Shown here: piece by piece, positions 1 through 64,000 of the stretch | How the letters are laid out: each line of letters starts with the position of its first letter | Numbering within the stretch: position 1 is the first letter of the stretch | NCBI GenBank assembly: GCA_013334825.1 | Contig: JAAXWR010000002.1 | Location: forward strand, 155,009 to 219,008 | DNA length: 64,000 bases | DNA from: Candidatus Yonathbacteria bacterium | Lineage (GTDB): Bacteria > Patescibacteriota > Minisyncoccia > Phycocordibacterales > JACNGX01 | Direction: 5' to 3' | Translations under genes and position numbers: made by a program | Notes under the pieces: generated by a model | The model's database searches: none | Seen by the model: the letters and a program-made list of their open reading frames with translations, nothing else | What the model was told of the DNA's origin: nothing

Positions 1-13
1 CAAGCACGAAACA

Positions 14-109
14 TGCTGCGGCGTTCGAATCCCTCACGCGAGCCAAGCAGTTGGCTCGCTCCTCTCCGCATAAGAAAATCACTGCCCCAAAAAGGGCGGG
101 ATTTTCAAA
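14..109 (+). repeat. Ser-tRNA-3'-like structured element, copy 1 of 3. It reads CGTTCGAATCCCT, then a hairpin, then CTCTCCGC and AAYAAAAATC, then a second hairpin followed by GGATTTT.
   Basis: Direct visual alignment with copies at 3791-3886 and 35625-35714. The TTCGAATCCCT and CTCTCCGC blocks match the T-arm and acceptor of the tRNA-Ser(GGA) 3' end at 4974-4995. Confidence 0.6.
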
Positions 110-489
110 TGCGGTGTGTATTGGACGAAGTTCGAATGTATTTTGGACAAAATCCGCAGGATTTTGACGAATGACACTTGCACCTCGCACGCTCCCTTCG
201 GTCGCGATTCCAAAACTAAAAATTTTCCTTCCTTTATTTAAGATTTTCGGCGGGGGGTGTGTGGGGCCGATAAAAAGTGAAAGGAAATTTTTGGTTTTGC
301 TGCGCCGTTTCAGTCTCCGAAAAAAGCAATCTTATTTTAACATTTTTATTTGCTCTTTTCTCCATCTTCGCAGTGAGACGAGACACATTCAATTCGGTTG
401 CATTGGATCAAATCTTATTTTGCTTGCCATGCCTAGTGTGTGCATAATCCCGCTTCGCGAGATTACTCACTTAAAAATCTTATATCAAA

Positions 490-523
490 GAAAAAAGCGC
501 CGTACCCGAAGGTCGTGCGCTTG
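490..523 (-). terminator. Rho-independent terminator for the 565-1449 gene.
   Basis: On the minus strand the hairpin AAGCGCACGACC..GGTACGGCGCTT is followed by TTTTTTC. It sits about 40 nt past the stop codon. Confidence 0.55.
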
Positions 524-564
524 TATTGCCGAGACACGGAAATTGTCGATTAGACCAGAGCGAG

Positions 565-1449
565 TCAGAACCCTTCGAGGGTGGCCTGCGCGACACGCCG
601 ACCGAGATCTTCGTTTTTGAAGCGCTTTGCTCTTATCGAGGGTCTACCTGGGAAGAAACCGCCGCTCACCGAGAAGCCGTGAGCGACGCCGCTCCGAATC
701 GCGTCGAGAACTTCGTCCTGGGTCCAACTGTACAAACCGTTGACAGGATTCCGAATTTCCTCGGTGTGGCCGAGTAATTCGAAGAACTGCGCTTCTTCTT
801 TGATGTTGCCGAACGTGATCGGCTCGTTGTGGAAGAACTTCCAGACCGGGCCACGCTCGATGAGAACCATGTCGTCCTCGCTCGCCGACGTGTACCACCC
901 TGCGCCGAGCTCGCTCGAGATATTGTACGCGGGGTACTTGGTCCCGACCTGCGTTTGCTCAGTGAGATAGCGGTAGTCGATCCTGACGATTTGAAAAACA
1001 AAAACGTCGAGGTCGCGATTGGGTAGCATCTCGCCGTACATGTCCGTGACAGTGGAACGGTCACATGTGCGAACGAAGTCGCCCTCCCAAAACGGCGTCT
1101 CGGGAAGATTCCGAAGGAACTCCTTGCTACGCCAGTTGTCCGGCTGCTCCTGCTGGAGCTTGCGGAAGGCGGAGAGGCGACGCTCGTACTCGTCCTTGTT
1201 GGTGAGCTCGAGGCGGCCACTCGACTCGAAATACTCCTTGCCGTTCGGAAGCTGGACATTTACCCACGCACGGTTGATGTACACCCCCGGCTTGAAGCCG
1301 AAGTTGTCGAGTCGCCCGTAGTGAATCTCGGAGAAGCCGAGGATTGTGGCCTTTGTCCCGTCGGGACAAGGGTTGTAGCCACACTCCCGATTCTCCTGCG
1401 GAATTGTGATGATAACTTCGTCGCCGATTCTCGTTAATTCGTCGATCAT
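565..1449 (-). CDS. Hypothetical protein of 294 aa, encoded in a GC-rich segment.
   Basis: Long ORF with no recognised motif. Its GC content is visibly higher than the flanking DNA. Its upstream region is a 146-bp direct repeat that also lies upstream of the unrelated 2575-3450 gene. Confidence 0.6.
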   Translation of the reverse strand: MIDELTRIGDEVIITIPQENRECGYNPCPDGTKATILGFSEIHYGRLDNFGFKPGVYINRAWVNVQLPNGKEYFESSGRLELTNKDEYERRLSAFRKLQQEQPDNWRSKEFLRNLPETPFWEGDFVRTCDRSTVTDMYGEMLPNRDLDVFVFQIVRIDYRYLTEQTQVGTKYPAYNISSELGAGWYTSASEDDMVLIERGPVWKFFHNEPITFGNIKEEAQFFELLGHTEEIRNPVNGLYSWTQDEVLDAIRSGVAHGFSVSGGFFPGRPSIRAKRFKNEDLGRRVAQATLEGF

Positions 1450-1540
1450 GTTTGTCTCCTTTCATTTTTTTAGTTTGAAATGTGCGGTTGGCGCATCACA
1501 ATAGCCACCAAAATTCTGCGTTTAACCTAGCATATCTGAA

Positions 1541-1686
1541 CCATTCTGTCAAGAGCAAAACGGTTCTATTGAAGCTTTGATTTGAACTTATTTTGATATT
1601 GGTAGTTACGTAGCTTTTTTCGGATAAAACATACAGCAGTGCATGTTTTATTCTCTTACCCCTCTGCGTTCGAATCCCTTCCTCTC
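1541..1686 (+). repeat. 146-bp direct repeat, copy 1. The second copy is at 3538-3683 and differs at only about 2 positions.
   Basis: Near-identical strings read directly from the sequence. Both copies end in CCCTCTGCGTTCGAATCCCTTCCTCTC, which matches the tRNA-Ser(GGA) T-arm and acceptor. Each copy lies immediately upstream of a different minus-strand gene start. Confidence 0.9.
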
Positions 1687-1835
1687 TCGCAACATATAAA
1701 TCGCCGGGCGAATTCTCGCCCGGCTCATTATGTTGCGGTGAGGCTCGGTCTAGAACCCAGCCATCCCAAGCAGTGTAAGGCTTCTTTGGCGAGTTTGCGA
1801 CTCGACGATTTTTTTGGGAAGACGGCCGCGATTAG

Positions 1836-2150
1836 TTAGAGCAATTGCCACAAAAGAGCAATTCCCAAGATTATCCCCGGCATAATATAATCTGCAGTAA
1901 ATCTCACTTTGTGACGGTCAAACTGAAATCCAAGTTTTTCAAGCACGTGCGCATAAAATGTCATTTCACGCCTCTGGGATTTAAATTGCCACTTCGTAAG
2001 AATGCAATCACCCACAAGCAATAATTGGAGATAGTAAAGAATTATACCGATCAGAATAAGCTCCCAAGGAAGCCAAAACGGTGAACTCCAAACAGCAATA
2101 ATCAGTAGAAGATGTGTCCAGAAGAGTATGCCGAAATCTTTATCATACAT
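1836..2150 (-). CDS. Small hydrophobic membrane protein of 104 aa.
   Basis: The ORF has two or three predicted hydrophobic helices. No motif was recognised. Confidence 0.4.
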   Translation of the reverse strand: MYDKDFGILFWTHLLLIIAVWSSPFWLPWELILIGIILYYLQLLLVGDCILTKWQFKSQRREMTFYAHVLEKLGFQFDRHKVRFTADYIMPGIILGIALLWQLL

Positions 2151-2512
2151 ATGTTTATTGTAACATACTCAATATTCTTAGAGCATCGGTTGCGTAACAT
2201 CGTCTCACGTTCCTGCGGAGAGGGAGGGGACACTCACTGCTCGGACTTCGCTCGCGGGTAGCTCGCTCGTCCTGTACTCGCGAAACCCACGGTTTCGCGG
2301 GCATCCCTGCCTACCGGCAGGCAGGCTTCACGGGTAACCAGCGTCTCCTCACAGGAGCAGTACACCTTTTGGATGAATCGTTCGGACAAGTCCTCCAATT
2401 CATCTCAAAAGGTCTTGCGAAAGCTCCAAGTGTTCGCTTTCTCACCCCGACCCCCTCCGCGTTCGAATCCCTTCCTCTCCTTATTCACTTCGTTCACTGA
2501 TTGTGGTAACTC

Positions 2513-2554
2513 AATAAAAAAAGAGGGTGGAAAGTTTGGTAACTTCCCACCCTC
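2513..2554 (-). terminator. Rho-independent terminator of the lipoprotein gene.
   Basis: Minus-strand hairpin GAGGGTGG..CCACCCTC followed by TTTTTTTATT, immediately downstream of the stop at 2575. Confidence 0.65.
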
Positions 2555-2574
2555 AGTTGAGAGAGTTTGCGCTC

Positions 2575-3450
2575 TCACTTTGGAATGACGAACTGCTGGC
2601 CGTCGGCGGTTTTCACAAGTTGATAACCATTGTCTACCTTCGACCACTTCTTGGTCACCTTACCGCGAAGTTCCGACAAGCGACCTTTTACGATGAGCGA
2701 GCCAGTACTCAATTGCGCGTTCCAAGCATCGCTGGTCTTCTCATACACCTCGCGTGGAACTTCGAGCGTGATGTCGTGGGTGTTCGCCGCGTTGCGGATG
2801 TGCTTCGTGAGGTCGAGCGTGAACGTGGAGTTCTCGACCCGAATATTCACGAAGTATCGGTTGAGCGACTGGCGATCCACGAACTGGTATTCCGCAAGCG
2901 GCTTTTCCAGAACGTAGGTTCGCGCAACACCAGCAAACGGAACGGTAAGCAGTTGGCGACCGCTGGAACGCAACTGTTGCATCGCTTCGTCGTACTGCTC
3001 CTTGTTGATTTCGGTCTGCGTTCCATTTCTGTCCGCCCAGAAGTACTGGCTTTCGATCTTCTTCTCTGTGGGACGCACGACGTACTCGGCGATCTCGTCA
3101 TTGAAGACAAAACCCCAACCGTCGCCCTTACTCGAGACCTCCTGTCCGATCTCATACTCGTTGAAGGTTTTTTCATCGACGATAAGGGTGCGCGACTCGG
3201 CGGCCATCGCGTTCTTCGCATGAGCCCAAAGGTCGAGAGTGAATTGCTCCTTCTCGAATTTGAGAGTTACGAGGAACAACTTCTCTTCTCGAAGCTCGGT
3301 TGCATTCGCGAGAACCGCGACCACATCCGGTTTCGGATTTTCTGCCGGAGCCGCAGCAACTTGCCGCGACTGTTGATTCGGTTGCTGATCGCACCCCGCA
3401 AAGAACGCGAGGGCAACAATCAAGGTAAATAGGCTGGCTGACTTTCTCAA
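2575..3450 (-). CDS. Lipoprotein of about 291 aa with an internal duplication of roughly 140 aa.
   Basis: A TTG start at 3450 sits 6 nt downstream of AAGGAGA. The signal peptide is LRKSASLFTLIVALAFFAGC and ends in a lipobox. The FTLDL..H..NA motif occurs twice. Confidence 0.6.
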   Translation of the reverse strand: MRKSASLFTLIVALAFFAGCDQQPNQQSRQVAAAPAENPKPDVVAVLANATELREEKLFLVTLKFEKEQFTLDLWAHAKNAMAAESRTLIVDEKTFNEYEIGQEVSSKGDGWGFVFNDEIAEYVVRPTEKKIESQYFWADRNGTQTEINKEQYDEAMQQLRSSGRQLLTVPFAGVARTYVLEKPLAEYQFVDRQSLNRYFVNIRVENSTFTLDLTKHIRNAANTHDITLEVPREVYEKTSDAWNAQLSTGSLIVKGRLSELRGKVTKKWSKVDNGYQLVKTADGQQFVIPK

Positions 3451-3537
3451 TAGTTTCTCCTTATCTTTCGTTGTGAATGTGCGGTTTTTTGAGGCAAAAT
3501 AGCTCAATGAATCATGTGATATCTTAATATATGAAAA

Positions 3538-3683
3538 CCTTTCTGTCAAGAGCAAAACGGTTCTATTGAAGCTTTGATTTGAACTTATTTTGATATTGGT
3601 AGTTACGTAGCTTTTTTCGGATAAAACATACAGCAGTACATGTTTTATTCTCTTACCCCTCTGCGTTCGAATCCCTTCCTCTC
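3538..3683 (+). repeat. 146-bp direct repeat, copy 2. It pairs with 1541-1686.
   Basis: Direct alignment. It is followed at 3662-3725 by an inverted repeat CGAATCCCTTCCTCTCC..GGAGAGGAAGGGATTCG with a 17-bp stem. Confidence 0.9.
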
Positions 3684-3790
3684 CTTATTCACTTCGTTCA
3701 TTGCGGAGAGGAAGGGATTCGCTCCTTACAGGAGCAGTGCAGGTTTCCCATTTTTTCGGAGCATAGCTCCTCAAAAATATGGGAGAACCT

Positions 3791-3886
3791 TTTCGAATCC
3801 CTTCCCGCAGGCAAAGCAGCTTGCCTGCTCTCTCCGCTCAACAAAAATCGCACCCCTCAAAGGGTGCGGATTTTTGTACGAGCGGG
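3791..3886 (+). repeat. Ser-tRNA-3'-like structured element, copy 2 of 3.
   Basis: TTCGAATCCCTTCC, then hairpin GCAGGCAAAGCAGCTTGCCTGC, then CTCTCCGC and AACAAAAATC, then hairpin GCACCCCTCAAAGGGTGC, then GGATTTTTG. The blocks are collinear with 35625-35714. Confidence 0.7.
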
Positions 3887-4078
3887 AACGATATCCGCAA
3901 CTTTGAACCGGCAAATCGTTTAAGCTTTATCAGACTTGATAAGATTATACGAAATTTGCGACTAATATACAAAGAAAATCCTGCTTATTTTGATATTCCA
4001 CAATTCGCACAAAAGGTTTACTGAATTTACCGCTATAATCCGCTACAACCAGCTATATATAGCGTATCAGATAAAATT

Positions 4079-4873
4079 CTACTTTTTATCATAGACAGAT
4101 TCGAATTGAATATTTTGATCACTTATTCTAATAACTTCGCCACTTTTTATTGGAATCGAGTACTCTTGTGTCTGTGGATTAAAATTTTTCCCAGATAACG
4201 CTATTTTTGAGATAATCTTGCCAACCACCTTAGGATCACGGAGTTGATGCTCCATAATTTTTAATTCTGTCCGATGTTTTATATCGCCTACGCCGAAGAC
4301 CAGGACTTCTTGGTGCATCCTTGTATTAACAGACCCTGGACTTATCATAATGATTGTTACGTCTTGATTTTCTGGTTTACCGCTAAAATCTTTTAACCAT
4401 TGTTCCATACGTAATTTACCTTCTCTGTATGTTTCAATTCCACCACCAAGATCAGTATGGGCAGTATCTGAAGTTATGAAAACTATTCTGCCATGATTTT
4501 CCCTTAATGATTCAATTGCTGTCCGCGACAAAGCAATATTTGCAACCTCGTTTACCTTAAAGGCATATTCCTTGTCTTCCTTTAGACCAGTTACCCCTGC
4601 ATTTAATATTAGAACATCTATCCCACCCAATTCTGAAATACTCTCATCAATAAATTCTTGAGCATTATGTCTATCAGCCAAATCGACTTGTTTGGCATGT
4701 ATATCTGGATGAAGTTTTTTTATTTCTTTAATCTTACTTTCGGTACGAGCACAGATAGCGATTTCATGACCCTCGTCAAGTAAATCGTCAGCAATAGCTC
4801 TCCCAATGCCTTCTGTTCCACCAGTTAAGACAACCTTTTTTGTTTCAAACATATTTTGATTTAGTTTTTCCAT
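4079..4873 (-). CDS. Short-chain dehydrogenase/reductase (SDR) family oxidoreductase.
   Basis: N-terminal TGGTEGIGRAIA Rossmann motif, SDR-like overall layout and an ISPGSVNT region. The start was moved to the ATG at 4873 (MEKLNQ..). Confidence 0.8.
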   Translation of the reverse strand: MEKLNQNMFETKKVVLTGGTEGIGRAIADDLLDEGHEIAICARTESKIKEIKKLHPDIHAKQVDLADRHNAQEFIDESISELGGIDVLILNAGVTGLKEDKEYAFKVNEVANIALSRTAIESLRENHGRIVFITSDTAHTDLGGGIETYREGKLRMEQWLKDFSGKPENQDVTIIMISPGSVNTRMHQEVLVFGVGDIKHRTELKIMEHQLRDPKVVGKIISKIALSGKNFNPQTQEYSIPIKSGEVIRISDQNIQFESVYDKK

Positions 4874-4973
4874 TATAGTTCGAATCCCTTTAGAGTTCAG
4901 GCATTTTATCAAATTTCTGTTTTGAAAAGTAGCTTAAAACAAGGATATTTTAATGCACACTTTCCAAAACTTC

Positions 4974-5063
4974 TGGCGGAGAGGAAGGGATTCGAACCCT
5001 TGGTACCGTTACCGATACACCACCTTTCCAGGGTGGCCCATTCGACCGCTCTGGCACCTCTCC
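4974..5063 (-). tRNA. tRNA-Ser (anticodon GGA) with a long variable arm. CCA is encoded.
   Basis: Manual fold: acceptor GGAGAGG/CCTCTCC, anticodon loop CUGGAAA, T-loop TTCGAAT, discriminator G. Confidence 0.85.
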
Positions 5064-5244
5064 ATGTTGTTTTGAAATCCTTTTATACGAAAGGAATCCA
5101 GTGCGGACAGTTTAGCATATCTTTTTACATATCGGTAGTAGCAGATTGGATACCTCATTTCTATAGCGCAACTTTGCATAGTATACATGCATAGAGTACT
5201 ATATTTGATAATTACGAAACGAACAGTTTTGCCATTATTATCGT

Positions 5245-5955
5245 ATGATGCAACACCAAGGGATGTCATGGGAGCGTGAATATAGGAAACCAACACTTAT
5301 GACTGGGGATGCGAAGCCTCAGGCTGATGTGTTGCGATTTTTAAAGTTCTTGAAAAAGGAACGTCGATGCGTTGTTGAAGGTAAGCGAGTATTAGATCTT
5401 GGCTCAGGAACTGGGCGAAATTCAAACTATCTGGCAAGTCTGGGGAATGATGTGATTGGCATAGAGATTTCACCTACAGCGCTTCATAGTGCAAAACAGA
5501 ACAATACAGGCGATATGCATGTAGACTACATGCTGGGAGATATAGGTGCTCCGTATGCTCTCGATACCGAGTCCATTGATATTATTTTGGATGTTACATC
5601 TTCGAACTCACTCAATGAAAAAGGTAGAGAAGTATACTTACAAGAGACGAGTAGGGTATTAAAGACAGGAGGATATATGTTTGTGCGCGCTCTATGCAAA
5701 GATGGTAACGCCAATGTGAAAAATCTTCTCAAGATACATCCCGGAAAAGAGCGCGACACCTATTATCTAAAAGAAATGGATTTGTTTGAGAGAGTGTTTA
5801 GTCGTGAGGATATTACACATATGTATGCACCATATTTTACTATTCTCACCCTTGAAAAAAAGACAGGATATCCTCGTATGGCTGGGCGTTTATACAAACG
5901 AGATTATTGGATTATGTACCTACAAAAACGTCCGACTAGCGCTGATATTCATTGA
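5245..5955 (+). CDS. Class I SAM-dependent methyltransferase.
   Basis: VLDLGSGTGRNS glycine-rich SAM-binding motif I in a Rossmann-type layout. Confidence 0.75.
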   Translation: MMQHQGMSWEREYRKPTLMTGDAKPQADVLRFLKFLKKERRCVVEGKRVLDLGSGTGRNSNYLASLGNDVIGIEISPTALHSAKQNNTGDMHVDYMLGDIGAPYALDTESIDIILDVTSSNSLNEKGREVYLQETSRVLKTGGYMFVRALCKDGNANVKNLLKIHPGKERDTYYLKEMDLFERVFSREDITHMYAPYFTILTLEKKTGYPRMAGRLYKRDYWIMYLQKRPTSADIH

Positions 5956-6117
5956 ACCATAACATGTTTGATACAGTATGTGCATATATGTCTTCTGTGT
6001 TGTGTGTGTTTCATTGTATGTCTTGCACACAAAAATAGTCGCGCCTTTTCTAAAAGAAAAGGCGCGACTATTTTTGTGTGCAGTTGTTCATCTTTTATTT
6101 CCTTGTATACTGTTTAT

Positions 6118-7008
6118 ATGAATAAATCACTTATCATCACACTCGGTATTGTCGCGGGGATTTTACTTATTGTCGCCGTGGTAGGCTTCTATCGATTTAA
6201 TGTTACGAATGGGGGAGATAGTATTGATGGGGAACATACCAATGTTGCGCAGCTTTCTTGTGCTGACGGGACGACTGCTGTTGCCACGTATCATGCGCCG
6301 GATGCCAGTGGTATTATGCAAGAACTCTTATTCGTTGTTACAGACGCACGTGGTGTGGAGACAGAATATGACATGGTCCCCGCCATGTCGGGAAGTGGCG
6401 CAAAATTTGCCACACAGGATGAGTCATTTTCATTGTGGGAGCATCAGGATGAATTTGCATTTAGCCGAGCAGATGGGTCGTCTGTTGTATGTGTTCCAAT
6501 AGAGGATGTGCACACTTCTCAGGGAGATGGTGTAACTCCTGACATGCCGATTGTTGGTGGTGATAGTGATGAGCATGGATGTAAAGCATCGGCTGGATAT
6601 TCATGGTGTGAAGTAAAAGAGAAGTGCTTGCGTGTTTGGGAAGAGACATGTGCCCTAGAGACGGGCACGCCCGCTACGAGTCTCGTTGGCAAGACGTGGA
6701 TGTGGACGCATACAACGTATGCTGATGGTCATGTGGTCACTCCTCAAGCACTCAATCGTTTTGGACTGACATTTGGTACAGATGGACATGTATCTATTGC
6801 GACTGATTGTAATAGTATGGGTGGAGCGTATACCGTACGAGGAAGTACGATGACTTTTTCAGAGATGATATCTACACTTATGTATTGTGAGGGTTCGCAA
6901 GAAAGCGATTTTTCTGCCATGTTGGGACAGGTGGTAAGTTTTGCAATACAGAATGGTGAGCTTTCATTGTCGCTTCGTGGTAATACTGGCACAATGATAT
7001 TGAAGTAA
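6118..7008 (+). CDS. Membrane-anchored protein with an MliC-like domain followed by a META/HslJ-like domain.
   Basis: The start was reset to MNKSLIITLGIVAGILLIVAVV, a single transmembrane anchor. SGSGAKF..C..W..C resembles an MliC lysozyme inhibitor, and DCNSMGGAYTV..MYC resembles META/HslJ. The domain assignment is from memory. Confidence 0.55.
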   Translation: MNKSLIITLGIVAGILLIVAVVGFYRFNVTNGGDSIDGEHTNVAQLSCADGTTAVATYHAPDASGIMQELLFVVTDARGVETEYDMVPAMSGSGAKFATQDESFSLWEHQDEFAFSRADGSSVVCVPIEDVHTSQGDGVTPDMPIVGGDSDEHGCKASAGYSWCEVKEKCLRVWEETCALETGTPATSLVGKTWMWTHTTYADGHVVTPQALNRFGLTFGTDGHVSIATDCNSMGGAYTVRGSTMTFSEMISTLMYCEGSQESDFSAMLGQVVSFAIQNGELSLSLRGNTGTMILK

Positions 7009-7018
7009 AAAAAGATAC

Positions 7019-7045
7019 GCCGCGCCCGAAGGGCGCGGCTTTTCT
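7019..7045 (+). terminator. Rho-independent terminator.
   Basis: Hairpin GCCGCGCCCGAAGGGCGCGGC followed by TTTTCT, immediately after the stop at 7008. Confidence 0.7.
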
Positions 7046-7355
7046 GGTGTTCAGTTCCTGCCCCTTTTGTCCCAAAAGAGGGACATGAGGTGGGCGAGCG
7101 GTTTGGTATCGCCCAAGGAGCAAATATTTTTTACGATGGTTTTTGCCATCGTCTCATATGCCCCGCCAGGGCCGAAGAGAAAAAGGAATGACTGTTCCAT
7201 AGCGGTACTATTTTTTGTTTCAGAGTATGCTGTTTTTATTAGAGCATATTTTTATAAAAAAGTACATACATTTGGAGGTGTTCGCGTCGTTCTCTTTTTA
7301 TCTGTGGTACATAACAAAAACCGCCTTACTCTTTTGAGGGAGAAGGCAGGTGGGA

Positions 7356-7634
7356 TTATTTTGAAAATCTTATTCTATCTTCACGAGTTGCGTAAGGACT
7401 TGCGACCCGTGAGGGTTTTGTGCAAGGGCAATCTACATGGCACGGTGCGTCATTGTTTGCTTCTTTGCAAGAGCATACATGTACATGCGGAGGGTTGAGA
7501 AGCGTTATATAGTGCTCCGCATGTTCCTTATCAAATCCAGGAATAGCGAGCATGCGCTCCCTGATATGAGTTATGAGTGTTGTCATCGTTTTTATTGGTA
7601 TGATGTTTTGTTGCTGCTGATGCCTTTGTATCAT
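7356..7634 (-). CDS. Hypothetical Cys-rich small protein of 92 aa. Low confidence.
   Basis: The ORF contains CSCKEANNDAPCHVDCPC. A TTGACT sits about 20 nt upstream and there is no Shine-Dalgarno. It is the only sizeable ORF in the gene-poor interval 7050-7700. Confidence 0.25.
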   Translation of the reverse strand: MIQRHQQQQNIIPIKTMTTLITHIRERMLAIPGFDKEHAEHYITLLNPPHVHVCSCKEANNDAPCHVDCPCTKPSRVASPYATREDRIRFSK

Positions 7635-7710
7635 ACCCTTGCAAAAAAGTCAATAGTATGGTATATATACGGTCGGGTTGGTTTCTTTCTTTCTTTTCAT
7701 TTTAATTTTT

Positions 7711-7845
7711 ATGTTTATGGAAAAACCTTCGTCTTCTGGTGCTGCCGCACTCGCGGCGGCCATAGTTGTCGGATTTTGGTCACTGGCATTTGGCGCCGTG
7801 ATCTTCAAAAAAAGTCCGGAGTTTGACGAAAGGAGGGCGTACTGA
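7711..7845 (+). CDS. Tiny predicted single-transmembrane protein of 44 aa, absent from the ORF track because it is under 60 aa.
   Basis: Translates to MFMEKPSSSGAAALAAAIVVGFWSLAFGAVIFKKSPEFDERRAY. Its stop overlaps the next ATG in the sequence TGATG. Confidence 0.2.
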   Translation: MFMEKPSSSGAAALAAAIVVGFWSLAFGAVIFKKSPEFDERRAY

Positions 7846-8006
7846 TGAAAAAGGTCGCACTCTTTTCGGGCATCGGCATGCTCTTTGCCGTGACGATTGG
7901 CATGATTGCCATTCGCGCGGGAAAGAAAAATACAACGAGAGGCATCGTCTCTCGTATGCCGGGGTTTCCGTTTGGGAAACGTCCCGGTCTGCCGATGAGC
8001 TATTGA
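7845..8006 (+). CDS. Tiny predicted single-transmembrane protein of 53 aa, absent from the ORF track because it is under 60 aa.
   Basis: Translates to MKKVALFSGIGMLFAVTIGMIAIRAGKKNTTRGIVSRMPGFPFGKRPGLPMSY. A strong Shine-Dalgarno AAGGAGGG sits 8 nt upstream. Confidence 0.35.
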   Translation: MKKVALFSGIGMLFAVTIGMIAIRAGKKNTTRGIVSRMPGFPFGKRPGLPMSY

Positions 8007-8100
8007 AAACACCTCGCTCCACCAAGGGCGAGTTTTTGTTTCCTGCGTATTTGATGAGAGGGTAATCATTCTTAATGATGAAAAATATTTTTATAGTGTA

Positions 8101-8220
8101 AAGTTTATCGTTTATAGCTTTCGTCTCCATATTTCATATTTCTATTTTCTTATTTCATCGTCTATCGTTTATAGTTTTCGTCTTCATATTTCATACTTCT
8201 TAATTCGCCTTTCGTATTCT
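8101..8220 (+). repeat. Tandem repeat of about 60 bp, two copies (TATCGTTTATAGYTTTCGTCTYCATATTTCATAYTTCT..), inside a CT-rich motif block.
   Basis: Read directly. Related CGTTTATAGTTTTCGTCTTCATATTTC strings occur at 39680-39706, and in reverse complement near 48300-48345. Confidence 0.7.
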
Positions 8221-8326
8221 TGCTTCATGCTTCGTGATTCGTGCTTCGAGTATCCGTCCCTATAACCCATCTCCTCTAACTCCTTTCCTACACGAATGCG
8301 TATTTTCTGTTATACTTTCTTGTATT

Positions 8327-9673
8327 ATGCCAACAGTAACACATCATTCACGCACGAAATCTACTAAAAAGAAGTCGTCGTCTGCTCCCGTATCTGTGCC
8401 GGGTTTTGTACATGTGTGCACGTTGGGCGGTGTTGACGAATATCTTTTTAAGAAAAACGGTTTGCGCGTTCTTCTCAAGCGTGAGACATTCGCACCTGTC
8501 GCGACGGTGATGGTCACGTATCTGGTTGGATCAGTGAATGAACGCACAGAGCAAACAGGGCTTGCACATATGCTTGAACACATGATGTTTAAAGAATCAG
8601 CAAATTTCCGTCGCAAGGACAAGCGTGATATCAATGAACTCCTTGATAAAAAAGGTGCTCGTCTCAATGCATCAACATGGACTGATAGAACAAATTATTA
8701 TGAGACAGTTGCGTTGCCATTTCTTGAAGATGCGATTGCTCTTGAGGCAGACCGTATGCGTCACGCGATATTTGACGCAAAAGAACTTGCATCTGAAATG
8801 ACTGTGGTACGAAATGAATATGAAATTGTACGCAATAGTCCAGAGCGCATTCTTTCTACGGACATGCATGCGGCAGCGTTTCAAGCACATCCGTATCATC
8901 ATCCGACGATTGGTTGGCTGTCAGACATCACATCGTATACTGTTCAGAAACTCGTTGATTTTTATGATATGTATTATCGTCCCGATAATGCCGTGGTGTC
9001 GGTTGTTGGTGATATTGATCTAGCGACAACACTTCGTCTCATCAAGACATACTTTGGTGTACATGCGAAACCAAAAAGACCTATCCCTGTTGTTCTTAGT
9101 GAAGAACCAGCACAAGAGGGAGAACGTCGCGTGAGCATCGTTCGTCCTGGTACGTATGATATCCTCTCTTTCATGTGGAAAAAACCTTCCGCGTTGCACC
9201 CAGATATACCGGCGCTCATTGTCCTTGCGAGTATATTGGGAGGTGGGCATGCGAGTGCGCTCTTTCGCGCGCTTGTGGATACGGGGCTTGCGAGTGACGT
9301 GAGTGTGAGTGCATATCCGTTTCGATATGAAAGTGGTTTTGAAATAATGGTAACACTTGCTCCTGGTGTGGCGCATACGACTGTTGAAACAATTGTTATG
9401 CAGACGATTGATGCAATCAAAACAGGTGAGATAACAGAAACTGATATCGTGAGGGCGCAACATATGTTGAAGACTGCATATGCCAGTGAGGCGGGAAGCA
9501 CGGCATCCTTTTCAGATATGCTTTGTGAAGCGATTGCGGGAGGTGATTGGAGTCTTGCGTTCACCATACCAAAACGTGTTGCTACGGTAACACGTGAAGA
9601 TGTTCTGACTGTCGTGCGAACATATATTTCTGATACAACAAAAACAGTTGGACATTATCACGGACAATCATGA
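8327..9673 (+). CDS. M16 family zinc peptidase, the catalytic subunit.
   Basis: HMLEHMMFK inverted zincin motif (HxxEH) and NASTWTDRTNYY. The start was moved to ATG 8327, because the DNA upstream is the CT-rich motif block. Confidence 0.8.
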   Translation: MPTVTHHSRTKSTKKKSSSAPVSVPGFVHVCTLGGVDEYLFKKNGLRVLLKRETFAPVATVMVTYLVGSVNERTEQTGLAHMLEHMMFKESANFRRKDKRDINELLDKKGARLNASTWTDRTNYYETVALPFLEDAIALEADRMRHAIFDAKELASEMTVVRNEYEIVRNSPERILSTDMHAAAFQAHPYHHPTIGWLSDITSYTVQKLVDFYDMYYRPDNAVVSVVGDIDLATTLRLIKTYFGVHAKPKRPIPVVLSEEPAQEGERRVSIVRPGTYDILSFMWKKPSALHPDIPALIVLASILGGGHASALFRALVDTGLASDVSVSAYPFRYESGFEIMVTLAPGVAHTTVETIVMQTIDAIKTGEITETDIVRAQHMLKTAYASEAGSTASFSDMLCEAIAGGDWSLAFTIPKRVATVTREDVLTVVRTYISDTTKTVGHYHGQS

Positions 9674-11019
9674 CATATTGTATGACACATCCATTTTCTC
9701 TGAGTACGCATATACGCGAGACGGTTACTGATGGTATGACTATTCTATCAGTAAAGACAAATGATTCTCTTGTGACCGTGGTGGGAAGTTTTCCTGCTGG
9801 GCGTATGTATGATACGGCACACCATGGTGCCGTTGCTCTTCTCACCGCGCGCATGTTGGGAGAGAGTACACAGACGCGTACAAAAAAAGAATTGCATGAC
9901 ACTCTTGAAGGTATGGGGGCTTCTGTTTCATTTGATAGTGATATTGCACGTGGACGTTTTTTCGCGAGTGGTCTTGCTACGGACATGCATACAATACTTG
10001 CTTTGGTGGGAGAGATGGTACGTGAACCACGTTTTGACCCGGATGAACTTGCGGTGATGAAGACGCGTGTGTCTGCTGAAATACTTGCAGAAAGCGACGA
10101 CCCAAAAGGTATCGCTCGTATGCTTCTTGCACGTACACTATTTCCTCTTGGACACCCTCATCATATCGCCTTACCTGCCGTATTGTCTGAGACAATTGAA
10201 CACGTGACTGTTGATGACGTGCGTACATTTCATAGGGCAATGTATGGGCGTGGTGATATGATACTTGTCGCAGGAGGAGCTGTCCGTCATGATGAATTTG
10301 TAGAGGAGTGTCGGTATGCATTTGAGGGAATGCCGATACAACCCGTTCTCATTGAAAACGATAGTATTGTCTCTCTCTATGAAGCACGTCGTTTTGTGCA
10401 TGAGCATATGCCAAAGAAAGAAACTGCTTCTGTATATATAGGTCATGCACTTTCTCTATCGCCGACTGACCCTGTGTTTGACGCATTGAGTGTGGGAATA
10501 CATGTTCTTGGTGGGGGAATATTTGCCAGTCGTCTCAATCAAGAGATTCGTGAAAAACGTGGTTTGACGTATCATATACGTTCTTCGATTGTGGGCTATC
10601 AAGGGAAACTCCATGGATATTGGCTTTCTCTCGCGATGTTTCCAGAGCGGGTATACGCGGAAGGAGTTGCGCGTATGTTGTATGAGACTGATATCATTGC
10701 GACGCGAGGTATTACGACAAAAGAACTTACTGAAAAAAAAGACGAACTTCTCGGACGATTTCTTACACAGTTTGATAATCGTTCTGGATTGCCGTCATTT
10801 GTGCTTTCCGCATATGAACAAGGGGTGCCGATTACCCATATTGATGCCTATCCTGAACGTATGAGTACCATGACGGTAGCTCGGGTGAACGATGCCCTTG
10901 CAAAGCATCTTTGTCCTGAACAGAGTGTGATTGCAAGTGCGGGGGATATATCGCTTCTTGCTCGAAATGGTGTCCAAAAGGAATATGCACGGATAAAAAA
11001 GGAGAGTAAGAAAGCGTAG
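9670..11019 (+). CDS. M16 family peptidase partner subunit, predicted non-catalytic.
   Basis: Homologous layout but no HxxEH motif. Its start overlaps the upstream stop by 4 nt (ATGA), consistent with an operon. Confidence 0.75.
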   Translation: MTYCMTHPFSLSTHIRETVTDGMTILSVKTNDSLVTVVGSFPAGRMYDTAHHGAVALLTARMLGESTQTRTKKELHDTLEGMGASVSFDSDIARGRFFASGLATDMHTILALVGEMVREPRFDPDELAVMKTRVSAEILAESDDPKGIARMLLARTLFPLGHPHHIALPAVLSETIEHVTVDDVRTFHRAMYGRGDMILVAGGAVRHDEFVEECRYAFEGMPIQPVLIENDSIVSLYEARRFVHEHMPKKETASVYIGHALSLSPTDPVFDALSVGIHVLGGGIFASRLNQEIREKRGLTYHIRSSIVGYQGKLHGYWLSLAMFPERVYAEGVARMLYETDIIATRGITTKELTEKKDELLGRFLTQFDNRSGLPSFVLSAYEQGVPITHIDAYPERMSTMTVARVNDALAKHLCPEQSVIASAGDISLLARNGVQKEYARIKKESKKA

Positions 11020-11039
11020 TCTTGTGAGAGTGAAGAGAA

Positions 11040-11085
11040 AAAGATACGCGCGCGGGTCTTTACAGACCCGCGCGCGTATCTTTTG
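11040..11085 (+). terminator. Large palindromic terminator hairpin.
   Basis: AAAGATACGCGCGCGGGTCT..AGACCCGCGCGCGTATCTTTT lies between the M16 peptidase pair and nrdJ. Confidence 0.6.
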
Positions 11086-11202
11086 ATGCACTTTCCACAG
11101 GGTGCTTACGTAGATGCGCGGTACAATAGTGGAGTCATTATTAGTATATTATTTTGCTCGCATACCTATCCCGTTTTTACGGGGAAGGGGAGCCGATTGC
11201 CT

Positions 11203-13485
11203 ATGGTCAAAGGAGAAGAGGCGACAAAGAAGGCCTCCGCATTATTCAAGAAGGTCGCGAAACGTGATGGATCTATTGCGTCATTTGATATCACGCATAT
11301 TTCTGATGCTGTACTCAAAGCGATGAAGGAAACAGGAGAAGGGGATGCGTTTGACGCACATCGTGTTGCGGAAAAAGTAGTCGTTGAGTTATCAAAGTCC
11401 CATATTAAAGATAAAGGATATATTCCTGGTGTTGAAGAAATTCAAGATGTTGTTGAGAGGGAGCTTATGTGGGAAGATTTTGCCGCGACTGCGAAAGCGT
11501 ATATTTTGTATCGTCAAAAACGTGCAGAAGAACGCGCTGCAGGACGTGCTGTTCCTGAACATGTAAAACAATTGACCGAAGAATCAAGTACATATTTTCG
11601 TAATCAGCTTGCGGAATTTGTGTTTTATCGTACTTATGCGAGATGGGTGGACGGTGAAGGGCGTCGTGAGACATGGATTGAAACAGTTGACAGGTACATG
11701 TCCTTTATGAAAGAAAAGTTAGGCGCGAAATTGACACAAAAAGATTATGATCGCGTGCGTATGGCAATTCTCAAACAAGAAGCAATGCCATCTATGCGTC
11801 TTCTTCAATTTGCAGGTGTTGCCGCGCGCAAGACGAATGTTTGCGCGTACAATTGTTCGTATATCGCGCCGATGAATCCACAAGATTTTGGTGAAGCGAT
11901 GTATGTGCTTATGTGTGGGACAGGTCTTGGTTTTTCCGCGGAGAGTAAGTATGTGCAACAGTTACCTCAAATCAAAGAGCAAACAGGGAAGATGTTACCC
12001 ACGTTTGTTATTCCTGATACAAAAGAAGGATGGGCAGATGCGCTCGTTCATGGCATGAAGACATGGTACGAGGGAAATGATGTTGTGTTTGATTATTCTC
12101 TCTTGCGTCCTGCGGGTGCGCGTCTTCAGACAATGGGTGGTCGTTCTTCGGGTCCTGAACCATTGCGAAGTGTTATCGAATTCACGCGTGAGAAAATGTT
12201 GCGAAAACAGGGTCGTCGACTTTCCAATATTGATGTGCACGATATTATGTGCAAAATTGGCGAAGTGGTTGTTGCGGGTGGCGTGCGTCGAAGTGCGCTT
12301 ATTTCATTGTCTGACCTTGATGATGCGGATATGCGTGACGCAAAGAAAGGACAGTTTTACTACACTGAACCACAGCGTGTGATGGCGAACAATTCCGCCG
12401 TGTATGTACATAAGCCCACGAATGAAGAGTTCATGGATGAATGGGTTGCGCTTATGAAAAGTGGGTCTGGAGAACGGGGTATTTTCAATCGTGAAGCACT
12501 CAAACACACGTTGCCGAAACGACGCTTGGAGTATCTCAAAGGAAATACCAGTGACCTGGGAAGTAATCCGTGTGGAGAAGTTATTCTTCAACCGCACCAA
12601 TTCTGCAATCTGTCAGAAGTAGTAGCGCGCGCGGAAGATACAGAAGCAACACTTCTTGAAAAAGCACGTGTGGCAACTATTTTGGGAACGTATCAATCAA
12701 TGCTTACAGATTTTGGATATTTGTCTGATTCATGGAAGAAAAATTGTGAAGCGGAACGTCTACTCGGTGTGTCGCTGACGGGACAATGGGATTCATCTGT
12801 GTCACGCAAAGAAGAAGTGTTGAAGAAATTACGTGCGGAAGTTATTAAAACAAATAAACAATATGCTGAAAAATGGAAGATGAAGCCGTCTACATGTGTT
12901 ACATCAGTAAAACCATCAGGAACAGTTTCTCAGCTTGTTGATTCTGCATCAGGGATGCATCCGCGTCATGCTGAATATTACATTCGTCGTGTGCGTATTG
13001 CGTCAAATGACCCACTTTTCAAAATGATGAAAGATCAAGGGGTACCCTTTCAGCCTGAAGTAGGTCAATCGCGGGATGATGCAAATACTTATGTGCTTGA
13101 ATTTCCTATCAAAGCACCAAAAAGTAAGCACTATAAAAATGATATTTCTGCACTTGAACAACTGGAGCATTGGAAAACAGTAAAGGTTCATTACACGGAG
13201 CACAATCCATCTGTTACTATTTCGGTTGGTGAAGATGAATGGATTGCGGTTGCCAACTGGGTGTATGAACATTGGGAAATTGTGGGAGGACTTGCGTTCT
13301 TGCCGCGTGATAATCATGTGTATCAGCTCGCTCCGTACGAGACCATTACCAAAGAGCGGTATGAAGAACTCGCGAAGAATCTTGGTACTATTGATTTTTC
13401 AAAACTCGTATTGTATGAAAAAGAGGATACAACTGAAACAAAAAAAGAGCTTGCTTGTACAGGAGGTACTTGTGAAATAGTATAA
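11203..13485 (+). CDS. nrdJ: Class II (adenosylcobalamin-dependent) ribonucleotide reductase with an N-terminal ATP-cone.
   Basis: Single chain of about 760 aa containing NPCGE. The N-terminus KRDGSIASFDITHISDAVLKAM is ATP-cone-like. The start was reset to ATG 11203. Confidence 0.85.
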   Translation: MVKGEEATKKASALFKKVAKRDGSIASFDITHISDAVLKAMKETGEGDAFDAHRVAEKVVVELSKSHIKDKGYIPGVEEIQDVVERELMWEDFAATAKAYILYRQKRAEERAAGRAVPEHVKQLTEESSTYFRNQLAEFVFYRTYARWVDGEGRRETWIETVDRYMSFMKEKLGAKLTQKDYDRVRMAILKQEAMPSMRLLQFAGVAARKTNVCAYNCSYIAPMNPQDFGEAMYVLMCGTGLGFSAESKYVQQLPQIKEQTGKMLPTFVIPDTKEGWADALVHGMKTWYEGNDVVFDYSLLRPAGARLQTMGGRSSGPEPLRSVIEFTREKMLRKQGRRLSNIDVHDIMCKIGEVVVAGGVRRSALISLSDLDDADMRDAKKGQFYYTEPQRVMANNSAVYVHKPTNEEFMDEWVALMKSGSGERGIFNREALKHTLPKRRLEYLKGNTSDLGSNPCGEVILQPHQFCNLSEVVARAEDTEATLLEKARVATILGTYQSMLTDFGYLSDSWKKNCEAERLLGVSLTGQWDSSVSRKEEVLKKLRAEVIKTNKQYAEKWKMKPSTCVTSVKPSGTVSQLVDSASGMHPRHAEYYIRRVRIASNDPLFKMMKDQGVPFQPEVGQSRDDANTYVLEFPIKAPKSKHYKNDISALEQLEHWKTVKVHYTEHNPSVTISVGEDEWIAVANWVYEHWEIVGGLAFLPRDNHVYQLAPYETITKERYEELAKNLGTIDFSKLVLYEKEDTTETKKELACTGGTCEIV

Positions 13486-13505
13486 GGAAATAAAATAATA
13501 AGATA

Positions 13506-13553
13506 ATGTGCATAATAACAACGACGGGAAACCGTCGTTGTTATTATGCACAT
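13506..13553 (+). terminator. Perfect 22-bp stem hairpin downstream of nrdJ.
   Basis: ATGTGCATAATAACAACGACGG GAAA CCGTCGTTGTTATTATGCACAT. The following T-run is weak. Confidence 0.5.
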
Positions 13554-13639
13554 CGACATTTTCGCTTGGAGGATAATAAGGTATACTAATAAGGCATGGA
13601 TTATTAGTTGTTAATAGGCAGTCATTTTTTTATAATTGT

Positions 13640-15991
13640 ATGAAACATATATCATTATCATCTCTTGCCTCATGGATATTTTTGGTCGGTGTGTTCTTTC
13701 TTTTTCCTCTTTTTTTCCTTCCTCTTCCAGGTGTTTCTGTTGGTCTTGCAAAAATGACTTTATTTGCGGGCGTAATAGGTGTGTCTGCGTTTCTTATTCT
13801 TATAGAAATTTTACGAAAAGGAGAAGCAACAATATCAAAAGCTTTTGTTTTTATTGCTCCAGTAGTGCTTTTTTTGATCGTATTTGTATCGGGATTGTTA
13901 TCTTCCGTACCCGTTGTTTCACTTATTGGCAATGGTGATGAAATGATGACGGTATCAGGTATATTTATATTTATTGTATCACTATATGTGGCGGCTCATA
14001 TATGTAAAGAGGAACATGTGTTACAACGCGCATATGTGCTTCTTGCTATGAGCGCAGGTCTTTTGGTTATATATCAAGTGATACACCTCTTTTTGTTGAA
14101 GTTTGGTTTGGAATTGTTATCATTCGGTATGTTTTCGCTTCCTGTATCTTCTCCATTAGGAGGATGGTACGATGTCGGACTTTTTGCCGGTCTCGTTGCA
14201 ATACTTTCTCTTGTTGCAACGGTATTAGCACCTAAAAAAGAATATATACGACGTTTTTCAATGCCTTTATTGATAGCGACATTACTTCTCGTTATTCTTG
14301 TGAACTTCTCTCTTGTATGGTGGATACTTGCTTCGATTTCCTTATTGTTAGTCGTCTTCTCATTTTCTTTTGGGCGTTCAATGTCTAATAGTGAAGACCT
14401 GGAGCACCACCAGTCAACTTCTATTTCTCCTGTGTCTCCTCTTATCGTTCTTCTTGTATCAATTGTATTTCTTCTTCCAGGGAGCTTGGATGATGCGCTT
14501 CTTTCGAAGCTTGGTACTGGGTATACGCATATTCGCCCATCTTGGCAAGGAACCACTGATGTTGTGGTCAAGACAGTATCTACAGATATAAAGACAGCAA
14601 TACTAGGGGAAGGACCTAATCGTTTTACTCATGCCTGGCTTATTCATAAACCAGAGACGATAAATAATACAATTGCGTGGGATACTGATTTTGCATACGG
14701 TGTTAGTGCACTTTCAAGTTTTGTTGTAATGACAGGTATCTTGGGCGCGATATTTCTACTTGTATTTTTGGTGCTCTTTTTCTTTACTGCTCTTCGAGGG
14801 CTTGGAAAAGCAAAACGAAATCTGGAAACGCTATTTCCTCTTGTGTCTATGTTTGCTCTATCACTTTATTCGTGGATTGTCGCATTGGTATATTCACCAG
14901 GAATAGTGATGTTTGCATTTGCGTTTGTATTTTCAGGAGTATTCCTTGGTCTTTTGGTTCGAGAGCGTCTTGTCCCTCTTTTTACATTTTCGTTTTTACG
15001 TGATCCACGTATTGGATTTTTTTCAGTTCTCGTACTTGTCGTTGCTCTTATTGGAGGTTTAGTAATGTTGTACGGTGTCGCTAATCGTGTGGTTGCTGCT
15101 AGCATGTTTGGTGCAGGTATTACTGAGACAAAATATGATGAGGATGTGGAAAAGGGAATTACCACAATGCTTTCGGCTCTGACACTTCATGAAACAGATA
15201 CATATGATCGTCTTCTCGCAGGTGTATTTATAGAAAATATGTATACAATCGCCACTGCTTCTGAAGGAGAACAGAGTGTGATACGAGAACGTTTTCAGAG
15301 TGCGCTTGGTAATGCAATCAATGCGGCTCAGCGTGCAGTCGCATATGATGCTTCTTCGTACGCAAATCATGTCGCTTTAGGAGATGTGTATATGGCGGCT
15401 TCAAATTTTGGTGTTTCTGGCGCATATGAAAGTGCAATTGGTGCATACACGCTTGCGCGGGAACATAATCCAAAAAATCCTGCCGTAATTCTTTCTTTTG
15501 CTCGTTTAGAATTAGGAATGAAACATGTTGATTTAGCCAAAACTCATATTGCAGAAGCACTTGCTCTTAAACCTGATTATGCGGCAGCTATTTTTCTTCT
15601 TTCGCAGATTGAGGCAAATGCAGGAAATACTACTGAAGCAATACGTCTTTCGGAGCAGACAATTGCTCTTGCACCAAATGATATTGGAGCACTTTTCCAA
15701 ACCGGGCTTCTCTATTATCGTAATGGGGCATACACATCTGCAATCCCTGTTCTTGAACGTGCTGTTGCTGTTGCTCCAGCCTATGCAAATGCAAAATATT
15801 TCCTTGCACTGGCATACGATCGTGTAGGTAAGACTTCTGAGGCAAAAGTGATTTTTGAATCTCTATATGTAGATAATCCTACCAATGCGGAACTTCCGCG
15901 CATTATTGAAAATCTCAGTGCTGGTCTTCCTGCTCTTTCAGGTATTGAATCTGTTCCAGAGAATCGCCTTGATACTCCCATTGAAGAATAG
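13640..15991 (+). CDS. Polytopic membrane protein with C-terminal TPR repeats, possibly O-antigen ligase/Wzy-like.
   Basis: More than 10 predicted transmembrane helices in the N-terminal roughly 500 aa. The C-terminal roughly 250 aa carries classic TPR signatures (ALALKPDYAAA.., LAPNDIGALFQTGLLYY.., VAPAYANAKYFLALAY). Confidence 0.65.
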   Translation: MKHISLSSLASWIFLVGVFFLFPLFFLPLPGVSVGLAKMTLFAGVIGVSAFLILIEILRKGEATISKAFVFIAPVVLFLIVFVSGLLSSVPVVSLIGNGDEMMTVSGIFIFIVSLYVAAHICKEEHVLQRAYVLLAMSAGLLVIYQVIHLFLLKFGLELLSFGMFSLPVSSPLGGWYDVGLFAGLVAILSLVATVLAPKKEYIRRFSMPLLIATLLLVILVNFSLVWWILASISLLLVVFSFSFGRSMSNSEDLEHHQSTSISPVSPLIVLLVSIVFLLPGSLDDALLSKLGTGYTHIRPSWQGTTDVVVKTVSTDIKTAILGEGPNRFTHAWLIHKPETINNTIAWDTDFAYGVSALSSFVVMTGILGAIFLLVFLVLFFFTALRGLGKAKRNLETLFPLVSMFALSLYSWIVALVYSPGIVMFAFAFVFSGVFLGLLVRERLVPLFTFSFLRDPRIGFFSVLVLVVALIGGLVMLYGVANRVVAASMFGAGITETKYDEDVEKGITTMLSALTLHETDTYDRLLAGVFIENMYTIATASEGEQSVIRERFQSALGNAINAAQRAVAYDASSYANHVALGDVYMAASNFGVSGAYESAIGAYTLAREHNPKNPAVILSFARLELGMKHVDLAKTHIAEALALKPDYAAAIFLLSQIEANAGNTTEAIRLSEQTIALAPNDIGALFQTGLLYYRNGAYTSAIPVLERAVAVAPAYANAKYFLALAYDRVGKTSEAKVIFESLYVDNPTNAELPRIIENLSAGLPALSGIESVPENRLDTPIEE

Positions 15992-16008
15992 TCGCTCATA
16001 TATCTATC

Positions 16009-17694
16009 ATGGTAAAGAGAGCGTTTTCATTCATCAATAAAGAATTTTCCGGATTGCACCAAGCAGCATACCTGCTTGGTGCGTTCGCGTTTATCTCTCA
16101 AATACTGGGACTCGTGCGTGATCGTTTACTTGCGCACGCATTTGGCGCGGGTCCCATGCTCGATGCGTATTACGCGGCATTTCGTATTCCGGATTTAATT
16201 TTCATTGGTGTTTCCTCATTTGTTTCTTTGACGGTGCTTATTCCTTTTCTTGCGGGACGACTTGATGCAGAAGGGAAAGCGACAGAATCGGCGGACACAT
16301 TTATTCGTTCAGTAACGAGTGTGTTTGTTGTTTCTGTGACACTTGTGTGCGGTGCGACATTTTTTGCCATGCCGATACTCGCACCTATACTCGCGCCAGG
16401 GTTTACTTCGGAACAGATGACACTCCTTATCTCTTTATCACGGATACTGCTTCTTTCCCCGATACTTCTCGGACTCTCAAATATTTTAGGTGGTATTACG
16501 CAGACATTCAGAAAGTTTGTGGTGTATGCGGGTGCGCCTGTGTTGTATAACCTCGGAATCATTATTGGCATTGTGTTATTTCTCCCATATGCAGGACTTT
16601 CTGGCGTTGCGTGGGGTGTTGTTTTTGGTGCGTTTCTCCACGTCCTCATTCAATTACCTGTCGCAATCAAAGAAAAACTTGTTCCTAAATGGACATTGCG
16701 ACCAGACATAAACATTATCCGTGATGTGGTGGGGCTTTCTTTGCCACGAACAGTTGCGTTGTCGGCATCGCAGTTCGTATCCGCAGCTTTGGTTGCTGTT
16801 GCATCTACCTTTACTGCTGGGTCTGTGGCTGTTATGACCTTTGCATTCAATCTACAATCAGTACCGCTTTCCATCATCGGCGTGAGTTATTCTGTGGCGG
16901 CATTTCCTACGCTCGCACGATTTTTCTCGAGTGGTGATACAAAACTTTTCGCGCGTCATATGATGACGGCCGCTCGACATATTATTTTGTGGTCGCTTCC
17001 GGCCATCGTACTTTTTGTCATGTTGCGTGCGCAGATTGTTCGTGTGGTCTTGGGGTCGGGCGGATTTGATTGGACGGACACACGTCTTACTGCTGCCGCT
17101 CTTGCAGTGTTTGTTGTGTCAGTGCTCGCGCAGTCACTCCAGCTTCTCTTTGTGCGTGGATATTATGCTGCAGGGAAGACCAAGACGCCGCTTGTTATCA
17201 ATCTTGTCTTTTCAGGAATAACGATTGTGCTTGTGGGTATCTTGTCGCAATCATTTTCTCCGACAGAAGGGTGGGGAGAGGTGATGGTACATCTTTTGAA
17301 AATAGCCGATTTGCCGGGTACGGAGATTGTTGTCTTACCGCTTGCTTACACGCTGGGTATGATTGGTAATGCTGTCGCACTCTGGATATTTTTCGATAAA
17401 GATTTTTATGAGTTTTCTCTTCGTGCCGAACGAGCATTTGTCGAAGTGGCGGGCGCGTCGTTTGTCATGGGTGTCGTTGCGTATCATCTGCTCAATGCCA
17501 TCGCGCCGCACATTGATATGGAGACATTTTCAGGCGTCTTTTTGCAAGGTGCAGGTGCGGGCATAGGAGGCATACTCGCGGGGATATGCGTCCTTCTCAT
17601 CATTGGAAATAAAGAAATACGAGAAATAGGTGGGGCATTTCACACGCACATCGGACATGTGCGTCCCGTAGGAGCGGAAAAAGAAGAAATTTGA
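16009..17694 (+). CDS. murJ: Lipid II flippase MurJ (MviN).
   Basis: FGAGPMLDAYYAAFRIPDLIF signature and a 14-helix MOP-family layout. Confidence 0.9.
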   Translation: MVKRAFSFINKEFSGLHQAAYLLGAFAFISQILGLVRDRLLAHAFGAGPMLDAYYAAFRIPDLIFIGVSSFVSLTVLIPFLAGRLDAEGKATESADTFIRSVTSVFVVSVTLVCGATFFAMPILAPILAPGFTSEQMTLLISLSRILLLSPILLGLSNILGGITQTFRKFVVYAGAPVLYNLGIIIGIVLFLPYAGLSGVAWGVVFGAFLHVLIQLPVAIKEKLVPKWTLRPDINIIRDVVGLSLPRTVALSASQFVSAALVAVASTFTAGSVAVMTFAFNLQSVPLSIIGVSYSVAAFPTLARFFSSGDTKLFARHMMTAARHIILWSLPAIVLFVMLRAQIVRVVLGSGGFDWTDTRLTAAALAVFVVSVLAQSLQLLFVRGYYAAGKTKTPLVINLVFSGITIVLVGILSQSFSPTEGWGEVMVHLLKIADLPGTEIVVLPLAYTLGMIGNAVALWIFFDKDFYEFSLRAERAFVEVAGASFVMGVVAYHLLNAIAPHIDMETFSGVFLQGAGAGIGGILAGICVLLIIGNKEIREIGGAFHTHIGHVRPVGAEKEEI

Positions 17695-17830
17695 TGAATC
17701 GTGAGAAGTGTTATAAATGAATAAAGGTTCAACATGCGCATGGTAGGATCATGTGCATTGTTATTGTTATAGTGATATGGTAAGATTTGCGCAGTATTTT
17801 TTTTGTCATAATCTTAAAAACTATATAGTC

Positions 17831-18451
17831 ATGAAGCAAAAAGAAAGAAGAAAACGGGAAATGCTTCCTTATGAGAAGGCGTTGTATGAAAATGTTCCTT
17901 TCGGTTCTTTCAAATATGTTAGTTCGACAAATTCTGAGCACATTCTTTCTATGAAGCGTCATCTCATGAGAAAAGCACGGATGTATAAAGAAAATGTATA
18001 CATCTTTGCTAATGAAAAAGATCCTAGGTGGTATGACAATATCCTTTTGGACATTCAACATACCTTGGATGTATGCTCAGTTTTTCTTTTTGTGCTTATA
18101 GGAAAAGAGGAAGAAGTTCCTCAAGACATCAGAAACAGTATCGGGAAACATGAACACGGAAAGATTATCCGTGTATCTCAGAATGAACAAGCACGTTCCT
18201 TCATTATTGTTGGAAAAGAAGGTATATGTTATCGGTCTGATGAAGAAAAATGGACTGAGACAAAGCGTGTATATCATCATTATTCATGTTTTTTACCCGG
18301 GTTTGAGGTGAATAAACATCATTCCAAGGATATGCATGGTTCGGTCACACTAAATTGTTCTGGAGAAGGTGAAGTTATTGTATTTCTCTCTTGTATTTTT
18401 TTAGAGGAGTCAATTGCCGCCCTTCTGTGTTCGTATCATATTCTCCCGTGA
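17831..18451 (+). CDS. Hypothetical protein of about 206 aa, AT-rich.
   Basis: ORF with no recognised motif. The start was reset to MKQKERRK. It is followed by a terminator at 18480-18509. Confidence 0.4.
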   Translation: MKQKERRKREMLPYEKALYENVPFGSFKYVSSTNSEHILSMKRHLMRKARMYKENVYIFANEKDPRWYDNILLDIQHTLDVCSVFLFVLIGKEEEVPQDIRNSIGKHEHGKIIRVSQNEQARSFIIVGKEGICYRSDEEKWTETKRVYHHYSCFLPGFEVNKHHSKDMHGSVTLNCSGEGEVIVFLSCIFLEESIAALLCSYHILP

Positions 18452-18479
18452 AGAAATAAATATTCGTGATTATCTTTGA

Positions 18480-18509
18480 AAACGGCACGAAATGCCGTTT
18501 TTTGTTTTT
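18480..18509 (+). terminator. Rho-independent terminator.
   Basis: AAACGGCACGAAATGCCGTTTTTTGTTTTT. Confidence 0.7.
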
Positions 18510-18550
18510 ACATTCCCCATCGTGTTATTTTATGGTATGCTGACGACACT

Positions 18551-20356
18551 ATGTCAGCGGATCAACGTCATATCAGAAACTTCACCATCATTGCCCATAT
18601 CGACCACGGCAAGTCCACACTTGCCGACCGTATGCTTGAAATTACAGAAACGGTTGAAAAACGCAATATGAAAGAGCAAACACTTGATTCCATGGACTTG
18701 GAACGTGAACGGGGTATCACCATTAAGATGGCTCCTGTTTCGATGGATTTTACCATGAACGGAGAAATGTATGCACTCAACCTCATTGATACACCAGGGC
18801 ATATCGACTTTTCCTATGAAGTGTCTCGCGCGCTCCGTGCCGTGGAAGGAACAGTGCTTTTGGTTGACGCGACACAAGGTATCCAGGCACAAACATTATC
18901 TGTTCTTGGTATGGCGCGAGAATTGGGGCTTGTTGTTATTCCTGTTGTATCAAAGATTGACTCACCGCTCGCACGCGTTGATGAGGTGAAACTTGAAGTA
19001 GCAAGTTTACTTGAGTGTTCACCTGATGACGTGCTTGGCGTTTCTGGAAAAACAGGTGAAGGAGTTGCGTTGCTTCTTCAAACACTTGTCCGTACTGTCC
19101 CACCGCCGACGTCCGCGTATCCCGAAACGGGAAGCGCGCGCGCACTCATCTTTGATTTTGAATATTCTTCACATAAGGGCGTTATCGTCTATGTGCGTGT
19201 TCTTGATGGCACGATTCGTCCTGGTGATGGGCTTACCTTCATTCAAACAGAAAAACATTGCAAAGCAATTGAAACAGGAGTTTTTACCCCAAAGCAAAAA
19301 CCAATTGATGTACTTTCTGCTGGTTCTATCGGATATATTGTAACAGGGGTTAAGGAGGCGGGCGTCGCGTCTGTTGGTGATACGCTCTCTGTCCGTGGCA
19401 AAGAACTGCCAGCACTTTCAGGATATCTCGAACCAAAACCAGTTGTTTGGGCGTCCATTTTTCCTGAGAGTCAAGATGATTTTACCTTACTTCGTTCGTC
19501 GCTTGAACGACTCAAATTATCTGACCCGTCGGTATCGTTTGAAGAAGAAGCATCGGGTGTCATGGGACGAGGATTTCGATGTGGTTTCCTCGGGATGCTT
19601 CACTTGGAAATTGTGACGGAGCGATTACGTCGTGAATTTTCACTTGATTTGATTGTCGCGACTCCATCCATTACGTATGAGGTGGTGTTTAAAGGCGGTC
19701 GTCGTGAGATAATTTATTCCCCGTCACTTTTTCCTGATCATGGTATGTATGAAAAGTCGTATGAGCCGTGGGTAGACGCGCATATTATTATGCCATCGAC
19801 ATATGTAGGTGATGTGTCAAAGATACTCTATGATCATGAAGCTGAAACGGGAGATATGGAGAACTTTGGTGATGATCGTATGTCGCTTTCTCTCAAGATG
19901 CCACTTCGTGAACTTATGCGTAATTTTTTTGATGAACTCAAGAGTGCGTCATCTGGATTTGCGTCATTATCGTATGATATTACAGAACTTCGTGACGCGG
20001 ATGTGACGCGTTTGGATATCCTTGTCGCAGAGGAGGTTGTTCCTGCGTTTACGCGTGTTGTGTCAGTACGACGAGCAGAAGAAGAAGCCCGAAGTGCAGT
20101 GGAACGTCTCCACAAAGTGCTTCCGCGTCAGATGTTCGTAGTAAAAATTCAAGCGAAAGCGTTGGGGCGTATTATTGCGTCTGAAACAGTATCTGCGTTT
20201 CGTAAGGATGTAACCGCGAAATTGTACGGAGGAGATATTACGCGTAAAATGAAACTTCTCGAAAAACAGAAAAAAGGAAAAAAGAAAATGAAAGGAATGG
20301 GGAAGGTTAATATTCCTCAGGATGTCTTTGTAAAGATGATGAGACAAGGGGACTAG
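18551..20356 (+). CDS. lepA: Elongation factor 4 (LepA).
   Basis: IRNFTIIAHIDHGKSTLADR G1 motif and DTPGH. The LepA-specific C-terminus is LYGGDITRKMKLLEKQKKGKKKMK. Confidence 0.95.
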   Translation: MSADQRHIRNFTIIAHIDHGKSTLADRMLEITETVEKRNMKEQTLDSMDLERERGITIKMAPVSMDFTMNGEMYALNLIDTPGHIDFSYEVSRALRAVEGTVLLVDATQGIQAQTLSVLGMARELGLVVIPVVSKIDSPLARVDEVKLEVASLLECSPDDVLGVSGKTGEGVALLLQTLVRTVPPPTSAYPETGSARALIFDFEYSSHKGVIVYVRVLDGTIRPGDGLTFIQTEKHCKAIETGVFTPKQKPIDVLSAGSIGYIVTGVKEAGVASVGDTLSVRGKELPALSGYLEPKPVVWASIFPESQDDFTLLRSSLERLKLSDPSVSFEEEASGVMGRGFRCGFLGMLHLEIVTERLRREFSLDLIVATPSITYEVVFKGGRREIIYSPSLFPDHGMYEKSYEPWVDAHIIMPSTYVGDVSKILYDHEAETGDMENFGDDRMSLSLKMPLRELMRNFFDELKSASSGFASLSYDITELRDADVTRLDILVAEEVVPAFTRVVSVRRAEEEARSAVERLHKVLPRQMFVVKIQAKALGRIIASETVSAFRKDVTAKLYGGDITRKMKLLEKQKKGKKKMKGMGKVNIPQDVFVKMMRQGD

Positions 20357-20637
20357 TTTTTGGTCACTAGTAATTGGGATATCATATAATCTTGTATGAT
20401 ATTTTTCTCAATATGGCAGAAAATACGGAGTTTTCTCTTGTATGTTTTTCTGTGTTACTATTGAAAAATAGGCGTATAGAGAAGTGTCATACTGAGCATG
20501 ACAAGGACGGCGACGACTGTCCAGATGATGCGGATGGTTTTTTGGTGTTCGGGATTGAATATCATGGCACCTAGTATACATGAAATATATGTTCCGTGCA
20601 GTATCCTACATGTGTTTTTTTTCGTATAATAGAGGTC

Positions 20638-21030
20638 ATGGATATCAAGAAACACAATAAGCGTCGTATTAGTGCCAATACTGTTTTTTCTTCACATATG
20701 GCACTTGGTGGACTTCTTCTTGCGGTAGCGTTTTTAGGAAATGCGACATGGAACGTGTATCGAACATATCATGATGCTCGTGTGCGCGAATTGAGAACAA
20801 AAGATGAACTCTCTGCTTTGGTTTTACGAGAAGAGCATTTGGTGGGGGAGATCGCACGTCTCAATACAGAAGATGGACGTGAGGAAGAAATGCGTGAACG
20901 TTTTGGTGTAGGAAAAGAAGGGGAACATCTCATTGTCATTACAAAGAAAGAATCAGAAAATACTGATGGAAATCATCCGATTGTTCCGTGGTATGGAGTG
21001 ATTTGGAATCGTTTGTTTAAAAAAGAATAA
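20638..21030 (+). CDS. Septum formation initiator, FtsB/DivIC-like. The call is tentative.
   Basis: N-terminal transmembrane segment, a coiled coil (LREEHLVGEIARL) and a C-terminal ERFGVGKEGEHLIVI motif. Confidence 0.45.
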   Translation: MDIKKHNKRRISANTVFSSHMALGGLLLAVAFLGNATWNVYRTYHDARVRELRTKDELSALVLREEHLVGEIARLNTEDGREEEMRERFGVGKEGEHLIVITKKESENTDGNHPIVPWYGVIWNRLFKKE

Positions 21031-21079
21031 ATCGGTGTGTATGGACGGATAAAAGATGTCCGTGTACAATGACACGCAC

Positions 21080-21150
21080 GCGGAATTAGTTAAGTGGCAT
21101 AACATTAGCTTCCCAAGCTGAGATCGCGGGTCCGATTCCCGCATTCCGCA
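21080..21150 (+). tRNA. tRNA-Gly (anticodon CCC).
   Basis: Manual fold: acceptor GCGGAAT/ATTCCGC, D-stem GTTA/TAAC, anticodon loop UUCCCAA, T-arm GCGGG-TCCGATT-CCCGC. CCA is not encoded. Confidence 0.8.
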
Positions 21151-21478
21151 CAAAGGACGCCCTTCAGGGGCGTCCTTTGTGCGGAATGAGCGAGCAAACT
21201 GCTTTGCTCGCGTTGGGAATCGGACGGCTCGGCGATGTTGTCGCTTGCGACGACCGCGAGCCGCGTCCAGGAGTACTTAGCGGATTGCGAATAAGTGAAG
21301 CAATACGCTTAGTAACTCCGGGACGATTCCCGCATTCCGCACCCAGCCCTACTTTCATAACAAACGCATGTACACTACATGCGTTTGTTATGTGATTATT
21401 AGAAATATATATTATTGAGTGTTTAATGAAAGTAGAGCTGGGTGCGGAATGAGCGAGCAAACTGCTTGATATACATTA
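21151..21478 (+). repeat. Composite element downstream of tRNA-Gly. It contains a terminator hairpin, an inverted copy of the tRNA 3' end split by a CTGC-loop hairpin, an H2 module, a direct copy of the 3' end, a roughly 105-bp CCCAGCC hairpin and a second truncated inverted copy.
   Basis: 21180-21227 reads TGCGGAATG[AGCGAGCAAACTGCTTTGCTCGC]GTTGGGAATCGGACGG. 21319-21341 reads CGGGACGATTCCCGCATTCCGCA. 21342-21447 reads CCCAGCCCTACTTTCAT..ATGAAAGTAGAGCTGGG. The 24-bp string TGCGGAATGAGCGAGCAAACTGCT occurs at both 21180 and 21447. Confidence 0.8.
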
Positions 21479-22633
21479 TTATCCGCAAATTGCGGCTCGT
21501 ATTGCTGGTACGACAGCGGGGTCCATTACTGTCGGCATGATATGTTCGGGTGTTGGTTCTGTTACAACAGACGCAATTGCTTCGGCGGTGGCGATTTTCA
21601 CCTCAGTCATATGTTCAGAGAGAACACATTTTTTTGGAATCGTGTTTGCGTCAAGAAGAGCACGAAAGATACCGGGAAAAACGAGCGCATTGTTGATTTG
21701 ATTAGGAAAATCAGAGCGTCCAGTACCGATAATAAATGCACCAGCTTCTTTTGCGTCGTCAGGAAGTATTTCAGGCTCAGGATTTGCCATAGCAAAGATG
21801 ATAGGACGTGGTGCCATGGAACGAACCATTTCCTGTGAAAGAAGTCCTGGCCCAGATACACCGACAAAAGCATCTACACCAATGAGTGCGTCTGAGAGAC
21901 TTCCTGTTATTCCGCGCGGATTTGAAATGTTCGCTATGTGTTCTTTATATACATTCATCCCATCGCGTCCAAGTGCAACAATACCTTTGCTATCGACAAG
22001 AATGATATCAGATATACCGTATGCGGAAAAAAGTCGTGCGATAGCGATACCTGCCGCACCTGCACCGTTCACGACAATCTTTAAGGTACGTATATCTCCT
22101 CCGCGAACTTTTGTTGCATTGATGAGCGCTGCAAGTGCGACGATTGCCGTTCCGTCCTGATCGTCATGAAAGACGGGGATAGAAAGTTCTTTTTCTAAAC
22201 GGTCAAGAATATCAAAACATCGTGGCGCGGAAATATCTTCCAAATTAATTCCCCCAAACGAAGGTGCTATCTGTTTGCAAAAACGGACAATCTCTTCTGC
22301 GTCTTGAGTAGCGATACATAATGGGACAGCGTCAACGTCGGCAAGTGTTTTGAATATCATTGCCTTTCCTTCCATGACTGGCAACCCTGCTTCAGGACCG
22401 ATATTTCCAAGACCAAGGATAGCAGAGCCATCGGAGACGATTGCAATGGTATTGCTTTTATTGGTGAGAGAGTTTACTTGTTCAGGATGCGCCACAATTT
22501 CCATGCATACTTTTCCAACACCAGGTGTGTATGCGAGTGCAAGATCCACAGCATCGTTGAGTGGAGCTTTAGGTTTAATTTCTATTTTACCGCGATGTGC
22601 GCGATGATAATCAAGTGGGTCCATAGATGTCAA
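21479..22633 (-). CDS. NAD(P)-dependent malic enzyme (short form).
   Basis: Malic-enzyme N-terminal region (LAYTPGVGKVCMEI) and a Rossmann motif VVNGAGAAGIAIARL. Confidence 0.85.
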   Translation of the reverse strand: MTSMDPLDYHRAHRGKIEIKPKAPLNDAVDLALAYTPGVGKVCMEIVAHPEQVNSLTNKSNTIAIVSDGSAILGLGNIGPEAGLPVMEGKAMIFKTLADVDAVPLCIATQDAEEIVRFCKQIAPSFGGINLEDISAPRCFDILDRLEKELSIPVFHDDQDGTAIVALAALINATKVRGGDIRTLKIVVNGAGAAGIAIARLFSAYGISDIILVDSKGIVALGRDGMNVYKEHIANISNPRGITGSLSDALIGVDAFVGVSGPGLLSQEMVRSMAPRPIIFAMANPEPEILPDDAKEAGAFIIGTGRSDFPNQINNALVFPGIFRALLDANTIPKKCVLSEHMTEVKIATAEAIASVVTEPTPEHIMPTVMDPAVVPAIRAAICG

Positions 22634-22724
22634 AAAAGGATATAATGCAATGCATTATACCCCGGGGAGGTTCCCTGCGCTAGTGTGACTTTCATATATT
22701 CTGTAAGGACGATATACTTACCTT

Positions 22725-23915
22725 ATGGAAAAAGCACCTCGCCGAAATGAAAAAGCACATGCAGATGAAAACTCATTTTCTAATGGTGTACCTGATAATG
22801 TCCCTGAAGTAACTTCTCTGAAAGGTGGTAAGGAAGGTGGTGATGTAGCTTCTCATGAAAAAGCAAAGCATCTTCTTATGGAGATCGAATCAACGAAAGG
22901 AGTTTCTCCTTCGGGGGGACAAGAGACTTCTGTGTCAGAAAAAAAAGAAGAGCATGAATCTGTCCCCAATCCTTCACGGAGACGTTTTTTGAGACAAGTA
23001 TTTACATATGGAGCAGGAGCGACGATTGTGTCGATTCCATTTTTGGGAAGACTCTTTAATAAGGGTGATGTGGTATCAGAGAAAGATAAAAAGGAAGTGA
23101 ACGATGTAAATCGTCTTGCTCGTGAACTTGATGCTGTTGAGAAAGATGATAGTATTGAGCGACGTGAGCGTTTTATAAAACGAGTGAGAGAGACAGGAGA
23201 ATTCATTGTAAGGGACGAAGATACCATACTTGATACGGATGTGATGGAAGCATTGGAAGAGTATTGGCAAAAACAATTCATGACACGACGTGATGGACGT
23301 GAAGATGTTCCTTTTGCGTGGGAAGATATACTTCTTGCCAGAGAACGTATGCGCCCGTATATGCCGTCTATGCGGAGAGCATTTAAAAATCAAGGACTTT
23401 CTGATGCACTTGTAGGACTCGCTATTGTGGAGTCATGGGGAGATAGGTTTGCGCGCTCTCACGCGGGAGCAAAAGGACTGTATCAGTTTACGGAGAGTAC
23501 TGGGCGTATGTATGGACTTGAAACAGAGGCAGATTTTTTTGATCCTATAACATCATCTCTTGCTGCGGCGAAGTATATTGCCACGATGTATGATGTAAAT
23601 GGGGGGAGTCTTCCACTCGCTCTTCACGAATATAATGGGGGATACGCGCTGGCATATAGAATGAACCACACAGATAAAAAAGCTGACTATGTGGGATTTT
23701 TGAAAGAAATGGAGTATGTTATTAATGAAAAGAGACATGCATTTGGAGATATAGATGAACGGACATTTCTTGAAGAAGTGAAGGACGTTAATGGTTCTTT
23801 GCATGGGCTCTTTGAGAATGTTGTGTATCCTGCAAAAGTATTTGCGGCGGAATACGCGATGAGACAAGCTGATAAAGAAGAATTGGAAAAGGAGACGCTT
23901 CTTGCTCGTCGCTGA
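22725..23915 (+). CDS. Lytic transglycosylase (SLT) domain protein with a twin-arginine-like signal.
   Basis: SRRRFLRQV then a hydrophobic stretch. The SLT core is VESWGDRFARSHAGAKGLYQFTESTG..AAAKYI. Confidence 0.65.
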   Translation: MEKAPRRNEKAHADENSFSNGVPDNVPEVTSLKGGKEGGDVASHEKAKHLLMEIESTKGVSPSGGQETSVSEKKEEHESVPNPSRRRFLRQVFTYGAGATIVSIPFLGRLFNKGDVVSEKDKKEVNDVNRLARELDAVEKDDSIERRERFIKRVRETGEFIVRDEDTILDTDVMEALEEYWQKQFMTRRDGREDVPFAWEDILLARERMRPYMPSMRRAFKNQGLSDALVGLAIVESWGDRFARSHAGAKGLYQFTESTGRMYGLETEADFFDPITSSLAAAKYIATMYDVNGGSLPLALHEYNGGYALAYRMNHTDKKADYVGFLKEMEYVINEKRHAFGDIDERTFLEEVKDVNGSLHGLFENVVYPAKVFAAEYAMRQADKEELEKETLLARR

Positions 23916-24029
23916 TACCCCCATGGGGTATGTTGCGCATCATGTTTCATGTGGTATACTAGAATCTATTAATCGTTTTGGATGATATATCGCATTTGCG
24001 ATATGCCAGCCATAGTTATTTTTTTACAC

Positions 24030-24269
24030 ATGGAACAAAAGACTGTTATTGTATATTCCACGCCAACATGTGCGTTTTGCCACATGGCAAAGGAATATTT
24101 TACTCAGAACAATGTCGCGTTTACCGATCACAATGTCGCGACCGATTTGGAAAAGCGTCAGGAGATGCTTGAACTCACGGGACAGATGGGTGTTCCTGTT
24201 ATCAAAATCGGTGATGATATTGTCATTGGTTTTGATCAAGGACACATTGCTGAATTGCTCGGACTGTAA
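24030..24269 (+). CDS. Glutaredoxin-like protein (NrdH-like).
   Basis: A 79-aa thioredoxin-fold protein carrying a CAFC redox motif and the GVPVIKIGD signature. Confidence 0.75.
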   Translation: MEQKTVIVYSTPTCAFCHMAKEYFTQNNVAFTDHNVATDLEKRQEMLELTGQMGVPVIKIGDDIVIGFDQGHIAELLGL

Positions 24270-24334
24270 TCTTGAGAAAAAATATGCTTTAATGAAAGCG
24301 CCGTATCCTTTTATAGGGTCGGCGCTTTCATCAT

Positions 24335-24406
24335 CCCTTCGTAGCTCAATGGATAGAGCAACTCCGTCCTAAGGAGAAGATGTAGGTTCGACTCCCGCCG
24401 AAGGGA
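24335..24406 (+). tRNA. tRNA-Arg (anticodon CCT).
   Basis: Manual fold: acceptor CCCTTCG/CGAAGGG, D-stem GCTC/GAGC, anticodon loop GUCCUAA, T-loop TTCGACT. There is one mismatch in the anticodon stem and one in the T-stem. Confidence 0.6.
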
Positions 24407-24670
24407 CATATTGAAAAACACCCTTTAGGGTGTTTTTCAATATGTCCCTTCGGAGTAAGCCGACTGCTCGGCTTACGTCGGGAGTCGAACTGAGCACCAC
24501 TTTTGCTGTTGCAAAAGTGGTGCTCGACGTCCAGCGGTACTTATGGAAATGCGAGTGCCCGAAGCATTTCCATTAGTAACCGCGGGACGATTCCTGCCGA
24601 GGGGTTTTTGATTGTGAGCGTATCCCGCGAACCTTTCCGAGCAGTGAGTGTTCCTGCCGAGGGGACAGGC
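24407..24670 (+). repeat. Composite element downstream of tRNA-Arg. It contains a 21-bp-stem hairpin, an inverted 3' copy split by a CTGC-loop hairpin, and H1, H2 and degenerate direct 3' copies.
   Basis: GGGACATATTGAAAAACACCC..GGGTGTTTTTCAATATGTCCC, then TTCGG[AGTAAGCCGACTGCTCGGCTTACGT]CGGGAGTCGAAC. H1 is GAGCACCACTTTTGC..GCAAAAGTGGTGCTC. H2 is GTCCAGCGGTACTTAT..TTAGTAACC followed by GCGGGACGATTCCTGCCGAGGGG. Confidence 0.8.
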
Positions 24671-24823
24671 GAGTTTTAAGTTTATAGTTTCAAGAGCACG
24701 GAAAATATATTTTTTAGTGTTTTTTAACTTATAATTTGAAGTTCACGACTTTTGTAAAATTAAAGAATGAGATATAGTCCATTCTTATTTCCATATACAA
24801 GTATTCATGATACCATATAGTCC

Positions 24824-25174
24824 ATGATGGACATGGAGCTTAAACACAAGCTCGACGAGCTTGAAACAGTTACTCATGAAAATAATGAGATATTGCGTGG
24901 TATACAACGTTCCGCGCGCCTGCAACGCATCTTGTCTATCATTAAATGGGTGATGATTGTCATTTTTGCCATGGCGGGGTATTATGTCCTTCAGCCATTC
25001 GTGGATAGCGCCAGAAAGACGTATGAGGCGCTTCAAAGTGGTGTTATGGAGGTAAAGGAAGTACAGAGCACATTGCCAGATTTGACGCTCTTATTTCAAT
25101 TATTAGGGTCGCAAAAGCCCTCAAAACAAGACGCTGAAAAGAGTGCAGAAATGACAGTGCCTGTTACAGAATAG
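24824..25174 (+). CDS. Hypothetical small membrane protein of 116 aa.
   Basis: ORF with a central hydrophobic helix (IIKWVMIVIFAMAGYYVL). No motif recognised. Confidence 0.35.
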   Translation: MMDMELKHKLDELETVTHENNEILRGIQRSARLQRILSIIKWVMIVIFAMAGYYVLQPFVDSARKTYEALQSGVMEVKEVQSTLPDLTLLFQLLGSQKPSKQDAEKSAEMTVPVTE

Positions 25175-25191
25175 AAGTATCATACCAATTT

Positions 25192-25264
25192 GCCGAGGTA
25201 GCTCAGTTGGTAGAGCATACGCCTGAAGAGCGTGTGGTCGGCGGTTCGAGCCCGCCCCTCGGCA
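25192..25264 (+). tRNA. tRNA-Phe (anticodon GAA).
   Basis: Manual fold: perfect acceptor GCCGAGG/CCTCGGC, D-arm GCTCAGTTGGTAGAGC, anticodon loop CUGAAGA, T-loop TTCGAGC. Confidence 0.9.
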
Positions 25265-25400
25265 CCCAGCCCTACATTCATAATAAACGCATGTACACCA
25301 CGTGCGTTTATTTTGTGATTGTTGCATTTTTACATATTGCCACCTTTCATGAATGTAGGGCTGGGTGCCGAGGGAGGAAGGCAACTGCTTGCCCACAGTT
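25265..25400 (+). repeat. Composite element downstream of tRNA-Phe. It is a roughly 100-bp CCCAGCC hairpin module followed by an inverted acceptor copy and a CTGC-loop hairpin.
   Basis: CCCAGCCCTACATTCATAATAAACGCATGTACACCACGTGCGTTTATT..CATGAATGTAGGGCTGGG, then GTGCCGAGGGAGGAAGGCAACTGCTTGCCC. Confidence 0.8.
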
Positions 25401-25454
25401 TTATTCCTCAGGAATATGTTTGTAGAAATATGAAGATTTATGTAATTTCGAATC

Positions 25455-25492
25455 TGTATTGACAATGTATATACATTGTATATACTTATGAT
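25455..25492 (+). promoter_or_regulatory. Putative promoter and operator of the dinJ-yafQ operon.
   Basis: TTGACA, then the 18-bp perfect palindrome ACAATGTATATACATTGT, then TATACT, about 10 nt ahead of the ATG. Confidence 0.5.
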
Positions 25493-25747
25493 ATGACTAC
25501 GCTTAATATAAGAATTGAAGAAAAAATTAAAGTGAAGGCAAATAAAACATTATCTTCACTTGGGCTTGATATGTCTACGGCAGTTAAGATATTTTTGAAT
25601 CAAGTTATTATAGAAGACGGTTTACCGTTTACCCCTACGAATAATAAACTTATGCTAAAAGAACGTTGGGATAAACAAACTGCTCATGCATTGAAGTATG
25701 GAAAAAATTACAAAAATGGTAAAGATGTATTGTCTGACATAGTGTAA
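25493..25747 (+). CDS. dinJ: Type II antitoxin, DinJ/RelB family.
   Basis: MTTLNIRIEEKIKVKANKTLSSLGLDMSTAVKIFLNQVIIEDGLPF matches the DinJ RHH N-terminus. Confidence 0.8.
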   Translation: MTTLNIRIEEKIKVKANKTLSSLGLDMSTAVKIFLNQVIIEDGLPFTPTNNKLMLKERWDKQTAHALKYGKNYKNGKDVLSDIV

Positions 25748-25758
25748 TATTTTTTTGT

Positions 25759-26040
25759 ATGTATACGATACGTCGTTCAAAAGACTTTGAATTATCTATT
25801 AAACGTCTAAAACATGCAGGGTTAAAGCCGTCAGTAAAACATGATATTGAGTGTGTTATCGATTTGCTTGCTTTAGGGGAAAAGTTACCCGCGAAATATA
25901 GAGATCACAAATTACAAGGAGAACTTTCAGCGTATAGAGAGTGTCATATAAAAGGAGATTTGCTTTTGATTTATATGATAAGAAAAGAGTACATGATATT
26001 GATTCTTGTTGATATCGGTTCTCACGCGCAATTATTTTAA
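25759..26040 (+). CDS. yafQ: Type II toxin, YafQ (RelE/ParE superfamily).
   Basis: DHKLQGELSAYRECHIKGDLLLIY..GSHAQLF matches the YafQ consensus, and it lies immediately downstream of dinJ. Confidence 0.8.
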   Translation: MYTIRRSKDFELSIKRLKHAGLKPSVKHDIECVIDLLALGEKLPAKYRDHKLQGELSAYRECHIKGDLLLIYMIRKEYMILILVDIGSHAQLF

Positions 26041-26149
26041 ATACGAAAATAGTCTCTCTCTATTGAGAGATATTTAGTAAAGTTTCCATACACACACTGG
26101 AGGGCGTAAGCCCTCCAGTGTGTGTATAATTACTTCGTGCTTCCCGTCT

Positions 26150-26240
26150 TGTTTCGTATGTTCCCTAGCACTGTGCATTGTGCACCACGTAGGATGCACA
26201 GCACGCCACGTGGGGTGCAGGGCAATCGTACTATTCGTAC
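26150..26240. repeat. Palindromic element of about 90 bp rich in CACGTGG, copy A (MITE-like).
   Basis: CCCTAGCACTGTGCATTGTGCACCACGTAGGATGCACAGCACGCCACGTGGGGTGCAGGG flanked by GTTTCGTATG / GTACTATTCGTAC. This is the reverse complement of the copies at 39583-39666 and 41563-41652. Confidence 0.75.
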
Positions 26241-26309
26241 TTCGTAACCCTTAATTCTTGCTTCGTGATTCCAGTATCCGTCCCTATCACCCATCACCTC
26301 TCTCCTAAT

Positions 26310-26798
26310 TTAATTCCCCTTTACCTTTACACGAGAGTGTTTATCACGGTCTATTTTAGGCATGCGGATTGTGAGTAGTCCGTTGCGTTCAGTTGCTTCA
26401 GCAGCATCAGGGTCAATTTCTACCGAGAGGGGAATGACACGTGAGAATGAACCCCAATACAGTTCCCGATACATAAAGCCATCATTTTCGATAATACCCG
26501 AATCGTCTTCGCGGGTACCTTTGATGGTTACCTCGTTACGACTGATGGAAACTTCAAGGTCACTCGGATCAACACCCGCAATCATTGATTTGATAACCAA
26601 ATCATCACCTTGTTCATACATATCAACAGTGAGTTCTCCTTCCTCGTCTTCTTCTTCCCACATATCGGCAGCTGTTTCTTCGCGCTCTGTGGGCGATTCG
26701 TCTTCATCAGCGAATATGGTGTCGCGTTCATCTTCATCACGTGGCGTTACCGCGCCTGCGATGCGTCCGAACAGAGATGTGCGTTTTCGTTTCATCAT
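26310..26798 (-). CDS. Hsp20/alpha-crystallin family small heat-shock protein.
   Basis: Alpha-crystallin domain motifs (RELYWGSFSRVIPLSVEIDPD, GLLTIRMPK). Acidic N-terminal region. Confidence 0.85.
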   Translation of the reverse strand: MMKRKRTSLFGRIAGAVTPRDEDERDTIFADEDESPTEREETAADMWEEEDEEGELTVDMYEQGDDLVIKSMIAGVDPSDLEVSISRNEVTIKGTREDDSGIIENDGFMYRELYWGSFSRVIPLSVEIDPDAAEATERNGLLTIRMPKIDRDKHSRVKVKGN

Positions 26799-27493
26799 GA
26801 TGTATGTCGCGACTTGAGTCGCTCAAAAAGAAAGATGATAATAATCGCGCCAATCCAGAGCCATAAAAATATGGCAAACGGATCGGGTCCTGTCTCACTC
26901 ATTATAAAAAAATTAAACGCAGTATGCAAAGCAATTGCTATGCACAGGCCAAAGAGTCCGGCAATTTTTCTCATGAAATCACTTTTCCAAAATGCAAATC
27001 CTATCATTACACCGACCATCGATGACGCAATGACATGCAAGAGTGTTGCGCCCAAGAAGCGCAAGTTCCCAGTGAGGAATGATACCAGTGCTTGTCCACG
27101 TGATATTGGCTCAAGAAGAAAGAGCGTGTTCTCAAGAGCGGCAAAACCGAGCGCGACCGTAATCATGTAGATAAGTGCGTCCACAGGTTCGTCAAAATAA
27201 TCTGATGTTTGAAAAATAATCACGACAATCATCGCGAATTTCATCATTTCTTCGATAGTTGCCCATGCGATAAGGAGATCAAGCCCTTCAAATCCAAGTG
27301 CTGTTGCAAATTGTTCCATTGGATATACAAGCATGACGGCAGCCATACCCGCAAAAAAAGAAAGGATGAGAAGCCCGCGGGGTTCAGGATTGTCGCTGTC
27401 TTCTTTGAGCCAAAACCAAAGCCACAGGAGTGCGGGGAGTACCCCTCCGAGAAGTGCGTAAAAGAGCGATTGTGTAGTGAATGTGTCGGGCAT
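26795..27493 (-). CDS. PrsW-family intramembrane metalloprotease.
   Basis: Polytopic protein with IEEMMKFA (EExxK), FAALENTLF (FxxxENxxY) and an HTAFNF motif. It overlaps hsp20 by 4 nt. Confidence 0.65.
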   Translation of the reverse strand: MPDTFTTQSLFYALLGGVLPALLWLWFWLKEDSDNPEPRGLLILSFFAGMAAVMLVYPMEQFATALGFEGLDLLIAWATIEEMMKFAMIVVIIFQTSDYFDEPVDALIYMITVALGFAALENTLFLLEPISRGQALVSFLTGNLRFLGATLLHVIASSMVGVMIGFAFWKSDFMRKIAGLFGLCIAIALHTAFNFFIMSETGPDPFAIFLWLWIGAIIIIFLFERLKSRHTS

Positions 27494-27503
27494 GCCGAAT
27501 GTA

Positions 27504-29741
27504 TTATGCGCGCGGCCAGCGTTCTACCATGAGAAACCGACGCGCGTCCGGTCCATGGGACATAAGTGACCAAATCTTTTCGGTGATGAAAGGCATGAAG
27601 GGATGGAGGAGTTTGAGTTGTGTCATAAGCATCAGACGAAGTGTATATTGTGCTGAGCGCTTGTCCGTCTCATTGTCGCTTGTGAGGCGTGGTTTTGTTT
27701 CTTCAATCACAATATCAGCGAATGTGTGCCAGAAATAATGATACAGTTTTTCGGCAGCGAGATACAATCGAAACGCTTCAATATCCGCTGTCACATCTAT
27801 CACAAGTGCATCAAGTTCAGATAAACGTGCTGTATCTTTTTCACTTAAAGTGGGAGACAACGTAATGTCAAAGTCCGCGGTTGCTTCCATAACAAAACGC
27901 GATGCATTCCAGATTTTGTTGGCGAATTTTTTGTGGGCTTTGACCTTATCTTCGCCGAGGTTGATGTCATTGCCTGCGGCAGCGCCGATAATGACAGACA
28001 TGCGTGTGGCATCGGCACCATAGGTCGCAATCAAATCGCGTGGGTCCATGGCATTGCCAAGTGATTTACTCATCTTGCGTCCCTTTGCGTCGCGTACAAT
28101 ACCGTGGAGATATACATGTTTGAATGGAATATCGCCGAGCAAATATGTCGTCATGAGAATCATACGCGCAACCCAAAAGAAAATAATATCGTATCCGGTT
28201 TCAAGAACGGTTGTTGGATGATATGTGTTCAAATCGTTTGTTTCTTCGGGCCAGCCAAGTGTGGAAAATGTCCAGAGCCCTGATGAAAACCATGTATCAA
28301 GTGTGTCGGGATCTTGTTCCCAGCCATCTCCTTGGGGTGCACTTGCTCCGACATGGATTTCCTCGTTGCCGTCCATTGTGCGATACCATACTGGGATACG
28401 ATGCCCATACCAAATCTGTCGGCTGATGCACCAATCTTTCAAGTTATCAATCCAGTGCGTATATGTCTTTTCGAAGCGGTCGGGCATGATGTCAATCTGA
28501 CCACTTCCGACGACTGTTTGCATGAGTGTTTTTAGCGTTACCATTTCACCATGTGCGATACCGTTGATAGCATGTCCTTTGAAGGGGAATGCTTTATTTA
28601 CATCAATGAACCACTGTAATTTGGGGAGCGGTTCAACAATTCCTCCTGTGCGTTCGGCGGTTGAAATGTTTTGTTTCATTGATTCTTCTTTTTCAAGAAG
28701 TCCTTCTTCGCGAAGCCATGCGACGATGATATCTCGTGCCTCGGTCGTTTTCTTGCCCGACAAACGTGGTTCATCGACGGTCATTTTGGCATATTCGTTG
28801 ATGACTTGAATCATCGGCAAGTTGTGTCGCTCCTTCATAGCAAAGTCCACCATGGAATGCGCTGGTGTAACACCGACGGCGCCAGTACCATACGCAGGGT
28901 CTACATCCTTGTCCGCAATAACTTGAATATGCAGGGGGACCCCGCAAAATATCACATCGTATGTATTGCCAACGTATGCACTGTATCGTGCGTCATCAGG
29001 ATGAACTGCGACAGCGGTGTCGCCGACTTTTGTTTCAGGACGGGTTGTCGCAATAGGAATAGGGAAGTCTTTACTGTAGCGAAACGTGTAGATAGTCGCG
29101 TCACGTTCTTCATATATAATCTCATCATCAGAAATGGTCGTCTGACCTTTCGGGTCCCAGTTGACGACGCGATATCCACGGTAAATAAGCCCGTCATGAT
29201 ACATGCGTGTAAACGCTTCATTCACTGCGCGTGCGCGTGTGCCATCGAGGGTAAATGCTTCACGACTCCAGTCTACTGACGCGCCGAGCTTGGCAACTTG
29301 ATCAACAATATTGTCGTGACTGTCGTGCGTGAATGCATGGACACGTTCGAGGAATACTTCACGACCAAGGTCATGGCGGTTTTTCTTTTCTGTTTTTACG
29401 ATTTCTTTTTCAACTTTACTTTGGGTGGCGATGGCAGCGTGGTCGGTACCGGGGAGCCAGAGGGTGCGCTTGCCACGCATGCGTTCAAAACGAACAAGAA
29501 TATCTTCAACCGCAAGCATTGCCGCGTGTCCCATGTGCAGGACTCCCGTGACGTTGGGAGGAGGAAGAACGATAGAAAAGGGTTCAGCATCGGAGGAAGT
29601 GACACCTTGTTCAATACAGACATCGGGATTGAATAGTCCACTCTCACGCCACGAAGCATATATGTCAGACTCGGTTGTTGCCGGATTATACGGCTGGAGA
29701 AACTCTTGGGGGATAGAGGGAGATTGTTTGTCTTCAGTCAT
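27504..29741 (-). CDS. valS: Valyl-tRNA synthetase.
   Basis: PPPNVTGVLHMGHA (HIGH motif) and KMSKSLGN (KMSKS motif). The start was reset to ATG 29741, because the upstream 29742-29888 is a CT-rich motif block. Confidence 0.9.
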   Translation of the reverse strand: MTEDKQSPSIPQEFLQPYNPATTESDIYASWRESGLFNPDVCIEQGVTSSDAEPFSIVLPPPNVTGVLHMGHAAMLAVEDILVRFERMRGKRTLWLPGTDHAAIATQSKVEKEIVKTEKKNRHDLGREVFLERVHAFTHDSHDNIVDQVAKLGASVDWSREAFTLDGTRARAVNEAFTRMYHDGLIYRGYRVVNWDPKGQTTISDDEIIYEERDATIYTFRYSKDFPIPIATTRPETKVGDTAVAVHPDDARYSAYVGNTYDVIFCGVPLHIQVIADKDVDPAYGTGAVGVTPAHSMVDFAMKERHNLPMIQVINEYAKMTVDEPRLSGKKTTEARDIIVAWLREEGLLEKEESMKQNISTAERTGGIVEPLPKLQWFIDVNKAFPFKGHAINGIAHGEMVTLKTLMQTVVGSGQIDIMPDRFEKTYTHWIDNLKDWCISRQIWYGHRIPVWYRTMDGNEEIHVGASAPQGDGWEQDPDTLDTWFSSGLWTFSTLGWPEETNDLNTYHPTTVLETGYDIIFFWVARMILMTTYLLGDIPFKHVYLHGIVRDAKGRKMSKSLGNAMDPRDLIATYGADATRMSVIIGAAAGNDINLGEDKVKAHKKFANKIWNASRFVMEATADFDITLSPTLSEKDTARLSELDALVIDVTADIEAFRLYLAAEKLYHYFWHTFADIVIEETKPRLTSDNETDKRSAQYTLRLMLMTQLKLLHPFMPFITEKIWSLMSHGPDARRFLMVERWPRA

Positions 29742-29854
29742 GGGAAAAGTATAGCATAAAGTAGGGGTTAGGTTATAGGGACGGACGGATATAGGAAAGA
29801 GGTTATAGGTGATAGGTACGGACATTGGAATCACGAAGCAAGAATCAAGAAGGA

Positions 29855-29885
<31 letters not shown>

Positions 29886-29920
29886 CAAAAAGCCGCGCTT
29901 GCGCGCGGCCGTGAATGGCG

Positions 29921-30154
29921 TTATTTGTGTCGCATGCTCTCAATGAGCTTTTTTGCGAGCTCAAGCTCCGAGATTGACTCGGGGTACCTGCCCTGCGACA
30001 GGTATATCGACATCCTCGCGTGAATGCAGCCGAGCAGCTGCACAAAGAAAGTTTTGTGTCCATATGGTGCGTTAATAACAATCGCACCACTCGATAATGA
30101 TGACTGCAGATCACTGCATTCATCCATCAACTTTTCAACATCACTATTTTTCAT
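29921..30154 (-). CDS. Hypothetical protein of 77 aa.
   Basis: ORF only. A weak AAAG lies upstream. Confidence 0.3.
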   Translation of the reverse strand: MKNSDVEKLMDECSDLQSSLSSGAIVINAPYGHKTFFVQLLGCIHARMSIYLSQGRYPESISELELAKKLIESMRHK

Positions 30155-30358
30155 TTCTTTATAGATTTTTTATTATTAGATCTAAGTCTTTTCTTATTAT
30201 ATACCAAATAGAATGTTTTGTCAATAGTATGGGAGGTGTGCAATAGAAAATATTATATGAAGCGGGGTTTGGGCGCTACGCGCCCAAACCCCGCAGTGTT
30301 TCCTAGCTTTCTCATCTCCTAACTTACTAACCTTCTGACATACTAACCTTCTAACCTC

Positions 30359-31537
30359 CTAATTTCCTAACTCCAGATTTCCCCACGCTCTTACATCATC
30401 TGGTCTTGCGGTATCACCCCGCATATATCTAAATGTTCCCGCGACACCGATCATGACCGCATTGTCTGTGGTTGCCGCGCGGTCGGAGAGGCGTACAGCA
30501 ACATCAGGCAGTTCCCGCGCGACCGCATCCGCAAGTCTTTTACGGAGTGTGTCGTTCGCCGCCACACCACCACCCATGACTATCGTTCGTGCGCCATATT
30601 CACGTGTTGCGTCGAGCGTCTTTTTTACAAGTACATCGACGACAGCGTCTTGAAACGCATGTGCAAATACGCGCTTTGTCGCATCGTTCATGTTAGGGAT
30701 TTTTTTCGCCGCATAGAGCACTGATGTTTTGATGCCAGAAAATGAAAAATCATAATCACCTGAGCTAATCATCGGACGGGGAAAGACAATATCGTCTTCG
30801 GTTGGTGCAGGGGCTTCTGCGGCGAGACGAGAAATCTCAGGTCCACCCGGATAGGGCAGTCCCAAGACACGCGCAACCTTGTCAAATGCTTCACCTGCCG
30901 CGTCATCGCGCGTTTGCCCCACGAGCTCATAGGAGAACATTTCACGCATAAGACGAAGTTCTGTATGTCCGCCCGAAACGAGAAGTGCGAGAAGAGGCAA
31001 GTCAATCGTGTCTGCACCGATAGTAAATTCATCACCTTGCACAAACGCCGAAAAGATATGTCCCTCCATATGATTGACGGGAATGAGTGGTTTTTCCCAG
31101 AGTTCGGCAAGTGCGCGCGCGAAGTTCACACCAACCCAAAGTGCTGGTTCAAGTCCCGGACCGTGTGTGACGGCAATTGCGTCAATGGCAGGAGACATGA
31201 GTGGCACATGTGCGAGGAATGTATCGGCAAGTTCTGGTTCATGAGAAAAAAGTTCGCGTATGGAGAGGATACGTTCAGGTGGCAACGTGCTTGCGGATAT
31301 ACTGTCCGTATCAATGTGCGCTTCGGATAATGCTTGCAACAGAACAGGAACAAGATTGCGTGCGTGTTCGCGTTTGGCAAGTGTGGGGAAGACACCTCCA
31401 TAGGGTGCATGCAGGTCAATTTGAGAATGGACGACATTGGCGCGAATAATGAATGACGCTTCACCAATACCGCCTTCTGTTTCAAGAATGGCGATTGCCG
31501 TTTCGTCGCAACTTGTTTCGATGGAGAGGATGAGCAT
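30359..31537 (-). CDS. tsaD: tRNA N6-adenosine threonylcarbamoyltransferase (Kae1/TsaD).
   Basis: MLILSIETSCDETAIAIL N-terminus, HMEGH metal-binding motif and VSGGVAAN. Confidence 0.9.
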   Translation of the reverse strand: MLILSIETSCDETAIAILETEGGIGEASFIIRANVVHSQIDLHAPYGGVFPTLAKREHARNLVPVLLQALSEAHIDTDSISASTLPPERILSIRELFSHEPELADTFLAHVPLMSPAIDAIAVTHGPGLEPALWVGVNFARALAELWEKPLIPVNHMEGHIFSAFVQGDEFTIGADTIDLPLLALLVSGGHTELRLMREMFSYELVGQTRDDAAGEAFDKVARVLGLPYPGGPEISRLAAEAPAPTEDDIVFPRPMISSGDYDFSFSGIKTSVLYAAKKIPNMNDATKRVFAHAFQDAVVDVLVKKTLDATREYGARTIVMGGGVAANDTLRKRLADAVARELPDVAVRLSDRAATTDNAVMIGVAGTFRYMRGDTARPDDVRAWGNLELGN

Positions 31538-31633
31538 AGGGATGTAAAAATTTTCAATTTCTCATGTTTAATTTTCATACAACGTATCAATGTTTCAATT
31601 TCTCACTATGGAAATTGTTTGAAAATTGAAAAT

Positions 31634-32020
31634 TCAGAAATCTATTTTTTTCCTTACTTTATCCCATTGAGAGATACCTATTGCACCGACACCGAGGACA
31701 AGTCCAAGGAGAAGTCCTACGTCGTTGTGTGCTGAAACGAGAATACGTTGGAGAGAGATAATGGCAAGAACCAAAAAGACAAAGAGAAGAAACGGCACGC
31801 GAAGTGAATGACTCTGGTCAATAAAAAACCATCCGATATACAGCACAAAGAGTGCAATAGCAATATGCGCTGACGCATCAAAAAGAATATCTGGTCCCCA
31901 CGCAAGCATGGGAAGAAATTTGAGAAAAAATAATCCAGCAGCAATAATCGCTCCCGCAATAGCGATACGGTGCATATTGTCTTTGGGTGTATGTGATTGC
32001 ATGAAGAAATGGTACCACAA
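31634..32020 (-). CDS. Hypothetical membrane protein of 128 aa.
   Basis: Four predicted hydrophobic segments. No motif. Confidence 0.4.
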   Translation of the reverse strand: MWYHFFMQSHTPKDNMHRIAIAGAIIAAGLFFLKFLPMLAWGPDILFDASAHIAIALFVLYIGWFFIDQSHSLRVPFLLFVFLVLAIISLQRILVSAHNDVGLLLGLVLGVGAIGISQWDKVRKKIDF

Positions 32021-32160
32021 AATCTTTAAAAGAAGTATGTTTTTTGTATGACTGTATTATGGAATATGATAAATCTAAAAAAGAGACGAGAAAATGTTTG
32101 TTGTTTGAGGATTTTAATTTTTGCGTGATATAAAAATATAAAAAACCCGCATTGCGGGTT

Positions 32161-32679
32161 TTATCTCTTGAATCTCACGACTGGTGTCGACACTGCCTCT
32201 TGTACAGCATGGGGTAGTCGTTCCTGCAGAGACTTTTGAATCTCTTCTCTTGTCCAATGAGTTTTCTCACCTGATTCCATTGCATGAAGTATTGGTGCGA
32301 AAGATTTTTGGGCAATTAATTTTTCAAGGAGTATCTGTCTCAAGTCCCTAGGTCTCTCTTTGCGTGAGTAGACCGACAGAGTGACCACATCTCCTACAAG
32401 AAGTTTGCTCGCGTCGATAAAAGGCAACCGTTCCTTTTCAGGGATAATGTCTCTGACGTCTCCGGAGAATAGATACTCCTCAGCGTGTCCACCTGTTAGC
32501 ATGGGGAACAGTATGGCAATAGTGGCACCCTCTCTCAAGATGGTAATACGTGCGTATGGATAAAACTCATATGCATCCATGGAGTCAAAGAGCATTTCAT
32601 GATAAGAAAAAAGATTTTCACCATTCACGCTTACAACATAGATTGGCTCTTCCAATGAAATGATGTTTTTGTCCGTCAT
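32161..32679 (-). CDS. Hypothetical protein of 172 aa.
   Basis: ORF. A bidirectional terminator AAAAACCCGCATTGCGGGTTTTA lies at about 32139-32162. Confidence 0.45.
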   Translation of the reverse strand: MTDKNIISLEEPIYVVSVNGENLFSYHEMLFDSMDAYEFYPYARITILREGATIAILFPMLTGGHAEEYLFSGDVRDIIPEKERLPFIDASKLLVGDVVTLSVYSRKERPRDLRQILLEKLIAQKSFAPILHAMESGEKTHWTREEIQKSLQERLPHAVQEAVSTPVVRFKR

Positions 32680-32818
32680 TTTTCTTTTTGATTAAGTATG
32701 TGGAGTATAATGGAGTCTCTGCCGAGAGTGTACGTTCTTCTTTTCAATATGTCAATATCTTTCTTTTTGCATTTTATAAAAAGATGCCAAACAAGTCTTT
32801 TTTTGTTATCATAGAGTT

Positions 32819-34312
32819 ATGAAACGCATCCTCTTTTTTCTTTTTAGTTTTTTACTTATTCTTTCCACAATCGTTTCAGATGTCTCTGCCGCAACGAGGT
32901 CGCTTTCTCTTGGTATGTCGGGAAGTGATGTGACGGAACTTCAGAGCAAGCTTATTTCTTTGGGGTATCTTGTGTCTGGTAAGAATACAGGATATTTCGG
33001 TCCACTCACCGATACCGCACTCAAAAAGTTTCAGTGTGATAAGAGCATTATTTGCACGAATGCGGCTGTTTCAGGGTATGGTATTTATGGACCAAAGACA
33101 CGCACGAAACTTGTCGCACTTACTTCATCTGTTTCTCTTGGTTCAGGAACGTCATCAAGTACCACATCAACGACAGTATCGTCCGCGCCATGGACGGGCA
33201 AACTTGAGTTTTCGGGGTGGATTCCGTATTGGCGTAAGGAAAAAGGTGTCGAGGATACACTTCCACATCTTTCTCAACTTTCGAGTGTGATGCCATTTGG
33301 TTTTACGATGAAGTCCGATGGTACGCTTGCTGATACTGCAAAAATAAACGAAGAGCCGTGGAAGACGCTTATCGCTGAAGCAAAGAAAAAAGGCGTGCGT
33401 GTTGTTCCAACGGTGATGTGGGGTGATGGCGAAACGATTCACGCGGTGCTTTCGGATGATACGAAGCGTGTTGCACTTGAAGATGAGATTGCAAAACTTG
33501 TGAAGGACAATGGCTTTGATGGTATTGATATTGATTTTGAGGCAAAAAAGCATGAGACGAAAGATTATTTTTCAACCTTCTTGAAAGGTCTCTATCAGCG
33601 TATGGGCAATAAGTGGGTGTATTGCACGGTAGAGGCACGCATGCCCCTGTCGCATCGATATTTGCCCGGGCAGACGATTCCTGCTGATGCCACGGACTAC
33701 GCTAATGACTACGCGGCAATGAACAAATATTGTGACCGTGTGGAAATCATGGCGTATGATCAAGGGTATGTGGACAAGGTGTTAAACAGAGCACGCACTG
33801 CACCGTACGCGCCTGTTGCTGATCCTGCATGGGTAGAAAACTTGGTGGAACTCGCCGCGCAAAGTATCGACAGAAAAAAGATTGTTATCGGTGTGCCGAC
33901 GTATGGATATGAATATTCTGTAACGCCAACATCATCCGGCTCATATCTCTACAAAATGCTCTGGGCGTTTAATTACAAATACGCGACTGATATTGCAAAC
34001 AAACTTGGCATCACACCGACACGCACCAGTGCCAATGAAATCGGATTTTCGTATGACCCAGCGCTTCTTGCTGCCGTTGCGCCAGAAGGAGATGATGTGG
34101 CAGGAACACAACACGCGCTTGCAGGCGCGGAGATTGTCGGTAATGCTGGTGCGACTGTGGATACCAGTAAGCCATTTAACTTCCTCTCATGGAGTGATGC
34201 GCAAGCGATTAAAGACAAAGTAAATCTCGCCAAGAAACTTGGAGTTCGTGGTGTCGCGGTCTTTAAGTTTGATGGGGGAGAGGATATGGGGATGTGGGAG
34301 GTACTGAAGTAA
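32819..34312 (+). CDS. Secreted glycoside hydrolase family 18 protein with an N-terminal peptidoglycan-binding domain.
   Basis: Signal peptide. PG_binding_1-like GMSGSDVTELQSKLISLGYL..GPLTDTALKKFQ. GH18 catalytic DGIDIDFE (DxxDxDxE). Confidence 0.75.
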   Translation: MKRILFFLFSFLLILSTIVSDVSAATRSLSLGMSGSDVTELQSKLISLGYLVSGKNTGYFGPLTDTALKKFQCDKSIICTNAAVSGYGIYGPKTRTKLVALTSSVSLGSGTSSSTTSTTVSSAPWTGKLEFSGWIPYWRKEKGVEDTLPHLSQLSSVMPFGFTMKSDGTLADTAKINEEPWKTLIAEAKKKGVRVVPTVMWGDGETIHAVLSDDTKRVALEDEIAKLVKDNGFDGIDIDFEAKKHETKDYFSTFLKGLYQRMGNKWVYCTVEARMPLSHRYLPGQTIPADATDYANDYAAMNKYCDRVEIMAYDQGYVDKVLNRARTAPYAPVADPAWVENLVELAAQSIDRKKIVIGVPTYGYEYSVTPTSSGSYLYKMLWAFNYKYATDIANKLGITPTRTSANEIGFSYDPALLAAVAPEGDDVAGTQHALAGAEIVGNAGATVDTSKPFNFLSWSDAQAIKDKVNLAKKLGVRGVAVFKFDGGEDMGMWEVLK

Positions 34313-34444
34313 CGAGAAGCAAGAATCAGGAAGTAAGAATCAAGAATACGGACGTACTGGAAAATAGAAATTAGGAAAATGAAATATGAATATAAACAAT
34401 CCGCCGGCTTGCGCCGGCGGACGTGTGTTACAGTAGCCGCAATA

Positions 34445-34960
34445 TCATTTAAAAAGTTCCTCGATGTCTAATTTTCTAGGATTGTTTGTTATAATGACCT
34501 TTTTATCTTTAATGGATTTCATTACATGAAGCATATCTCTTTTGTGATTTTTGTTCCAGAGAAGGACCCATGTAAAAAATTTAAAATCAATAGTATCTTT
34601 TCTACCATCTTTCATTCCATGTCTTTTTTCTAATTCTAGATTTACCATTAATGATCTCTTAAAAATATTAAATAGATGACGATATGTTGGTACATTTATA
34701 AATATAATTAAGTCAGCCCAAGCTATTCTTTCAGGAAGTATTGATGAGTAGTTTCCGTCCACAATCCCAATATCTTTTGAAAGAAATTCTTTTTTACAGA
34801 TGTTTAACCACTCACCTTTATCTTTCTGTGTCCAGTTGTCGTTTAAGAGCAAATTATCCAAATGATACATAGGATAACCTGTATATCTACTAAGCCTATT
34901 TGTGAGAGTAGATTTACCAGAGCCGCTACCGCCCAGAATAATGATTCTTTTGTATTTCAT
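34445..34960 (-). CDS. P-loop kinase of the topology-modulation-protein / adenylate-kinase-like family.
   Basis: Walker A ILGGSGSGKSTLTNRL, then ..HLDNLL.. and IVDGNY. The architecture is that of the FlaR-like family. Confidence 0.55.
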   Translation of the reverse strand: MKYKRIIILGGSGSGKSTLTNRLSRYTGYPMYHLDNLLLNDNWTQKDKGEWLNICKKEFLSKDIGIVDGNYSSILPERIAWADLIIFINVPTYRHLFNIFKRSLMVNLELEKRHGMKDGRKDTIDFKFFTWVLLWNKNHKRDMLHVMKSIKDKKVIITNNPRKLDIEELFK

Positions 34961-35002
34961 TTTCCCATTGTATCATTTTTTCTATTTTTAAATAATTTTT
35001 TA

Positions 35003-35488
35003 CTAAAGAGATACTAATTGCCATGCGCCTTGGTTATATCTTCCTGTTTTTTCCAATGAAGCTATTTCTTCTTGTATTTCTTTTATATCCTCTTCGTTAA
35101 GTGGTGCAAAACCATCATAGAAACCTGATGATCTGTCCGGTAAATATACTGCCTCAGGAAATTTTTGATGCCCTGCATCTTTTGAGCGACCAAAAATATG
35201 GATGTGCAAAAAAGGTTTCTCTCCTGTCTTCCATGCCCAATTTCCCATATCGTGGTAATTCACTTTGACGACAGGAATACCTCTTTTATTCATTGCGTTC
35301 TCTAGTGCTTCACCTGCAAGCATACTCAAACGCATGAGTTCTACCGCAGCCGATGGAGATAGTTTGGTTCTATCGGTAACGGAACGGTCTTTTACTCTGA
35401 TACGCAGATGCCCACCGTCTGTTCTAGAAACAAACGGCTTGTCATGAGATTCAAGTATAAAGTGTTCAGTATAGAAAAATTCTGCCAT
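35003..35488 (-). CDS. HIT (histidine triad) family protein.
   Basis: HIHIFGR histidine-triad motif near the C-terminal third. Confidence 0.6.
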   Translation of the reverse strand: MAEFFYTEHFILESHDKPFVSRTDGGHLRIRVKDRSVTDRTKLSPSAAVELMRLSMLAGEALENAMNKRGIPVVKVNYHDMGNWAWKTGEKPFLHIHIFGRSKDAGHQKFPEAVYLPDRSSGFYDGFAPLNEEDIKEIQEEIASLEKTGRYNQGAWQLVSL

Positions 35489-35624
35489 ATAAAACTATGA
35501 TACCATGTCGATTGATTTTTAGGGAGGGATTTGTCCTGGAGTTACTAATTGAAATGTTCTATGTATTCTCATTTTAATAAGTACTCCTGGACGCGGCTCG
35601 CATTTCTCGCGAGCGAGAAATATG

Positions 35625-35714
35625 CTCCGCCGTTCGAATCCCTCCTCGCAGGCAAAGCAGTTTGCCTGCTCTCTCCGCCCAACAAAAATCGCACCCTAAA
35701 GGTGCGGATTTTTG
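35625..35714 (+). repeat. Ser-tRNA-3'-like structured element, copy 3 of 3.
   Basis: CGTTCGAATCCCTCC, then hairpin TCGCAGGCAAAGCAGTTTGCCTGC, then TCTCTCCGCC and CAACAAAAATC, then GCACCCTAAAGGTGC and GGATTTTTG. It is preceded by the palindrome GCATTTCTCGCGAGCGAGAAATATGC. Confidence 0.7.
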
Positions 35715-35787
35715 AACGGGCGGGCATCGTGGTTTAAATACCAGAGCGGTGATACATCATAAGGGCAATTTGAGATAATTTCAATTA

Positions 35788-36618
35788 CTAAACTGAGACA
35801 TGTAGCTCGGAGGTTTGTAAAATTTCTTGGTGTAATTTTTCTATTTTCTCCTGATCCTCTTTCTGTCGTATTGCAGAATAAAATTCTGGATCAAATTTTC
35901 TGATTGCGTCTTTCAAGGTGTCTGGAGTTTCAATAACCACATTAGGATCCTTTCGCTGCTCCATTGTTCTTATTTGAGAAGCTACTTCATCCCAGAGTTT
36001 TTCGGCGACATCTTTGTTGGGCATAGTAGCAAGTTTCTCAATAAACACTTTTCTATACTTCTCAATCCCCGAGCCTATACGTGCATGAAACATTCCAGAG
36101 ATTCCAAATTGAATTGTCCTAAAATCAGGTTCTTGTAGCAGTAGTGTTTCTTTTTCTTTATCTGAAGCTTCTCCGTATTTTTCATTCAACATTTGCTTGT
36201 ATTCCTCAGTTTTTTGATAGAAACTAAGTTGATCCTCAATCTCTTTTTCAATTATTGCAGTACTCAGAGGTTGAACTCGCAGATCCTCGTAATATTTTGA
36301 ATTTTCATTATTTTCCGCTCCAAGTTTCTCCATTACTTTTTGTCGGTATGAATCAATTGCAATGTTAGTACTCAATAGATTTTCGGCATCAACATACAAG
36401 AATGAATCTACATCACTTTCAGATCTTGCTTGTTTCCCTTTAATCATTGATCCATAAATCGTTGCTCCTAAAACTTCGGGATTTTCTTTTTGAAGGTCTT
36501 TGATTGTAGCTCGAAAAGTGTCTAGACGAGCTTTTGCTTCATCTTGAATCGGCAATTCAAAACGCTTCTCCTTTATTTTTTCTTCAGTTTGATTATTTAG
36601 AGAGGCTTGCTCTTTCAT
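35788..36618 (-). CDS. Nucleotidyltransferase-fold protein (Pol-beta superfamily; KNTase- or CD-NTase-like), otherwise hypothetical.
   Basis: GATIYGSMIKGKQARSESDVDSFLYVD matches the GS..x9-13..[DE]h[DE]h NTase signature. The rest of the protein is K/E-rich. Confidence 0.5.
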   Translation of the reverse strand: MKEQASLNNQTEEKIKEKRFELPIQDEAKARLDTFRATIKDLQKENPEVLGATIYGSMIKGKQARSESDVDSFLYVDAENLLSTNIAIDSYRQKVMEKLGAENNENSKYYEDLRVQPLSTAIIEKEIEDQLSFYQKTEEYKQMLNEKYGEASDKEKETLLLQEPDFRTIQFGISGMFHARIGSGIEKYRKVFIEKLATMPNKDVAEKLWDEVASQIRTMEQRKDPNVVIETPDTLKDAIRKFDPEFYSAIRQKEDQEKIEKLHQEILQTSELHVSV

Positions 36619-36656
36619 ACACCTATTCTAGCTTAAATGCTCGTATTTATCTACTC

Positions 36657-36687
36657 GGGTCTGCCGATACTAAGTGCTTAATGCGGG
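36657..36687 (+). repeat. 31-bp direct repeat GGGTCTGCCGATACTAAGTNCTTAATGCGG, copy 1. Copy 2 at 37813-37843 abuts the tRNA-Ser(CGA) 3' end.
   Basis: Read directly. The two copies bracket the 36777-37742 gene. Confidence 0.8.
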
Positions 36688-36776
36688 CAACTCGGGTTAA
36701 GTACCAAGTGTATGAGACACAATAAGGCTGGTTTGGAAGAATTTCAGAGGCTAATCCGAGGTATGTGGGTCGGAGT

Positions 36777-37742
36777 CTATAATATCGACTCGAAGTATTC
36801 TTTAAACTCCTCAGAAGAAGCTGTTTGGTATTTTTCATAAAGGCTTTTAATTTCCTCATCCGAGAAAACAGATATAACGTCATGTGTTATTTTTAGGTTT
36901 GGTAGCTCTTTCTTTAGGAGAAGATAGAGGGCTATTTTAGGCAACAAATATTTTGACTCCTCCATTCCCTTAAAATGAATATTGCGTTCTGTTGCCATTC
37001 GAGGATCAAAGTTGTATGGCATGCTTGAGAATTCTCGACTTACATCATTCCCTGATTTTTTCATCTCGTGATATAGGCGAGTGTGAAAACCTCCCATTGA
37101 AAAAAGTATCTTCAAGTTTTCTTTTTTCTGGAGATCAGGATTCTGCTTCAATGTTTCAGCCAAAGCTTCTGGAAGTTTTTCTAAAATATAATCTTCGCGA
37201 GCCTTCTGCATGTCGGACTCAAATTTTGATACATTACCGATTCTTCGAAGCGTTTCCTCATAGGGCAAGGACTTATTTATGAGGTTGTTATAAGCACCAT
37301 TGGATGCATACAGACCCATAAGGTTTTTAAAGACGACATTATCATTTGGAACGTCTACAAGCATTACTTTCTTCTCTGATTTATACAAACCCTCGAGTAA
37401 CGAAGCATAGAAGTCTTTCCACAAAAATGGCTTTCCATTCTGCTTTTCCATATCCATCGCCTGTTCAGGGGTCAGAGTACCATTTGATACTTCGTTGAAA
37501 ATATCGAGTCGAGCAGAATCCCAACCGGCGTTTTCCTGAATGAGAATATCTGCGTTTTTTAGGCGTTCACCCACCGCTTGTCCGTTTTCTGCTGTTGCGT
37601 GTTTGTGAAAGAAGAAATTGGTTTCAATTTTGGGCACGTTTTCAATACCTTTTTCTCTCAGCAAAGAACCTAAATCATTCTGAGCCGAAGATTTTTCTAA
37701 GTCTAAATTATTGCTTTTTAACCCAAAATTTTGTCCTTCCAT
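36777..37742 (-). CDS. Hypothetical protein of 321 aa, inside a repeat-bounded islet.
   Basis: ORF with no recognised motif. It is flanked by the 31-bp direct repeats. Confidence 0.45.
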   Translation of the reverse strand: MEGQNFGLKSNNLDLEKSSAQNDLGSLLREKGIENVPKIETNFFFHKHATAENGQAVGERLKNADILIQENAGWDSARLDIFNEVSNGTLTPEQAMDMEKQNGKPFLWKDFYASLLEGLYKSEKKVMLVDVPNDNVVFKNLMGLYASNGAYNNLINKSLPYEETLRRIGNVSKFESDMQKAREDYILEKLPEALAETLKQNPDLQKKENLKILFSMGGFHTRLYHEMKKSGNDVSREFSSMPYNFDPRMATERNIHFKGMEESKYLLPKIALYLLLKKELPNLKITHDVISVFSDEEIKSLYEKYQTASSEEFKEYFESIL

Positions 37743-37840
37743 GTTTTTATTTTAGCTTAAAATTACCCTTTTGGTAATCATGTCGTCGGGTCGCACCACA
37801 GTCATATGACCATGGGTCTGCCGATACTAAGTTCTTAATG

Positions 37841-37927
37841 CGGAGAGGGAGGGATTTGAACCCTCGAACGAGTTACCTCGTTGCCGCATTTCGAGTGCGG
37901 TGCCTTCGACCACTCAGCCACCTCTCC
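37841..37927 (-). tRNA. tRNA-Ser (anticodon CGA).
   Basis: Manual fold: acceptor GGAGAGG/CCTCTCC, anticodon stem-loop CCGCA-CUCGAAA-UGCGG, long variable arm, T-loop TTCAAAT. Confidence 0.85.
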
Positions 37928-38186
37928 AATATCTTAACTACACTCTTTCGCTATGATACATGAAAGGGTGCCTTTCCGCGACATCCCCGTTCTTTGCTGC
38001 GCAAAGAGCGGGGTGCGCGGACCCGCCCAGCTCTTTCAAAAGGGCTGGACGGGCGACCACAGAGCCACCTCTCCATTTCTTCTGCGTCTTTCTGTATTCG
38101 TTCCGCGAAGTTCTGCGTAATTCGTATATCCTAGCACCTTTTGCCATTTTTTCAAAACATGATACAATGCATCGGTCAAATAAATA

Positions 38187-38349
38187 CATGGCCCTATCGT
38201 TCCCGGTGGAGAAACCAAGTAAAACTTTGTTTCTCCACCGAGGACCCGCGATATTGCAACCAAATCAAAGATTTGGGCAATATCGGGGCTAACGGTTTCA
38301 ATTGACACTGAACACCAAAAGATTGAAAAATAATTAAAAACTAGTTCAT
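38187..38349 (+). repeat. Duplication of 15 bp spanning the tRNA-Glu 5' end, flanking a roughly 140-bp hairpin-containing insert.
   Basis: CATGGCCCTATCGT at 38187-38201 and again at 38347-38361. The intervening sequence contains GGTGGAGAAAC..GTTTCTCCACC and GCGATATTGC..GCAATATCG hairpins. Confidence 0.65.
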
Positions 38350-38421
38350 GGCCCTATCGTCTAACGGTTAGGACATCGCCCTTTCACGGCGGTAATCGGG
38401 GTTCGATTCCCCGTAGGGTCA
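38350..38421 (+). tRNA. tRNA-Glu (anticodon TTC).
   Basis: Manual fold: acceptor GGCCCTA/TAGGGTC with one G-U pair, D-arm GTCTAACGGTTAGGAC, anticodon loop CUUUCAC, T-arm CGGGG-TTCGATT-CCCCG. Confidence 0.85.
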
Positions 38422-38819
38422 CAAAACGCCAGCGCCGAAGTATATCTTCGGCGCTGTTGCGTTTTGTAGACCCTACGGGGAATCGAACGGCGCAAGGCGG
38501 TATACAAGATGCGCAAGATTGCGCATGCTTGTCGCTGCGCCGCGTCCAGCGGTACTTATCAGAATGCGAGCATTGGCGAAGCATTATGATTAGTAACCGC
38601 GGGACGATTCCCCGTAGTGCCTTTCGTGAGAATCGAACCGAGCACCACTTTTGCAATGGCAAAAGTGGTGCTCGATGTCCAACAGTATCCAGCCCCACTT
38701 TCATAATAAACACATGTGCTGTGATAGATTTTTTATCCGAGTTATGAGTATTGTTTATGAATGAAGCCTCTCATGAAAGTGGAGCTGGATAACCGTGGGG
38801 ACGATTCCCCGTAGAGTCA
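38422..38819 (+). repeat. Composite element downstream of tRNA-Glu. It contains a long hairpin, a contiguous inverted copy of the tRNA 3' end, a GGCGCAAGGCGGTATACAAG box, H2, a direct 3' copy, H1, a roughly 100-bp CCAGCC hairpin and a second direct 3' copy.
   Basis: 38467-38490 TAGACCCTACGGGGAATCGAACGG is the reverse complement of the tRNA's 3' end. 38599-38621 reads GCGGGACGATTCCCCGTAGTGCC. 38797-38819 reads GGGGACGATTCCCCGTAGAGTCA. The modules align with those of the Gly, Arg and Val loci. Confidence 0.8.
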
Positions 38820-38888
38820 GTGAAAAAAACTACACCCCATCGCTTAATTTTGCTATACTATCCGCATACTCATAATTACGAAACATAT

Positions 38889-39308
38889 ATGGCAAAAGGA
38901 ATGATGTGTCAGAGTTGCGGTATGCCACTCTCCAAGGACCCACAGGGTGGGGGAACAAACGCGGACGGTTCGAAATCCGCAATGTATTGCAGTTATTGTT
39001 ATCAGAACGGGGCATTTACTGCGCCAGATATAACTGCCGTGCAAATGCAAGAGTTCGTGGTAGCAAAATTGAAGGAAATGCATTATCCAGGATTTATTGC
39101 GAAGTTTTTTGCAAAAAATATTCCCAGTCTTGAACGTTGGAAGAATGTTTCTGTTTCAGCCTCCCCGGTCGCTCCTGCCATTGAAACGGTAGTTCCTCCT
39201 GTATACACACCTGCTTCTGACTCGATTGTTTCAAATATCCCTGAGGCGCCTATTGTTTCTCCTCGTGATGAATCTGCGAGTGGAACAGGGGACCAAGAAA
39301 GCGCATAA
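38889..39308 (+). CDS. Putative zinc-ribbon domain protein (Zn_ribbon_2-like).
   Basis: MAKGMMCQSCGMPL..DGSKSAMYCSYCYQNGAF. ATG 38889 was preferred over the in-frame GTG 38820, which lies inside the tRNA-Glu 3'-copy repeat. Confidence 0.55.
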   Translation: MAKGMMCQSCGMPLSKDPQGGGTNADGSKSAMYCSYCYQNGAFTAPDITAVQMQEFVVAKLKEMHYPGFIAKFFAKNIPSLERWKNVSVSASPVAPAIETVVPPVYTPASDSIVSNIPEAPIVSPRDESASGTGDQESA

Positions 39309-39326
39309 CACAACACGACTTTTTAT

Positions 39327-39548
39327 ATGAAACATCAGAACGAAACAACGATTGCATATTTTGGACGGAACCTCTATTACATGTTTGGTATCGTCCTCGT
39401 ATGGCGCGGTGTATGGTATGTGCTTGATTGGGTTGATATATCATTTTTTAGCGGTAATCATTATTGGACGGGAGCAGTAGGTGTTCTTCTCGGTCTCGTG
39501 CTTTTGTATATGCCCGATGGAGACTTGAAGGAGATAGAGAAGCTGTAA
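39327..39548 (+). CDS. Hypothetical small membrane protein of 73 aa.
   Basis: ORF with two hydrophobic segments. Confidence 0.35.
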   Translation: MKHQNETTIAYFGRNLYYMFGIVLVWRGVWYVLDWVDISFFSGNHYWTGAVGVLLGLVLLYMPDGDLKEIEKL

Positions 39549-39582
39549 GGTGAGTTTCAAGTTTCAAGAATGGTTGTGAATA

Positions 39583-39666
39583 ACGAATATGTACGCCTGC
39601 CCGCATCCTTGTGGCGTGCCATGCACCCTGCGTGGTGCATGGTGCTGGGGAATGTACGAATACGAC
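39583..39666. repeat. Palindromic CACGTGG-rich element, copy B.
   Basis: GCCTGCCCGCATCCTTGTGGCGTGCCATGCACCCTGCGTGGTGCATGGTGCTGGGG flanked by ATATGTACGCC / AATGTACGAATACG. Confidence 0.7.
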
Positions 39667-39826
39667 TTCTTTATTTTTTACCGTTTATAGTTTTCGTCTT
39701 CATATTTCTAATTTCGTATTTCATCTTTCGTATTCTTGATTCCCGTCAATTCCATAATTCATAATTTATATCTATATCAATAAGTCATAAGCTCATACCT
39801 ATAAGCTAATTCCTTATTCCTCACAT

Positions 39827-40324
39827 ATGGACACCGTACTAAATCAGGAACTTCATCGGATTACTTCCACAGCGATTATTCATCGTGACGGGAAGTATTT
39901 GATTTTGAAACGTTCTCCTCACAAGAAGACGTTTCCGAGTAAATGGACAGTGCCAGGTGGTGGACTTGAGACAGATGATTACACGCAGACCGAGAAGACA
40001 ACACATGATCATTGGTATTATGCTATTGAGCGCTCACTCCGGAGAGAGATTAAAGAAGAATGTGGACTGGAAACAGGTAAATTGGACTATCTTTTGGATA
40101 TGACCTTTATTCGTCCTGATGGTACTCCTGTCATTGTTCTCAGTTATTATGGTCCGTATGTGTCAGGCGATGTCGTGCTTGATGAAGATAGTGTTGAGTA
40201 TGCATGGGTGGCGTGTGAAGAAGCAAAAACATACGATCTAATTGAAGGAATTGCCGAGGAGATAGAAATGGTAGATAGAATATTGAAAGGGGAGAAGGAT
40301 GTGATATTTGCGAGAGAGAAATAA
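39827..40324 (+). CDS. NUDIX hydrolase.
   Basis: The Nudix box ends in RREIKEECGLE. Size and layout are typical. Confidence 0.8.
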   Translation: MDTVLNQELHRITSTAIIHRDGKYLILKRSPHKKTFPSKWTVPGGGLETDDYTQTEKTTHDHWYYAIERSLRREIKEECGLETGKLDYLLDMTFIRPDGTPVIVLSYYGPYVSGDVVLDEDSVEYAWVACEEAKTYDLIEGIAEEIEMVDRILKGEKDVIFAREK

Positions 40325-40339
40325 AAAAAGAAATGACGC

Positions 40340-40445
40340 GGATACGATGCGGAACCTACGCGGACGTGATGCTGAACGAACGCGGAAAGTCGCGGAACCT
40401 ACGCGGACACGATGCAGATCAGACGTGGAATGTCGCGGAACGGGA
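40340..40445 (+). repeat. Tandem repeat of about 44 bp, roughly 2.3 copies (GCGGAACCTACGCGGACRYGATGC..).
   Basis: Read directly. A related ACGCAGAAT x3 repeat lies at 41495-41540. Confidence 0.6.
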
Positions 40446-41562
40446 TAAAAAATAGCATGAGGAGATTAAAAATTAGGAGATTACATGTTAAACGATAACA
40501 TACACGACGGATTGCTCTACGAGCAATCCGTCGTGTTGGTATATATAAAAACCGCTCTTGTGAGCGGTTGTGAAAAAAGGTCGCACGGGATGGTACGTGC
40601 GGGAGTTTGCGACCGTCCCATGGTCTTGGTCATGAGTGATGTCTGAAATTGCAGTGGAGCGCATTCAGAAACATATCGGGCGCGCCGTGCGACCTTTGAA
40701 ATCAAAAAAGAACTCATTGGAAATATCTTCTCCGCTTGAGACATGTTCGGACCGTGTCCGGATAACCGATTTCGGTCGCCCCTACTCTCGTAACTGTGCG
40801 CAAGCGGAGAAAGAATCAGCATACGAAATAAGATATTCTTTGCTCAGGATATATTGATAGGGTATGTTTGTCAATGACACGATACAAAAGGAAACCCCGC
40901 CGTTTTGGGCGGGGGGTGCGGGCTAGGGTCAGAGAGACCTTACCGCAATAAAAGAACAATACACTTTCCTTACTTGATATGCCCGTTTTGGGCGTCTCCC
41001 GGCAAGATGGAAATGGGGCCGGTAAGATTTTTCATCGTAAGGTTGAGCGGGTGTATCCGCATCGTGTGCCGTGCCACAGGAAGTGGCGTTTACTGACCTT
41101 ATCCATACGATCCCGTCTGCCTGACGGTCGGATAGATCAGAAAATTGTTGTCCTTGTTCCCTACCTAAAATAAAACAAGGATTTGGAGCTGATAACTCCA
41201 TGTATCCAACGTGACGGGGGATACAAGGACAACTTGGCAATTGCCAACCTCTCTTTGTTACCTTGCCCAAGGGAGAGAGGGTGGAGATAGGCGTTCCAAT
41301 GCCGTGAGTTCCATCGCTAGCTCAAGCCCGAAGGCGAGCGGCGCTCACGGTTTTTTAATGTGGCCATGCGTAATGGCCGCGGACCCCCGTATCCCGCAAT
41401 GAGCCAATGTGGCGTATGGGCGGGAACCTGAGGATGCTAGTATTATATACCAAAACAATTTTTTTGTCAAGCGTTTTTGTATATACGCAGAATCTATGCG
41501 GACACTACGCAGAATGACGCAGAATTTACGCAGAAGAGTTTTCATTTCGTGGAGATTGGTTA

Positions 41563-41652
41563 CGAAGTACGAACTTATACGCTTGCCCTGCACACCACGT
41601 GGCATGCTGTGCATCCTACGTGGTGCACAGTGCTAGGGAACATACGAACACT
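41563..41652. repeat. Palindromic CACGTGG-rich element, copy C.
   Basis: GCCCTGCACACCACGTGGCATGCTGTGCATCCTACGTGGTGCACAGTGCTAGGG flanked by GTACGAAC / CATACGAACA. Confidence 0.75.
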
Positions 41653-41853
41653 ACTGAATACAAATAATCATGTTGGTGAGTTTGTGTTCGTATGTTCGTA
41701 CTCGTTCATACTTCGTAACCCCTCATTCCTGTCCGTCTCTATAAACCTATCACCTCTAACCTCTTTCCTATTTTCGTCCACTCTTATCACCTCTAACCTA
41801 TTTCCTGCCCCCTGCTTCTTGCTTCGTGATTCTCATGTTATGATATTCTCCAT

Positions 41854-43281
41854 ATGGAACAAACAAAACGAGTCATTACCCCCCAAGCGGAGAATTTTCC
41901 CGAGTGGTATCAGGACGTAGTACGTGAAGCCGGACTTGCTGAAGTCTCGGAAGTGCGCGGATGCGGTATCATAAAGCCGTACGGATATAAAATTTGGGAA
42001 CTTATCAAAGCGGAACTTTCGAAAAAAATTGAAGCCACGGGCGCGGAGAATGTGTATTTTCCACTCTTTGTACCGATTGCTAATCTGGAAGCAGAAGCCG
42101 ATCATGTTGAAGGGTTCTCTCCGGAACTTGCAGTGGTTACGCATGCAGGCGGTGAAGAATTGACAGAAAAACTTGCCGTGCGTCCGACGAGTGAAGCGGC
42201 GATGTATACGACGTATGCAAAATGGGTGCAAAGCTATCGTGATTTGCCGATGCGTCTCAATCAATGGAACAATGTCGTGCGGTGGGAAAAACGTCCGCGT
42301 GCGTTTTTGCGCTGGAGCGAATTTCAGTGGCAAGAAGGACACTCTGTATTTGCCGATGAAGCAACGGCGGTTGATGAAGTCTGGCAGATGCTCGGTGTAT
42401 ATAAAGACATGTACGCACATATGGCGATCCCCGTCGTGGATGGCAAAAAGTCTGATATGGAAAAATTTGCTGGTGCTGTTATGACAACGACGGTAGAAGC
42501 GATGGCACGTGATGGCAAAGCGATTCAGGGAGGCACGAGTCATTATCTCGGTACCAATTTTGCCAAGGTATTTGATGTGAAGTATCTCGGTGCTGATGGT
42601 GAACATCATTTGGCACATCAAACAAGTTGGGGTATGAGCTGGCGCAGTGTGGGAGCGCTTATCATGGCACACGGTGATGATAATGGACTTCGATTGCCGC
42701 CCAATGTGGCACCGATTCAGGTTGTCATTGTACCGATTTATAAAGACGAGAACAAAGATACAGTGCTTGCGTATGCGCGTGAGGTTGCGAACAGTTTTTC
42801 TGGTATGCGCGTGCATGTGGATGTTCGTGAAGGGCAGACACCGGGATTCAAGTTTAATGAATGGGAAGTGAAGGGTGTGCCAGTGCGATTAGAGATTGGG
42901 GGTAAAGAAGCAGATGAAAAAGCGCTCACGGTTTATCGTCGCGATACAGGAGTGAAAGAAAAGATTTCCGCTGATGGAGCGAAAGAGTATATCGAGAAGC
43001 TCTTTGTCGATATCCATGAGACGCTTTACAATCAAGCGTACGACTTTCTCACGACACATATTCATCGTATTGAAAGCATTGATGATATTGATGACCGTAT
43101 TGGTTATTTTGAAGCAAGTTGGTCGGAAACACCAGAATCTGAGAAGATGCTTAAAGAGCGTTTTGCCATGGTCTCACGTGTGTTGCCTCGGGAGTTTGAG
43201 GGTGTGGAACCAAAAAATACAAAGTGCTTTATTACGGGAGAGCCTGCGAAGCATGATTGGTATTTTGCGAAAAGCTATTAG
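41854..43281 (+). CDS. proS: Prolyl-tRNA synthetase (archaeal/eukaryotic-like short form).
   Basis: Class II aaRS motifs with the ProRS-specific layout (FPEWYQDVV.., RPTSE, HAQ..FQWQEGH) and the C-terminal zinc-binding tail found in archaeal-type ProRS. Confidence 0.9.
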   Translation: MEQTKRVITPQAENFPEWYQDVVREAGLAEVSEVRGCGIIKPYGYKIWELIKAELSKKIEATGAENVYFPLFVPIANLEAEADHVEGFSPELAVVTHAGGEELTEKLAVRPTSEAAMYTTYAKWVQSYRDLPMRLNQWNNVVRWEKRPRAFLRWSEFQWQEGHSVFADEATAVDEVWQMLGVYKDMYAHMAIPVVDGKKSDMEKFAGAVMTTTVEAMARDGKAIQGGTSHYLGTNFAKVFDVKYLGADGEHHLAHQTSWGMSWRSVGALIMAHGDDNGLRLPPNVAPIQVVIVPIYKDENKDTVLAYAREVANSFSGMRVHVDVREGQTPGFKFNEWEVKGVPVRLEIGGKEADEKALTVYRRDTGVKEKISADGAKEYIEKLFVDIHETLYNQAYDFLTTHIHRIESIDDIDDRIGYFEASWSETPESEKMLKERFAMVSRVLPREFEGVEPKNTKCFITGEPAKHDWYFAKSY

Positions 43282-43407
43282 TACGTGAAGCATGAATCAA
43301 GAAGCAAGAATCAAGGATACGGAAAAGTGACGCTCCGCACCGCCTCTCTGTTTTTTGTGGAACATATTACATCACATTTTTTCTTAAAAAAAGAGGACCG
43401 TCCTTTC

Positions 43408-43500
43408 TGTTCGAGCCCCGTGTCACCACGCAAATACAAACAATCGCAAGGGCATGCCTTGCGATTGTGTATTTGTGGGCGACACAGGACTCGTCCCGCG
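43408..43500 (+). repeat. Direct repeat of about 93 bp, copy 1. It duplicates the downstream hairpin, the inverted T-arm copy and the last 18 nt of tRNA-Val. Copy 2 is at 43676-43768.
   Basis: The two copies are identical over roughly 90 nt (CGTTCGAGCCCCGTGTCACCACGCAAATACAAACAATCGCAAGGGCATGCCTTGCGATTGTGTATTTGTGGGCGACACAGGACTCG). They bracket a CCAGC hairpin module at 43503-43606. Confidence 0.9.
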
Positions 43501-43743
43501 GTTATCCAGCTCCACTTTCATAATAAACACATACGCCATGATAGATTTTTTATCCGAGACGTAGGTATTGTTTATAGATGAAGTCTCTCATGAAAGTGGG
43601 GCTGGATACCGTTGGACGCGGCGCGGCGACAAGCACTCGCGAGTAAACTCGCTCGTCTTGTATACCGCCTTGCGCCGTTCGAGCCCCGTGTCACCACGCA
43701 AATACAAACAATCGCAAGGGCATGCCTTGCGATTGTGTATTTG

Positions 43744-43817
43744 TGGGCGACACAGGACTCGAACCTGTGACCTTCACAATGTCAATGTGACGCTCTAACC
43801 AGCTGAGCTAGCCGCCC
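43744..43817 (-). tRNA. tRNA-Val (anticodon GAC).
   Basis: Manual fold: acceptor GGGCGGC/GTCGCCC, D-arm GCTCAGCTGGTTAGAGC, anticodon stem-loop TCACA-UUGACAU-TGTGA, T-arm ACAGG-TTCGAGT-CCTGT. Confidence 0.9.
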
Positions 43818-43966
43818 GTGAAAAAAAGTATAGCATATCTCTAAAAAGTTTCCACTTTTTCGTAATTTCTTATTGCATGATATACTTAATTGTGTACTAG
43901 ATTTTTTACGTTCTTATTTGCTTGTATACTAACTTTCTAACCTCTTCATTTCCTCACATACTATCT

Positions 43967-44905
43967 ATGTCCACTACATACGACACCATCATTATCGGCG
44001 CTGGCGCCGCCGGACTCTCCGCAGGTATTTATGCTGGACGCTATGGCATGAAGACATTGATTCTTTCGCATGAACTTGGGGGAGAAACAGCTCAAGCGGG
44101 TGTTATTGAAAATTGGCCAGGGGATAAAGAAATTGAGGGCTTCAAACTCATTTTTCGTTTTCGTGATCACGCACTCGCGTCAGGCGCAGAGATTATAAAT
44201 AGCCCCGCAGTCTCTGCGATACGTGAAGGAGAACTATTTCACGTGACAGACAAAGCGGGAGCAGTGCATATAGGAAAGACGGTTGTCTTGGCGCAAGGGT
44301 CACGCCGTCGTCGCTTGGGACTACCAAATGAAGAAACACTTACCGGACGCGGGGTTCATTATTGTGTAACATGTGACGGTCCTGTATATGGAGGAAAGAC
44401 GATTGCAATGGTTGGCGGGGGAGATGCTTCAGTAAAAGGTATTCTTCTTGCCGCGCAATACGCGTCGAAGATACTTTTTATTGTTCGTGGAAATGAACTT
44501 CGCGCGGAACCAGTCAATGTGGAGCATATGCGTGCATTGGGAGATAAAGTGGAAGTGTTGTTTGATACTGAAGTAAAAGAAATTATTGGCACGAACGCAC
44601 TGGAAAAACTCGTTATTTCAAAGCCGTATCATGATTCGACCGATCTTGTTGTCGATGGATTGTTTGTTGAAATTGGCGCAGAACCAGAAACAGACATTGC
44701 CAAAGAACTTGGTGTAATCCTTGATGAATATGGGTATGTAAAGACAGATTGTATGATGTATACAAATGTCCCTGGTGTATCGGCGGCAGGGGACTTGGTC
44801 AATCATTTTGGGCATTTCAAACAAGTGATTACTGCTTCTGCTACAGGTACTGCGGCGGCAACCGCGGTGTTTGGGTATCTGAAGAATGCGAGAAATGAGA
44901 AATGA
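43967..44905 (+). CDS. trxB: Thioredoxin reductase.
   Basis: FAD motif IIIGAGAAGLSAGIYAG, redox-active CVTCDG, NADPH motif MVGGGDASV. Confidence 0.9.
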   Translation: MSTTYDTIIIGAGAAGLSAGIYAGRYGMKTLILSHELGGETAQAGVIENWPGDKEIEGFKLIFRFRDHALASGAEIINSPAVSAIREGELFHVTDKAGAVHIGKTVVLAQGSRRRRLGLPNEETLTGRGVHYCVTCDGPVYGGKTIAMVGGGDASVKGILLAAQYASKILFIVRGNELRAEPVNVEHMRALGDKVEVLFDTEVKEIIGTNALEKLVISKPYHDSTDLVVDGLFVEIGAEPETDIAKELGVILDEYGYVKTDCMMYTNVPGVSAAGDLVNHFGHFKQVITASATGTAAATAVFGYLKNARNEK

Positions 44906-44993
44906 GGAAAATAGAAAAACGGTGAATTATAAAATAAAAAAGTGGTGCTCATGCCCCACTTTTATACAAACAAAAACCGCCCATGAAAGGCGG

Positions 44994-45524
44994 TTACTTT
45001 TTGATACGGAATCCTTTGGTATGTACTTTGCGCAAATGAGCGAACTGCACTATTTTCTTTATGAGGCGACGCATGGTTGTTGTCACATACAGAATGTCAT
45101 ATCCCAGATATGCCGTTTGTATCATCGTATCCCCGTTGACATGACAGAGTACACCGCCAATATCAAGTACAGGAATAATTACTCGTGCGGAAATTCTATG
45201 TGTGTCCAGAAGGTCTTGAAAAAGAGCTTGGTTCCGTTCCAATTCATCTCGTGCGATTTGTCGCTCTTTGAACGTCTCCAGCTCTCTTCCCAGGGGACCA
45301 TGTTCTGTTAATGTAAAACCCGCCTCTTTGAGTGCTGTGTTGATTTGTGTTCCACCCCCGATGCAGACCACAACCGAGTACTTATGTGTCAGCTTTTTCA
45401 TCCATCTGAGAAATGCGGGGAGGATAAATACATCACCCGAAACTTTCACAAATGCGTTTTTCTTCGCGATTTGAGTCGTCATGATATCTTGATTTACTTG
45501 TTTTTGAGTTACTTCTGCCGACAT
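44994..45524 (-). CDS. Hypothetical protein, possibly amino-acid-kinase-fold (uridylate-kinase-like).
   Basis: VKVSGDVF and VVVCIGGGTQIN resemble motifs of the AAK/UMP-kinase fold. The match is weak. Confidence 0.35.
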   Translation of the reverse strand: MSAEVTQKQVNQDIMTTQIAKKNAFVKVSGDVFILPAFLRWMKKLTHKYSVVVCIGGGTQINTALKEAGFTLTEHGPLGRELETFKERQIARDELERNQALFQDLLDTHRISARVIIPVLDIGGVLCHVNGDTMIQTAYLGYDILYVTTTMRRLIKKIVQFAHLRKVHTKGFRIKK

Positions 45525-45620
45525 GGTACAGGAAAAGAAGAGATGTGCAAGTATAATAAAAGCGGGGCCGACAGGCCCCGCTTTTATCGTTATCGTTTAC
45601 AGTTTGTCGCTCGTCGTCTT

Positions 45621-46814
45621 TTATTTCAACTTTGACCGACGGAGAAATGCGGGGACAGATGACCAATCATCATCTTCTTCGATTTCAGTAGATTCTTGTT
45701 TAGCATTACCAACACTACCAATAGGACGATGGATTTCGCTAATGACGTCGCTGCGCTTATTTTCACGATCTGATTCACGAGGTGCAGGTTCGCGTGTCTC
45801 GTGCTCTTCAGTATGTTCCGCAAAAAGTGTTTGTGCGGGGCGACGACTATTTTGTGTGTGCCCAGGAAAACCAGAAGCAATAACAGTGATTTTGAGTTCG
45901 CCTTTTTTGAGTGAATCGTCTTTGATTGTACCGAAGATAACTTTTGCCTCTGGGTCGGCGGATTCGGTAATAACACGGGCGGCTTCCTGAATTTCGTGCA
46001 TGGTAATATCATCACTTCCAGCAATAGCAAAGAGAACCCCGCGCGCACCATCAATGGAGAGTTCAAGAAGAGGGGAATTGATGGCTGCCTGTGCAGCTTT
46101 TTCTGCACGCTTGTCGCCAGTTGCGATGCCGATGCCCATAAGTGCTGAACCTGCGTCTTCCATGACAGCGCGGATATCCGCGAAGTCTACGTTGATAATA
46201 CCTGGAGTAGTGATGAGATCGGAAATACCTTCAACGGCTTGGCGAAGAATGTCGTCGCACATGGCGAATGCATCCTTTGCACTGGTGTTTTTGTCTACTG
46301 TTTCGAGAATACGATCGTTGGGAACCAGGATCATAGTATCCACAGCGAGGCTTAGATTTGCGAGTGCTTGTTCAGCAATACGTGTGCGTTGTGTTCCTTC
46401 AAATGAAAATGGTTTTGTGACGACTGCGACTGTAAGTGCGCCAGATTCTTTTGCTGCTCGAGCAACAACTTCGGACGCCGAACTGCCTGTTCCTCCACCT
46501 AAACCAGATGCAATAAAAACCATGTCAGAGTTTTGAACTGCATCCATGATTTCCTCTTTGCTTTCTTCTGCGGCACGCTTACCAACGTCTGGATTCATTC
46601 CTGAGCCAAGACCACGGGTAAGATTGCGACCAAGATGAATTTTCTTTTTGGGAAGTGCTTGGTGAAGATGTTGAGCGTCAGTGTTCATGACAATAAACTC
46701 AACGTCTTTTACTTCGCTTCGCATCATGTGGTTGACTGCATTTGTGCCCGCGCCGCCGACGCCGACGACTTTGATACGCGCAAATGTTTCGATATCAGGG
46801 GTGACTTTAGGCAT
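45621..46814 (-). CDS. ftsZ: Cell division GTPase FtsZ.
   Basis: Tubulin signature GGGTGSG (GLGGGTGSSASEV), N-terminal KVVGVGGAGTNAVNHM, and a C-terminal acidic tail. Confidence 0.95.
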   Translation of the reverse strand: MPKVTPDIETFARIKVVGVGGAGTNAVNHMMRSEVKDVEFIVMNTDAQHLHQALPKKKIHLGRNLTRGLGSGMNPDVGKRAAEESKEEIMDAVQNSDMVFIASGLGGGTGSSASEVVARAAKESGALTVAVVTKPFSFEGTQRTRIAEQALANLSLAVDTMILVPNDRILETVDKNTSAKDAFAMCDDILRQAVEGISDLITTPGIINVDFADIRAVMEDAGSALMGIGIATGDKRAEKAAQAAINSPLLELSIDGARGVLFAIAGSDDITMHEIQEAARVITESADPEAKVIFGTIKDDSLKKGELKITVIASGFPGHTQNSRRPAQTLFAEHTEEHETREPAPRESDRENKRSDVISEIHRPIGSVGNAKQESTEIEEDDDWSSVPAFLRRSKLK

Positions 46815-47114
46815 AAAACGAGAATAAAGAATAAAGAAGCAAGAATTAAGAATACGTCCTGTGGCTACGTTAACGGATGTACTGTAATTATTCCACGAGT
46901 GTGGATGTATACTTGAGTATCATATCAGAGAGTGTGGGTTTATGAAAGTGCTTGACAGATGAGCAAGTTAGTAGGATTGTAATTATGCGAATACGTGAAA
47001 GGATGAAAAGATTAGTAAGTTGTTGTGTATATTGTATATATGAGGAAAAACAAAAATAGTCGGCTATGCCGACTAACTATATGATGTATGTTTCCAATTT
47101 TTATCGTTTCCTTT

Positions 47115-48287
47115 TTAAGGGAGAAACTGTTTAAACCATTCTCCTACGCTTCCTGCGCCACGTTTGCTTTTATTGACAAGTTTGATGCCTGCTGATTCTT
47201 CGGTGTTGTCCACACCCATAATACAGAGTCCATACGCAACCGACCAACTTGTATCGGTTGTTTTGTATTTTGTATTTTTCATGGAGTCCATATATGCAAC
47301 TTTGGAAGGAAGTTTGAGTGTGTTTTTGGCAAAGTCTTCGATGCCGGTGAGTGCAGCAGACCCTCCCGTAATGACGATGCCTGCGGGAAGGAGATTATTT
47401 TTACCGAGTTTTTTGAGGTGTGCTTCGATAATATCAAAAATGTCTGAAAGGCGAGCGTTGATGATTTCATTGACTTTCTTTTTAGGATACACATTCAAGT
47501 TCATGCCTTTTTTGATTTTCTCTGCTTCTTCGAGAGGAATCTTGAAACCGAGAGCGATATCATTGGTGATTTCCATTCCGCCAATGGGATAGATTTTGAG
47601 AGAGACGGGCATGCTGTTTTCAAATACAGCAACAGAAAGTGTTTCCGCGCCAATATTGGCGAGCATGCAACCCGCGGTTTTTTGGCGTTTGGTAAGCGTT
47701 ACAAAACTTGCTGCGATAGGTGACGGCATGACATCGTCGACAGCAACACCCGCTTCTTCAACTGCAGCGATAAAGTCATGAAGATGTTGAGAGAGGCACG
47801 TAATAAAGAGCGTATGTGTTTCAACACGCGATCCTTTGAGTCCTGTAGGACGCCCAAGGACTTCTTTTCCATCAAGGATAACAGCAGTTGGAATCACTTG
47901 GATGACTTGGTCGTTTGCGGAGAGTCCTGCAGCATCTTGGGCTGCTTCCATAGCTTTGTCGATATCTCCAGGTGTTACCTCATTGTCTGCGCGCGATACA
48001 AAAACAGAGCCAGTGGAGAGGACGGATTCGACACTGAGTCCACCAACGGCGACAAATGCTTTTTTGACTTCTACATTTGCTGCCTTTTCTGCTTTTTCTA
48101 TTGCTTCGCGAATGCTTTCAGATGCTTCAGGAACAGAAACAATATACCCATGGCGTAATCCACGAGATTCAGCGATACCCATGCCGATAATTTCGGGCTG
48201 GCCACCATGTGCGTCATGTTCAGCGATGACTACACGGACAGATGATGTGCCGATATCAATACCGGTTGAAATGTGTCGTTTTGCCAT
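47115..48287 (-). CDS. ftsA: Cell division protein FtsA.
   Basis: Actin-fold N-terminus ISTGIDIGTSSVRVVIA and ..VITGGSAALTGI.. It lies immediately upstream of ftsZ. Confidence 0.9.
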   Translation of the reverse strand: MAKRHISTGIDIGTSSVRVVIAEHDAHGGQPEIIGMGIAESRGLRHGYIVSVPEASESIREAIEKAEKAANVEVKKAFVAVGGLSVESVLSTGSVFVSRADNEVTPGDIDKAMEAAQDAAGLSANDQVIQVIPTAVILDGKEVLGRPTGLKGSRVETHTLFITCLSQHLHDFIAAVEEAGVAVDDVMPSPIAASFVTLTKRQKTAGCMLANIGAETLSVAVFENSMPVSLKIYPIGGMEITNDIALGFKIPLEEAEKIKKGMNLNVYPKKKVNEIINARLSDIFDIIEAHLKKLGKNNLLPAGIVITGGSAALTGIEDFAKNTLKLPSKVAYMDSMKNTKYKTTDTSWSVAYGLCIMGVDNTEESAGIKLVNKSKRGAGSVGEWFKQFLP

Positions 48288-48350
48288 GGGGGAATAAAGA
48301 GAAAATAAGATGAAACGATAAACGAAAAAAAGAAAACACTTCGTAGAGTA

Positions 48351-48752
48351 TTATTTTTTTGTTGAGAAAAACTTTTTCATCGCGATGTCTTCGGCGCGTT
48401 CCATTGCTGACCCATGATCGTACCCTTTTAAATGGAGACACCCGTGAACAAATAAATATGCAACAAATTCATTATATCCTTTTTCAAAGCGATATGCATC
48501 TTTTTTTGCCCTGTGGAGATTGATAAATATTTCTCCCGAATCTTTGGCGAGAGGAAAAGAAAGAATGTTCGCGGGTTTGTCATTGCCCCGATGGTCGCGA
48601 TTGAGACGACGAGAAAGCTCGTTGCCAACAAAAACAAGGCTGAGACGATACGTCTTTCCGAGGATACCTTCCTTTGCCACACGGAAAAGCGACCCCGCTT
48701 CAGAGGGGGTCGCTTGTCGTGTCGTATTGCGTATGTCGAATGTCTCTTGCAT
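48351..48752 (-). CDS. ybeY: Endoribonuclease YbeY.
   Basis: HGCLHLKGYDH metal-binding histidine motif. About 130 aa. Confidence 0.85.
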   Translation of the reverse strand: MQETFDIRNTTRQATPSEAGSLFRVAKEGILGKTYRLSLVFVGNELSRRLNRDHRGNDKPANILSFPLAKDSGEIFINLHRAKKDAYRFEKGYNEFVAYLFVHGCLHLKGYDHGSAMERAEDIAMKKFFSTKK

Positions 48753-48769
48753 ACGGCGTGAGGAGAAAA

Positions 48770-48994
48770 TTATACTTTACCGAGCTTCTTCAAGCGTTCA
48801 CCTTCTATACGCTTGGCGAGGCGCTTGAGCGCTTGGCTTTTACGTGTGTAACGTGATTGCGGGCGTTCGAGATAGCGATTGGCTTTTACGCGCTTCACAA
48901 CACCAGAGCTTTGTACAGCACGAGAAAAACGGCGCATCAAACTTGCGGCATTTTCATTGCTGTTTTTGGTGACTTGTACGTTCGTTTTTGTCAT
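48770..48994 (-). CDS. rpsU: 30S ribosomal protein S21.
   Basis: A 74-aa basic protein. LMRRFSRAV..RYLERPQSRYTRK matches the S21 pattern. The start was reset to ATG 48994. Confidence 0.65.
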   Translation of the reverse strand: MTKTNVQVTKNSNENAASLMRRFSRAVQSSGVVKRVKANRYLERPQSRYTRKSQALKRLAKRIEGERLKKLGKV

Positions 48995-49140
48995 GGGAAA
49001 TATCATAGCACAGACATGTTGAAATGCAAGCGAATGCATATGGTATGATAGAGGTATAATTTGTCTGGGGAGGCCGCGCGCGAAGCGCGCGGCCAGTCAG
49101 GTTGGTTTTGTTGAGCTCCGTGATTCTTTATTCTTGATTC

Positions 49141-49374
49141 GTGCTTCTCGTTATGTATCTCCATATCCGCATTACACCAAAATCAAAAAAAGATTCAATT
49201 GAACAGACTGGCGAACTTCGCTATGCCGTGACGGTAACAGAGCCCGCCGAAGACAATAGAGCAAATGAGCGCATGTGTGAAGTTGTCGCGAGACATTTTT
49301 CCGTAGAGCGAAAACAGGTGCATATTGTGAACGGACATAGAAGCAGGAGCAAACTCGTCGAGATTAGGGAGTAG
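49141..49374 (+). CDS. DUF167 (YggU) family protein.
   Basis: IRITPKSKKD..V.VTEPAEDNRANE..GHRSRSKLVEI matches YggU/DUF167. Confidence 0.55.
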   Translation: MLLVMYLHIRITPKSKKDSIEQTGELRYAVTVTEPAEDNRANERMCEVVARHFSVERKQVHIVNGHRSRSKLVEIRE

Positions 49375-49674
49375 AGAATAGTGTCTTCATCACATGTTTT
49401 TGACATATATTGTCATTTGCAAATCACAAATTCCAATGTTTAACATTGAAAATACGACGATACAATAGAGTCTATTTTATAATAATGGTTCACTGGATTT
49501 TTCTTCCTACCGCATCATATCTCTCATGTTTACATGTTAATGAGTTAAACGTCATTTTTTGAATTTTTTAGATTTTGATATTGTTTGTCATTTGGTGCTT
49601 AAGATTTGGAATTTTGAATGGGGTGGATATCTTCCTGTCGCGCGTTGTGTTGCGTTTTGGTATACTGTAACCAT

Positions 49675-50046
49675 ATGAGCATTCACATCAATACTATTAA
49701 AGCGACAGGAATCGACCTGACGCCCGCAATCGATGCGTATGTGCGCGAACGTCTCGCTGCACTCGATAAATTAGTCGCACCAGATGACACCAGTGCAAGT
49801 ATGAGTGTTGAAGTAGGAAAAACTACAGAACATCATCATACGGGAGAGATATTTCTCGCGGAAGTAAATATGATAATTGGTGGTACGCAACTTTGCGCTA
49901 CAGCAACACATGAAGATCTGTACGCCGCAATAGATAAAGTACGTGACGAGTCTGTACGTATGTTGTCAGAACATAAAAAGAAACAAAAAAAGAATTTTTT
50001 GAAAGGCGCAGTCGCTTTCAAAAAGTTTTTGAAAGGGGGTCGTTGA
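49675..50046 (+). CDS. hpf: Ribosome hibernation promoting factor (HPF/RaiA).
   Basis: [32 protein letters not shown].. and DLYAAIDKV match the HPF/YfiA family. Confidence 0.8.
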
Positions 50047-50095
50047 TATATTTATTCATCTGTTATGTTTTGTCGGCATTTCGACACAGTTCTTT

Positions 50096-50812
50096 ATGAT
50101 TCATGAAAAAGTAAGTTTGACGGGAATGACCCGCAAAGATTTGATTTTTATTCTTATTCTTACGATTGTTGCATCATCATTTGCGTATACGATTATTCGG
50201 TACGCTGAGGAAACAGAAATATTTCCTGTTATTGGAGAGGCACATGTTTCTTCTGGTATGACATCGTCTGAACAATTAACCGCATCTATGCAACAAGAAC
50301 AACACATGCAAACAGACGGAGTGGCTCACGCTGTATCTCGAGCAATGATACGTACATCCGTAGGCACCATCACCGTTGAGCTTTTTGGTGACAAAGCACC
50401 ACAGACTGTTAAGAATTTTACAACTCTCGCGGGACAAGGATTTTACGATGGGACAAAATTCCATCGCATTATCAAAGATTTTATGATTCAGGGTGGCGAC
50501 CCACTTTCTAAAGATGATGCGATGCAAGCACGTTGGGGAACAGGAGGTCCTGGGTATACGTTTGCTGATGAAATCAATAGTGAAAAGCTTGTCCGTGGAA
50601 CGATAGCCATGGCAAATGCAGGTCCCAATACGAACGGCAGTCAATTCTTTATTGTTACTGCGGAAGCGACGCCCTGGCTTGATGGACATCATACGGTATT
50701 TGGTAAGGTAGTATCGGGGATGGATGTTGTCGCCGCGATTGAAGCTGTCGCGACAGACGCATCTGATAAACCACTTCAACCTATTGTCGTAGAGAGTATT
50801 ACATTAGAATAA
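50096..50812 (+). CDS. Cyclophilin-type peptidyl-prolyl cis-trans isomerase with an N-terminal membrane anchor.
   Basis: [37 protein letters not shown] and the QFFI cyclophilin signatures. Confidence 0.9.
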
Positions 50813-50829
50813 TCATTTTTGATGAAAGA

Positions 50830-50877
50830 AATGGGGTGTAGGGGAGGTATCCACTGCACCCCTTTCTTTTTTTCAGG
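50830..50877 (+). terminator. Rho-independent terminator.
   Basis: AAAGAAATGGGGTG..CACCCCTTTCTTTTTTTC after the PPIase stop. Confidence 0.65.
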
Positions 50878-51043
50878 GTTGTGGTATACTTGACATATTG
50901 CATGAAGGAGTAGCAATGCTCTCCGAACCACGTACCCTTTTTGGGGAAACGAGCGGATCGTCATCGTACTCGGTACCATGCAGGTCGATACGCCAGATGC
51001 GTCTGGCGTGCACAAACTTAGTATATAATACACAGAGTACCAA

Positions 51044-51388
51044 ATGACGTATTCGAACAACGACGATCGCAACGATCGTCCAATGTACCAGGGAAATTGG
51101 TCTTGCTCCAAGTGCGGTGCTGCTATTACGCAGTTGCCGTTCCAGCCGGACCCGTCTCGCGAAGGTTCACTCCTTTGTCGTGACTGTCATCGTGCTGAGC
51201 GCGATGAACGCCCCCGTCGTGATTTCGGTGGTAACCGCGGTAATGACCGTGGAGACCGTCCGCAACGCCCGATGGTTCAGGGTAACTGGACGTGCTCCGA
51301 GTGTGGCGCTCCTATTACGGAGCTTCCATTCGAGCCACGCCCGGGAAGCGAAAACACGCTCAAGTGCCGGAATTGTTTCCGTCGCTAA
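51044..51388 (+). CDS. Small protein of 114 aa made of two tandem CxxC..CxxC zinc-ribbon repeats.
   Basis: QGNWSCSKCGAAITQLPFQPDPSR..LLCRDCHR, then QGNWTCSECGAPITELPFEPRPGS..LKCRNCFR. A terminator hairpin lies at 51420-51450. Confidence 0.55.
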   Translation: MTYSNNDDRNDRPMYQGNWSCSKCGAAITQLPFQPDPSREGSLLCRDCHRAERDERPRRDFGGNRGNDRGDRPQRPMVQGNWTCSECGAPITELPFEPRPGSENTLKCRNCFRR

Positions 51389-51465
51389 GCGTTTTCCCTC
51401 AAATCTAAGAGTTTGCATACACACCCCGCTTTGCGGGGTGTGTATGTTTATGGGATAATTAATAC

Positions 51466-52155
51466 ATGAATACACGCAAAGTAGCGATCTTCGATGTCGA
51501 TGGAACTATTTTTCGTTCCAGTCTTCTTATTGAACTTGTAGAAGAACTTATTACGCGCGAGGTGTTTGATGAGGATATCCGTGAAGAGTATAAAGCGGAA
51601 CATCTTTTATGGCTTGATCGTAAAGGACGATATGAGGAATATATCAATTCTGTTATTGATGTGTTTGCTCATCATGTGAAAGGAGTACACTATGGTGATG
51701 TAAAAGATGCCGCCGAAGCGGTGTTTGAGCGTCATAAGGATCGTGTCTATCGATATACGCGAGATATGATTCGCAAATTGCATAAACAAGATTATTATCT
51801 TCTCGCGATTTCACATTCACCCAAACTTATTATTGATATGTTTTGTGAGGAGTGGGGTTTTGATAAGAGTTACGGAACACTCTATGCTCTGGGCGCGGGA
51901 GACAGGTTTACGGGTGAACGCATGGAAGAGCATCTCATCTTTAACAAGGGCGCAACCGCACGTCGTGCCATTGAGAAAGAAGGACTCTCTTTTGAAGGGT
52001 CTGTTGGTATTGGTGACACAGAGAGTGACATTGGCTTTCTTGAGCTTGTCGAGAATCCAATTTGTTTCAATCCCAATGCACTTCTTGAACGTCATGCGCG
52101 TTTGAATGGCTGGAAAGTTGTTGTAGAGCGCAAGGATGTGGTGTATGAGCTCTAA
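51466..52155 (+). CDS. HAD-superfamily hydrolase (HAD-IB, phosphoserine-phosphatase-like).
   Basis: VAIFDVDGTI motif I, and GIGDTESD motif IV. Confidence 0.75.
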   Translation: MNTRKVAIFDVDGTIFRSSLLIELVEELITREVFDEDIREEYKAEHLLWLDRKGRYEEYINSVIDVFAHHVKGVHYGDVKDAAEAVFERHKDRVYRYTRDMIRKLHKQDYYLLAISHSPKLIIDMFCEEWGFDKSYGTLYALGAGDRFTGERMEEHLIFNKGATARRAIEKEGLSFEGSVGIGDTESDIGFLELVENPICFNPNALLERHARLNGWKVVVERKDVVYEL

Positions 52156-52401
52156 GTTGTCAGTTGCTAGTTGTCAGAAACAGCACGAATTAGGTGGGCA
52201 TAAGCTCGCCCCGTTTCTTATGCGTGTAATTGTGTATAACGTTTGTGTGTATGAGAAGTTTCGCCGACTTCCTATTTATTTTATCATAGAGGAGGCGAAA
52301 TTTGGGTGAAGGAAAAAGTACAACCTTTGAAAATTATTAACGCACTTTTTCTTGAACCTCATACACGCTGTTATCGGATGTATTTTGGCAATAATTTTTG
52401 G

Positions 52402-52875
52402 TTAAACAGTTGGCTTGTTTTTTAAATCTTCGGAAATAACTATGTCGGGAAAATACACAAGGTAATCTTGACTCATATCGTGTATGCCTAGGAACTCAAA
52501 CTCGTCTCCGTGGAATAATTCAAAGTTTTTTACACCAAGATATTTATGTTTGAAACTATCATAGTCAGCAACTTTGAAATCGCCACATCCAGTCTGCGGT
52601 CTTTCGGGATCTGGTTTTCTTATCCTAAAAAAATTTAATACCCCATTGTAAAATACGATAGGTTGGTTTAGCTTGTAGATTGGACCATTATGCTCATCTA
52701 TTTGCTGTCCAATATCGTTGCTAGCATTTACTAAATTAGTAAGTTCAGATTCGGAATGTGCAAATATTGTGACATAATCCAGTATTAAATTTTTTTCGGA
52801 AACATAAATATCTTTGACATTAGTAATGCCTTTTGCTATGTCGTGTATTTTATTGATGATTTCTTTGGAATGCAT
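52402..52875 (-). CDS. Hypothetical protein of 157 aa, AT-rich.
   Basis: ORF. No motif. Confidence 0.4.
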   Translation of the reverse strand: MHSKEIINKIHDIAKGITNVKDIYVSEKNLILDYVTIFAHSESELTNLVNASNDIGQQIDEHNGPIYKLNQPIVFYNGVLNFFRIRKPDPERPQTGCGDFKVADYDSFKHKYLGVKNFELFHGDEFEFLGIHDMSQDYLVYFPDIVISEDLKNKPTV

Positions 52876-52917
52876 AAATACTAAAAAATTATTGCCAAAA
52901 TATTTCCGATAACTACT

Positions 52918-54831
52918 CTATAATACACTCTCAGGATTTATATCAATATCAAATGACGGAGAAAGAGAACGGAGTTGGGACAAGAGTTCACTATCAGGCC
53001 ATGATTTTGCAGGAACCTTAAGAAGAATGTGCGTACGGTGCGCGCTTTTTTTGTTTCCCGCTCCGGCATAAGCATGAGGTTTCCATGGTGACAGAAGTGC
53101 TTGAATGCGTGCGACATGTGTGTCTACCGTTCCACGTGTTCCTTCTACAGTGATGCGGACGAGAACAGAAAACGGCGGATAGCCGAGTTCTTTACGATCG
53201 GCGAGGTCTTCACGATACCGATCGGCAAGATTGCCATCTTTGGCAAATGCGAGCGCTGCGTTTTCTGGATTGCGTGTCTGTATGAGAAGAATTTTCCCTG
53301 CGAGCATACGAAGCGTCGCGAGAATACCCACTGCGCGTTCTTCAGCACGAAAATCAGGAAATGAAAGCAGTGTATCCATAGAGGCAACAGCAACAAGAGG
53401 AATATCAGGTGAAAGCGCTAATAGCCCGATGCCTGTGGTAACAAGTATTGCGCCTGGCGTATGTTCAAACTCCGCGATATGTTTTGCACTTTTTGTTGGT
53501 GTTGTTGCGGTATCACCATCGACGCGGATGATGGTTGCACTCGGAAAGGTATGAGCAATTGCTTCTTCGACATATTGCGTACCAATACCAATAGTGGAGA
53601 GTTTCCAACTATTACAATGTGTGCAACGGTCTTTCGCAGAGATACGTGCTCCACATGTGTGGCACACATGTGCGTTTGCCTCACCATCAGTTTTATGAAG
53701 AACGAGTGGTGCACCACACCGGGAGCATGCGACTATGTGCCCGCAATCATTGCATACCGTCATTCCGTGAAGTCCTTTGCGCGCAGAAAATACAACCGAA
53801 CGCTTGCCTGTGTCGAGTGCGTCTGCAAGCGCGGAGCGAAGTTCGTGAGAGAGCACCGCATCATAGGGACCTTTTTTCTTGGGGATGTCTTCAGTTTTCT
53901 TTTTGCCCATGGGAACAATAACGACGTTTGCCGTTGTGGTAACACGTGTGCGTACTGTTCCCACCGCGTATGCCGAGCCTGATTCGACGCCCGCGAGTGT
54001 TTCTACACGGAGAGGGAGTCCTCCATATACGATGCGCGCACCAAGATGTGTTGCATATGCTTTGACGAAAACACGTATATCCATGTGTGGACGTACTGTC
54101 TCTTTGTATGCATGAGAGCGTTCTCCTTCGACAATGATAGTACCAATGTCCGCACGGGGAAGTGAGAGAAATGCACCTGTGCCAATGATAAGGAGTGCAT
54201 GTGATGAAGATGTTGCTTGTTTCCATGCTTCAGCACGTTTATTTGGAGAAAGTCCTCCGTGAAGAACGACAACGCGGTCTTCAACACCTTTACCAAGGGA
54301 TTCTGTAAGTCGAGGAATAAAATCTGTTTCTGGAACAAGAAGAAAGATGGAGCGATTTTGTGCAAATGATTCGCGAATCATGCGACGATAGGTGGCAAAG
54401 CGTTCATCACGTTCTGCTTGGAGAAGCCCTGAATCTACTGTAATTCCATGTGGTTTTGATTGTTGTGGAAAGTAAGGGTTGTCGGAAGACGTTGAAGATG
54501 TTTCGGAAAAAGAGAGTGTTGTGAAGCGTGCGAGTATCGCTCCTGTTGTCGTTGCGTGGAAATCGGCAGTTTCTCTTGCCGCGACGACAAATGCTGGAGT
54601 GAATGCAGAAGGGGAAATGATTGTATCTACTTTGCGCATGGTGTGTCCTGCGGAGCGTATTTTTGTTTTTGCAGTAAGGGCATCTTCGACATCGACGACG
54701 AGAGCAGGAACGATATGTTTGCGGAGTGGAACAGAAACAAGCGCTCCCGGAGAAACAGAGAGTGATGTGAAATAGGTCAAGGTTTCCTTGCCAATACCGC
54801 GTGATATGGGAATAACGTGGAGGAGAAACAT
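52918..54831 (-). CDS. priA: Primosomal protein N' (PriA homolog) with degenerate helicase motifs.
   Basis: PriA N-terminal 3'-DNA-binding domain. The Cys-rich zinc-binding region is CNDCGHIVACSRCGAPL..CHTCG..CTHCNS. No GxGKT Walker A is present, and the DEEH box is replaced by VEGER. Confidence 0.8.
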   Translation of the reverse strand: MFLLHVIPISRGIGKETLTYFTSLSVSPGALVSVPLRKHIVPALVVDVEDALTAKTKIRSAGHTMRKVDTIISPSAFTPAFVVAARETADFHATTTGAILARFTTLSFSETSSTSSDNPYFPQQSKPHGITVDSGLLQAERDERFATYRRMIRESFAQNRSIFLLVPETDFIPRLTESLGKGVEDRVVVLHGGLSPNKRAEAWKQATSSSHALLIIGTGAFLSLPRADIGTIIVEGERSHAYKETVRPHMDIRVFVKAYATHLGARIVYGGLPLRVETLAGVESGSAYAVGTVRTRVTTTANVVIVPMGKKKTEDIPKKKGPYDAVLSHELRSALADALDTGKRSVVFSARKGLHGMTVCNDCGHIVACSRCGAPLVLHKTDGEANAHVCHTCGARISAKDRCTHCNSWKLSTIGIGTQYVEEAIAHTFPSATIIRVDGDTATTPTKSAKHIAEFEHTPGAILVTTGIGLLALSPDIPLVAVASMDTLLSFPDFRAEERAVGILATLRMLAGKILLIQTRNPENAALAFAKDGNLADRYREDLADRKELGYPPFSVLVRITVEGTRGTVDTHVARIQALLSPWKPHAYAGAGNKKSAHRTHILLKVPAKSWPDSELLSQLRSLSPSFDIDINPESVL

Positions 54832-54921
54832 GAGGTTAGTATATCAGTATATGAGAAGATTAGGAAAAGTGTATACGATAAAAAATAAAAACAAAAAGCG
54901 CGGTATGCCGCGCTTTTGGTA

Positions 54922-55323
54922 TCAGATACCAAGATATGCCTTTGCAATATCCGCGACATCTTCATCATTAAGATGTTCACGGAGTATTGCCCTTGCTTCC
55001 TCGACAATATGTTTGTCGAGAACATGTGCGCGTTTTGCAAACGCACATGCTGCGCGGAAACGCGGATAGGAATTGTCAATCTGCTCATGTATCATGACGA
55101 GCAGTTTTTCAATATCGCTCTTCTCAAGAACGATAGTTGATGTTTCAAAAATGCACGCCGAGAGATCTTTGAGATTTGCGTTGGGATTTTTCGTGTTTTC
55201 TTTTGCCCACGCAATAACATCGATATCATTGGCATGCGCGGGGAGAATGGCATCAACGCATTCCCAAAAATCCTGTTTGCTCAGGGTGATGAGCTGTTCG
55301 AGAATAGAGGAAGAGCTGTTCAT
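54922..55323 (-). CDS. Hypothetical protein of 133 aa.
   Basis: ORF. A bidirectional terminator AAAAGCGCGGTATGCCGCGCTTTT lies at about 54888-54915. Confidence 0.4.
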   Translation of the reverse strand: MNSSSSILEQLITLSKQDFWECVDAILPAHANDIDVIAWAKENTKNPNANLKDLSACIFETSTIVLEKSDIEKLLVMIHEQIDNSYPRFRAACAFAKRAHVLDKHIVEEARAILREHLNDEDVADIAKAYLGI

Positions 55324-55438
55324 AACTTGATACGTTTATATTGGTAGGAATATCCGTGTATGAGAATATCATATATTTATAAAATGTAAAGGACTGAAAC
55401 TCGCAACTTGAAACTCTCCATGCTATACTGCTCACACT

Positions 55439-56452
55439 ATGAGTATGTTTTCACCCAAATTGGGTATCGATTTAGGAACAGCAAATACTCTTGTCTTTAA
55501 GCCTGGCAAGGGTATTGTGCTGAACGAGCCTTCGGTTGTTGCGGTATCCGAAATTGACAATACGGTGCTTGCGGTGGGGCTTGAAGCAAAGGAAATGGTA
55601 GGTCGCACACCAGACGCGATTCGTGCATATCGCCCCATGCGTGATGGTGTGATTGCTGATTACCGAGTGACAGAAGCGATGCTCCGGTATTATATTGGTA
55701 AGGCATTGGGAAAGTGGAATCTTTGGAAACCAGAAGTGATGGTGTCGGTTCCCGCGGGAGTAACATCCACAGAACGTCGCGCGGTGGTGGAAGCGGCAAT
55801 AAAAGCGGGTGCCAAAAACGCATACGTAGTCAAAGAGCCGATTCTCGCGGCGATTGGCGCAGGTATTCCTATTCACGAAGCGCGCGGACATATGGTCGTG
55901 GATATTGGTGGTGGTACGACGGACGTCGCGGTTATTTCGCTCGGTGGTATTGTTGCTTCTACATCAGTTAAGTGCGCGGGTGATCGCATTGATCATGCCA
56001 TCGCGGACTATATTAAAAAGACGTTTAATCTTGCTATTGGAGATAAGACGGCAGAGAATATCAAAATCAAAATTGGTTCGGCGATTCCTTTGGAAGAAGA
56101 ACTGATAATGACTATTAAAGGACGTGACTTTGTGTCGGGACTGCCACGCACGACAGAAATCGGTACGAATGAAATCGTTAAGGCAATTGACAATGAACTC
56201 AGGGATATTATCAAAGCAATCAAGGCGGTATTACAAGAAACACCTCCAGAACTTTCTGCTGATATTATTGATCAAGGTATTATTATGACAGGCGGGTCAT
56301 CCCAACTTGCCAATCTTCCTGAACTTATCTATCGTCGTACGGGTGTGGAAGCGCGCCTTGCCAAAGATGCTTTGTATTGTGTTGCAAAGGGGACGGGCAT
56401 CGCACTTGAGCACTTGGATACATACAAAAAGAGTATTATTGCGAAGAGATAA
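55439..56452 (+). CDS. mreB: Actin homolog MreB, paralog 1. No mreCD is adjacent.
   Basis: LGIDLGTANTLVF.. and DIGGGTTDVAVISLGGIV are MreB signatures. Confidence 0.9.
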   Translation: MSMFSPKLGIDLGTANTLVFKPGKGIVLNEPSVVAVSEIDNTVLAVGLEAKEMVGRTPDAIRAYRPMRDGVIADYRVTEAMLRYYIGKALGKWNLWKPEVMVSVPAGVTSTERRAVVEAAIKAGAKNAYVVKEPILAAIGAGIPIHEARGHMVVDIGGGTTDVAVISLGGIVASTSVKCAGDRIDHAIADYIKKTFNLAIGDKTAENIKIKIGSAIPLEEELIMTIKGRDFVSGLPRTTEIGTNEIVKAIDNELRDIIKAIKAVLQETPPELSADIIDQGIIMTGGSSQLANLPELIYRRTGVEARLAKDALYCVAKGTGIALEHLDTYKKSIIAKR

Positions 56453-56512
56453 GAAAGGAGAAATACGAGACAAGAATCAAGAAGCACAAACATTTTTTCG
56501 CACTATCATTGT

Positions 56513-57193
56513 ATGTTCTCATTTTCGCACCATGCATATCTTGTTCGCTCGCCTCGCGAATCGGGGATTCTTCATGTGAAGCAGACGCTTGTCGAATCAG
56601 GTGTACAGACTGAGGGGAATCCCGATGTACGCGTATGGAATGAGGAATCGTTCTCGGTGGATACCGCGCGTGATGTACGTGAAGCAATGACAAAGAAACC
56701 GTTTGGTGATAAACAAGTATGTATTGTCGCGGGCGATACGTTTACCGTGGAAGCACAAAACGCGCTTCTCAAAACACTTGAAGAGCCGGGTGAGGGGACG
56801 TATATTGTCGTGATAACACCAAATCCTGGCATACTGTTGCCAACACTATTGTCACGGTTGGCGCAGTTTCAAGAAGGGGAGTCGTTTGTTGTGACGGCAG
56901 AACATGATGCGGTTGCATTTTTGTCTCTGTCAGTACCTGAGCGTCTTTCATACCTTGAACCAATGCTAAAAAATAAAGACAAGACTACGGCATGCGCCCT
57001 TGTTGATGGAATGCTCGAGGTATACCACAACGAAACAATAGCAATAGGTGCGGACGCGCTCCGCGCGTCCGCACCCTACCTCGCCGAACTCTCCGCTATG
57101 CGTGGGTATCTTACGGACCGCTCGTCATCAGTAAAACTTATTATGGAACACCTTGCGCTTCTTCTCCCCGTAAGGGAGAAGAAGCAATCCTAA
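56513..57193 (+). CDS. holB: DNA polymerase III delta-prime-like subunit, short form.
   Basis: NALLKTLEEP motif. HAYLV.SPRESG has no GKT, as is typical of delta-prime. Confidence 0.55.
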   Translation: MFSFSHHAYLVRSPRESGILHVKQTLVESGVQTEGNPDVRVWNEESFSVDTARDVREAMTKKPFGDKQVCIVAGDTFTVEAQNALLKTLEEPGEGTYIVVITPNPGILLPTLLSRLAQFQEGESFVVTAEHDAVAFLSLSVPERLSYLEPMLKNKDKTTACALVDGMLEVYHNETIAIGADALRASAPYLAELSAMRGYLTDRSSSVKLIMEHLALLLPVREKKQS

Positions 57194-57246
57194 CTACTCA
57201 GCACAAAATTCTAAACAAATTTTAATGTGAGAACCTCAAGTTTAAT

Positions 57247-64000: not shown

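Follow-up and report, generated by a model that had tools for sequence, protein, structure and literature searches.

Nucleotides 1-4973 of a DNA stretch from Candidatus Yonathbacteria (Patescibacteria) may represent an accessory gene islet that grew 3' of tRNA-Ser(GGA) by recombination at tRNA-derived modules, a reading to which we would give an even chance. The stretch, called the window below, is 64 kb long and belongs to a 389-kb contig. The islet consists of four single-gene units encoding a short-chain dehydrogenase (SDR), a lipoprotein, a 104-aa membrane protein and a 294-aa protein. Each gene has a terminator hairpin of its own behind it, and the genes are separated by hairpin repeats derived from the tRNA 3' end. 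In this explanation, the observed part comprises the anatomy of the islet, the family to which its modules belong, the horizontal distribution of its cargo and the variation of the slot.

Accessory genes are exchanged among Patescibacteria even though their tiny genomes contain few genes that can be recognised as belonging to mobile elements. The present findings suggest that tRNA 3' flanks are gene-capture sites of Patescibacteria, and that the traffic of accessory genes is marked, perhaps even mediated, by a conserved family of hairpin modules derived from tRNAs.

Anatomy of the islet

The order of a module on the tRNA strand is tRNA 3' end (D0), h1, R, a structured insert (X, X2 or X3) and D. 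R copies tRNA positions 53-73 in antisense and is in many cases interrupted by h2, a conserved hairpin with a CUGC loop; D is a sense copy of the tRNA 3' end, which in the canonical X unit begins inside the T-loop. The features of the islet are as follows.

1-110, minus strand: left-most module, cut by the window start (sequence, fold), with an h3 fragment (1-17), R and h2, namely the antisense tRNA-Ser 3' end split by a CUGC-loop hairpin (18-70), and an h1 hairpin (72-110)
111-473, no strand assigned: F region, non-coding, with a long hairpin at about 214-300 (homology to the relative NIOZ-UU136)
474-1461, minus strand: putative mobile cassette 1, comprising an RBS, the 294-aa ORF (565-1449) and a terminator (nucleotide homology span)
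1462-1687, minus strand: expression module copy A (repeat alignment, fold), with a 5' UTR box AACCGCACATT (about 1469-1489), a -35 element TTGACA (1547-1552), a hairpin with a CUGC loop (1624-1651) and R, antisense to tRNA-Ser(GGA) positions 53-72 (1659-1687); it also holds GCAGAGGGG
1696-1750, minus strand: h1-type hairpin (1696-1731) and remnant sense acceptor copy (about 1736-1750) (fold, homology)
1836-2150, minus strand: cassette 2, a predicted 104-aa membrane protein (ORF, Pfam scan, composition)
2214-2232, minus strand: D, with the T-stem and acceptor 3' strand of a tRNA-Ser(CGA)-like sequence in sense orientation, closing unit X3
2233-2451, minus strand: X3, a 219-nt structured insert (fold z = -4.7)
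2452-2499, minus strand: R (2452-2480) and loop L (2481-2499) (repeat alignment)
2512-3450, minus strand: putative mobile cassette 3, the lipoprotein ORF (2575-3450) with a strong terminator (2523-2554)
3451-3684, minus strand: expression module copy B, laid out as copy A, with R at 3656-3684 (repeat alignment, promoter scan, fold)
3685-3876, minus strand: canonical unit (fold, homology), with loop L (3685-3701), D, the sense tRNA-Ser(GGA) 3' end (3702-3721), X2 insert (3722-3791), R split by h2 (3792-3841) and h1, a bidirectional terminator (3843-3876)
4079-4873, minus strand: cassette 4, the SDR gene (Pfam adh_short, E = 3e-30)
4878-4892, minus strand: partial R-like fragment GTTCGAATCCCTTTA (plus-strand letters), just upstream of the SDR start codon (repeat alignment)
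4974-5063, minus strand: tRNA-Ser(GGA), the anchor of the islet (tRNA prediction)

The string GTTCGAATCCCTTCCTCTCC, present in tRNA-Ser(GGA) itself, recurs on the plus strand at 1668, 2461 and 3665 and on the minus strand at 3705-3724; six matches are found at three mismatches or fewer, against none in 100 shuffles. An earlier note on this DNA had reported the three plus-strand copies, an inverted repeat with a 17-bp stem and the likeness of 2214-2232 to the 3' end of tRNA-Ser(CGA), and all three observations hold. The arms of the inverted repeat (3668-3684 and 3705-3721) are 17 nt long, 100% complementary and 20 nt apart, and the fragment at 2214-2232 has its match at 37840. A point that had not been stressed is that the three plus-strand copies are antisense to the tRNA gene, sense copies being confined to 3702-3721 and 2214-2232. 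The strings are arms of hairpins from a modular family, R in antisense and D in sense, and the former interpretation of them as att sites is not supported: they are not simple, locus-specific att scars but parts of a structured repeat family that is genome-wide and phylum-wide.

The canonical unit folds as h1, R-h2-R, X2 and D with -96 kcal/mol (z = -9) and is 87% identical to locus L025, and its part 3792-3855 has a copy at 35633-35696 (94% identical). The SDR gene sits between tRNA-Ser(GGA) and this h1-R-X2-D unit of the tRNA. The region 1696-1750, 82% identical to L025, forms together with R at 1659-1687 a D*-h1-R hairpin (-51 kcal/mol), of which the 1696-1731 hairpin is terminator-like. 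X3 shows 93% identity over 145 nt to inserts found elsewhere (homologues in L057, L082, L044, L109 and L051); its arms are tRNA-Ser-derived in the islet and tRNA-Arg-derived in L057 and related loci. A 48-nt direct repeat of L and R (2452-2499 and 3656-3703, 96% identical, period 1204 nt) brackets the lipoprotein cassette. The left-most module shares 89% identity with the tRNA-Ser(CGA) module of L030, and many metagenome loci have modules 80-90% identical to it. The adjacent F region is homologous to sequence flanking Ser-type modules in NIOZ-UU136, a block resembling it follows D in L030, and window positions 24-326 are 76% identical to L025.

Cargo genes and variation of the slot

The cargo is foreign in composition, in both directions. 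Typical genes of the window have a GC content of 0.42-0.47 and a GC3 of 0.30-0.45, whereas the 294-aa gene, whose high GC had been noticed earlier, reaches 0.57 and 0.75 and the lipoprotein gene 0.52 and 0.64; the SDR gene deviates in the AT-rich direction (0.36 and 0.27). The 294-aa family contains only proteins from Patescibacteria or unnamed metagenome proteins; the protein has no Pfam match, and its AF2 model (pLDDT 90) retrieved no PDB fold by Foldseek at E<=1e-3. The 104-aa membrane protein likewise has no Pfam match. The signal peptide of the lipoprotein ends in the lipobox LAFFAGC, and among its 36 homologues (identity up to 93%) the single named source is Moranbacteria.

Other Patescibacteria have the 294-aa gene and the lipoprotein gene, each accompanied by its terminator, next to other tRNAs (nucleotide identity 79-84%). 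Window 474-1461 is 84% identical to L033 and 79% to L032 over exactly that span, and in L033 the gene lies immediately 3' of tRNA-Ala. Window 2512-3409 is 82% and 79% identical to L040 and L041, and in L041 the gene lies immediately 3' of tRNA-Arg. At least two islet units are cassettes of an ORF and its terminator that are also found beside other tRNA genes in other Patescibacteria. The slot itself varies between related genomes: the junction of tRNA-Ser(GGA) and the methyltransferase gene is empty in L037 and holds a different single gene in L038 (NDH2) and L039 (GIY-YIG), and the orientation of the tRNA with respect to the neighbouring methyltransferase gene is inverted in the window relative to its relatives. 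In L038, L039, L033 and L041 cargo is present at the tRNA and modules are absent, and therefore cargo can enter tRNA flanks without modules. On the other side, repeated modules bracket cargo 3' of a tRNA independently in L053 and L031, and module-bracketed cargo also occurs at tRNA-Ser(CGA) and tRNA-Glu in the window.

A duplicated expression module

The 146-bp repeat described earlier upstream of two unrelated minus-strand genes is real and is in fact 148 nt long (1539-1686 and 3536-3683, 98.6% identity); it can be extended to 164 nt at 95% identity (1523-1686 and 3520-3683). Copy A precedes ORF 565-1449 and copy B precedes ORF 2575-3450, both ORFs being on the minus strand. Copy B contains the strongest predicted sigma70-like site within 1-5300 (TTGACA-17-TAAGAT, 3549 to 3521, score 10/12), and the predicted promoter of copy A has kept the -35 element with a weaker -10. 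The shared block arose by local duplication and joins a tRNA-derived module to the lipoprotein gene's promoter and 5' UTR: a stretch of ~235 nt, comprising R, the CUGC hairpin, the sigma70 promoter and the 5' UTR, was duplicated within the genome and now fronts the 294-aa gene as well. Nucleotide homology to other genomes ends 12 nt upstream of the start codon of the 294-aa gene and, at the lipoprotein gene, inside the ORF. Because cross-genome homology stops short of the repeat, the cassettes do not carry a shared promoter/att module with them, as had been suggested; the repeat is a within-genome duplication.

The hairpin module family

The repeats that follow tRNAs constitute an apparently undescribed family across Patescibacteria. 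Modules are located behind nearly every tRNA in the window, and the architecture is shared behind tRNA-Gly, Arg, Phe, Glu, Val and Ser(CGA). A pattern search with h4 retrieved 29 genome loci, all from Patescibacteria, and 69 metagenome loci. Among the 74 distinct copies of h4 are 53 that follow a tRNA on the same strand at a distance of no more than 500 nt (median 129 nt), and these tRNAs represent 32 isoacceptor types. Compensatory changes occur at 6 of the 17 h4 pairs, and one position shows G-U pairs without A-C. The D0-h1-R segments fold into near-perfect hairpins of 87-122 nt in 17 loci. The core is conserved in Saccharibacteria, Paceibacterota, Woesebacteria, Campbellbacteria and Parcubacteria, and the arms differ with the local tRNA, D behaving like a target duplication of variable length; in L027, R does not match the adjoining tRNA. 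As with MITE- or REP-type repeats, the modules are multi-copy, short, non-coding, palindromic and patchy between relatives. Rfam 15 yielded tRNAs only on the 64-kb window, and in E-value mode it gave the modules no match in window 1-5200, window 38300-38900 or L017 6900-7400. With 74 copies, 32 tRNA types, covariation and no Rfam entry, the family is therefore a concrete candidate for a new class of non-coding element.

Origin of the islet

Recombination at portable repeats is the most likely mechanism of islet growth. Incoming or resident DNA would be inserted, duplicated, inverted and shuffled by recombination between repeated tRNA-derived modules, which may be alike enough within and between Patescibacteria genomes to act as portable homology; the islet itself encodes no recombinase. 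That the modules mediate the insertions is what we infer, and the same holds for the enzyme responsible. The direct repeats could also be consequences, rather than causes, of insertion. The junctions are fixed, with G53 as the end of R and position 57 as the start of D, and the h2 loop repeatedly holds array boundaries (AACTGCTT|), so that they look more like products of site-specific cleavage than of general homologous recombination. It is possible, if doubtful, that the R-X-D and D-h1-R units form a hitherto undescribed element class specific to Patescibacteria, a recombinase-less cassette-capture platform of minimal-genome bacteria resembling integron attC arrays, with arms copied from the tRNA that it follows. 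Small structured inserts (X, X2, X3, LH) would then lie in the loops of tRNA-copied hairpins and would spread between tRNA genes and genomes, building sense and antisense copies of the target, for example by cleavage directed to the T-loop and fold-back at the palindromic TTCGAA core, or by a step at the RNA level.

The same fixed junctions would be expected if the modules were sites of a dedicated trans-acting site-specific system working in the manner of integrons, tycheposons or pdif. The T-arm-like core (stem arms and palindromic TTCGAA loop) or the h2 hairpin would be the target of a recombinase encoded elsewhere, and miniature and cargo-bearing elements would be inserted or excised at any tRNA in either orientation. 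T-arms are known cores of tyrosine integrases. The junctions have fixed places in the T-loop (...TCGAAC/GGCGGAG and GGGAC/GAnTCC). In every case D begins at position 57, and its match to the local tRNA extends over 7 to 18+ nt. Inserts differ between the units of a tandem (L006, L057), the h2 loop is a recurrent end point of arrays, and sense and antisense sites alternate as pdif sites do. Nevertheless, this origin is unlikely. Pfam scans of 24-26 ORFs of the window, six of them in or next to the islet, found no integrase, transposase, RT or other recombinase, no protein recurs beside the modules at 98 loci, and the modules have no match in viral contigs. Moreover, there is covariation in the stems of h2 and h4, a pattern easier to reconcile with folded single strands than with duplex sites for protein binding. 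That covariation is also what would be expected if the modules were primarily functional RNAs of the tRNA-sense strand, either 3'-trailer structures that terminate, insulate or process tRNA transcripts or, as R-X-D, tRNA-like minihelix RNAs released by RNase P and RNase Z; cassettes would merely accumulate in permissive tRNA flanks, and the 164-nt repeat would be a leader/promoter duplication. The compensatory changes in h4, a conserved 3-way-junction core with variable peripheral stems, GA/GAA internal loops recurring in h3, h4, X2 and X3, h1 hairpins resembling intrinsic terminators, and the mimicry of the acceptor/T-stem helix by R and D, with h2 leaving exactly at the acceptor/T-stem junction, all agree with an RNA function. 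G-U pairs in D0-h1-R also favour the sense strand (20 versus 7, p about 0.02), but this asymmetry is driven by three loci. A primarily RNA role is nonetheless rather doubtful: D has decayed in most copies and therefore the closing R:D helix is often not maintained, the same tRNA-Glu has no module in L014, a partial one in L030 and a full one in the window, R-X-D would not be co-transcribed if h1 terminates transcription, and no Rfam family matches.

The order of segments across the 148-nt repeats is based on one MAG assembly, and independent Logan contigs (SRR11449211) end inside the repeats (L001 corresponds to window 30-1573 and L002 to 3671-5002). With two long repeats 98.6% identical over 148 nt, cassettes from other organisms or loci, especially the GC-rich ones, might have been joined artificially in the MAG via tRNA-like repeats. 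Such an artefact is very improbable, since L001 independently joins the GC-rich 294-aa gene to the repeat and to the F region, which is homologous to sequence in the genome's relatives, L002 joins X2, h1 and the SDR gene to the tRNA, and cargo lies between modules in unrelated assemblies and one complete genome as well; a flank swap across the repeat would leave the conclusion unchanged. These repeats break short-read assemblies exactly where the accessory genes sit, and the accessory content of Patescibacteria is thus probably under-assembled. A plain segmental duplication of a promoter beside decayed tRNA pseudogene fragments, with neither mobility nor function, might account for a repeat that occurs only twice in 64 kb and whose proximal 100 nt have diverged. 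It is scarcely credible and was already disfavoured by the family-wide data, namely a conserved, co-varying architecture at 70+ Patescibacteria loci specifically behind tRNAs, and by cargo foreign in composition and phyletic pattern.

Comparison with known systems

The islet resembles tRNA-anchored genomic islands and the tycheposon arrays of Prochlorococcus. The hotspot is at a tRNA 3' end, directly oriented partial tRNA 3' ends (the sense copies at 3702-3721 and 2214-2232) are repeated between tandem cargo segments, the cargo is compositionally foreign and varies between relatives, and some segments consist of cargo only. The tycheposon-like array of single-gene cassettes proposed earlier is supported in this respect, and the locus is not the invariant, compositionally even one that would speak against it. 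Unlike in tycheposons, no tyrosine or serine recombinase was found in the islet, each cargo unit is one gene, the tRNA end is found in antisense as often as in sense, copies of the two kinds pairing into long hairpins, and the boundary modules are a conserved structured family behind 32 tRNA types rather than one att per element.

Integron attC arrays also have single-gene units between imperfect-palindrome hairpins with an unpaired base, a bulge and a variable terminal structure, and the module stems co-vary as expected for folded single strands. However, the integron-like interpretation put forward earlier is not supported in other respects. IntI, attI and Pc were not found (window ORFs), no pairing of R''/R' boxes (GTTRRRY/RYYYAAC) is seen by inspection of the islet sequence, the arms of the hairpins consist of tRNA-Ser sequence taken from the tRNA next to them, and the genes are not promoterless cassettes, the repeat supplying a sigma70-like promoter to two of the four genes and terminator hairpins following all four. 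In Acinetobacter plasmids, pdif modules bound small cargo with sites of alternating orientation, and in Neisseria, minimal mobile elements exchange small cargo by recombination at conserved flanks after transformation. The likeness to pdif is in alternating orientation only, no XerC/D-type 28-bp site having been recognised, and the islet flanks are tRNA-derived hairpins instead of the conserved genes of the Neisseria elements.

REP/BIME/REPIN, BOX and Correia/NEMIS elements are likewise short intergenic palindromes, modular, present in many copies and non-coding, which are often nested and often act as terminators or insulators. In contrast to these, the modules are strictly behind tRNA genes and have arms derived from the 3' end of the local tRNA and not from one set consensus, the ORFs tested include no RAYT-type gene, and the core is conserved across several Patescibacteria lineages. 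Finally, the order of T-arm/acceptor 3' strand, linker hairpin and acceptor 5' strand recalls two-piece tmRNA and permuted tRNA genes, and the branch leaves at the acceptor/T-stem junction as in permuted tRNA-like domains. ARAGORN and Rfam call no tmRNA or permuted tRNA at the islet, where, unlike in permuted tRNAs, the 3' strand is part of an intact conventional tRNA.

Anatomy and variability of the islet

The islet (positions 1-4973), which holds accessory genes 3' of tRNA-Ser(GGA), contains a direct repeat upstream of two minus-strand ORFs, as had been noticed earlier. The repeat measures 148 nt at 98.6% identity (1539-1686 and 3536-3683) and extends to 164 nt at 95% (1523-1686 and 3520-3683).

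565-1449, minus strand: 294-aa ORF with one repeat copy upstream
2575-3450, minus strand: lipoprotein ORF (lipobox LAFFAGC) with the other repeat copy upstream
4974-5063, minus strand: tRNA-Ser(GGA)

Repetition of the tRNA-Ser 3' string is borne out by the 20-mer GTTCGAATCCCTTCCTCTCC, which has 6 matches at ≤3 mismatches versus 0 in 100 shuffles, and the 17-bp inverted repeat (arms 3668-3684 and 3705-3721) and the tRNA fragment at 2214-2232 are present as the earlier note described. The tRNA-like copies that it listed exist, with a correction of their orientation: three of them (1659-1687, 2452-2480 and 3656-3684) have the antisense orientation with respect to the tRNA gene, and the only sense copies of the tRNA 3' end are those at 3702-3721 and 2214-2232. 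The high GC reported for the gene at 565-1449 is confirmed by per-gene composition, and the anomaly runs in both directions across the islet genes, with GC3 of 0.75 in the 294-aa gene and 0.64 in the lipoprotein gene versus 0.30-0.45 in most genes, and of 0.27 in the SDR gene (4079-4873).

Relatives were found by synteny via the methyltransferase (~70% identical), and tRNA-derived modules of the kind described below are absent there. In these relatives tRNA-Ser(GGA) and the methyltransferase gene are immediate neighbours (locus L037) or have an NDH2 gene (L038) or a GIY-YIG gene (L039) between them; the locus is thus variable, as the proposal of cassette gain or loss had implied, rather than syntenic and invariant. 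Compared with the relatives, tRNA-Ser(GGA) of the window is inverted relative to the methyltransferase gene, which is consistent with rearrangement between many inverted repeats. The slot gene of L039 (7767-7997) encodes a GIY-YIG endonuclease of 76 aa, and one possible driver of insertions at this site would be a free-standing homing endonuclease that targets tRNA flanks.

Cargo genes and the shared upstream repeat

The 294-aa protein, which carries the annotation "hypothetical protein" in a Candidatus Yonathbacteria MAG (contig of 388,826 bp), has no Pfam domain, and its confident AlphaFold model (pLDDT 90) matched no PDB fold at E ≤ 1e-3. All of its 106 homologs (≤80% identity) belong to Patescibacteria or to unnamed metagenome sequences, and the 36 homologs of the lipoprotein (≤93% identity), mostly on short contigs, have Moranbacteria as their single named source. 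At the nucleotide level, 474-1461 is 84% and 79% identical to the loci L033 and L032, respectively, and 2512-3409 is 82% and 79% identical to L040 and L041. Both spans consist of the ORF and its terminator and exclude the upstream repeat, and the 294-aa gene lies directly 3' of tRNA-Ala in L033, as does the lipoprotein gene 3' of tRNA-Arg(cct) in L041. The earlier idea that each cassette brings a shared promoter/att module is therefore abandoned; the mobile units are ORF-terminator cassettes, with a tendency to land in tRNA 3' flanks.

Read in order on the minus strand, the repeat comprises an antisense copy of the tRNA 3' end (R; here the reverse complement of tRNA-Ser(GGA) positions 53-72), GCAGAGGGG, a 10-bp hairpin with a CUGC loop, an AT-rich stretch and the -35 element TTGACA. 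Outside the 148-nt block both upstream regions are still alignable at about 60% and have the box AACCGCACATT and the RBS in common. The lipoprotein homologs of L040 and L041 also have this promoter-box-RBS layout upstream, unlike the 294-aa homologs of L032 and L033. We infer an intragenomic duplication that placed a ~235-nt block, native to the lipoprotein gene and joined to an R module, upstream of the 294-aa gene as well. Independent Logan contigs (1.3-1.5 kb) terminate within the repeats. L033, from another Patescibacterium, has a consensus promoter TTGACAAATTCAGTATATAATGTTATACTG between tRNA-Ala and the 294-aa gene (5922-5960), which is nearly exactly repeated at ~7200-7235 upstream of the next small gene, in parallel with the shared-promoter theme of the islet.

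A family of tRNA-derived hairpin modules

Nearly every tRNA in the window is trailed on the same strand by one kind of hairpin structure, in the order tRNA 3' end (D0), hairpin h1, R, GGCGGAG-h3-CGAGCC, hairpin h4 (GCGTCCAGNNGTACTTA ... TTAGTAACNNNGGGAC) and a sense copy of the tRNA 3' end (D). R is the reverse complement of positions 53-73 of its own tRNA, and h2, a co-varying stem of 8-9 bp with a CUGC loop, often interrupts it at the acceptor/T-stem junction; D starts at T-loop position 57. Loops of hairpins also house further palindromic pieces (LH and hX). In the islet, where structured inserts (X2, X3) lie between R and D, the units are the following.

3880->3695, minus strand: canonical unit (h1, R-h2-R, X2, D), from folding
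2500->2214, minus strand: unit with the longer insert X3
110->1, minus strand: start of a third unit

D0-h1-R folds into a near-perfect hairpin of 87-122 nt in 17 loci. Among the 17 consensus pairs of h4, compensatory changes occur at 6, and one position has 6 G-U pairs and 0 A-C. In the D0-h1-R hairpins the tRNA-sense strand carries more G-U pairs than the opposite strand (20 versus 7, p about 0.02), an excess driven by three loci. Rfam matched nothing but tRNAs, with no family fitting the modules, and no description was found in the searchable literature on the h4 consensus string or on Patescibacteria tRNA-flank repeats.

The h4 pattern has 4 matches in the window and 0 in shuffles. It occurs at 29 loci in a species-representative genome collection, all from Patescibacteria (Saccharibacteria, Paceibacterota, Woesebacteria, Campbellbacteria including one complete genome, and Parcubacteria), and at 69 metagenome loci. 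A same-strand tRNA lies ≤500 nt upstream (median 129 nt) in 53 of 74 distinct copies; 13 of the others are at a locus edge and 8 are without such a tRNA. Isoacceptors of 32 types are represented. A covariance model added about a dozen diverged copies, mostly behind tRNAs, and found none in loci fetched via protein homology.

Inserts and cargo between modules

Inserts in five other loci (L057, L082, L044, L109 and L051) match X3 (2233-2451) at 93% identity over 145 nt, and in the first three of these loci a tRNA-Arg gene adjoins the insert. In L057 and L043 the arms R and D around the X3-like insert come from tRNA-Arg, whereas those around X3 in the window come from tRNA-Ser; the insert is shared and the arms are different. 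In L027, R matches a different tRNA. L053 has the order tRNA-Arg-[R X D]-h1-[R X' D]-two genes-[R X D], with h3 identical in the first and third units, and L031 has tRNA-Asn-[R X D]-4.4 kb-[R X D]. A second cassette array in the window follows tRNA-Ser(CGA) (35525-37843), with two AT-rich genes between the tRNA and a displaced h1-R(h2)-h3-h4-D unit (35720->35525); a 30-nt direct repeat (36657-36686 and 37814-37843), which includes the last tRNA bases, brackets one of them.

36777-37742: gene of the tRNA-Ser(CGA) array, no Pfam match
35788-36618: gene of the tRNA-Ser(CGA) array, Polbeta-type nucleotidyltransferase

After tRNA-Glu (38423-41850), the window has the complete module array, with ~3.4 kb of small genes behind it, Zn_ribbon_2 and NUDIX genes among them. 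Neither L014, which has a plain terminator only, nor L030, which has D0-h1-R(h2) without X, contains these genes; in both, the ortholog of 41854-43281 directly follows the tRNA. Cargo and inserts at L053, L031, tRNA-Ser(CGA) and tRNA-Glu show that the arrangement of the islet is a recurrent theme rather than a local accident.

Other repeats in the window

An 85-nt direct repeat (43409-43493 and 43677-43761; 100% identical), made up of the tRNA-Val 3' end, h1 and R, flanks h3 and h4 interrupted by the long hairpin LH, with a unit length of 268 nt. A 20/23 copy of the tRNA-Ser(CGA) 5' end (38055-38077) lies ~130 nt upstream of that tRNA in the same orientation and is followed by GC-rich hairpins; ARAGORN calls no tRNA there. 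Short tandem repeats (40327-40434 and 41480-41540; a 43-nt unit GCGGAACCTACGCGGAC... and ACGCAGAAT-type units) occur in the accessory stretch after tRNA-Glu, and ~9 tandem copies of an 84-nt (28-aa) unit (60088-60867) lie within an 838-aa ORF (60010-62526). Two intergenic families unrelated to tRNAs, the pyrimidine-rich motif GTCCCTATAACCCATCACCTCTAACCTCTTTCCT and GAATCAAGAAGCAAGAATCAAGAAG with its complement, are often directly upstream of genes in both orientations; between them, the two families account for 8253-8290, 26277-26314, 41733-41806, 58603-58685 and 62604-62702, for 8207, 26238, 41799 and 49114, and for 29828, 34309, 43280, 46818 and 56460.

Origin of the islet and its boundaries

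None of the 24 window ORFs tested yielded an integrase, transposase or reverse transcriptase domain, and neighbour-protein clustering, first of 29 and then of 98 loci, yielded only housekeeping synteny and no recurrent protein family adjoining the modules. Most likely, the islet was built by repeat-mediated recombination between tRNA-derived modules, which would be homologous or based on short homology and plausibly followed DNA uptake. This would explain why direct repeats of 30-164 nt surround cassettes, as well as the inversions, the mosaic identity in the upstream blocks and the absence of a local recombinase. Three features argue for a site-specific component as well: junctions fixed at T-loop positions 53 and 57, a palindromic core (TTCGAA) and the recurrence of array ends inside the h2 loop. 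In addition, covariation, GA-rich internal loops and the G-U asymmetry argue for a further action of the modules as folded single strands, probably RNA. Repeat recombination, a site-specific component and a folded-RNA role are not mutually exclusive.

Several known elements were considered for the modules and rejected. A group I intron has been described in a tRNA at position 35/36 in the anticodon loop (PMC13011429); such an intron is rejected here because the junction bases lack the U-G pair and the terminal G. Neither ARAGORN nor Rfam called a tmRNA or permuted tRNA, and the GAG...CGAA loops, read by eye, misfit a hammerhead or K-turn in core nucleotides and bulge lengths. A retroelement primer-binding site was rejected because the pairing partner of R is the gene-encoded trailer, not a CCA end, and no reverse transcriptase was found. 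The h4 pattern had no match in viral contigs, against a viral origin.

The earlier interpretation is partly supported: it stands as to a tRNA-anchored accessory islet, and fails in having each cassette bring the shared promoter/att module. The islet is a known kind of feature, while its boundaries belong to a family of tRNA-derived hairpin modules that is Patescibacteria-wide and apparently undescribed; this family is a more interesting result than the islet itself.

Follow-up and report, generated by a model that had tools for sequence, protein, structure and literature searches.

The window, i.e. the whole 64,000-nt stretch of a Candidatus Yonathbacteria contig analysed here, harbours tRNA genes followed by short folded repeats, some of which are accompanied by single accessory genes (Table 1). 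Three of these repeats had been described from the sequence as dispersed copies of an element of approximately 95 nt resembling the 3' end of a tRNA-Ser. All three are present on the plus strand, at positions 14-109, 3791-3886 and 35625-35714, with the collinear blocks reported for them, and their alignment has a mean column identity of 77%. Taken together, their blocks 1 and 3 correspond to the T-loop, the 3' strand of the T-stem and the 3' strand of the acceptor stem of tRNA-Ser(GGA) (TTCGAATCCCTTCC and CTCTCCGC in the copies, TTCGAATCCCTTCCTCTCCGCCA in the tRNA; block 1 begins with TTCGAATCCCT and block 3 is CTCTCCGC). As ARAGORN and Rfam both place this tRNA gene on the minus strand, the three copies are inverted relative to it.

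The 11-mer TTCGAATCCCT with at most one mismatch occurs 9 times in the window versus 1.5 expected, a number reached by none of 100 shuffles, and further fragments of the Ser 3' end are found on the plus strand at 1669, 2462, 3666 and 4879. Three base pairs of hairpin 1 differ between copy 1 and copies 2 and 3, all of them with compensation. A covariance model built from non-Ser relatives matches copies 1, 2 and 3 with E values of 2e-11, 2.9e-9 and 4.1e-35. The copies are real, non-random members of a family derived from a tRNA 3' end, as the original prediction had it. Its scope was wrong: they are neither Ser-specific, their likeness to tRNA-Ser reflecting only the adjacent tRNA, nor 95-nt genes.

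Table 1. Coordinates of the units, spacers, repeats, tRNA partners and cargo in the window. hp1, P2 and P3 are hairpins of the unit; R1 is the covariance model described in the text; a dot marks features without strand.
Feature	Position	Strand	Basis and remarks
Copy 1 left end: tRNA-Ser 3' end in reverse complement, interrupted by hp1 (38-59)	1-69	-	R1 match
Copy 1 palindromic terminator-like spacer (hairpin 2)	70-109	.	Sequence
164-nt repeat	1523-1686	-	Second copy at 3520-3683, 95%
Type D element without hp1: left end GGAGAGGAAGGGATTCGAAC, then GCGGAGGGGGTCGGGG...CCGAGCAGTGAGTG, then right end	2217-2483	-	Sequence repeats
Copy 2 full unit, with hp1 at 3807-3828 in the left end, internal hairpins and a right end at 3703-3721	3702-3838	-	R1, E = 2.9e-9
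Copy 2 palindromic terminator spacer	3842-3876	.	Pseudo-tRNA-end remnant next, 3876-3896
Cargo unit between tRNA-Ser(GGA) and copy 2	3887-4973	-	1.09 kb; SDR gene 4079-4855
tRNA-Ser(GGA)	4974-5063	-	3' end (4976-4994) repeated directly, over 19 nt without mismatch, in the copy 2 right end (3703-3721)
Canonical unit behind tRNA-Gly(CCC)	21180-21341	+	R1, 159 bits; fold -88 kcal/mol, z = -7.6
Unit behind tRNA-Arg(CCT)	24445-24605	+	R1; left end perfectly complementary to the window's variant tRNA 3' end
Truncated left end behind tRNA-Phe, break directly after the CTGC loop	25365-25400	+	RelB/YafQ genes next
Copy 3 full unit, partner tRNA-Ser(CGA)	35516-35679	-	R1, 125.7 bits, E = 4e-35
Copy 3 palindromic terminator spacer	35680-35714	.	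Sequence
Two single-gene cargo units	35715-37839	-	NTase-domain gene 35788-36618; unknown 321-aa gene 36777-37742
tRNA-Ser(CGA), partner of copy 3	37840-37927	-	ARAGORN
Two tandem units behind tRNA-Glu(TTC)	38430-38807	+	R1; first without hp1, second with palindromic insert in P3
Unit behind tRNA-Val(GAC), with palindromic insert	43476-43700	-	R1; in tandem repeat reaching about 43400

Extent and architecture of the units

Each of the three copies is only the left end and the spacer of a larger unit of about 140-190 nt. The full unit is present behind copies 2 and 3; behind copy 1 it is cut by the window start, and its R1 match (44.7 bits) is truncated at the 3' side. Copy 1 is 89-90% identical to units adjoining tRNA-Ser in two other loci, L013 and L006, copy 2 is 85-88% identical to the Saccharibacteria units of L006 and L008, and copy 3 is syntenic with the L013 unit that adjoins tRNA-Ser(CGA). 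The hairpin 2 of the copies with its T run is a symmetric terminator, which in cargo-free relatives is located directly between the tRNA 3' end and the element; the copy 1 type of spacer is found in this position in L006 and L013.

On the tRNA strand, the order of the parts is tRNA 3' end (hereafter T), palindromic spacer, left end, internal hairpins and right end. The left end is the reverse complement of the T of the neighbouring tRNA, split at the boundary between acceptor and T-stem by the hairpin hp1, with a CTGC loop. hp1 departs from the left end at this boundary or 1 nt off, which is where nucleotides 8-48 exit the minihelix in a real tRNA. Between the two ends lie one to two internal hairpins (P2, P3), or cargo instead. 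The right end repeats the tRNA 3' end directly, with identity usually starting from T-loop position 56. The tRNA-Gly unit, for instance, has TGCGGAATG / hp1 / TGGGAATCGGAC as its left end, complementary to the 3' end of tRNA-Gly, and a right end that is a 19-nt direct copy of it.

The spacer takes the form of an intrinsic-terminator-like hairpin, a GAACGAAGTGA loop or a palindromic insert, and T, spacer and left end make up one continuous, near-perfect hairpin. As hairpins, the spacers are symmetric, with runs of A and T flanking them on either side, and are therefore silent as to the folding strand. Approximately half of the loci have no terminator and only 0-25 nt between tRNA and unit, and these units must therefore be co-transcribed. 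The short spacer is often GAACGAAGTGA, which occurs 12 times in 9 loci, always directly after a tRNA-type end.

Distribution and link to tRNA genes

An exact-pattern scan of one genome per species detected the hairpin-split Ser motif in 12 loci, nearly all of them in CPR genome bins (Saccharibacteria, Kaiserbacteria, Lloydbacteria, Paceibacterota and Parcubacteria). At most of these loci, the motif and the terminator hairpin are immediately followed by a convergent tRNA-Ser, and the complement of the tRNA end is present ~100-130 nt ahead of the motif. The 'Chloroflexi' locus of the pattern scan (L003) has no R1 match and is a chance match. The conserved internal motif of the units was found in 72 loci of metagenome contigs. 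Of 83 occurrences of the motif, 60 have a same-strand tRNA at most 600 nt upstream, mostly at 85-200 nt; these tRNAs represent 14 amino-acid types.

We built the covariance model R1 from an alignment (A2) of ten units associated with eight tRNA species, using an RNAalifold structure of 44 pairs that comprises the helices P1a (acceptor-like ends), hp1, P1b (T-arm-like ends), P2 and P3. R1 identified 132 units in 85 sources, nearly all CPR bacteria. They sit on the strand of the tRNA, directly downstream of tRNAs of at least 14 amino-acid types. Eighty of the matches are within 130 nt downstream of a same-strand tRNA and 17 are in tandem behind another unit; the remainder are at contig edges (17) or elsewhere (18, mostly with genes inserted). 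Units follow 65 of the 113 tRNAs in the sampled loci, and they are conserved at orthologous tRNAs.

The window harbours 8 R1 units, including all three original copies, every one on the strand of the adjacent tRNA. The others are behind tRNA-Gly, tRNA-Arg, tRNA-Glu (two) and tRNA-Val, and a truncated left end lies behind tRNA-Phe; in all cases the ends match their own tRNA. The Gly and Glu units were first exposed by BLAST of the window against the pattern-scan loci, and every tRNA of the window was then inspected. The right end of the tRNA-Arg(CCT) unit and a second copy at 24650-24668 retain the 3' end of close relatives (see below). Type D elements, which lack hp1, are also found behind tRNA-Arg in the loci L038 and L071, and one is present in L006.

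Of 54 units, 23 contain the acceptor 8-mer of the neighbouring tRNA (3' strand plus discriminator) with 8 of 8 matches in their right end, and 17 contain its perfect reverse complement in their left end, whereas controls with permuted tRNAs gave 0% and 0.2%, respectively. Over 66 tRNA-adjacent units, the right end is identical to the tRNA at 767 of 826 paired positions. The block of identity, 18 nt long when counted from C56 of the T-loop, starts precisely at this nucleotide (GGTT/CGA in the tRNA, GGGA/CGA in the unit) in 18 of 31 non-redundant cases, for 13 tRNA types, and within 1 nt of it in three more. A trend, though not a decisive one (24 versus 12), was seen for the left end to track the tRNA rather than the right end.

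Conservation of the fold and strand

In the R1 alignment, 92.2% of the cells are paired versus 70.4% in shuffles, compensatory changes on both sides occur in 43 of the 44 pairs, and the covariation score is 0.43 versus 0.13 for shuffles and 0.03-0.065 for slid controls; that the alignment was fitted to R1 itself somewhat inflates the pairing and covariation figures. The hairpins have stable tri- and tetraloops at their tips; these tips are hypervariable, and palindromic inserts are found in them. For both strands, folding is much better than in shuffles, with z = -7.6 for the tRNA strand and z = -10 for the opposite one. Wobble pairs read as G.U rather than A.C on the tRNA strand in a ratio of 196:103 overall and 17:2 in hp1. 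This bias places any folding strand opposite to the plus strand of the original prediction.

That prediction had proposed that each 95-nt copy is a self-contained sRNA gene of the plus strand with its own intrinsic terminator. The good hairpin with its T run and the stable folding of that strand are in favour of it, but the conserved unit reaches ~100 nt further upstream of the proposed start, the wobble bias points the other way (17 A.C against 2 G.U in hp1 for that strand), the terminator is palindromic and shared with a convergent tRNA, and no promoter was defined. We consider this reading barely credible.

Turnover between close relatives

We compared the window with three metagenome contigs, L015, L038 and L071, that are 88-96% identical to its region at 24-30 kb. 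Gain, loss and module swapping of units are apparent among these close relatives. The body of tRNA-Arg(CCT) is identical in all, and the 3' end in the window differs at three positions, resulting in an A.C mismatch in the T stem. The left end of the window unit matches this new 3' end, whereas both copies of its right end keep the version of the relatives. The latter have at this position a type D unit without hp1, followed by an hp1-containing unit with two palindromic inserts. Such a pattern would be expected if a unit, on arrival, supplied the tRNA end from its own copy and thereby moved the previous one downstream.

Behind tRNA-Phe, L038 and L071 have a truncated second left end that is separated from the tRNA by a full unit, and this unit is missing in the window; one relative has a terminator as spacer, the others a palindromic insert. 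Truncated left ends break directly after the hp1 loop. The tRNA-Gly locus shows hardly any change among relatives in the tRNA and in the two ends of the unit, hp1 included, and its spacer, P2 and P3 are swapped for versions with compensatory differences.

Single-gene cargo

The units themselves hold no ORF, and cargo units contain one accessory gene each. In keeping with the original prediction, the three copies are found at the boundaries of single-gene cassettes, namely those of the SDR gene, of the NTase-domain gene and of a gene coding for a 294-aa protein. The SDR cargo unit consists of a 5' module (partial left end at 4879-4892, TATAAT), the SDR gene (Pfam adh_short, 3e-30) and a 3' module, and together with copy 2 it is bracketed by the perfect 19-nt direct repeat (region 3703-4994). 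In L008 the unit adjoins tRNA-Ser(GGA) without insert. A Lloydbacteria locus, L007, has flanks like those of the window with a TadA/dCMP-deaminase-like gene in place of the SDR gene. L007 and the window have in common the unit, the 3' module with a short conserved ORF remnant and the motif CCGCTATAATCCG, and a 105-nt 5' module with the partial left end and a -10-like box.

The NTase and 321-aa cargo units share a common 5' UTR and are bounded by a 30-nt direct repeat (36657-36686 and 37814-43). They are missing in the syntenic locus L013, where the unit adjoins tRNA-Ser(CGA), near tRNA-Glu. Cargo-bearing cases have a pseudo-tRNA-end remnant, GGGACATCGTCCCCGC-like, directly before the spacer. 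Region 1-5063 thus consists of five or more units stacked in tandem behind tRNA-Ser(GGA), four of which each carry a single gene. In two of these four, the promoter-bearing module is the same, namely the 164-nt repeat, which combines a TTGACA promoter-like module with a CTGC hairpin resembling hp1 and a left end that lacks hp1; its two copies precede different cargo genes (565-1449 and 2575-3432). Cargo is miscellaneous, including the SDR, the NTase-domain protein, unknown proteins and, behind tRNA-Phe, RelB/YafQ.

Searches for known families and mobile elements

At the gathering threshold of Rfam 15, only 7 tRNAs match in the window and no family matches the copies; permissive scans of regions 1-5300 and 21050-24700 (E up to 5-10) gave chance hairpin matches only. 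ARAGORN predicts neither a tmRNA nor an additional tRNA at the copies, and no homology to known ends of MITEs or IS elements was detected. Two patterns had no matches in viral contigs, and blastn against phages and plasmids yielded none either. No recombinase, including tyrosine recombinases, is present among the window ORFs tested, which have housekeeping or accessory roles. When 631 neighbouring ORFs were clustered all against all, only syntenic housekeeping families recurred, and a Pfam scan of 150 representative neighbour proteins revealed no recurrent integrase or transposase family.

Exact look-ups of window proteins, performed to find the region upstream of copy 1 and strain variants, retrieved only short contigs ending in repeats, and there was no exact record for the 258-aa SDR reading. 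Two Logan contigs of the source sample end inside units. Full-text literature searches on tRNA-linked repeats, tRNA-like RNAs, islands and structured RNAs of CPR bacteria and Saccharibacteria yielded no description of the units; a report of group I introns in Patescibacteria tRNAs deals with introns of the anticodon loop, a different feature. The units appear to be an undescribed, widespread class of 160-190-nt folded elements located directly behind CPR tRNA genes.

Nature of the units

The architecture of the units, their tailoring to each tRNA, the conserved fold, the turnover in close relatives and the link to single-gene insertions are observed. From these we infer a recombination step and its enzyme, and propose, with about as much belief as doubt, that the units are recombination modules, non-autonomous and directed at tRNA T-loops, which act as landing pads for cassettes. 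Units would enter, leave and be exchanged by recombination inside T, possibly by means of a recombinase that is encoded elsewhere and acts site-specifically at the T-loop, or through homology-driven exchange after DNA uptake. The T copy of the incoming unit would restore the tRNA, and the old T would be pushed downstream. Through the left end, a single DNA strand or a transcript might fold back onto either T or the right end. The folded product would mimic the acceptor/T-minihelix of a tRNA, with hp1 emerging in the place of the D-arm, and such a fold could be the structure recognised in recombination, as are attC sites or the folded attachment site of the CTX phage. Because each unit would end in a new T-like site, units and single-gene cargo could pile up in tandem, as at 1-5063. 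On the other side, the tested window ORFs include no recombinase and none recurs near the elements, neither an excised circle nor an exact empty-site pair was observed, and homologous recombination among repeats can yield all the polymorphisms seen. Homologous exchange after natural DNA uptake, with tRNA and unit as homology arms, would give the same products. The preference for G.U over A.C fits RNA at least as well as single-stranded DNA, approximately half of the units follow their tRNA without a terminator, and a host function would be equally compatible with the occurrence of units at most tRNA genes and with the strong purifying selection acting on their fold.

These last points lead to the main rival, which we regard as possible but rather unlikely, namely a structured RNA made from the tRNA strand as a trailer of the tRNA, by co-transcription or read-through. 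Its ends would mimic the acceptor/T minihelix and be released by tRNA enzymes (RNase P, 3' processing, CCA addition), and it would have a role in the maturation, quality control or regulation of its tRNA, with cassettes making secondary use of the landmark. The very strong covariation in all helices, the G.U bias of the tRNA strand (most marked in hp1), the stable fold with its tri- and tetraloops, the start 0-25 nt after the tRNA in half of the loci, the exit of hp1 exactly where nucleotides 8-48 leave the minihelix, and the frequency of units behind sampled tRNAs, with conservation at orthologues, argue for it. Against it are the many loci in which a good symmetric terminator separates tRNA and unit with no space for a promoter, the interchangeable internal domains of several unrelated types, and the units that are in tandem, truncated or have genes replacing their core. 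In tRNA-Arg, replacement of the unit left a mismatched T stem; moreover, an RNA helix needs neither a 3' strand identical to the tRNA nor a fixed identity boundary in the T-loop, and the units have no Rfam match. The DNA-module and RNA readings are compatible, in that a mobile module may need its own transcript. The original prediction had offered 'att remnants' as an alternative, and this came close, as the tRNA 3' end is directly repeated, insertions are present at sites that are empty in syntenic loci, and cargo is swapped; plain scars are improbable. That the units are ordinary att scars of decayed, integrase-bearing islands or prophages in tRNA genes would account for direct repeats starting from the T-loop, for accessory genes beside tRNAs and for tandem accretion like that of tRNA-proximal islands (tycheposons). 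It would not lead one to expect an inverted copy of the site, a covarying hairpin and a compensated 160-nt fold across phyla, and neither integrase remnants among the neighbouring ORFs examined nor matches in viral contigs, phages or plasmids were found; in addition, units are found at most tRNAs, versus few for classical islands. We also hold highly improbable a passive growth of palindromes, in which template switching at the tRNA terminator hairpin copies the 3' end in reverse and the functionless product spreads by unequal recombination. The continuous T-spacer-left end hairpin and the hypervariable tips with palindromic inserts are what it predicts, but it fails on the fixed position of hp1, the direct copy at the right end, the selection for pairing, the P2/P3 core common to different tRNAs and phyla, and an architecture that is constant across 14 tRNA types. 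IS200/IS605 or RAYT hairpin ends, IS110 bridge-RNA-like guides, integron attC membership, tRNA-primed reverse transcription by analogy with R-U5-PBS, a tmRNA variant and a split or permuted tRNA were set aside, as no gene or signature supported them.

Relationship to known systems

The units resemble integron cassettes and their attC sites in that single-gene units pile up at one site, with miscellaneous accessory cargo that includes toxin-antitoxin pairs, and in that the candidate site is conserved in fold over sequence, with compensatory changes and a branch or extrahelical feature. Like attC sites, they are imperfect palindromes with a conserved fold (92% paired, 43 of 44 pairs compensated). 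In contrast, no integron integrase was found in the window ORFs scanned and none recurs among the 150 neighbour proteins, and the units have no attI and no R''(RYYYAAC)...R'(GTTRRRY) core, the nearest sequence, GTTCGAA, having C at the fourth position. Unlike in integrons, the site is a tRNA 3' end that differs for each tRNA, cargo comes with its own promoter modules, and most units are empty.

Integrative elements that target tRNA genes reportedly include a class with attachment sites in the T-loop, said to have been described by Williams in 2002. Our units share with tRNA-targeting islands the direct repeats of the tRNA 3' end from the T-loop, exemplified by the perfect 19-nt repeat that flanks the SDR insert (3703-3721 and 4976-4994), tandem accretion beside the tRNA, as also known for the tRNA-proximal tycheposons, and the apparent restoration of the tRNA by an element-borne copy with displacement of the old one. 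They differ from these islands by their size of 160-190 nt, with no integrase or gene of their own, by their inverted copy of the site and conserved fold, and by their presence behind most tRNA genes of a genome.

The folded attachment site of the Xer-dependent CTX phage likewise contains its target in inverted copy, so that one DNA strand can form a duplex resembling the double-stranded site. The two systems differ in that the CTX target is dif, its enzyme is the known XerCD and the element is a phage. REP/REPIN-RAYT elements and MITEs are likewise short, non-autonomous, intergenic palindromic repeats, often terminator-like, long-lived and structure-conserved. Their ends are fixed, whatever gene lies beside them, whereas those of the units are copies of the adjacent tRNA and change with it; no RAYT or transposase is present in the ORFs examined, and no transposase family recurs. 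Mimicry of the acceptor/T minihelix is shared with tmRNA, YrlA, mascRNA and plant t-elements, and a stretch of ~20 nt complementary to a tRNA 3' end with the retroviral primer-binding site. The units differ from tRNA-like RNAs in having no equivalents of T-loop, D-loop or anticodon, and ARAGORN and Rfam are blind to them; no reverse transcriptase is associated with them, and their mimicry is re-tailored to each tRNA.

Significance

We tentatively suggest that the CPR units behind most tRNAs are programmable docking sites that mimic the minihelix of their own tRNA. Under this joint reading, they might function in cassette capture, with an enzyme using tRNA 3' ends as integrons use attI and attC, or as partner RNAs made with each tRNA and relying on the tRNA-processing machinery. 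If either is true, the units represent a class of elements absent from Rfam and from the literature searched. In practice, they break assemblies.

CPR bacteria (Patescibacteria) have tiny genomes, few recognisable mobile elements and very variable gene content. If the units are recombination platforms, they would explain how single genes such as those for toxin-antitoxin pairs, nucleotidyltransferases, dehydrogenases and deaminases move between distant CPR lineages, and they would point to a recombinase, or a route of uptake and recombination, by which a DNA fold shaped like a tRNA is recognised. Should they be RNAs instead, they would constitute a new, abundant class, in one-to-one association with tRNAs, across a large part of the bacterial tree.

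Variation around and within the tRNA-linked units

A palindromic insert of ~100 nt, of the form CCAGCCC.ACTTTCAT ... ATGAAAGT.G.GCTGG and with a terminator-like hairpin inside, recurs in the window (see the table). It is invariably found at the apex of a larger hairpin, its two sites being the interval between the tRNA end and the left end of the unit, or the tip of P3, an internal hairpin of the unit. In some relatives it is found in place of the terminator spacer. The insert has the appearance of a mobile palindrome of a second, nested kind. The motif GAACGAAGTGA also substitutes for the terminator, as a recurrent loop or spacer immediately 3' of the tRNA-type end. GCGAAGC-type mini-hairpins are common at the tips of P3 and of the other internal hairpin, P2.

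A second element type lacks hp1, the CTGC-loop hairpin that splits the left end of typical units, and has a larger core (GCGGAGGGGGTCGGGG ... CCGCGAAACCGTGGGTTTCGCGAG ... CCGAGCAGTGAGTG). Its ends are matched to tRNA like those of hp1 units, at Ser and Arg.

At tRNA-Arg(CCT), the T stem reads GTAGG/CCCGC in the window versus GTAGG/CCTGC in close relatives, and the tRNA 3' end seems to have been exchanged jointly with the downstream unit. At the tRNA-Phe site, the RelB/YafQ pair is also kept in two relatives (L038 and L071).

Coordinates of the features in the window and in compared loci
Feature	Sequence	Positions	Strand	Remark
Palindromic insert, ~100 nt	window	21343-21446, 25266-25364, 38689-38788, 43506-43605
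Motif GAACGAAGTGA	window	2485-2495, 3689-3699	-
Motif GAACGAAGTGA	L002, L006, L017, L021, L028, L068, L069, L072, L078
Element type without hp1	window	2217-2483	-
Element type without hp1	L038	5090-5240
Element type without hp1	L006	about 870-1100
tRNA-Arg(CCT)	window	24335-24407		A.C mismatch in T stem
RelB antitoxin/YafQ toxin pair	window	25493-26040		directly 3' of truncated left end behind tRNA-Phe
Short frame, cassette 3' module	window	3779-4024	+
Short frame, cassette 3' module	L007	about 2700-2865	+
Large ORF, 637 aa	window	52918-54831	-
Large ORF, 838 aa	window	60010-62526	+

Gene content

The 3' module of the single-gene cassette contains a short reading frame that is conserved between the window and the Lloydbacteria locus L007, with the respective C-terminal ends ..IRNLRLIYKENPAYFDIPQFAQKVY and ..LRLIYQEKPDLFDVPTFAQKIY before the stop, and followed on its 3' side by the motif CCGCTATAATCCG(C/T)TACAA. 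This frame may represent either what is left of a gene or a small protein carried along with the cassette. A Pfam scan of the 637- and 838-aa ORFs of the window returned no significant family.

Assembly breaks and taxonomic reach

Two independent short-read contigs from the sample that is also the source of the window (SRR11449211), L001 (window 30-1573) and L086 (starting at approximately window 4973), have ends that fall within the tRNA-linked repeats or at the 3' end of tRNA-Ser; assemblies are broken by these elements.

A 'Chloroflexi' candidate, L003, was rejected as a chance pattern match. Typical units are present in a 'Gammaproteobacteria' bin (L010) and an unclassified bin (L002), scoring 70 and 68 bits, respectively, with R1, the covariance model of the units. 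Either these are misassigned CPR contigs in bins, or the family extends beyond the CPR.

Follow-up and report, generated by a model that had tools for sequence, protein, structure and literature searches.

Seven tRNA genes were located by ARAGORN and Rfam in the window, i.e. the whole 64-kb stretch of DNA (64,000 nt) from a Candidatus Yonathbacteria bacterium that was analyzed. They comprise genes for tRNA-Gly, tRNA-Arg, tRNA-Phe, tRNA-Glu, and tRNA-Val as well as two for tRNA-Ser. The window is an ordinary chromosomal segment with genes for RNR, MurJ, LepA, LeuRS, TsaD, ProRS, FtsZ/FtsA, MreB, and others. Its ProRS has 100% identity to a database protein labeled Candidatus Yonathbacteria. A previous sequence-only reading had described composites of a common set of modules, lettered (a) to (g), downstream of the first five of these tRNA genes. 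All five composites are present, and their modules could be mapped to exact positions (Table 1).

The sharing of modules between the loci was upheld as well, with motif counts far above the chance expectation derived from dinucleotide-preserving shuffles. Allowing for up to two mismatches, CGGGACGATTCC was matched 10 times (3.9 expected), three times exactly; with up to three mismatches, 10 matches were obtained for CCAGCCCCACTTTCAT (0.4 expected). There were five matches to GCGTCCAGCGGTA (0.8 expected) and two exact ones to GGCGCAAGGCGGTATACAAG, the c-box (0 expected). Four exact arms of the hairpin H1 occur in the window, and the Val locus contains a perfect direct repeat of 85 nt. Compared with shuffled sequence, the composites were predicted to fold much more stably, with z-values of −17.7 and −15.9.

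Several details of the earlier description had to be revised. Module (e) had been given as a constant CGGGACGATTCC followed by the acceptor strand of the particular tRNA; its CGGGAC part is indeed constant, whereas GATTCC belongs to the T-loop/T-stem of the tRNA itself and reads GAGTCC at Val. The direct copies had been equated with the acceptor end of the adjacent tRNA, which does not apply to Arg, where GATTCCTGCCGAGGGG is an allelic 3′ end found in a relative. The Phe composite had been thought to consist of the same module set, but only (g) and a truncated inverted copy are found there. Module (g) exists, but as a separate element that appears in three contexts and in both orientations: at Gly and Phe it stands where the hairpin T (see below) would be, and at Glu and Val it substitutes, in opposite orientations, for the tip of the hairpin P3. 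Finally, copies are not restricted to five loci. Additional units are present at both tRNA-Ser loci of the window, including an orphan Ser-type unit separated by two ORFs from tRNA-Ser(cga), which lies 2.2 kb upstream of it, and cassettes of other types arranged in an array (1640-3880, minus strand). A second copy of the segment formed by A′ and the start of core type E3 was detected at 1642-1688.

Table 1. Positions of tRNA genes and cassette parts in the 64-kb window (part names as defined in the following section)
Locus	Feature	Position	Strand	Remark
Gly	tRNA-Gly(ccc) gene	21080-21151	+	ARAGORN/Rfam; 3′ end 21150 by cassette parts
Gly	A, tRNA-Gly positions 57-73	21134-21150	+	In the model, cassette-borne end completing the tRNA
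Gly	T hairpin	21151-21179	+	Abuts the tRNA; module (a)
Gly	A′, inverted copy of positions 53-73	21180-21225	+	P1a inside (21189-21211, loop CTGC)
Gly	P2 core hairpin	21226-21262	+	
Gly	P3 hairpin (H2)	21265-21324	+	GTCCAG..GTACTTA..TTAGTAAC..GGGAC
Gly	A, displaced direct copy of positions 57-73	21325-21341	+	
Gly	(g), near-palindromic hairpin element	21342-21442	+	~100 nt, T position
Gly	Second A′, truncated	21443-21467	+	Acceptor part and 5′ half of P1a
Arg	tRNA-Arg(cct) gene	24335-24407	+	ARAGORN/Rfam
Arg	T hairpin	24408-24443	+	
Arg	A′ with P1a	24444-24490	+	Exact complement of resident tRNA-Arg 3′ end
Arg	H1 hairpin	24492-24525	+	P2 position
Arg	P3 hairpin	24529-24588	+	
Arg	A-star, direct copy of the "old" 3′ end	24589-24604	+	GATTCCTGCCGAGGGG; equals intact L161 tRNA end
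Arg	Fragment of second cassette type (M2) and second old-type A	24605-24665	+	..CCGAGCAGTGAGTG; followed by L161-conserved flank
Phe	tRNA-Phe gene	25191-25268	+	ARAGORN/Rfam; 3′ end 25264 by cassette parts
Phe	(g) hairpin	25265-25365	+	Directly 3′ of tRNA-Phe
Phe	Truncated A′	25366-25393	+	Acceptor part and P1a half; core of orthologous L043 missing
Glu	tRNA-Glu(ttc) gene	38350-38422	+	ARAGORN/Rfam; 3′ end 38421 by cassette parts
Glu	T hairpin	38422-38466	+	Bidirectional, terminator-like
Glu	A′	38467-38488	+	Without P1a
Glu	P2, c-box variant	38489-38541	+	GGCGCAAGGCGGTATACAAG..
Glu	P3 hairpin	38544-38605	+	
Glu	A-star, first direct copy	38606-38621	+	Diverged
Glu	Second tandem unit	38622-38802	+	A′ remnant 38622-38638, H1 38640-38673, P3 with (g) as tip 38677-38802
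Glu	A, second direct copy of positions 57-73	38803-38819	+	
Val	tRNA-Val gene	43743-43817	-	ARAGORN/Rfam
Val	First copy of 85-nt repeat	43677-43760	-	Positions 57-73 (43744-43760), T (43699-43743), A′ (43677-43698)
Val	Core	43493-43676	-	P2 c-box variant (43620-43676), P3 with (g) in tip (43493-43617)
Val	Second A-T-A′ copy	43409-43492	-	Then terminator
Ser	Orphan Ser-type unit	35520-35713	-	T, A′ with P1a, P2, P3, degenerate A
Ser	Ser(gga)-type unit, different core (E2)	3702-3877	-	T, A′ with P1a, E2, A
Ser	Ser(gga)-type unit, third core (M2)	2214-2482	-	230 nt between A′ and A
Ser	A′ and start of core type E3	3639-3686	-	Leads into promoter-like site and ORF 2575-3555(-)

Unit architecture and the junction after C56

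Read in the sense of the tRNA, a unit follows the order tRNA, T, A′, P2, a GC dinucleotide, P3, and A. The cassettes measure ~110-270 bp and are without an enzyme gene of their own. Their parts are (i) T, a hairpin that differs from locus to locus, in many cases has an A-tract and a T-tract, and is terminator-like at Glu and Val; (ii) A′, the reverse complement of tRNA positions 53-73, which ends in ..TCGAAC in every case; (iii) P1a, a 9-bp hairpin with a CUGC loop that often interrupts A′ and whose loop is the end point of several truncations; (iv) P2, represented by the c-box or H1 in some units; (v) P3, which corresponds to H2 of the earlier description; and (vi) the downstream A, which repeats tRNA positions 57-73 in direct orientation.

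The identity with the tRNA sets in immediately behind C56 in 49 of 63 units (GGTTC/GAxTCC in the tRNA versus GGGAC/GAxTCC in the unit). As it covers positions 53-73, A′ spans this 56/57 junction. About half of the downstream copies stop at the tRNA 3′ end or within a few bases of it; others are shorter or span the whole A-T-A′ palindrome, and the repeat length ranges from 4 to 86 nt across units.

The inverted copies, which had been regarded as a misfit for a simple integration model, proved to be the best-kept part of the units, and they pair with the 3′ end of the tRNA itself, not with the downstream direct copy. The resident tRNA was the better match for A′ in 38 units, and the downstream A in two. 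Watson-Crick pairing of A′ with the tRNA amounted to 91-96% over positions 57-65 and to 80-87% over positions 66-72, whereas only the first 7-9 nt of the downstream A are well kept. Because A′ matches the tRNA better and the downstream A is eroded, the maintained helix is the one formed by the tRNA end and A′ across T. To judge from its sequence, the downstream A has the appearance of a copy that was displaced and is decaying.

A mimic of a tRNA minihelix (acceptor/T-stem) closed by A′ and A is weakened by the better fit of A′ to the tRNA, by the loss of the downstream acceptor part in about half of the units, and by the course of the long closing helices, which run through the discriminator base. 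Derivation of A from mature tRNA is unsupported, as the copies are without CCA unless it is gene-encoded. We also noted that unrelated cores (E, E2, M2, and E3 with ORFs) are flanked by identical flank types, which could instead mean a generic, target-driven process.

Turnover in relatives and distribution in Patescibacteria

Orthologous regions of relatives were obtained via ProRS and a protein with an SLT domain. ProRS identity to the window was 94% for L156 and 82% for L159. The empty-site comparison revealed presence/absence polymorphism. Identical trailers at every locus of the relatives, a possibility that the sequence-only reading had raised as an argument against mobility, were not what we found; loci were empty, singly or doubly occupied, or contained a different core. 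The differences concern (i) tRNA-Glu(ttc), with two tandem units in the window, one unit with different T, P2, and P3 plus P1a in L156, and an empty site with neither unit nor A′ in L159; (ii) tRNA-Val(gac), followed by A-T-A′-core-A-(T)-A′ in all three genomes compared, where the window and L156 have T and A′ in common and differ in their cores; (iii) tRNA-Phe, with a full core in L043 and L161, a coreless A-(g)-A′ in L164, and, in the window, 24-nt direct repeats between which ~150 nt, core included, are missing; (iv) tRNA-Gly, followed in L161 by two units whose T, P2, and P3 differ from those of the window; and (v) tRNA-Ser(cga), directly followed in L156 by two units of different core types, in the place of which the window has two ORFs and then the recombinant orphan unit.

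The most telling case for insertion is the exchange of the tRNA-Arg 3′ end. In L161, tRNA-Arg(cct) is an intact gene ending in GATTCCTGCCGAGGGGACA. The gene of the window, like that of L164, ends in GACTCCCGCCGAAGGGACA, and the A′ behind it is a perfect match to this end. Both of these genomes retain the GATTCCTGCCGAGGGG(ACA) end solely in copies further downstream; the displaced copies beside the conserved flank read GATTCCTGCCGAGGGGACA, as does the intact L161 gene, and the final copy adjoins the flank common with L161. A swapped end with the old end located downstream is as expected if a cassette that brings along a tRNA 3′ end inserts at 56/57.

Searching a one-genome-per-species collection for a gapped P3 pattern gave 35 matches in 33 genome loci, every one of them in a Patescibacteria MAG. 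They represent at least four lineages, with matches in Saccharibacteria, Paceibacterota/Parcubacteria, Woesebacteria, and Campbellbacteria. When the four window matches were counted, a same-strand tRNA ended 105-171 nt upstream for 24 of 39 matches. Fifteen tRNA identities were found in this position, and the bases 3′ of GGGAC were those of the respective tRNA's own 3′ part. A second pattern, anchored on the A′/P2 and P2/P3 junctions, was searched in metagenomes and retrieved at least 120 stretches. Among the matches listed, ~10 were chance matches in GC-rich coding DNA, and the others were each preceded, at 47-92 nt, by a tRNA, with nearly every identity represented; the metagenome matches show covarying P3 subfamilies. 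Overall, the core was found downstream of nearly every tRNA identity at more than 100 loci, always in tRNA orientation, part of the apparent conservation being fixed by the two sequence patterns with which this wider family was gathered. One P3 subtype was seen at Glu, Ser, Thr, Phe, and Pro loci.

Neither pattern had a match in the 2.9 million viral contigs of IMG/VR. Rfam 15 at the gathering threshold matched only the seven tRNAs, and a permissive Rfam scan of positions 21000-25500 gave chance-level matches only, e.g. Intron_gpI with 17 bits (cut-off 50) outside the core. The literature searched on tRNA-like, structured-RNA, or tRNA-downstream elements of CPR/Patescibacteria contained no description of such a cassette. 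The only related match concerned group I introns in anticodon loops (PMC13011429), which are a different element. The cassette family appears to be undescribed so far, in line with the sequence-only reading, to which no element of this architecture was known.

No integrase, transposase, or reverse transcriptase was found by a Pfam scan of the 39 ORFs in the window. All-versus-all clustering of ~1000 ORFs around ~70 units yielded no family at more than eight loci, the top neighbor families being PilM, RbfA, RuvX, L19, a pseudouridine synthase, and LepA. When 120 ORFs no more than 2.5 kb away from units were scanned against Pfam, the families matched at least twice had housekeeping functions only, a listing that a lone rare integrase could escape. 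The earlier observation that an integrase is missing was thereby confirmed in the window and extended to more than 100 related loci. Small gene cargos are present in some arrays, i.e. 35788-37742 and 1840-3555 in the window and, in L035, an HTH_17 protein.

Strand-specific folding and the readings it allows

RNAalifold predicted both P2 and P3 for 31 units, with compensatory changes in 14 of 24 pairs. The 27 distinct P1a stems were 96% paired (59% in a shuffled-partner control), and the distal stem of P3 was 81% paired (52% in the control). For 61 of 68 distinct cores, the tRNA-sense strand folded better than the other strand (mean difference −4.9 kcal/mol, p = 7e-11). The same 68 cores contained 130 G-U pairs on the tRNA-sense strand versus 75 on the other; G-U pairs make up only ~5% of all pairs. 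After optimization for Watson-Crick pairs only, isolated mismatches in the outer helix were of the G-U (G-T) type in 27 cases and of the A-C type in 10 (p = 0.008); a 1x1 mismatch test on the cores discriminated little, with five G-U versus eight A-C. Four apparent G-U "compensatory" changes in the Arg copy of the window were rejected as a sign of RNA selection, as they represent the allelic old tRNA end.

Loops were purine-rich on the sense strand alone (GAA, CUUG, GNRA). The motif GCGAAGC was present in 21 of 68 cores and absent from the complement strand. According to a review, DNA of the sequence GCGNAGC forms a mini-hairpin of extraordinary stability, as is typical of sites where single-stranded DNA is primed, and the RNA counterpart is far less stable (PMC13037366). 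Folded as DNA, the Val cassette formed exactly three adjacent hairpins, with A-T-A′ as one hairpin beside P2 and P3 (z = −11.3); its opposite strand folded nearly as well. As far as the folding models go, the strand data show a single-stranded structure of sense polarity, which would be compatible with DNA or RNA alike.

We favor, with slightly more confidence than doubt, the reading that the units are Patescibacteria-specific, non-autonomous integrative cassettes which have the tRNA T-loop as their target and depend on movement in trans. A cassette (A-T-A′-P2-P3) would insert between T-loop positions 56 and 57. Its A would provide replacement positions 57-73 and complete the tRNA gene, and the tRNA would remain intact. 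The conserved two-hairpin core (P2, P3) ends in GGGAC, where the crossover would lie, and the original tRNA 3′ end would be displaced downstream and decay. Cassettes stack in tandem, get lost, and swap modules. Since no recombinase is linked, the enzyme would have to act in trans; a putative recombinase encoded elsewhere in the genome may recognize the universal T-arm together with the P3/A junction. Because the T-arm sequence is universal, one family could use every tRNA. Of this picture, the anatomy, the fixed junction, the turnover, the replaced 3′ end, the absence of a linked recombinase, and the strand-specific conserved structure are observed, and the recombinase in trans and the folded active strand are inferred.

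The active cassette is probably single-stranded, folded, and of tRNA-sense polarity, because the predicted structure is strand-specific. If the active form is such a strand, the inverted copy makes sense: A-T-A′ may rebuild the duplex target half-site and stack on P3, and only the continuous strand would be exchanged across GGGAC/GA, in the manner of attP(+) of CTX-phi and attC of integrons. An origin from integrative elements had been suggested in the sequence-only reading, and the fixed C56 junction, the empty or differently occupied orthologous loci, and the Arg 3′-end exchange argue for it. That reading had not foreseen that the family extends across the CPR, nor that its two-hairpin core is conserved, covarying, and strand-specific. 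A point against cassettes is that landing in a non-cognate tRNA should destroy this tRNA, yet one P3 subtype spans several tRNAs. A minimal mobile element is a further, rather doubtful version that we consider only tentatively. It would consist of a 200-nt strand (DNA that is taken up or excised, possibly RNA) whose inverted copy serves as a guide or half-site into the cognate T-loop; it would use only housekeeping enzymes of these reduced genomes, and A and A′ would be re-templated from the target upon a change of tRNA.

Strand asymmetry, purine-rich loops, and the position in tRNA operons (L041, L072) fit a transcribed RNA equally well. The units might then be a structured RNA co-transcribed with the tRNA, i.e. 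a trailer or pseudo-tRNA, with DNA dynamics being secondary. Its functional core would be closed by a helix copying the T-stem/acceptor of the tRNA, and it could be released by tRNA-processing enzymes or control maturation through pairing of A′ with the tRNA 3′ end. Such an RNA would agree with the invariable orientation along the tRNA, with units that lie between tRNA genes without a terminator (L041, L072, L031), with covariation in the core, and with the A′ sequence being kept complementary to the tRNA 3′ end, as well as with the folding advantage, the G-U excess, and the GNRA, CUUG, and GAA loops of the sense strand alone. We nevertheless judge it unlikely. Gain, loss, and replacement at orthologous loci are fast and include empty sites, between tRNA and unit there is often a terminator-like T hairpin, and unrelated cores occur within identical flanks. 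Furthermore, the closing helix with the downstream A has only 7-9 bp in half of the units, long closing helices pass the discriminator base, unlike a tRNA mimic, G-U pairs are rare (~5%), and there is no Rfam match.

Scars of integrase-carrying islands or prophages, i.e. att remnants left after deletion of the coding part, would account for the tRNA 3′-end repeats, which are a classic signature of such elements, and for the gene cargos in some arrays. We find this very improbable: more than 100 independent units from distant CPR lineages have one compact covarying core of 110-185 nt, no examined unit has an integrase beside it, and the 2.9 million viral contigs gave no match. Random deletion, moreover, would not repeatedly produce an identical minimal architecture.

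Hairpin-driven replication errors could operate without dedicated machinery, if fold-back synthesis at the tRNA terminator made A′ and a template switch via the universal T-loop copied a core from elsewhere before returning to the tRNA. The position of A′, always flush with the T hairpin and ending at the T-loop, points in this direction, as do repeats that take in the whole A-T-A′ palindrome, module swaps exactly at conserved junctions, and different cores on common flanks. Little credence can be given to this process, however, as it requires three precise switches hundreds of times over and leaves unaccounted for the conservation of the core across CPR classes, its strand specificity, and the exchange of the tRNA-Arg 3′ end with an allelic sequence.

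Further candidates were rejected. For a group I intron, A′ spans 56/57 like a guide, but the core consists of two hairpins and has no Rfam match; known Rfam RNAs (tRNA-like, tmRNA, Y RNA, rtT, ribozymes, group I intron) gave no covariance-model match; and IS200/IS605- or IS91-type insertion, retron, T-box, K-turn RNP, and rolling-hairpin replicon were set aside on the anatomy. Ordinary explanations were tested, and the finding is real.

Comparison with known systems

We rate the cassettes as belonging to a known kind, that of integrase-less att-flanked integrative elements, with unusual traits. They resemble integrative elements of the tRNA T-loop (phages, ICEs, and islands with a tyrosine integrase) in the insertion into a tRNA gene, the element-supplied 3′ end, the displaced end as far direct repeat, tandem build-up, and presence/absence polymorphism. 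In contrast to these, the cassettes have only 110-270 bp, no integrase or other gene, an inverted target copy, and a conserved hairpin core, and one family is found on nearly every tRNA. CIMEs are att-flanked, integrase-less derivatives of ICEs/IMEs that are moved in trans (PMC5704250). They are likewise non-autonomous, with att-type repeats at a tRNA gene and tandem stacking, but they are decayed ICEs of kilobase size that adjoin a related autonomous element, whereas the cassettes have a compact conserved structure. No autonomous ICE/IME partner was found in the 64-kb window or the compared loci.

Both attP(+) of CTX-phi and attC of integrons are recombination sites formed from folded single-stranded DNA (PMC3442271, PMC4246890), and folded single-stranded CTX-phi DNA is integrated by host Xer enzymes (PMC3442271). 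These systems (IMEX and integron attC) share with the cassettes the lack of their own recombinase and imperfect hairpins of conserved shape and variable sequence; the folding of inverted target-like sequences into a strand-specific duplex site may be a further common trait. Their targets are dif (Xer) or attI (IntI), in contrast to T-loop position 56/57 for the cassettes, which are also without phage or integron genes. Xer or IntI may be candidates for the enzyme involved.

Two further systems share only some of these traits. The tyrT trailer of E. coli contains 178-bp repeats, each with a tRNA-Tyr 3′ end, and gives rise to rtT RNA. Like the cassettes, it has repeated ends of its own tRNA downstream of the gene, in a transcribed trailer, but it is a single enterobacterial locus without an inverted copy or a core common to several tRNAs. 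To our knowledge, the tyrT trailer is not mobile; the Rfam family rtT had no match in the window. MITEs and REP palindromes are short, non-coding, hairpin-forming, multi-copy, and non-autonomous, as are the cassettes. A MITE was rejected, as constant terminal inverted repeats and a fixed short target duplication are missing and the flanking copies are locus-specific, being those of the local tRNA. Element (g), taken alone, resembles a repeat of the MITE/REP type.

Patescibacteria account for a large share of bacterial diversity, have tiny genomes, and their mobile DNA is little known. If the cassette reading is true, gene-less cassettes at tRNA genes across the whole radiation would be a marker of recent recombination between strains and would point to a trans-acting recombinase that recognizes the universal T-arm. 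Genetic tools for organisms that are very difficult to manipulate would also gain a harmless natural integration site and a minimal substrate for integration. Should the core instead be RNA, it would represent a widespread new structured RNA tied to tRNA expression. Cassettes of this kind would further explain assembly breaks at tRNA loci; the Arg and Gly loci are where Logan contigs of the source organism start or end, an observation that would at least fit such breaks.

Cassettes and neighbouring genes

Besides units with a P2-P3 core (a pair of hairpins), other cassette types, i.e. small non-coding DNA following a tRNA gene, form an array after tRNA-Ser(gga) in the window. The same inverted and direct copies of tRNA-Ser bound this array, which includes the alternative core types E2, M2, and E3. 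E3 is present in two copies (95% identical), which lead to promoter-like sites and to ORFs (2575-3555 and 565-1449) whose function is unknown.

Two ORFs near tRNA-Ser(cga) are possibly a gene-carrying cassette; at the same position in L156, a locus from a related genome, cassettes lie directly 3′ of tRNA-Ser(cga). At L035, from another genome, two units come after tRNA-Asn; next is roughly 4.5 kb of cargo, and then a third core terminating in the tRNA-Asn 3′ end. The cargo encodes (i) an HTH_17 excisionase-like protein; (ii) a NUDIX protein; (iii) a histidine phosphatase; and (iv) unknown proteins. This locus looks like a larger island with the same bounding sites as the cassettes.

Features of the window and of loci from other genomes (L-numbers)
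Feature	Sequence	Position (strand)	Context
Array with other types of cassette	Window	1640-3880 (-)	Downstream of tRNA-Ser(gga), 4974-5063
E2	Window	3721-3791	tRNA-Ser(gga) array
M2	Window	2231-2460	tRNA-Ser(gga) array
Nucleotidyltransferase-like and unknown ORFs	Window	35788-37742 (-)	Between tRNA-Ser(cga) and orphan Ser-type unit
tRNA-Asn locus with units and cargo	L035	1896-7060 (-)	
Element (g)	Window	21342-21442, 25265-25365, 38689-38788, 43506-43605	
Element (g)	L161; L043; L164	5330-5560;; 6060-6100	
Partial 5′-end copies of tRNA-Glu and tRNA-Ser(cga)	Window	38190-38297 (+) and 37966-38074 (-)	
Short intergenic repeat families	Window	8097-8290, 26125-26314, 41733-41837, 58603-58685, 62604-62702, and others	
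Homing-endonuclease ORFs (GIY-YIG, LAGLIDADG) and intein-bearing UvrD helicase	L157; L153	7429-11176; 3-3125	Relatives

Element (g) and copies of tRNA 5′ ends

Element (g), CCAGCYCCACTTTCAT..ATGAAAGTGGRGCTGG, is a near-palindromic hairpin of about 100 nt, within which lies a smaller hairpin resembling a terminator. In either orientation, the element takes the place of the tip of T (a further cassette hairpin), P2, or P3, and it looks like an independent MITE nested within cassettes.

The partial 5′-end copies of two tRNAs suggest a second insertion class, on the 5′ (D-loop) side of tRNAs. We also noted that hairpin modules interrupt or follow each copy, and that the real genes lie approximately 50-160 nt downstream.

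Assembly breaks, other selfish elements, and repeats

The P3 hairpin at tRNA-Arg and the start of tRNA-Gly coincide with ends or starts of short-read Logan contigs of the window's organism (L001 and L002), consistent with assembly breakage at tRNA loci by the repeated modules. Selfish elements other than cassettes are frequent in these relatives' genomes. Gene boundaries in the window repeatedly carry families of short intergenic repeats: GTCCCTATAACCCATCACCTCTAACC.. and GAATCAAGAAGCAAG, which has a 14-nt period. Seven tandem 84-nt repeats of 28 codons each (60088-60867 of the window) are contained in an ORF of 838 aa (60010-62526).

Follow-up and report, generated by a model that had tools for sequence, protein, structure and literature searches.

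When integrases use tRNA and tmRNA genes as targets, the sites reportedly have a set of textbook features, a view ascribed to Williams (2002): crossover in the T loop, a regenerated tRNA gene, flanking direct repeats of the tRNA 3' part and accretion in tandem, with tmRNA genes targeted as well. Integron attC sites and the attP(+) site of the CTX phage, which is used by XerCD, are of a different kind: we take them to consist of two inverted target-like copies, about 100 nt apart, which form a forked hairpin. Only one strand is presumably functional, and it is marked by unpaired or extra-helical features. In the IS91 family, subterminal palindromes are found at both ends, the target being GTTC for IS801 and IS1294 and GTCC for IS1294b (bioRxiv 10.1101/2025.01.24.634351). 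The units described here share some features with each of these systems, and also with the tRNA-like domains of several RNAs.

The window, which is the whole 64 kb stretch of DNA that we have analysed, is a piece of a Patescibacteria (CPR) chromosome encoding MurJ, LepA, aminoacyl-tRNA synthetases, FtsZ and MreB, with seven tRNA genes (ARAGORN, Rfam). Units or their remnants accompany five of these seven genes, often as arrays (Table 1). On the tRNA strand, a unit is made up of the tRNA 3' part (nt 57-73), a perfect hairpin, a left arm, the core segments P2 and P3, and a right arm. The left arm is the complement of nt 73-53 and ends in GAAC; it may include a hairpin with a CTGC loop, which we call hpX. 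P3 has the form CGTCCAGSRGTACTTA ... TTAGTAACYSCGGGAC, ending in GGGAC, and the right arm, which comes after the unit, repeats the tRNA 3' part. We think that these units are probably non-autonomous, structured, non-coding elements of about 200 nt, which insert site-specifically in the T loops of Patescibacteria tRNA and tmRNA genes (nt 56/57), and that hpX is a module of their 5' arm. Toxin-antitoxin cargo adjoins two of the arrays. The tRNA-Val array has a single core, with a perfect direct repeat of 85 nt on both sides which consists of the tRNA 3' part, the hairpin and the left arm.

Table 1. Position of the units, their parts and their remnants in the window. Bit scores refer to covariance model R1, built from 39 copies.
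Feature	Position (strand)	Remarks
tRNA-Arg(CCT) gene	24335..24406 (+)	last 17 nt, 24390-24406 (nt 57-73), supplied by the insert; ARAGORN, Rfam
Arg unit, perfect 16-bp hairpin, loop TTTA	24408..24443 (+)	between tRNA end and inverted copy; tip of a palindrome of about 38 bp
Arg unit, left arm, acceptor part GTCCCTTCGG	24444..24453 (+)	exact complement of nt 65-73 plus one flanking base; 8/8 match
Arg unit, hpX	24454-24478 (+)	A-GTAAGCCGA-CTGC-TCGGCTTAC-GT; loop CTGC 24464-24467
Arg unit, left arm, T part CGGGAGTCGAAC	24479..24490 (+)	complement of nt 53-64; ends in GAAC, the complement of T-loop GTTC
Arg unit, conserved core	24491..24588 (+)	P2 24491-24527; P3 24528-24588, CGTCCAGCGGTACTTA...TTAGTAACCGCGGGAC; R1 81.7 bits
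Arg unit, right arm GATTCCTGCCGAGGGG, then TTTTT	24589..24604 (+)	same as the functional tRNA-Arg 3' part of L050, L052 and L055
Older unit remnant, second core family (...CCGAGCAGTGAGTG)	24614..24666 (+)	own copy of the tRNA-Arg 3' part, 24651-24666; 100% match to L052 5188-5241
tRNA-Gly unit	21134..21341 (+)	R1 93.9 bits
Gly unit, 3' part	21134-21150 (+)	
Gly unit, hairpin	21151-21179 (+)	
Gly unit, left arm	21180-21188 (+)	
Gly unit, hpX	21189-21213 (+)	loop 21199-21202
Gly unit, T part	21214-21225 (+)	
Gly unit, core	21226-21324 (+)	
Gly unit, right arm	21325-21341 (+)	repeats the 3' part exactly
Truncated second left arm and hpX start, near the Gly unit	21443..21456 (+)	after a palindromic element of about 100 nt
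tRNA-Phe solo left arm (TGCCGAGGG) and degenerate hpX	25366..25394 (+)	no core
Phe hpX, degenerate	25375-25394 (+)	5-bp inner stem
tRNA-Glu array, two units without hpX	38467..38819 (+)	R1 101.9 and 30.7 bits
Glu unit 1, left arm	38467-38488 (+)	
Glu unit 1, core with long P2	38489-38605 (+)	
Glu unit 1, right arm	38606-38621 (+)	
Glu unit 2	38622-38819 (+)	palindromic insert at P3 tip
tRNA-Val array	43409..43761 (-)	single core 43494-43676; R1 51.1 bits
Orphan unit, tRNA-Ser-type arms	35525..35682 (-)	hpX 35646-35670 (-); R1 101.7 bits
Unit with third, short core type	3703..3842 (-)	hpX 3805-3829 (-); downstream of tRNA-Ser(GGA)
Unit cut at window edge	1..75 (-)	left arm TGCGGAGAGG, hpX 36-60 (-), T part, core start

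The hpX hairpin is a discrete insert of 25 nt: an A, a 9-bp stem, a 4-nt loop, the 9-bp return stem and GT. A sequence-only reading of this DNA had reported it in the inverted copies of the Gly, Arg and Phe tRNA 3' ends, and the three sequences are found in the window as it described them. It had also placed the insertion exactly at the junction between T stem and acceptor stem. The position is fixed, being the same in every copy that we have checked, but it is one base off the proposed junction: hpX follows the first T-stem-complement base, with the complements of nt 65 and nt 64 of the tRNA on either side of it. Three Ser-like copies were supposed to carry the hairpin on the opposite strand. 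Only two such copies have it (35646-35670 and 3805-3829); it is missing at 1659-1706, 2452-2499 and 3656-3703. The copy at the window edge had been overlooked. Two further examples have to be discarded. There is no hairpin at 2239-2252, where the sequence is complementary to the 3' end of a different family of elements, and the hairpin at 37990-38015 has a 3-nt TGC loop and lies inside a tRNA-Ser-like fragment, a different context. The hairpin is an optional module of the unit: units which lack it have a long P2 (GGCGGTATACAAGA...GCTTGTCGCC) in its stead. The same hpX variants are found in differing, unrelated tRNA contexts.

The CTGC hairpin is a real, selected structure. In an alignment of 18 distinct hpX variants, taken from the window and from other genomes, 99.4% of the cells are paired. 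All nine stem pairs have changed on both sides, a result which none of 500 shuffles reaches and which slid registers do not approach, so that the compensatory changes claimed for the stem are confirmed by covariation. The conserved loop is confirmed as well. It is CTGC in 17 of about 29 hpX-type hairpins, a figure which includes manual curation (the script alone finds 14). A census of the perfect tetraloop hairpins whose stems have 7 bp or more in the Patescibacteria loci gives CTGC or GCAG in 27 of 186 cases; 0.5% would be expected from composition, which amounts to an over-representation of about 29-fold. CUGC does not belong to the stable GNRA and UNCG tetraloop classes, therefore its conservation requires some other reason. 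A pseudoknot between the CUGC loop and a GCAG sequence in P3 has been considered and rejected: according to our reading of the alignment, CTGC is kept in copies with GCGG or GGAG in P3, and the loop does not covary with the P3 GCAG. Covariation, loop and position thus agree with the selected structure that had been proposed, a description which was incomplete since the hairpin is only part of an element of about 200 nt. As to the "copied tRNA 3' end" of the same reading, the inverted copy does exist, but it is not a passive one: it pairs with a replacement tRNA 3' end supplied by the element.

The core is a conserved three-way junction which includes P2 and P3. It is conserved nearly base for base across Patescibacteria classes, and 10 of its 21 pairs show compensatory changes, a number matched by none of 500 shuffles. 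P2 and the P3 tip have tandem G.A motifs, and a U.U mismatch within CUUAG/CUUAG is universal in the core alignment. At least three unrelated core types are found with one common arm arrangement. We have also considered hammerhead, twister and other ribozyme cores, which were rejected because their consensus motifs are absent by eye and there is no Rfam match.

The two strands of the units are not equivalent. In 36 of 38 copies the more stable fold is that of the tRNA-sense strand (mean -49.3 kcal/mol, against -43.0 for its complement), and after this strand test we rejected a tRNA-like gene on the minus strand. For the Arg unit the values are -97 kcal/mol (sense) and -87 kcal/mol, with z = -11.9; when the unit is folded with DNA parameters, z = -20.8. 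In addition, there are two P3 pairs which vary on one side only, and their alternative is G-U (10 and 6 cases), with one G-A and no A-C. Selection therefore sees the sense strand in single-stranded form, either as RNA or as single-stranded DNA.

Two folds are predicted for this strand. In one of them the left arm is paired with the 3' part that belongs to the element, giving a hairpin of about 38 bp that reaches GTTC/GAAC; in the other the left and right arms close the three-way junction. Both predictions give an acceptor-plus-T-stem helix built by the arms, from which the CTGC hairpin exits at the place of the D and anticodon arms in a real tRNA. In the predicted Arg fold, a 7-bp acceptor-like helix is stacked on one resembling a T stem, and the 3' discriminator is single-stranded; the right arm is absent or decayed in about half of the copies. 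The T loop itself (TTCRANY) is not part of the sense strand, which carries its complement AATCGAAC; the 3' side is a shortened ACGATT.

In a species-level genome collection we have found the P3 core motif in 36 loci, all of them from Patescibacteria or unclassified MAGs; Saccharibacteria, Paceibacterota, Campbellbacteria, Woesebacteria and other Patescibacteria are represented. Model R1 matches more than 50 copies, variant cores included. In viral contigs the full motif has no matches, and the 13 matches of a 17-nt sub-motif are due to chance, since the covariance model upholds none of them. Of 41 motif copies, 27 are located within about 200 nt downstream of a tRNA or tmRNA gene on the same strand, and 35 within about 600 nt. 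The target genes include more than 17 tRNA isoacceptors or species and one tmRNA (in locus L008). Most tRNAs in these loci which have no main core motif downstream have no inverted copy of their own 3' end either.

The arms follow the neighbouring tRNA. Among the units with hpX, 11 have a left arm whose acceptor part matches that tRNA at all 8 positions compared; in 3 others it does so at 7 of the 8. The right arm coincides with nt 57-73 at 13 to 17 of the 17 positions in 14 of 35 units and has decayed in the rest; it is often decayed or missing altogether, as in the tmRNA of L008. Of the 14 units whose right arm is preserved, 11 show the tRNA sequence starting again with nt 57 just 3' of ...GGGA(C/T/A). 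The left junction is always the T-loop GTTC, or GTCC in tRNA-Gly.

A comparison with related genomes allows us to see what has happened at the tRNA-Arg gene. Three contigs with the body of tRNA-Arg(CCT), obtained from a metagenome scan (L050, L052 and L055), are syntenic with positions 20.5-29.9 kb of the window, with about 88-92% identity. In all three the tRNA-Arg gene has GATTCCTGCCGAGGGGA as its 3' end and is not directly followed by such a unit. In the window this sequence is found about 180 nt downstream of tRNA-Arg, as the right arm at 24589-24604, and the gene ends instead in GACTCCCGCCGAAGGGA, which pairs perfectly with the left arm. The 3' end of the relatives' gene is thus the right arm of the window, therefore the unit has been placed between T-loop nt 56 and 57, displacing the old end. 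The segment placed there comprises a replacement 3' part, then the perfect hairpin, a left arm that includes the CTGC hairpin, and the core; the bases CGA are shared by both insertion junctions. The window tRNA-Arg has an A51.C63 mismatch in its T stem, which is absent from the three relatives, and its tRNA score is the lowest of the seven genes (55 bits, Rfam).

A full copy of another core family immediately follows tRNA-Arg in L052, with a unit of the first core type farther out; the window retains the last 53 nt of the former. The sequence that is a solo arm at tRNA-Phe in the window occurs twice in L052, on both sides of a complete unit. The tRNA-Gly units of the window and L052 have a common arm and an identical CTGC hairpin, with differing hairpins and cores. 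The tRNA-Glu gene is empty in another genome (L013) and has two units in the window; around this gene the two sequences are too diverged for an exact alignment to define the empty site. These comparisons show a fast turnover of units.

Another pair is formed by L013, with tRNA-Val arms, and L026, with tRNA-Ser-type arms. Their cores are 99% identical over 105 nt and their arms are unrelated; identity stops sharply at GAAC on one side and after GGGAC on the other. Identity is thus limited to the core, and the moving unit may therefore be smaller than the inserted one. Also, the tRNA-Arg hairpin resembles that of L052, so that part of the module could be resident, and recombination could have taken place instead of a clean insertion. 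Among relatives which are only about 90% identical, we have seen neither an excised form nor an empty-site pair of near identity.

We have looked for an enzyme that might move these units. Pfam scans covered the 40 ORFs of the window and the ORFs adjoining 10 other copies, and 350 ORFs were clustered all against all. No integrase or recombinase, transposase, HUH protein or reverse transcriptase was detected in the window or close to 10 to 20 or more other copies, and the clustering gave no protein family recurrent near the elements. In particular, no HUH-Y2 transposase was found among the sequences covered, namely the 64 kb of the window and about 300 kb from related loci. An ORF of 87 amino acids in the tRNA-Glu array of L034 has GIY-YIG-like motifs, according to our reading of its sequence; it has not been seen elsewhere. 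A search for sister strains through exact matches to the protein of a neighbouring gene gave none on record. The family has no counterpart in the databases and literature searched: Rfam 15 finds only the seven tRNAs of the window at the gathering threshold and only spurious miRNA-hairpin matches at a relaxed E-value, full-text literature searches gave no description of such units, and they go unmentioned in a paper that deals with the group I introns of tRNA genes in Patescibacteria. Nor do they behave as MITEs, in which the terminal inverted repeats should be constant and a short duplication of the target site is expected: the arms vary with each tRNA, and nearly identical cores have unrelated arms.

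We can suggest how such an element might work. It would bring a replacement for nt 57-73, which would keep the tRNA gene whole, and the original 3' end would be pushed downstream as a direct repeat. The active form may be the tRNA-sense single strand, most simply a read-through RNA from the tRNA promoter, otherwise single-stranded DNA. In the Arg unit, the hairpin that follows the tRNA scores below a strong intrinsic terminator; a weak terminator hairpin at this place, together with T runs or terminators after the right arm, makes read-through from the tRNA promoter plausible. In the single-stranded form the two arms would build a tRNA-like acceptor/T-stem minihelix. An enzyme acting in trans, perhaps a recombinase or a tRNA-processing enzyme, may use the CTGC hairpin for recognition or as an architectural support, because this hairpin has a fixed place, a conserved loop of no stable tetraloop class, and identical variants in unrelated contexts. 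As the left arm exactly complements whichever tRNA adjoins it and the branch is kept, the arms could remain complementary to the adjoining tRNA end through hairpin-templated correction, the unpaired branch being carried along. A bolder proposal goes further: the units would be a gene-less class of mobile elements that parasitise tRNA genes, with a core of about 100 nt and a CTGC-branched minihelix mimic, moved only by host enzymes (tRNA-processing, repair or Xer-type) or by a ribozyme activity of the core, and retargeted when hairpin-templated copying rewrites the arms from the adjoining tRNA end. We offer it tentatively, as a possibility that is on the doubtful side.

Other explanations start from the same facts. 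The units might be a cellular non-coding RNA gene, whose tRNA-like product is co-transcribed with the tRNA and excised by RNase P and RNase Z; the closing helix would mimic the acceptor/T minihelix of the neighbour, the CTGC hairpin would replace the anticodon or D arm, and arrays and losses would be the result of ordinary duplication and deletion. Such a gene would account for the strong conservation of sequence and structure across Patescibacteria classes, the tandem G.A motifs, the universal U.U mismatch and the sense-strand bias. There is no space for a promoter of its own, which fits co-transcription, as do the presence of weak terminator features only between tRNA and unit and of a T run or terminator after the right arm; besides, three G.U pairs can connect the left arm of the Arg unit to its old right arm. 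Nevertheless, we find this explanation rather unlikely, because the distribution of the units is sporadic, and because insertion has displaced a functional tRNA-Arg 3' end and left a T-stem mismatch behind. Right arms which are often decayed or absent, 99%-identical cores at different tRNAs in different species, and at least three unrelated core types with the same arm arrangement also speak against it. Quite improbable, in our opinion, is a family of non-autonomous derivatives of HUH elements, of the IS91 or IS200/IS605 kind, in which cleavage takes place after the T-loop GTTC and the CTGC hairpin is the putative transposase site, an idea raised in the sequence-only reading. The units do lie directly 3' of GTTC (GTCC in tRNA-Gly) and have similar ends, GGAC or GGAT; their strand asymmetry is compatible with a single-stranded DNA intermediate, the Arg unit folded with DNA parameters has the low z-score given above, and the targets and subterminal palindromes are those of the IS91 family (bioRxiv 10.1101/2025.01.24.634351). 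On the other hand, our searches of the window and its related loci gave no HUH or other transposase, the units are confined to T loops and not found at GTTC sites in general, and the mechanism does not explain why each of them has a target-specific tRNA 3' part. Tandem G.A motifs are also commoner in RNA.

The units could also be double-stranded att sites left behind by tyrosine-integrase elements, either prophages or islands, which have lost their genes, as in CIMEs; the hairpins would then be incidental terminators. All the features listed at the outset, from the T-loop crossover and the regenerated tRNA gene to the flanking 3'-part repeats, the tandem accretion and the targeted tmRNA, agree with such an origin. 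It is nonetheless very improbable: compensatory stem changes and a G-U strand bias are not expected of double-stranded arm sites, no integrase is found by any copy examined, viral contigs give no matches, and the conserved unit is merely about 100-200 nt in all lineages. Finally, foldback synthesis could yield perfect palindromes centred on the hairpin that follows the tRNA, so that one must mention the idea that the units have no selected structure and are either chance palindromes or what replication leaves when it switches template at terminators. This idea is hardly credible in view of the 29-fold CTGC enrichment, the covariation, the fixed position of the 25-nt insert and a core conserved across classes; chance palindromes are in fact refuted by the covariation of hpX and core and by the loop enrichment.

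Site-specific elements of tRNA T loops, which we consider the best explanation, would be of interest for several reasons. Patescibacteria have tiny genomes, yet units are found at five of seven tRNA genes in 64 kb. If they move with no gene of their own, they would be a compact model of selfish DNA or RNA that lands on the T arm of a tRNA, the best conserved of all cellular structures, and keeps the host gene alive, and the conserved core would be a recombination substrate or an RNA. They alter tRNA 3' ends, as in the T-stem mismatch of tRNA-Arg, and they mark sites of gene gain, the toxin-antitoxin cargo being an example. In metagenome bins they are probably mis-assembled or overlooked.

As regards known systems, the presumed architecture of integron attC and CTX attP(+), with its inverted target-like copies, forked hairpin and single functional strand, resembles that of our units. 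Unlike them, the units target the T loop of tRNAs and not attI or dif, and they are not joined to a cassette or a phage genome. Rolling-circle elements of the IS91 family and the palindrome-associated derivatives of IS200/IS605 are also similar, with insertion 3' of GTTC or GTCC and no classical target duplication, subterminal hairpins at both ends and strand specificity; in fact, an IS91 target tetranucleotide (GTTC/CTTG/GTCC) abuts one end of the units. They differ from these elements in that no HUH transposase has been found, in their restriction to T loops, and in the target-specific replacement of the 3' end. The tRNA-like domains of tmRNA, of the bacterial Y-like RNA YrlA and of viral tRNA-like structures share with the predicted fold of the units a closing helix formed by the acceptor on the T stem, and a side hairpin at the exit of the other arms. 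In the units, unlike these domains, the sense strand is the complement of a T loop, the acceptor sequence follows the adjacent tRNA, and no Rfam family is matched.

The closest parallel is with the elements which use a tyrosine integrase and target tRNA or tmRNA genes, and with CIMEs. Both they and the units are inserted in the 3' part of the gene, supply an identical or nearly identical 3' end, leave the old end as a direct repeat and accrete in tandem. Integration regenerates an intact gene, as seen when the window tRNA-Arg is compared with L050, L052 and L055, and also in the tmRNA of L008. Unlike the integrative elements, the units have about 200 nt and no integrase nearby (40 ORFs in the window, and the ORFs by 10 other copies), their conserved part is a covarying single-strand fold with an inverted copy of its own att segment, and several unrelated cores are found under the same arms. 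We regard this family, with no match in Rfam or in the literature searched, as a variant of the integrative elements that target tRNA genes, and it is a real possibility that it moves by an undescribed route.

Two further kinds of core are found between tRNA-derived arms, and their positions are collected in the table below. The second core family (GCGGAGGGGGTCGGGG ... CCGAGCAGTGAGTG) lies between arms of the same kind as those of the main units. It is about 125 nt long in L052, one of the syntenic relatives, as against about 230 nt in the window. Its right junction falls after A58, two bases deeper into the T loop. The third core type is short (~85 nt) and has GCTCCTGTAAGGAGC as its terminal hairpin; it too is combined with arms of this kind and with a CTGC hairpin. 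A filler, TTTTTGATTG, is present 3' of the right arm at window positions 24605-24614, and the identical filler occurs in L017, a locus from another genome, at about 995-1005, 3' of GGGACGA.

Positions of features in the window and in loci from other genomes
Feature	Locus	Position	Strand	Remarks
Second core family	window	2210-2480	(-)	
Second core family	window	24614-24650	(+)	remnant
Second core family	L052	5101-5226		
Third core type	window	3703-3842	(-)	
Third core type	L026	about 2360-2400		
Palindromic MITE-like element	window	21342-21442, 25265-25365, about 38675-38790, about 43497-43607		
Palindromic MITE-like element	L052	5328-5432, 5452-5552		
tRNA-Ser-like fragment	window	37960-38075	(-)	just upstream of tRNA-Ser(CGA)
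SDR ORF	window	4079-4912		cargo downstream of tRNA-Ser(GGA)
326-aa ORF	window	2575-3555		cargo downstream of tRNA-Ser(GGA)
164-nt repeat	window	1523-1686, 3520-3683		
87-aa ORF	L034	456-719	(-)	between tRNA-Glu and exact tRNA 3' part repeat
Dispersed intergenic repeats	window	8200-8290, 26125-26314, 41733-41837, 58603-58685, 62604-62702		GTCCCTATAACCYATCACCTCTAACC..TTTCCT and TATTCTTGCTTCGTGATTC
56-nt inverted repeat pair	window	26175-26230 with 41578-41633		93%

A palindromic MITE-like element of ~100 nt (CCCAGCCCTACWTTCAT ... ATGAAWGTAGRGCTGGG) is found immediately 3' of tRNA-Phe and 3' of the Gly right arm, and it is also hosted by the P2 or P3 tips of several units. Its inner hairpin and T run obtain a score as a predicted terminator.

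Downstream of tRNA-Ser(GGA), in window 1-5063, the 3' end of tRNA-Ser recurs in inverted orientation at least five times, and cargo ORFs, some of them unknown, are interspersed among these copies. The 326-aa ORF has no Pfam match, and its N-terminus reads like a lipoprotein signal. The 164-nt repeat carries a strong promoter-like site. The hairpin at 37990-38015, which the sequence-only reading had listed among its CTGC-loop hairpins, lies inside the tRNA-Ser-like fragment. This fragment begins like a tRNA-Ser, with the acceptor 5' strand and the D arm, but it lacks a T arm, and one loop, of 12 nt, is aberrant.

Other repeats are also present. Within an 838-aa ORF (60010-62526), an 84-nt repeat occurs seven times in tandem (60088-60867), which makes the encoded protein repetitive. 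In Pfam this ORF matches only DUF1717, and weakly. The dispersed intergenic repeats and the 56-nt inverted pair are unrelated to the tRNA units.

Several ORFs are found beside the tRNA arrays. A RelB/YafQ toxin-antitoxin pair, identified by Pfam, follows tRNA-Phe (25493-26040). In L052, two ORFs after the Gly array (1204-2112) are a possible toxin-antitoxin pair; one of them, judging from its sequence, reads like an AbiEii-type nucleotidyltransferase. In L034, a locus from another genome, the right junction beside the 87-aa ORF, CTCCTGGCC|GATTCC, is similar to unit ends, and the ORF itself appears to have GIY-YIG-like sequence motifs.
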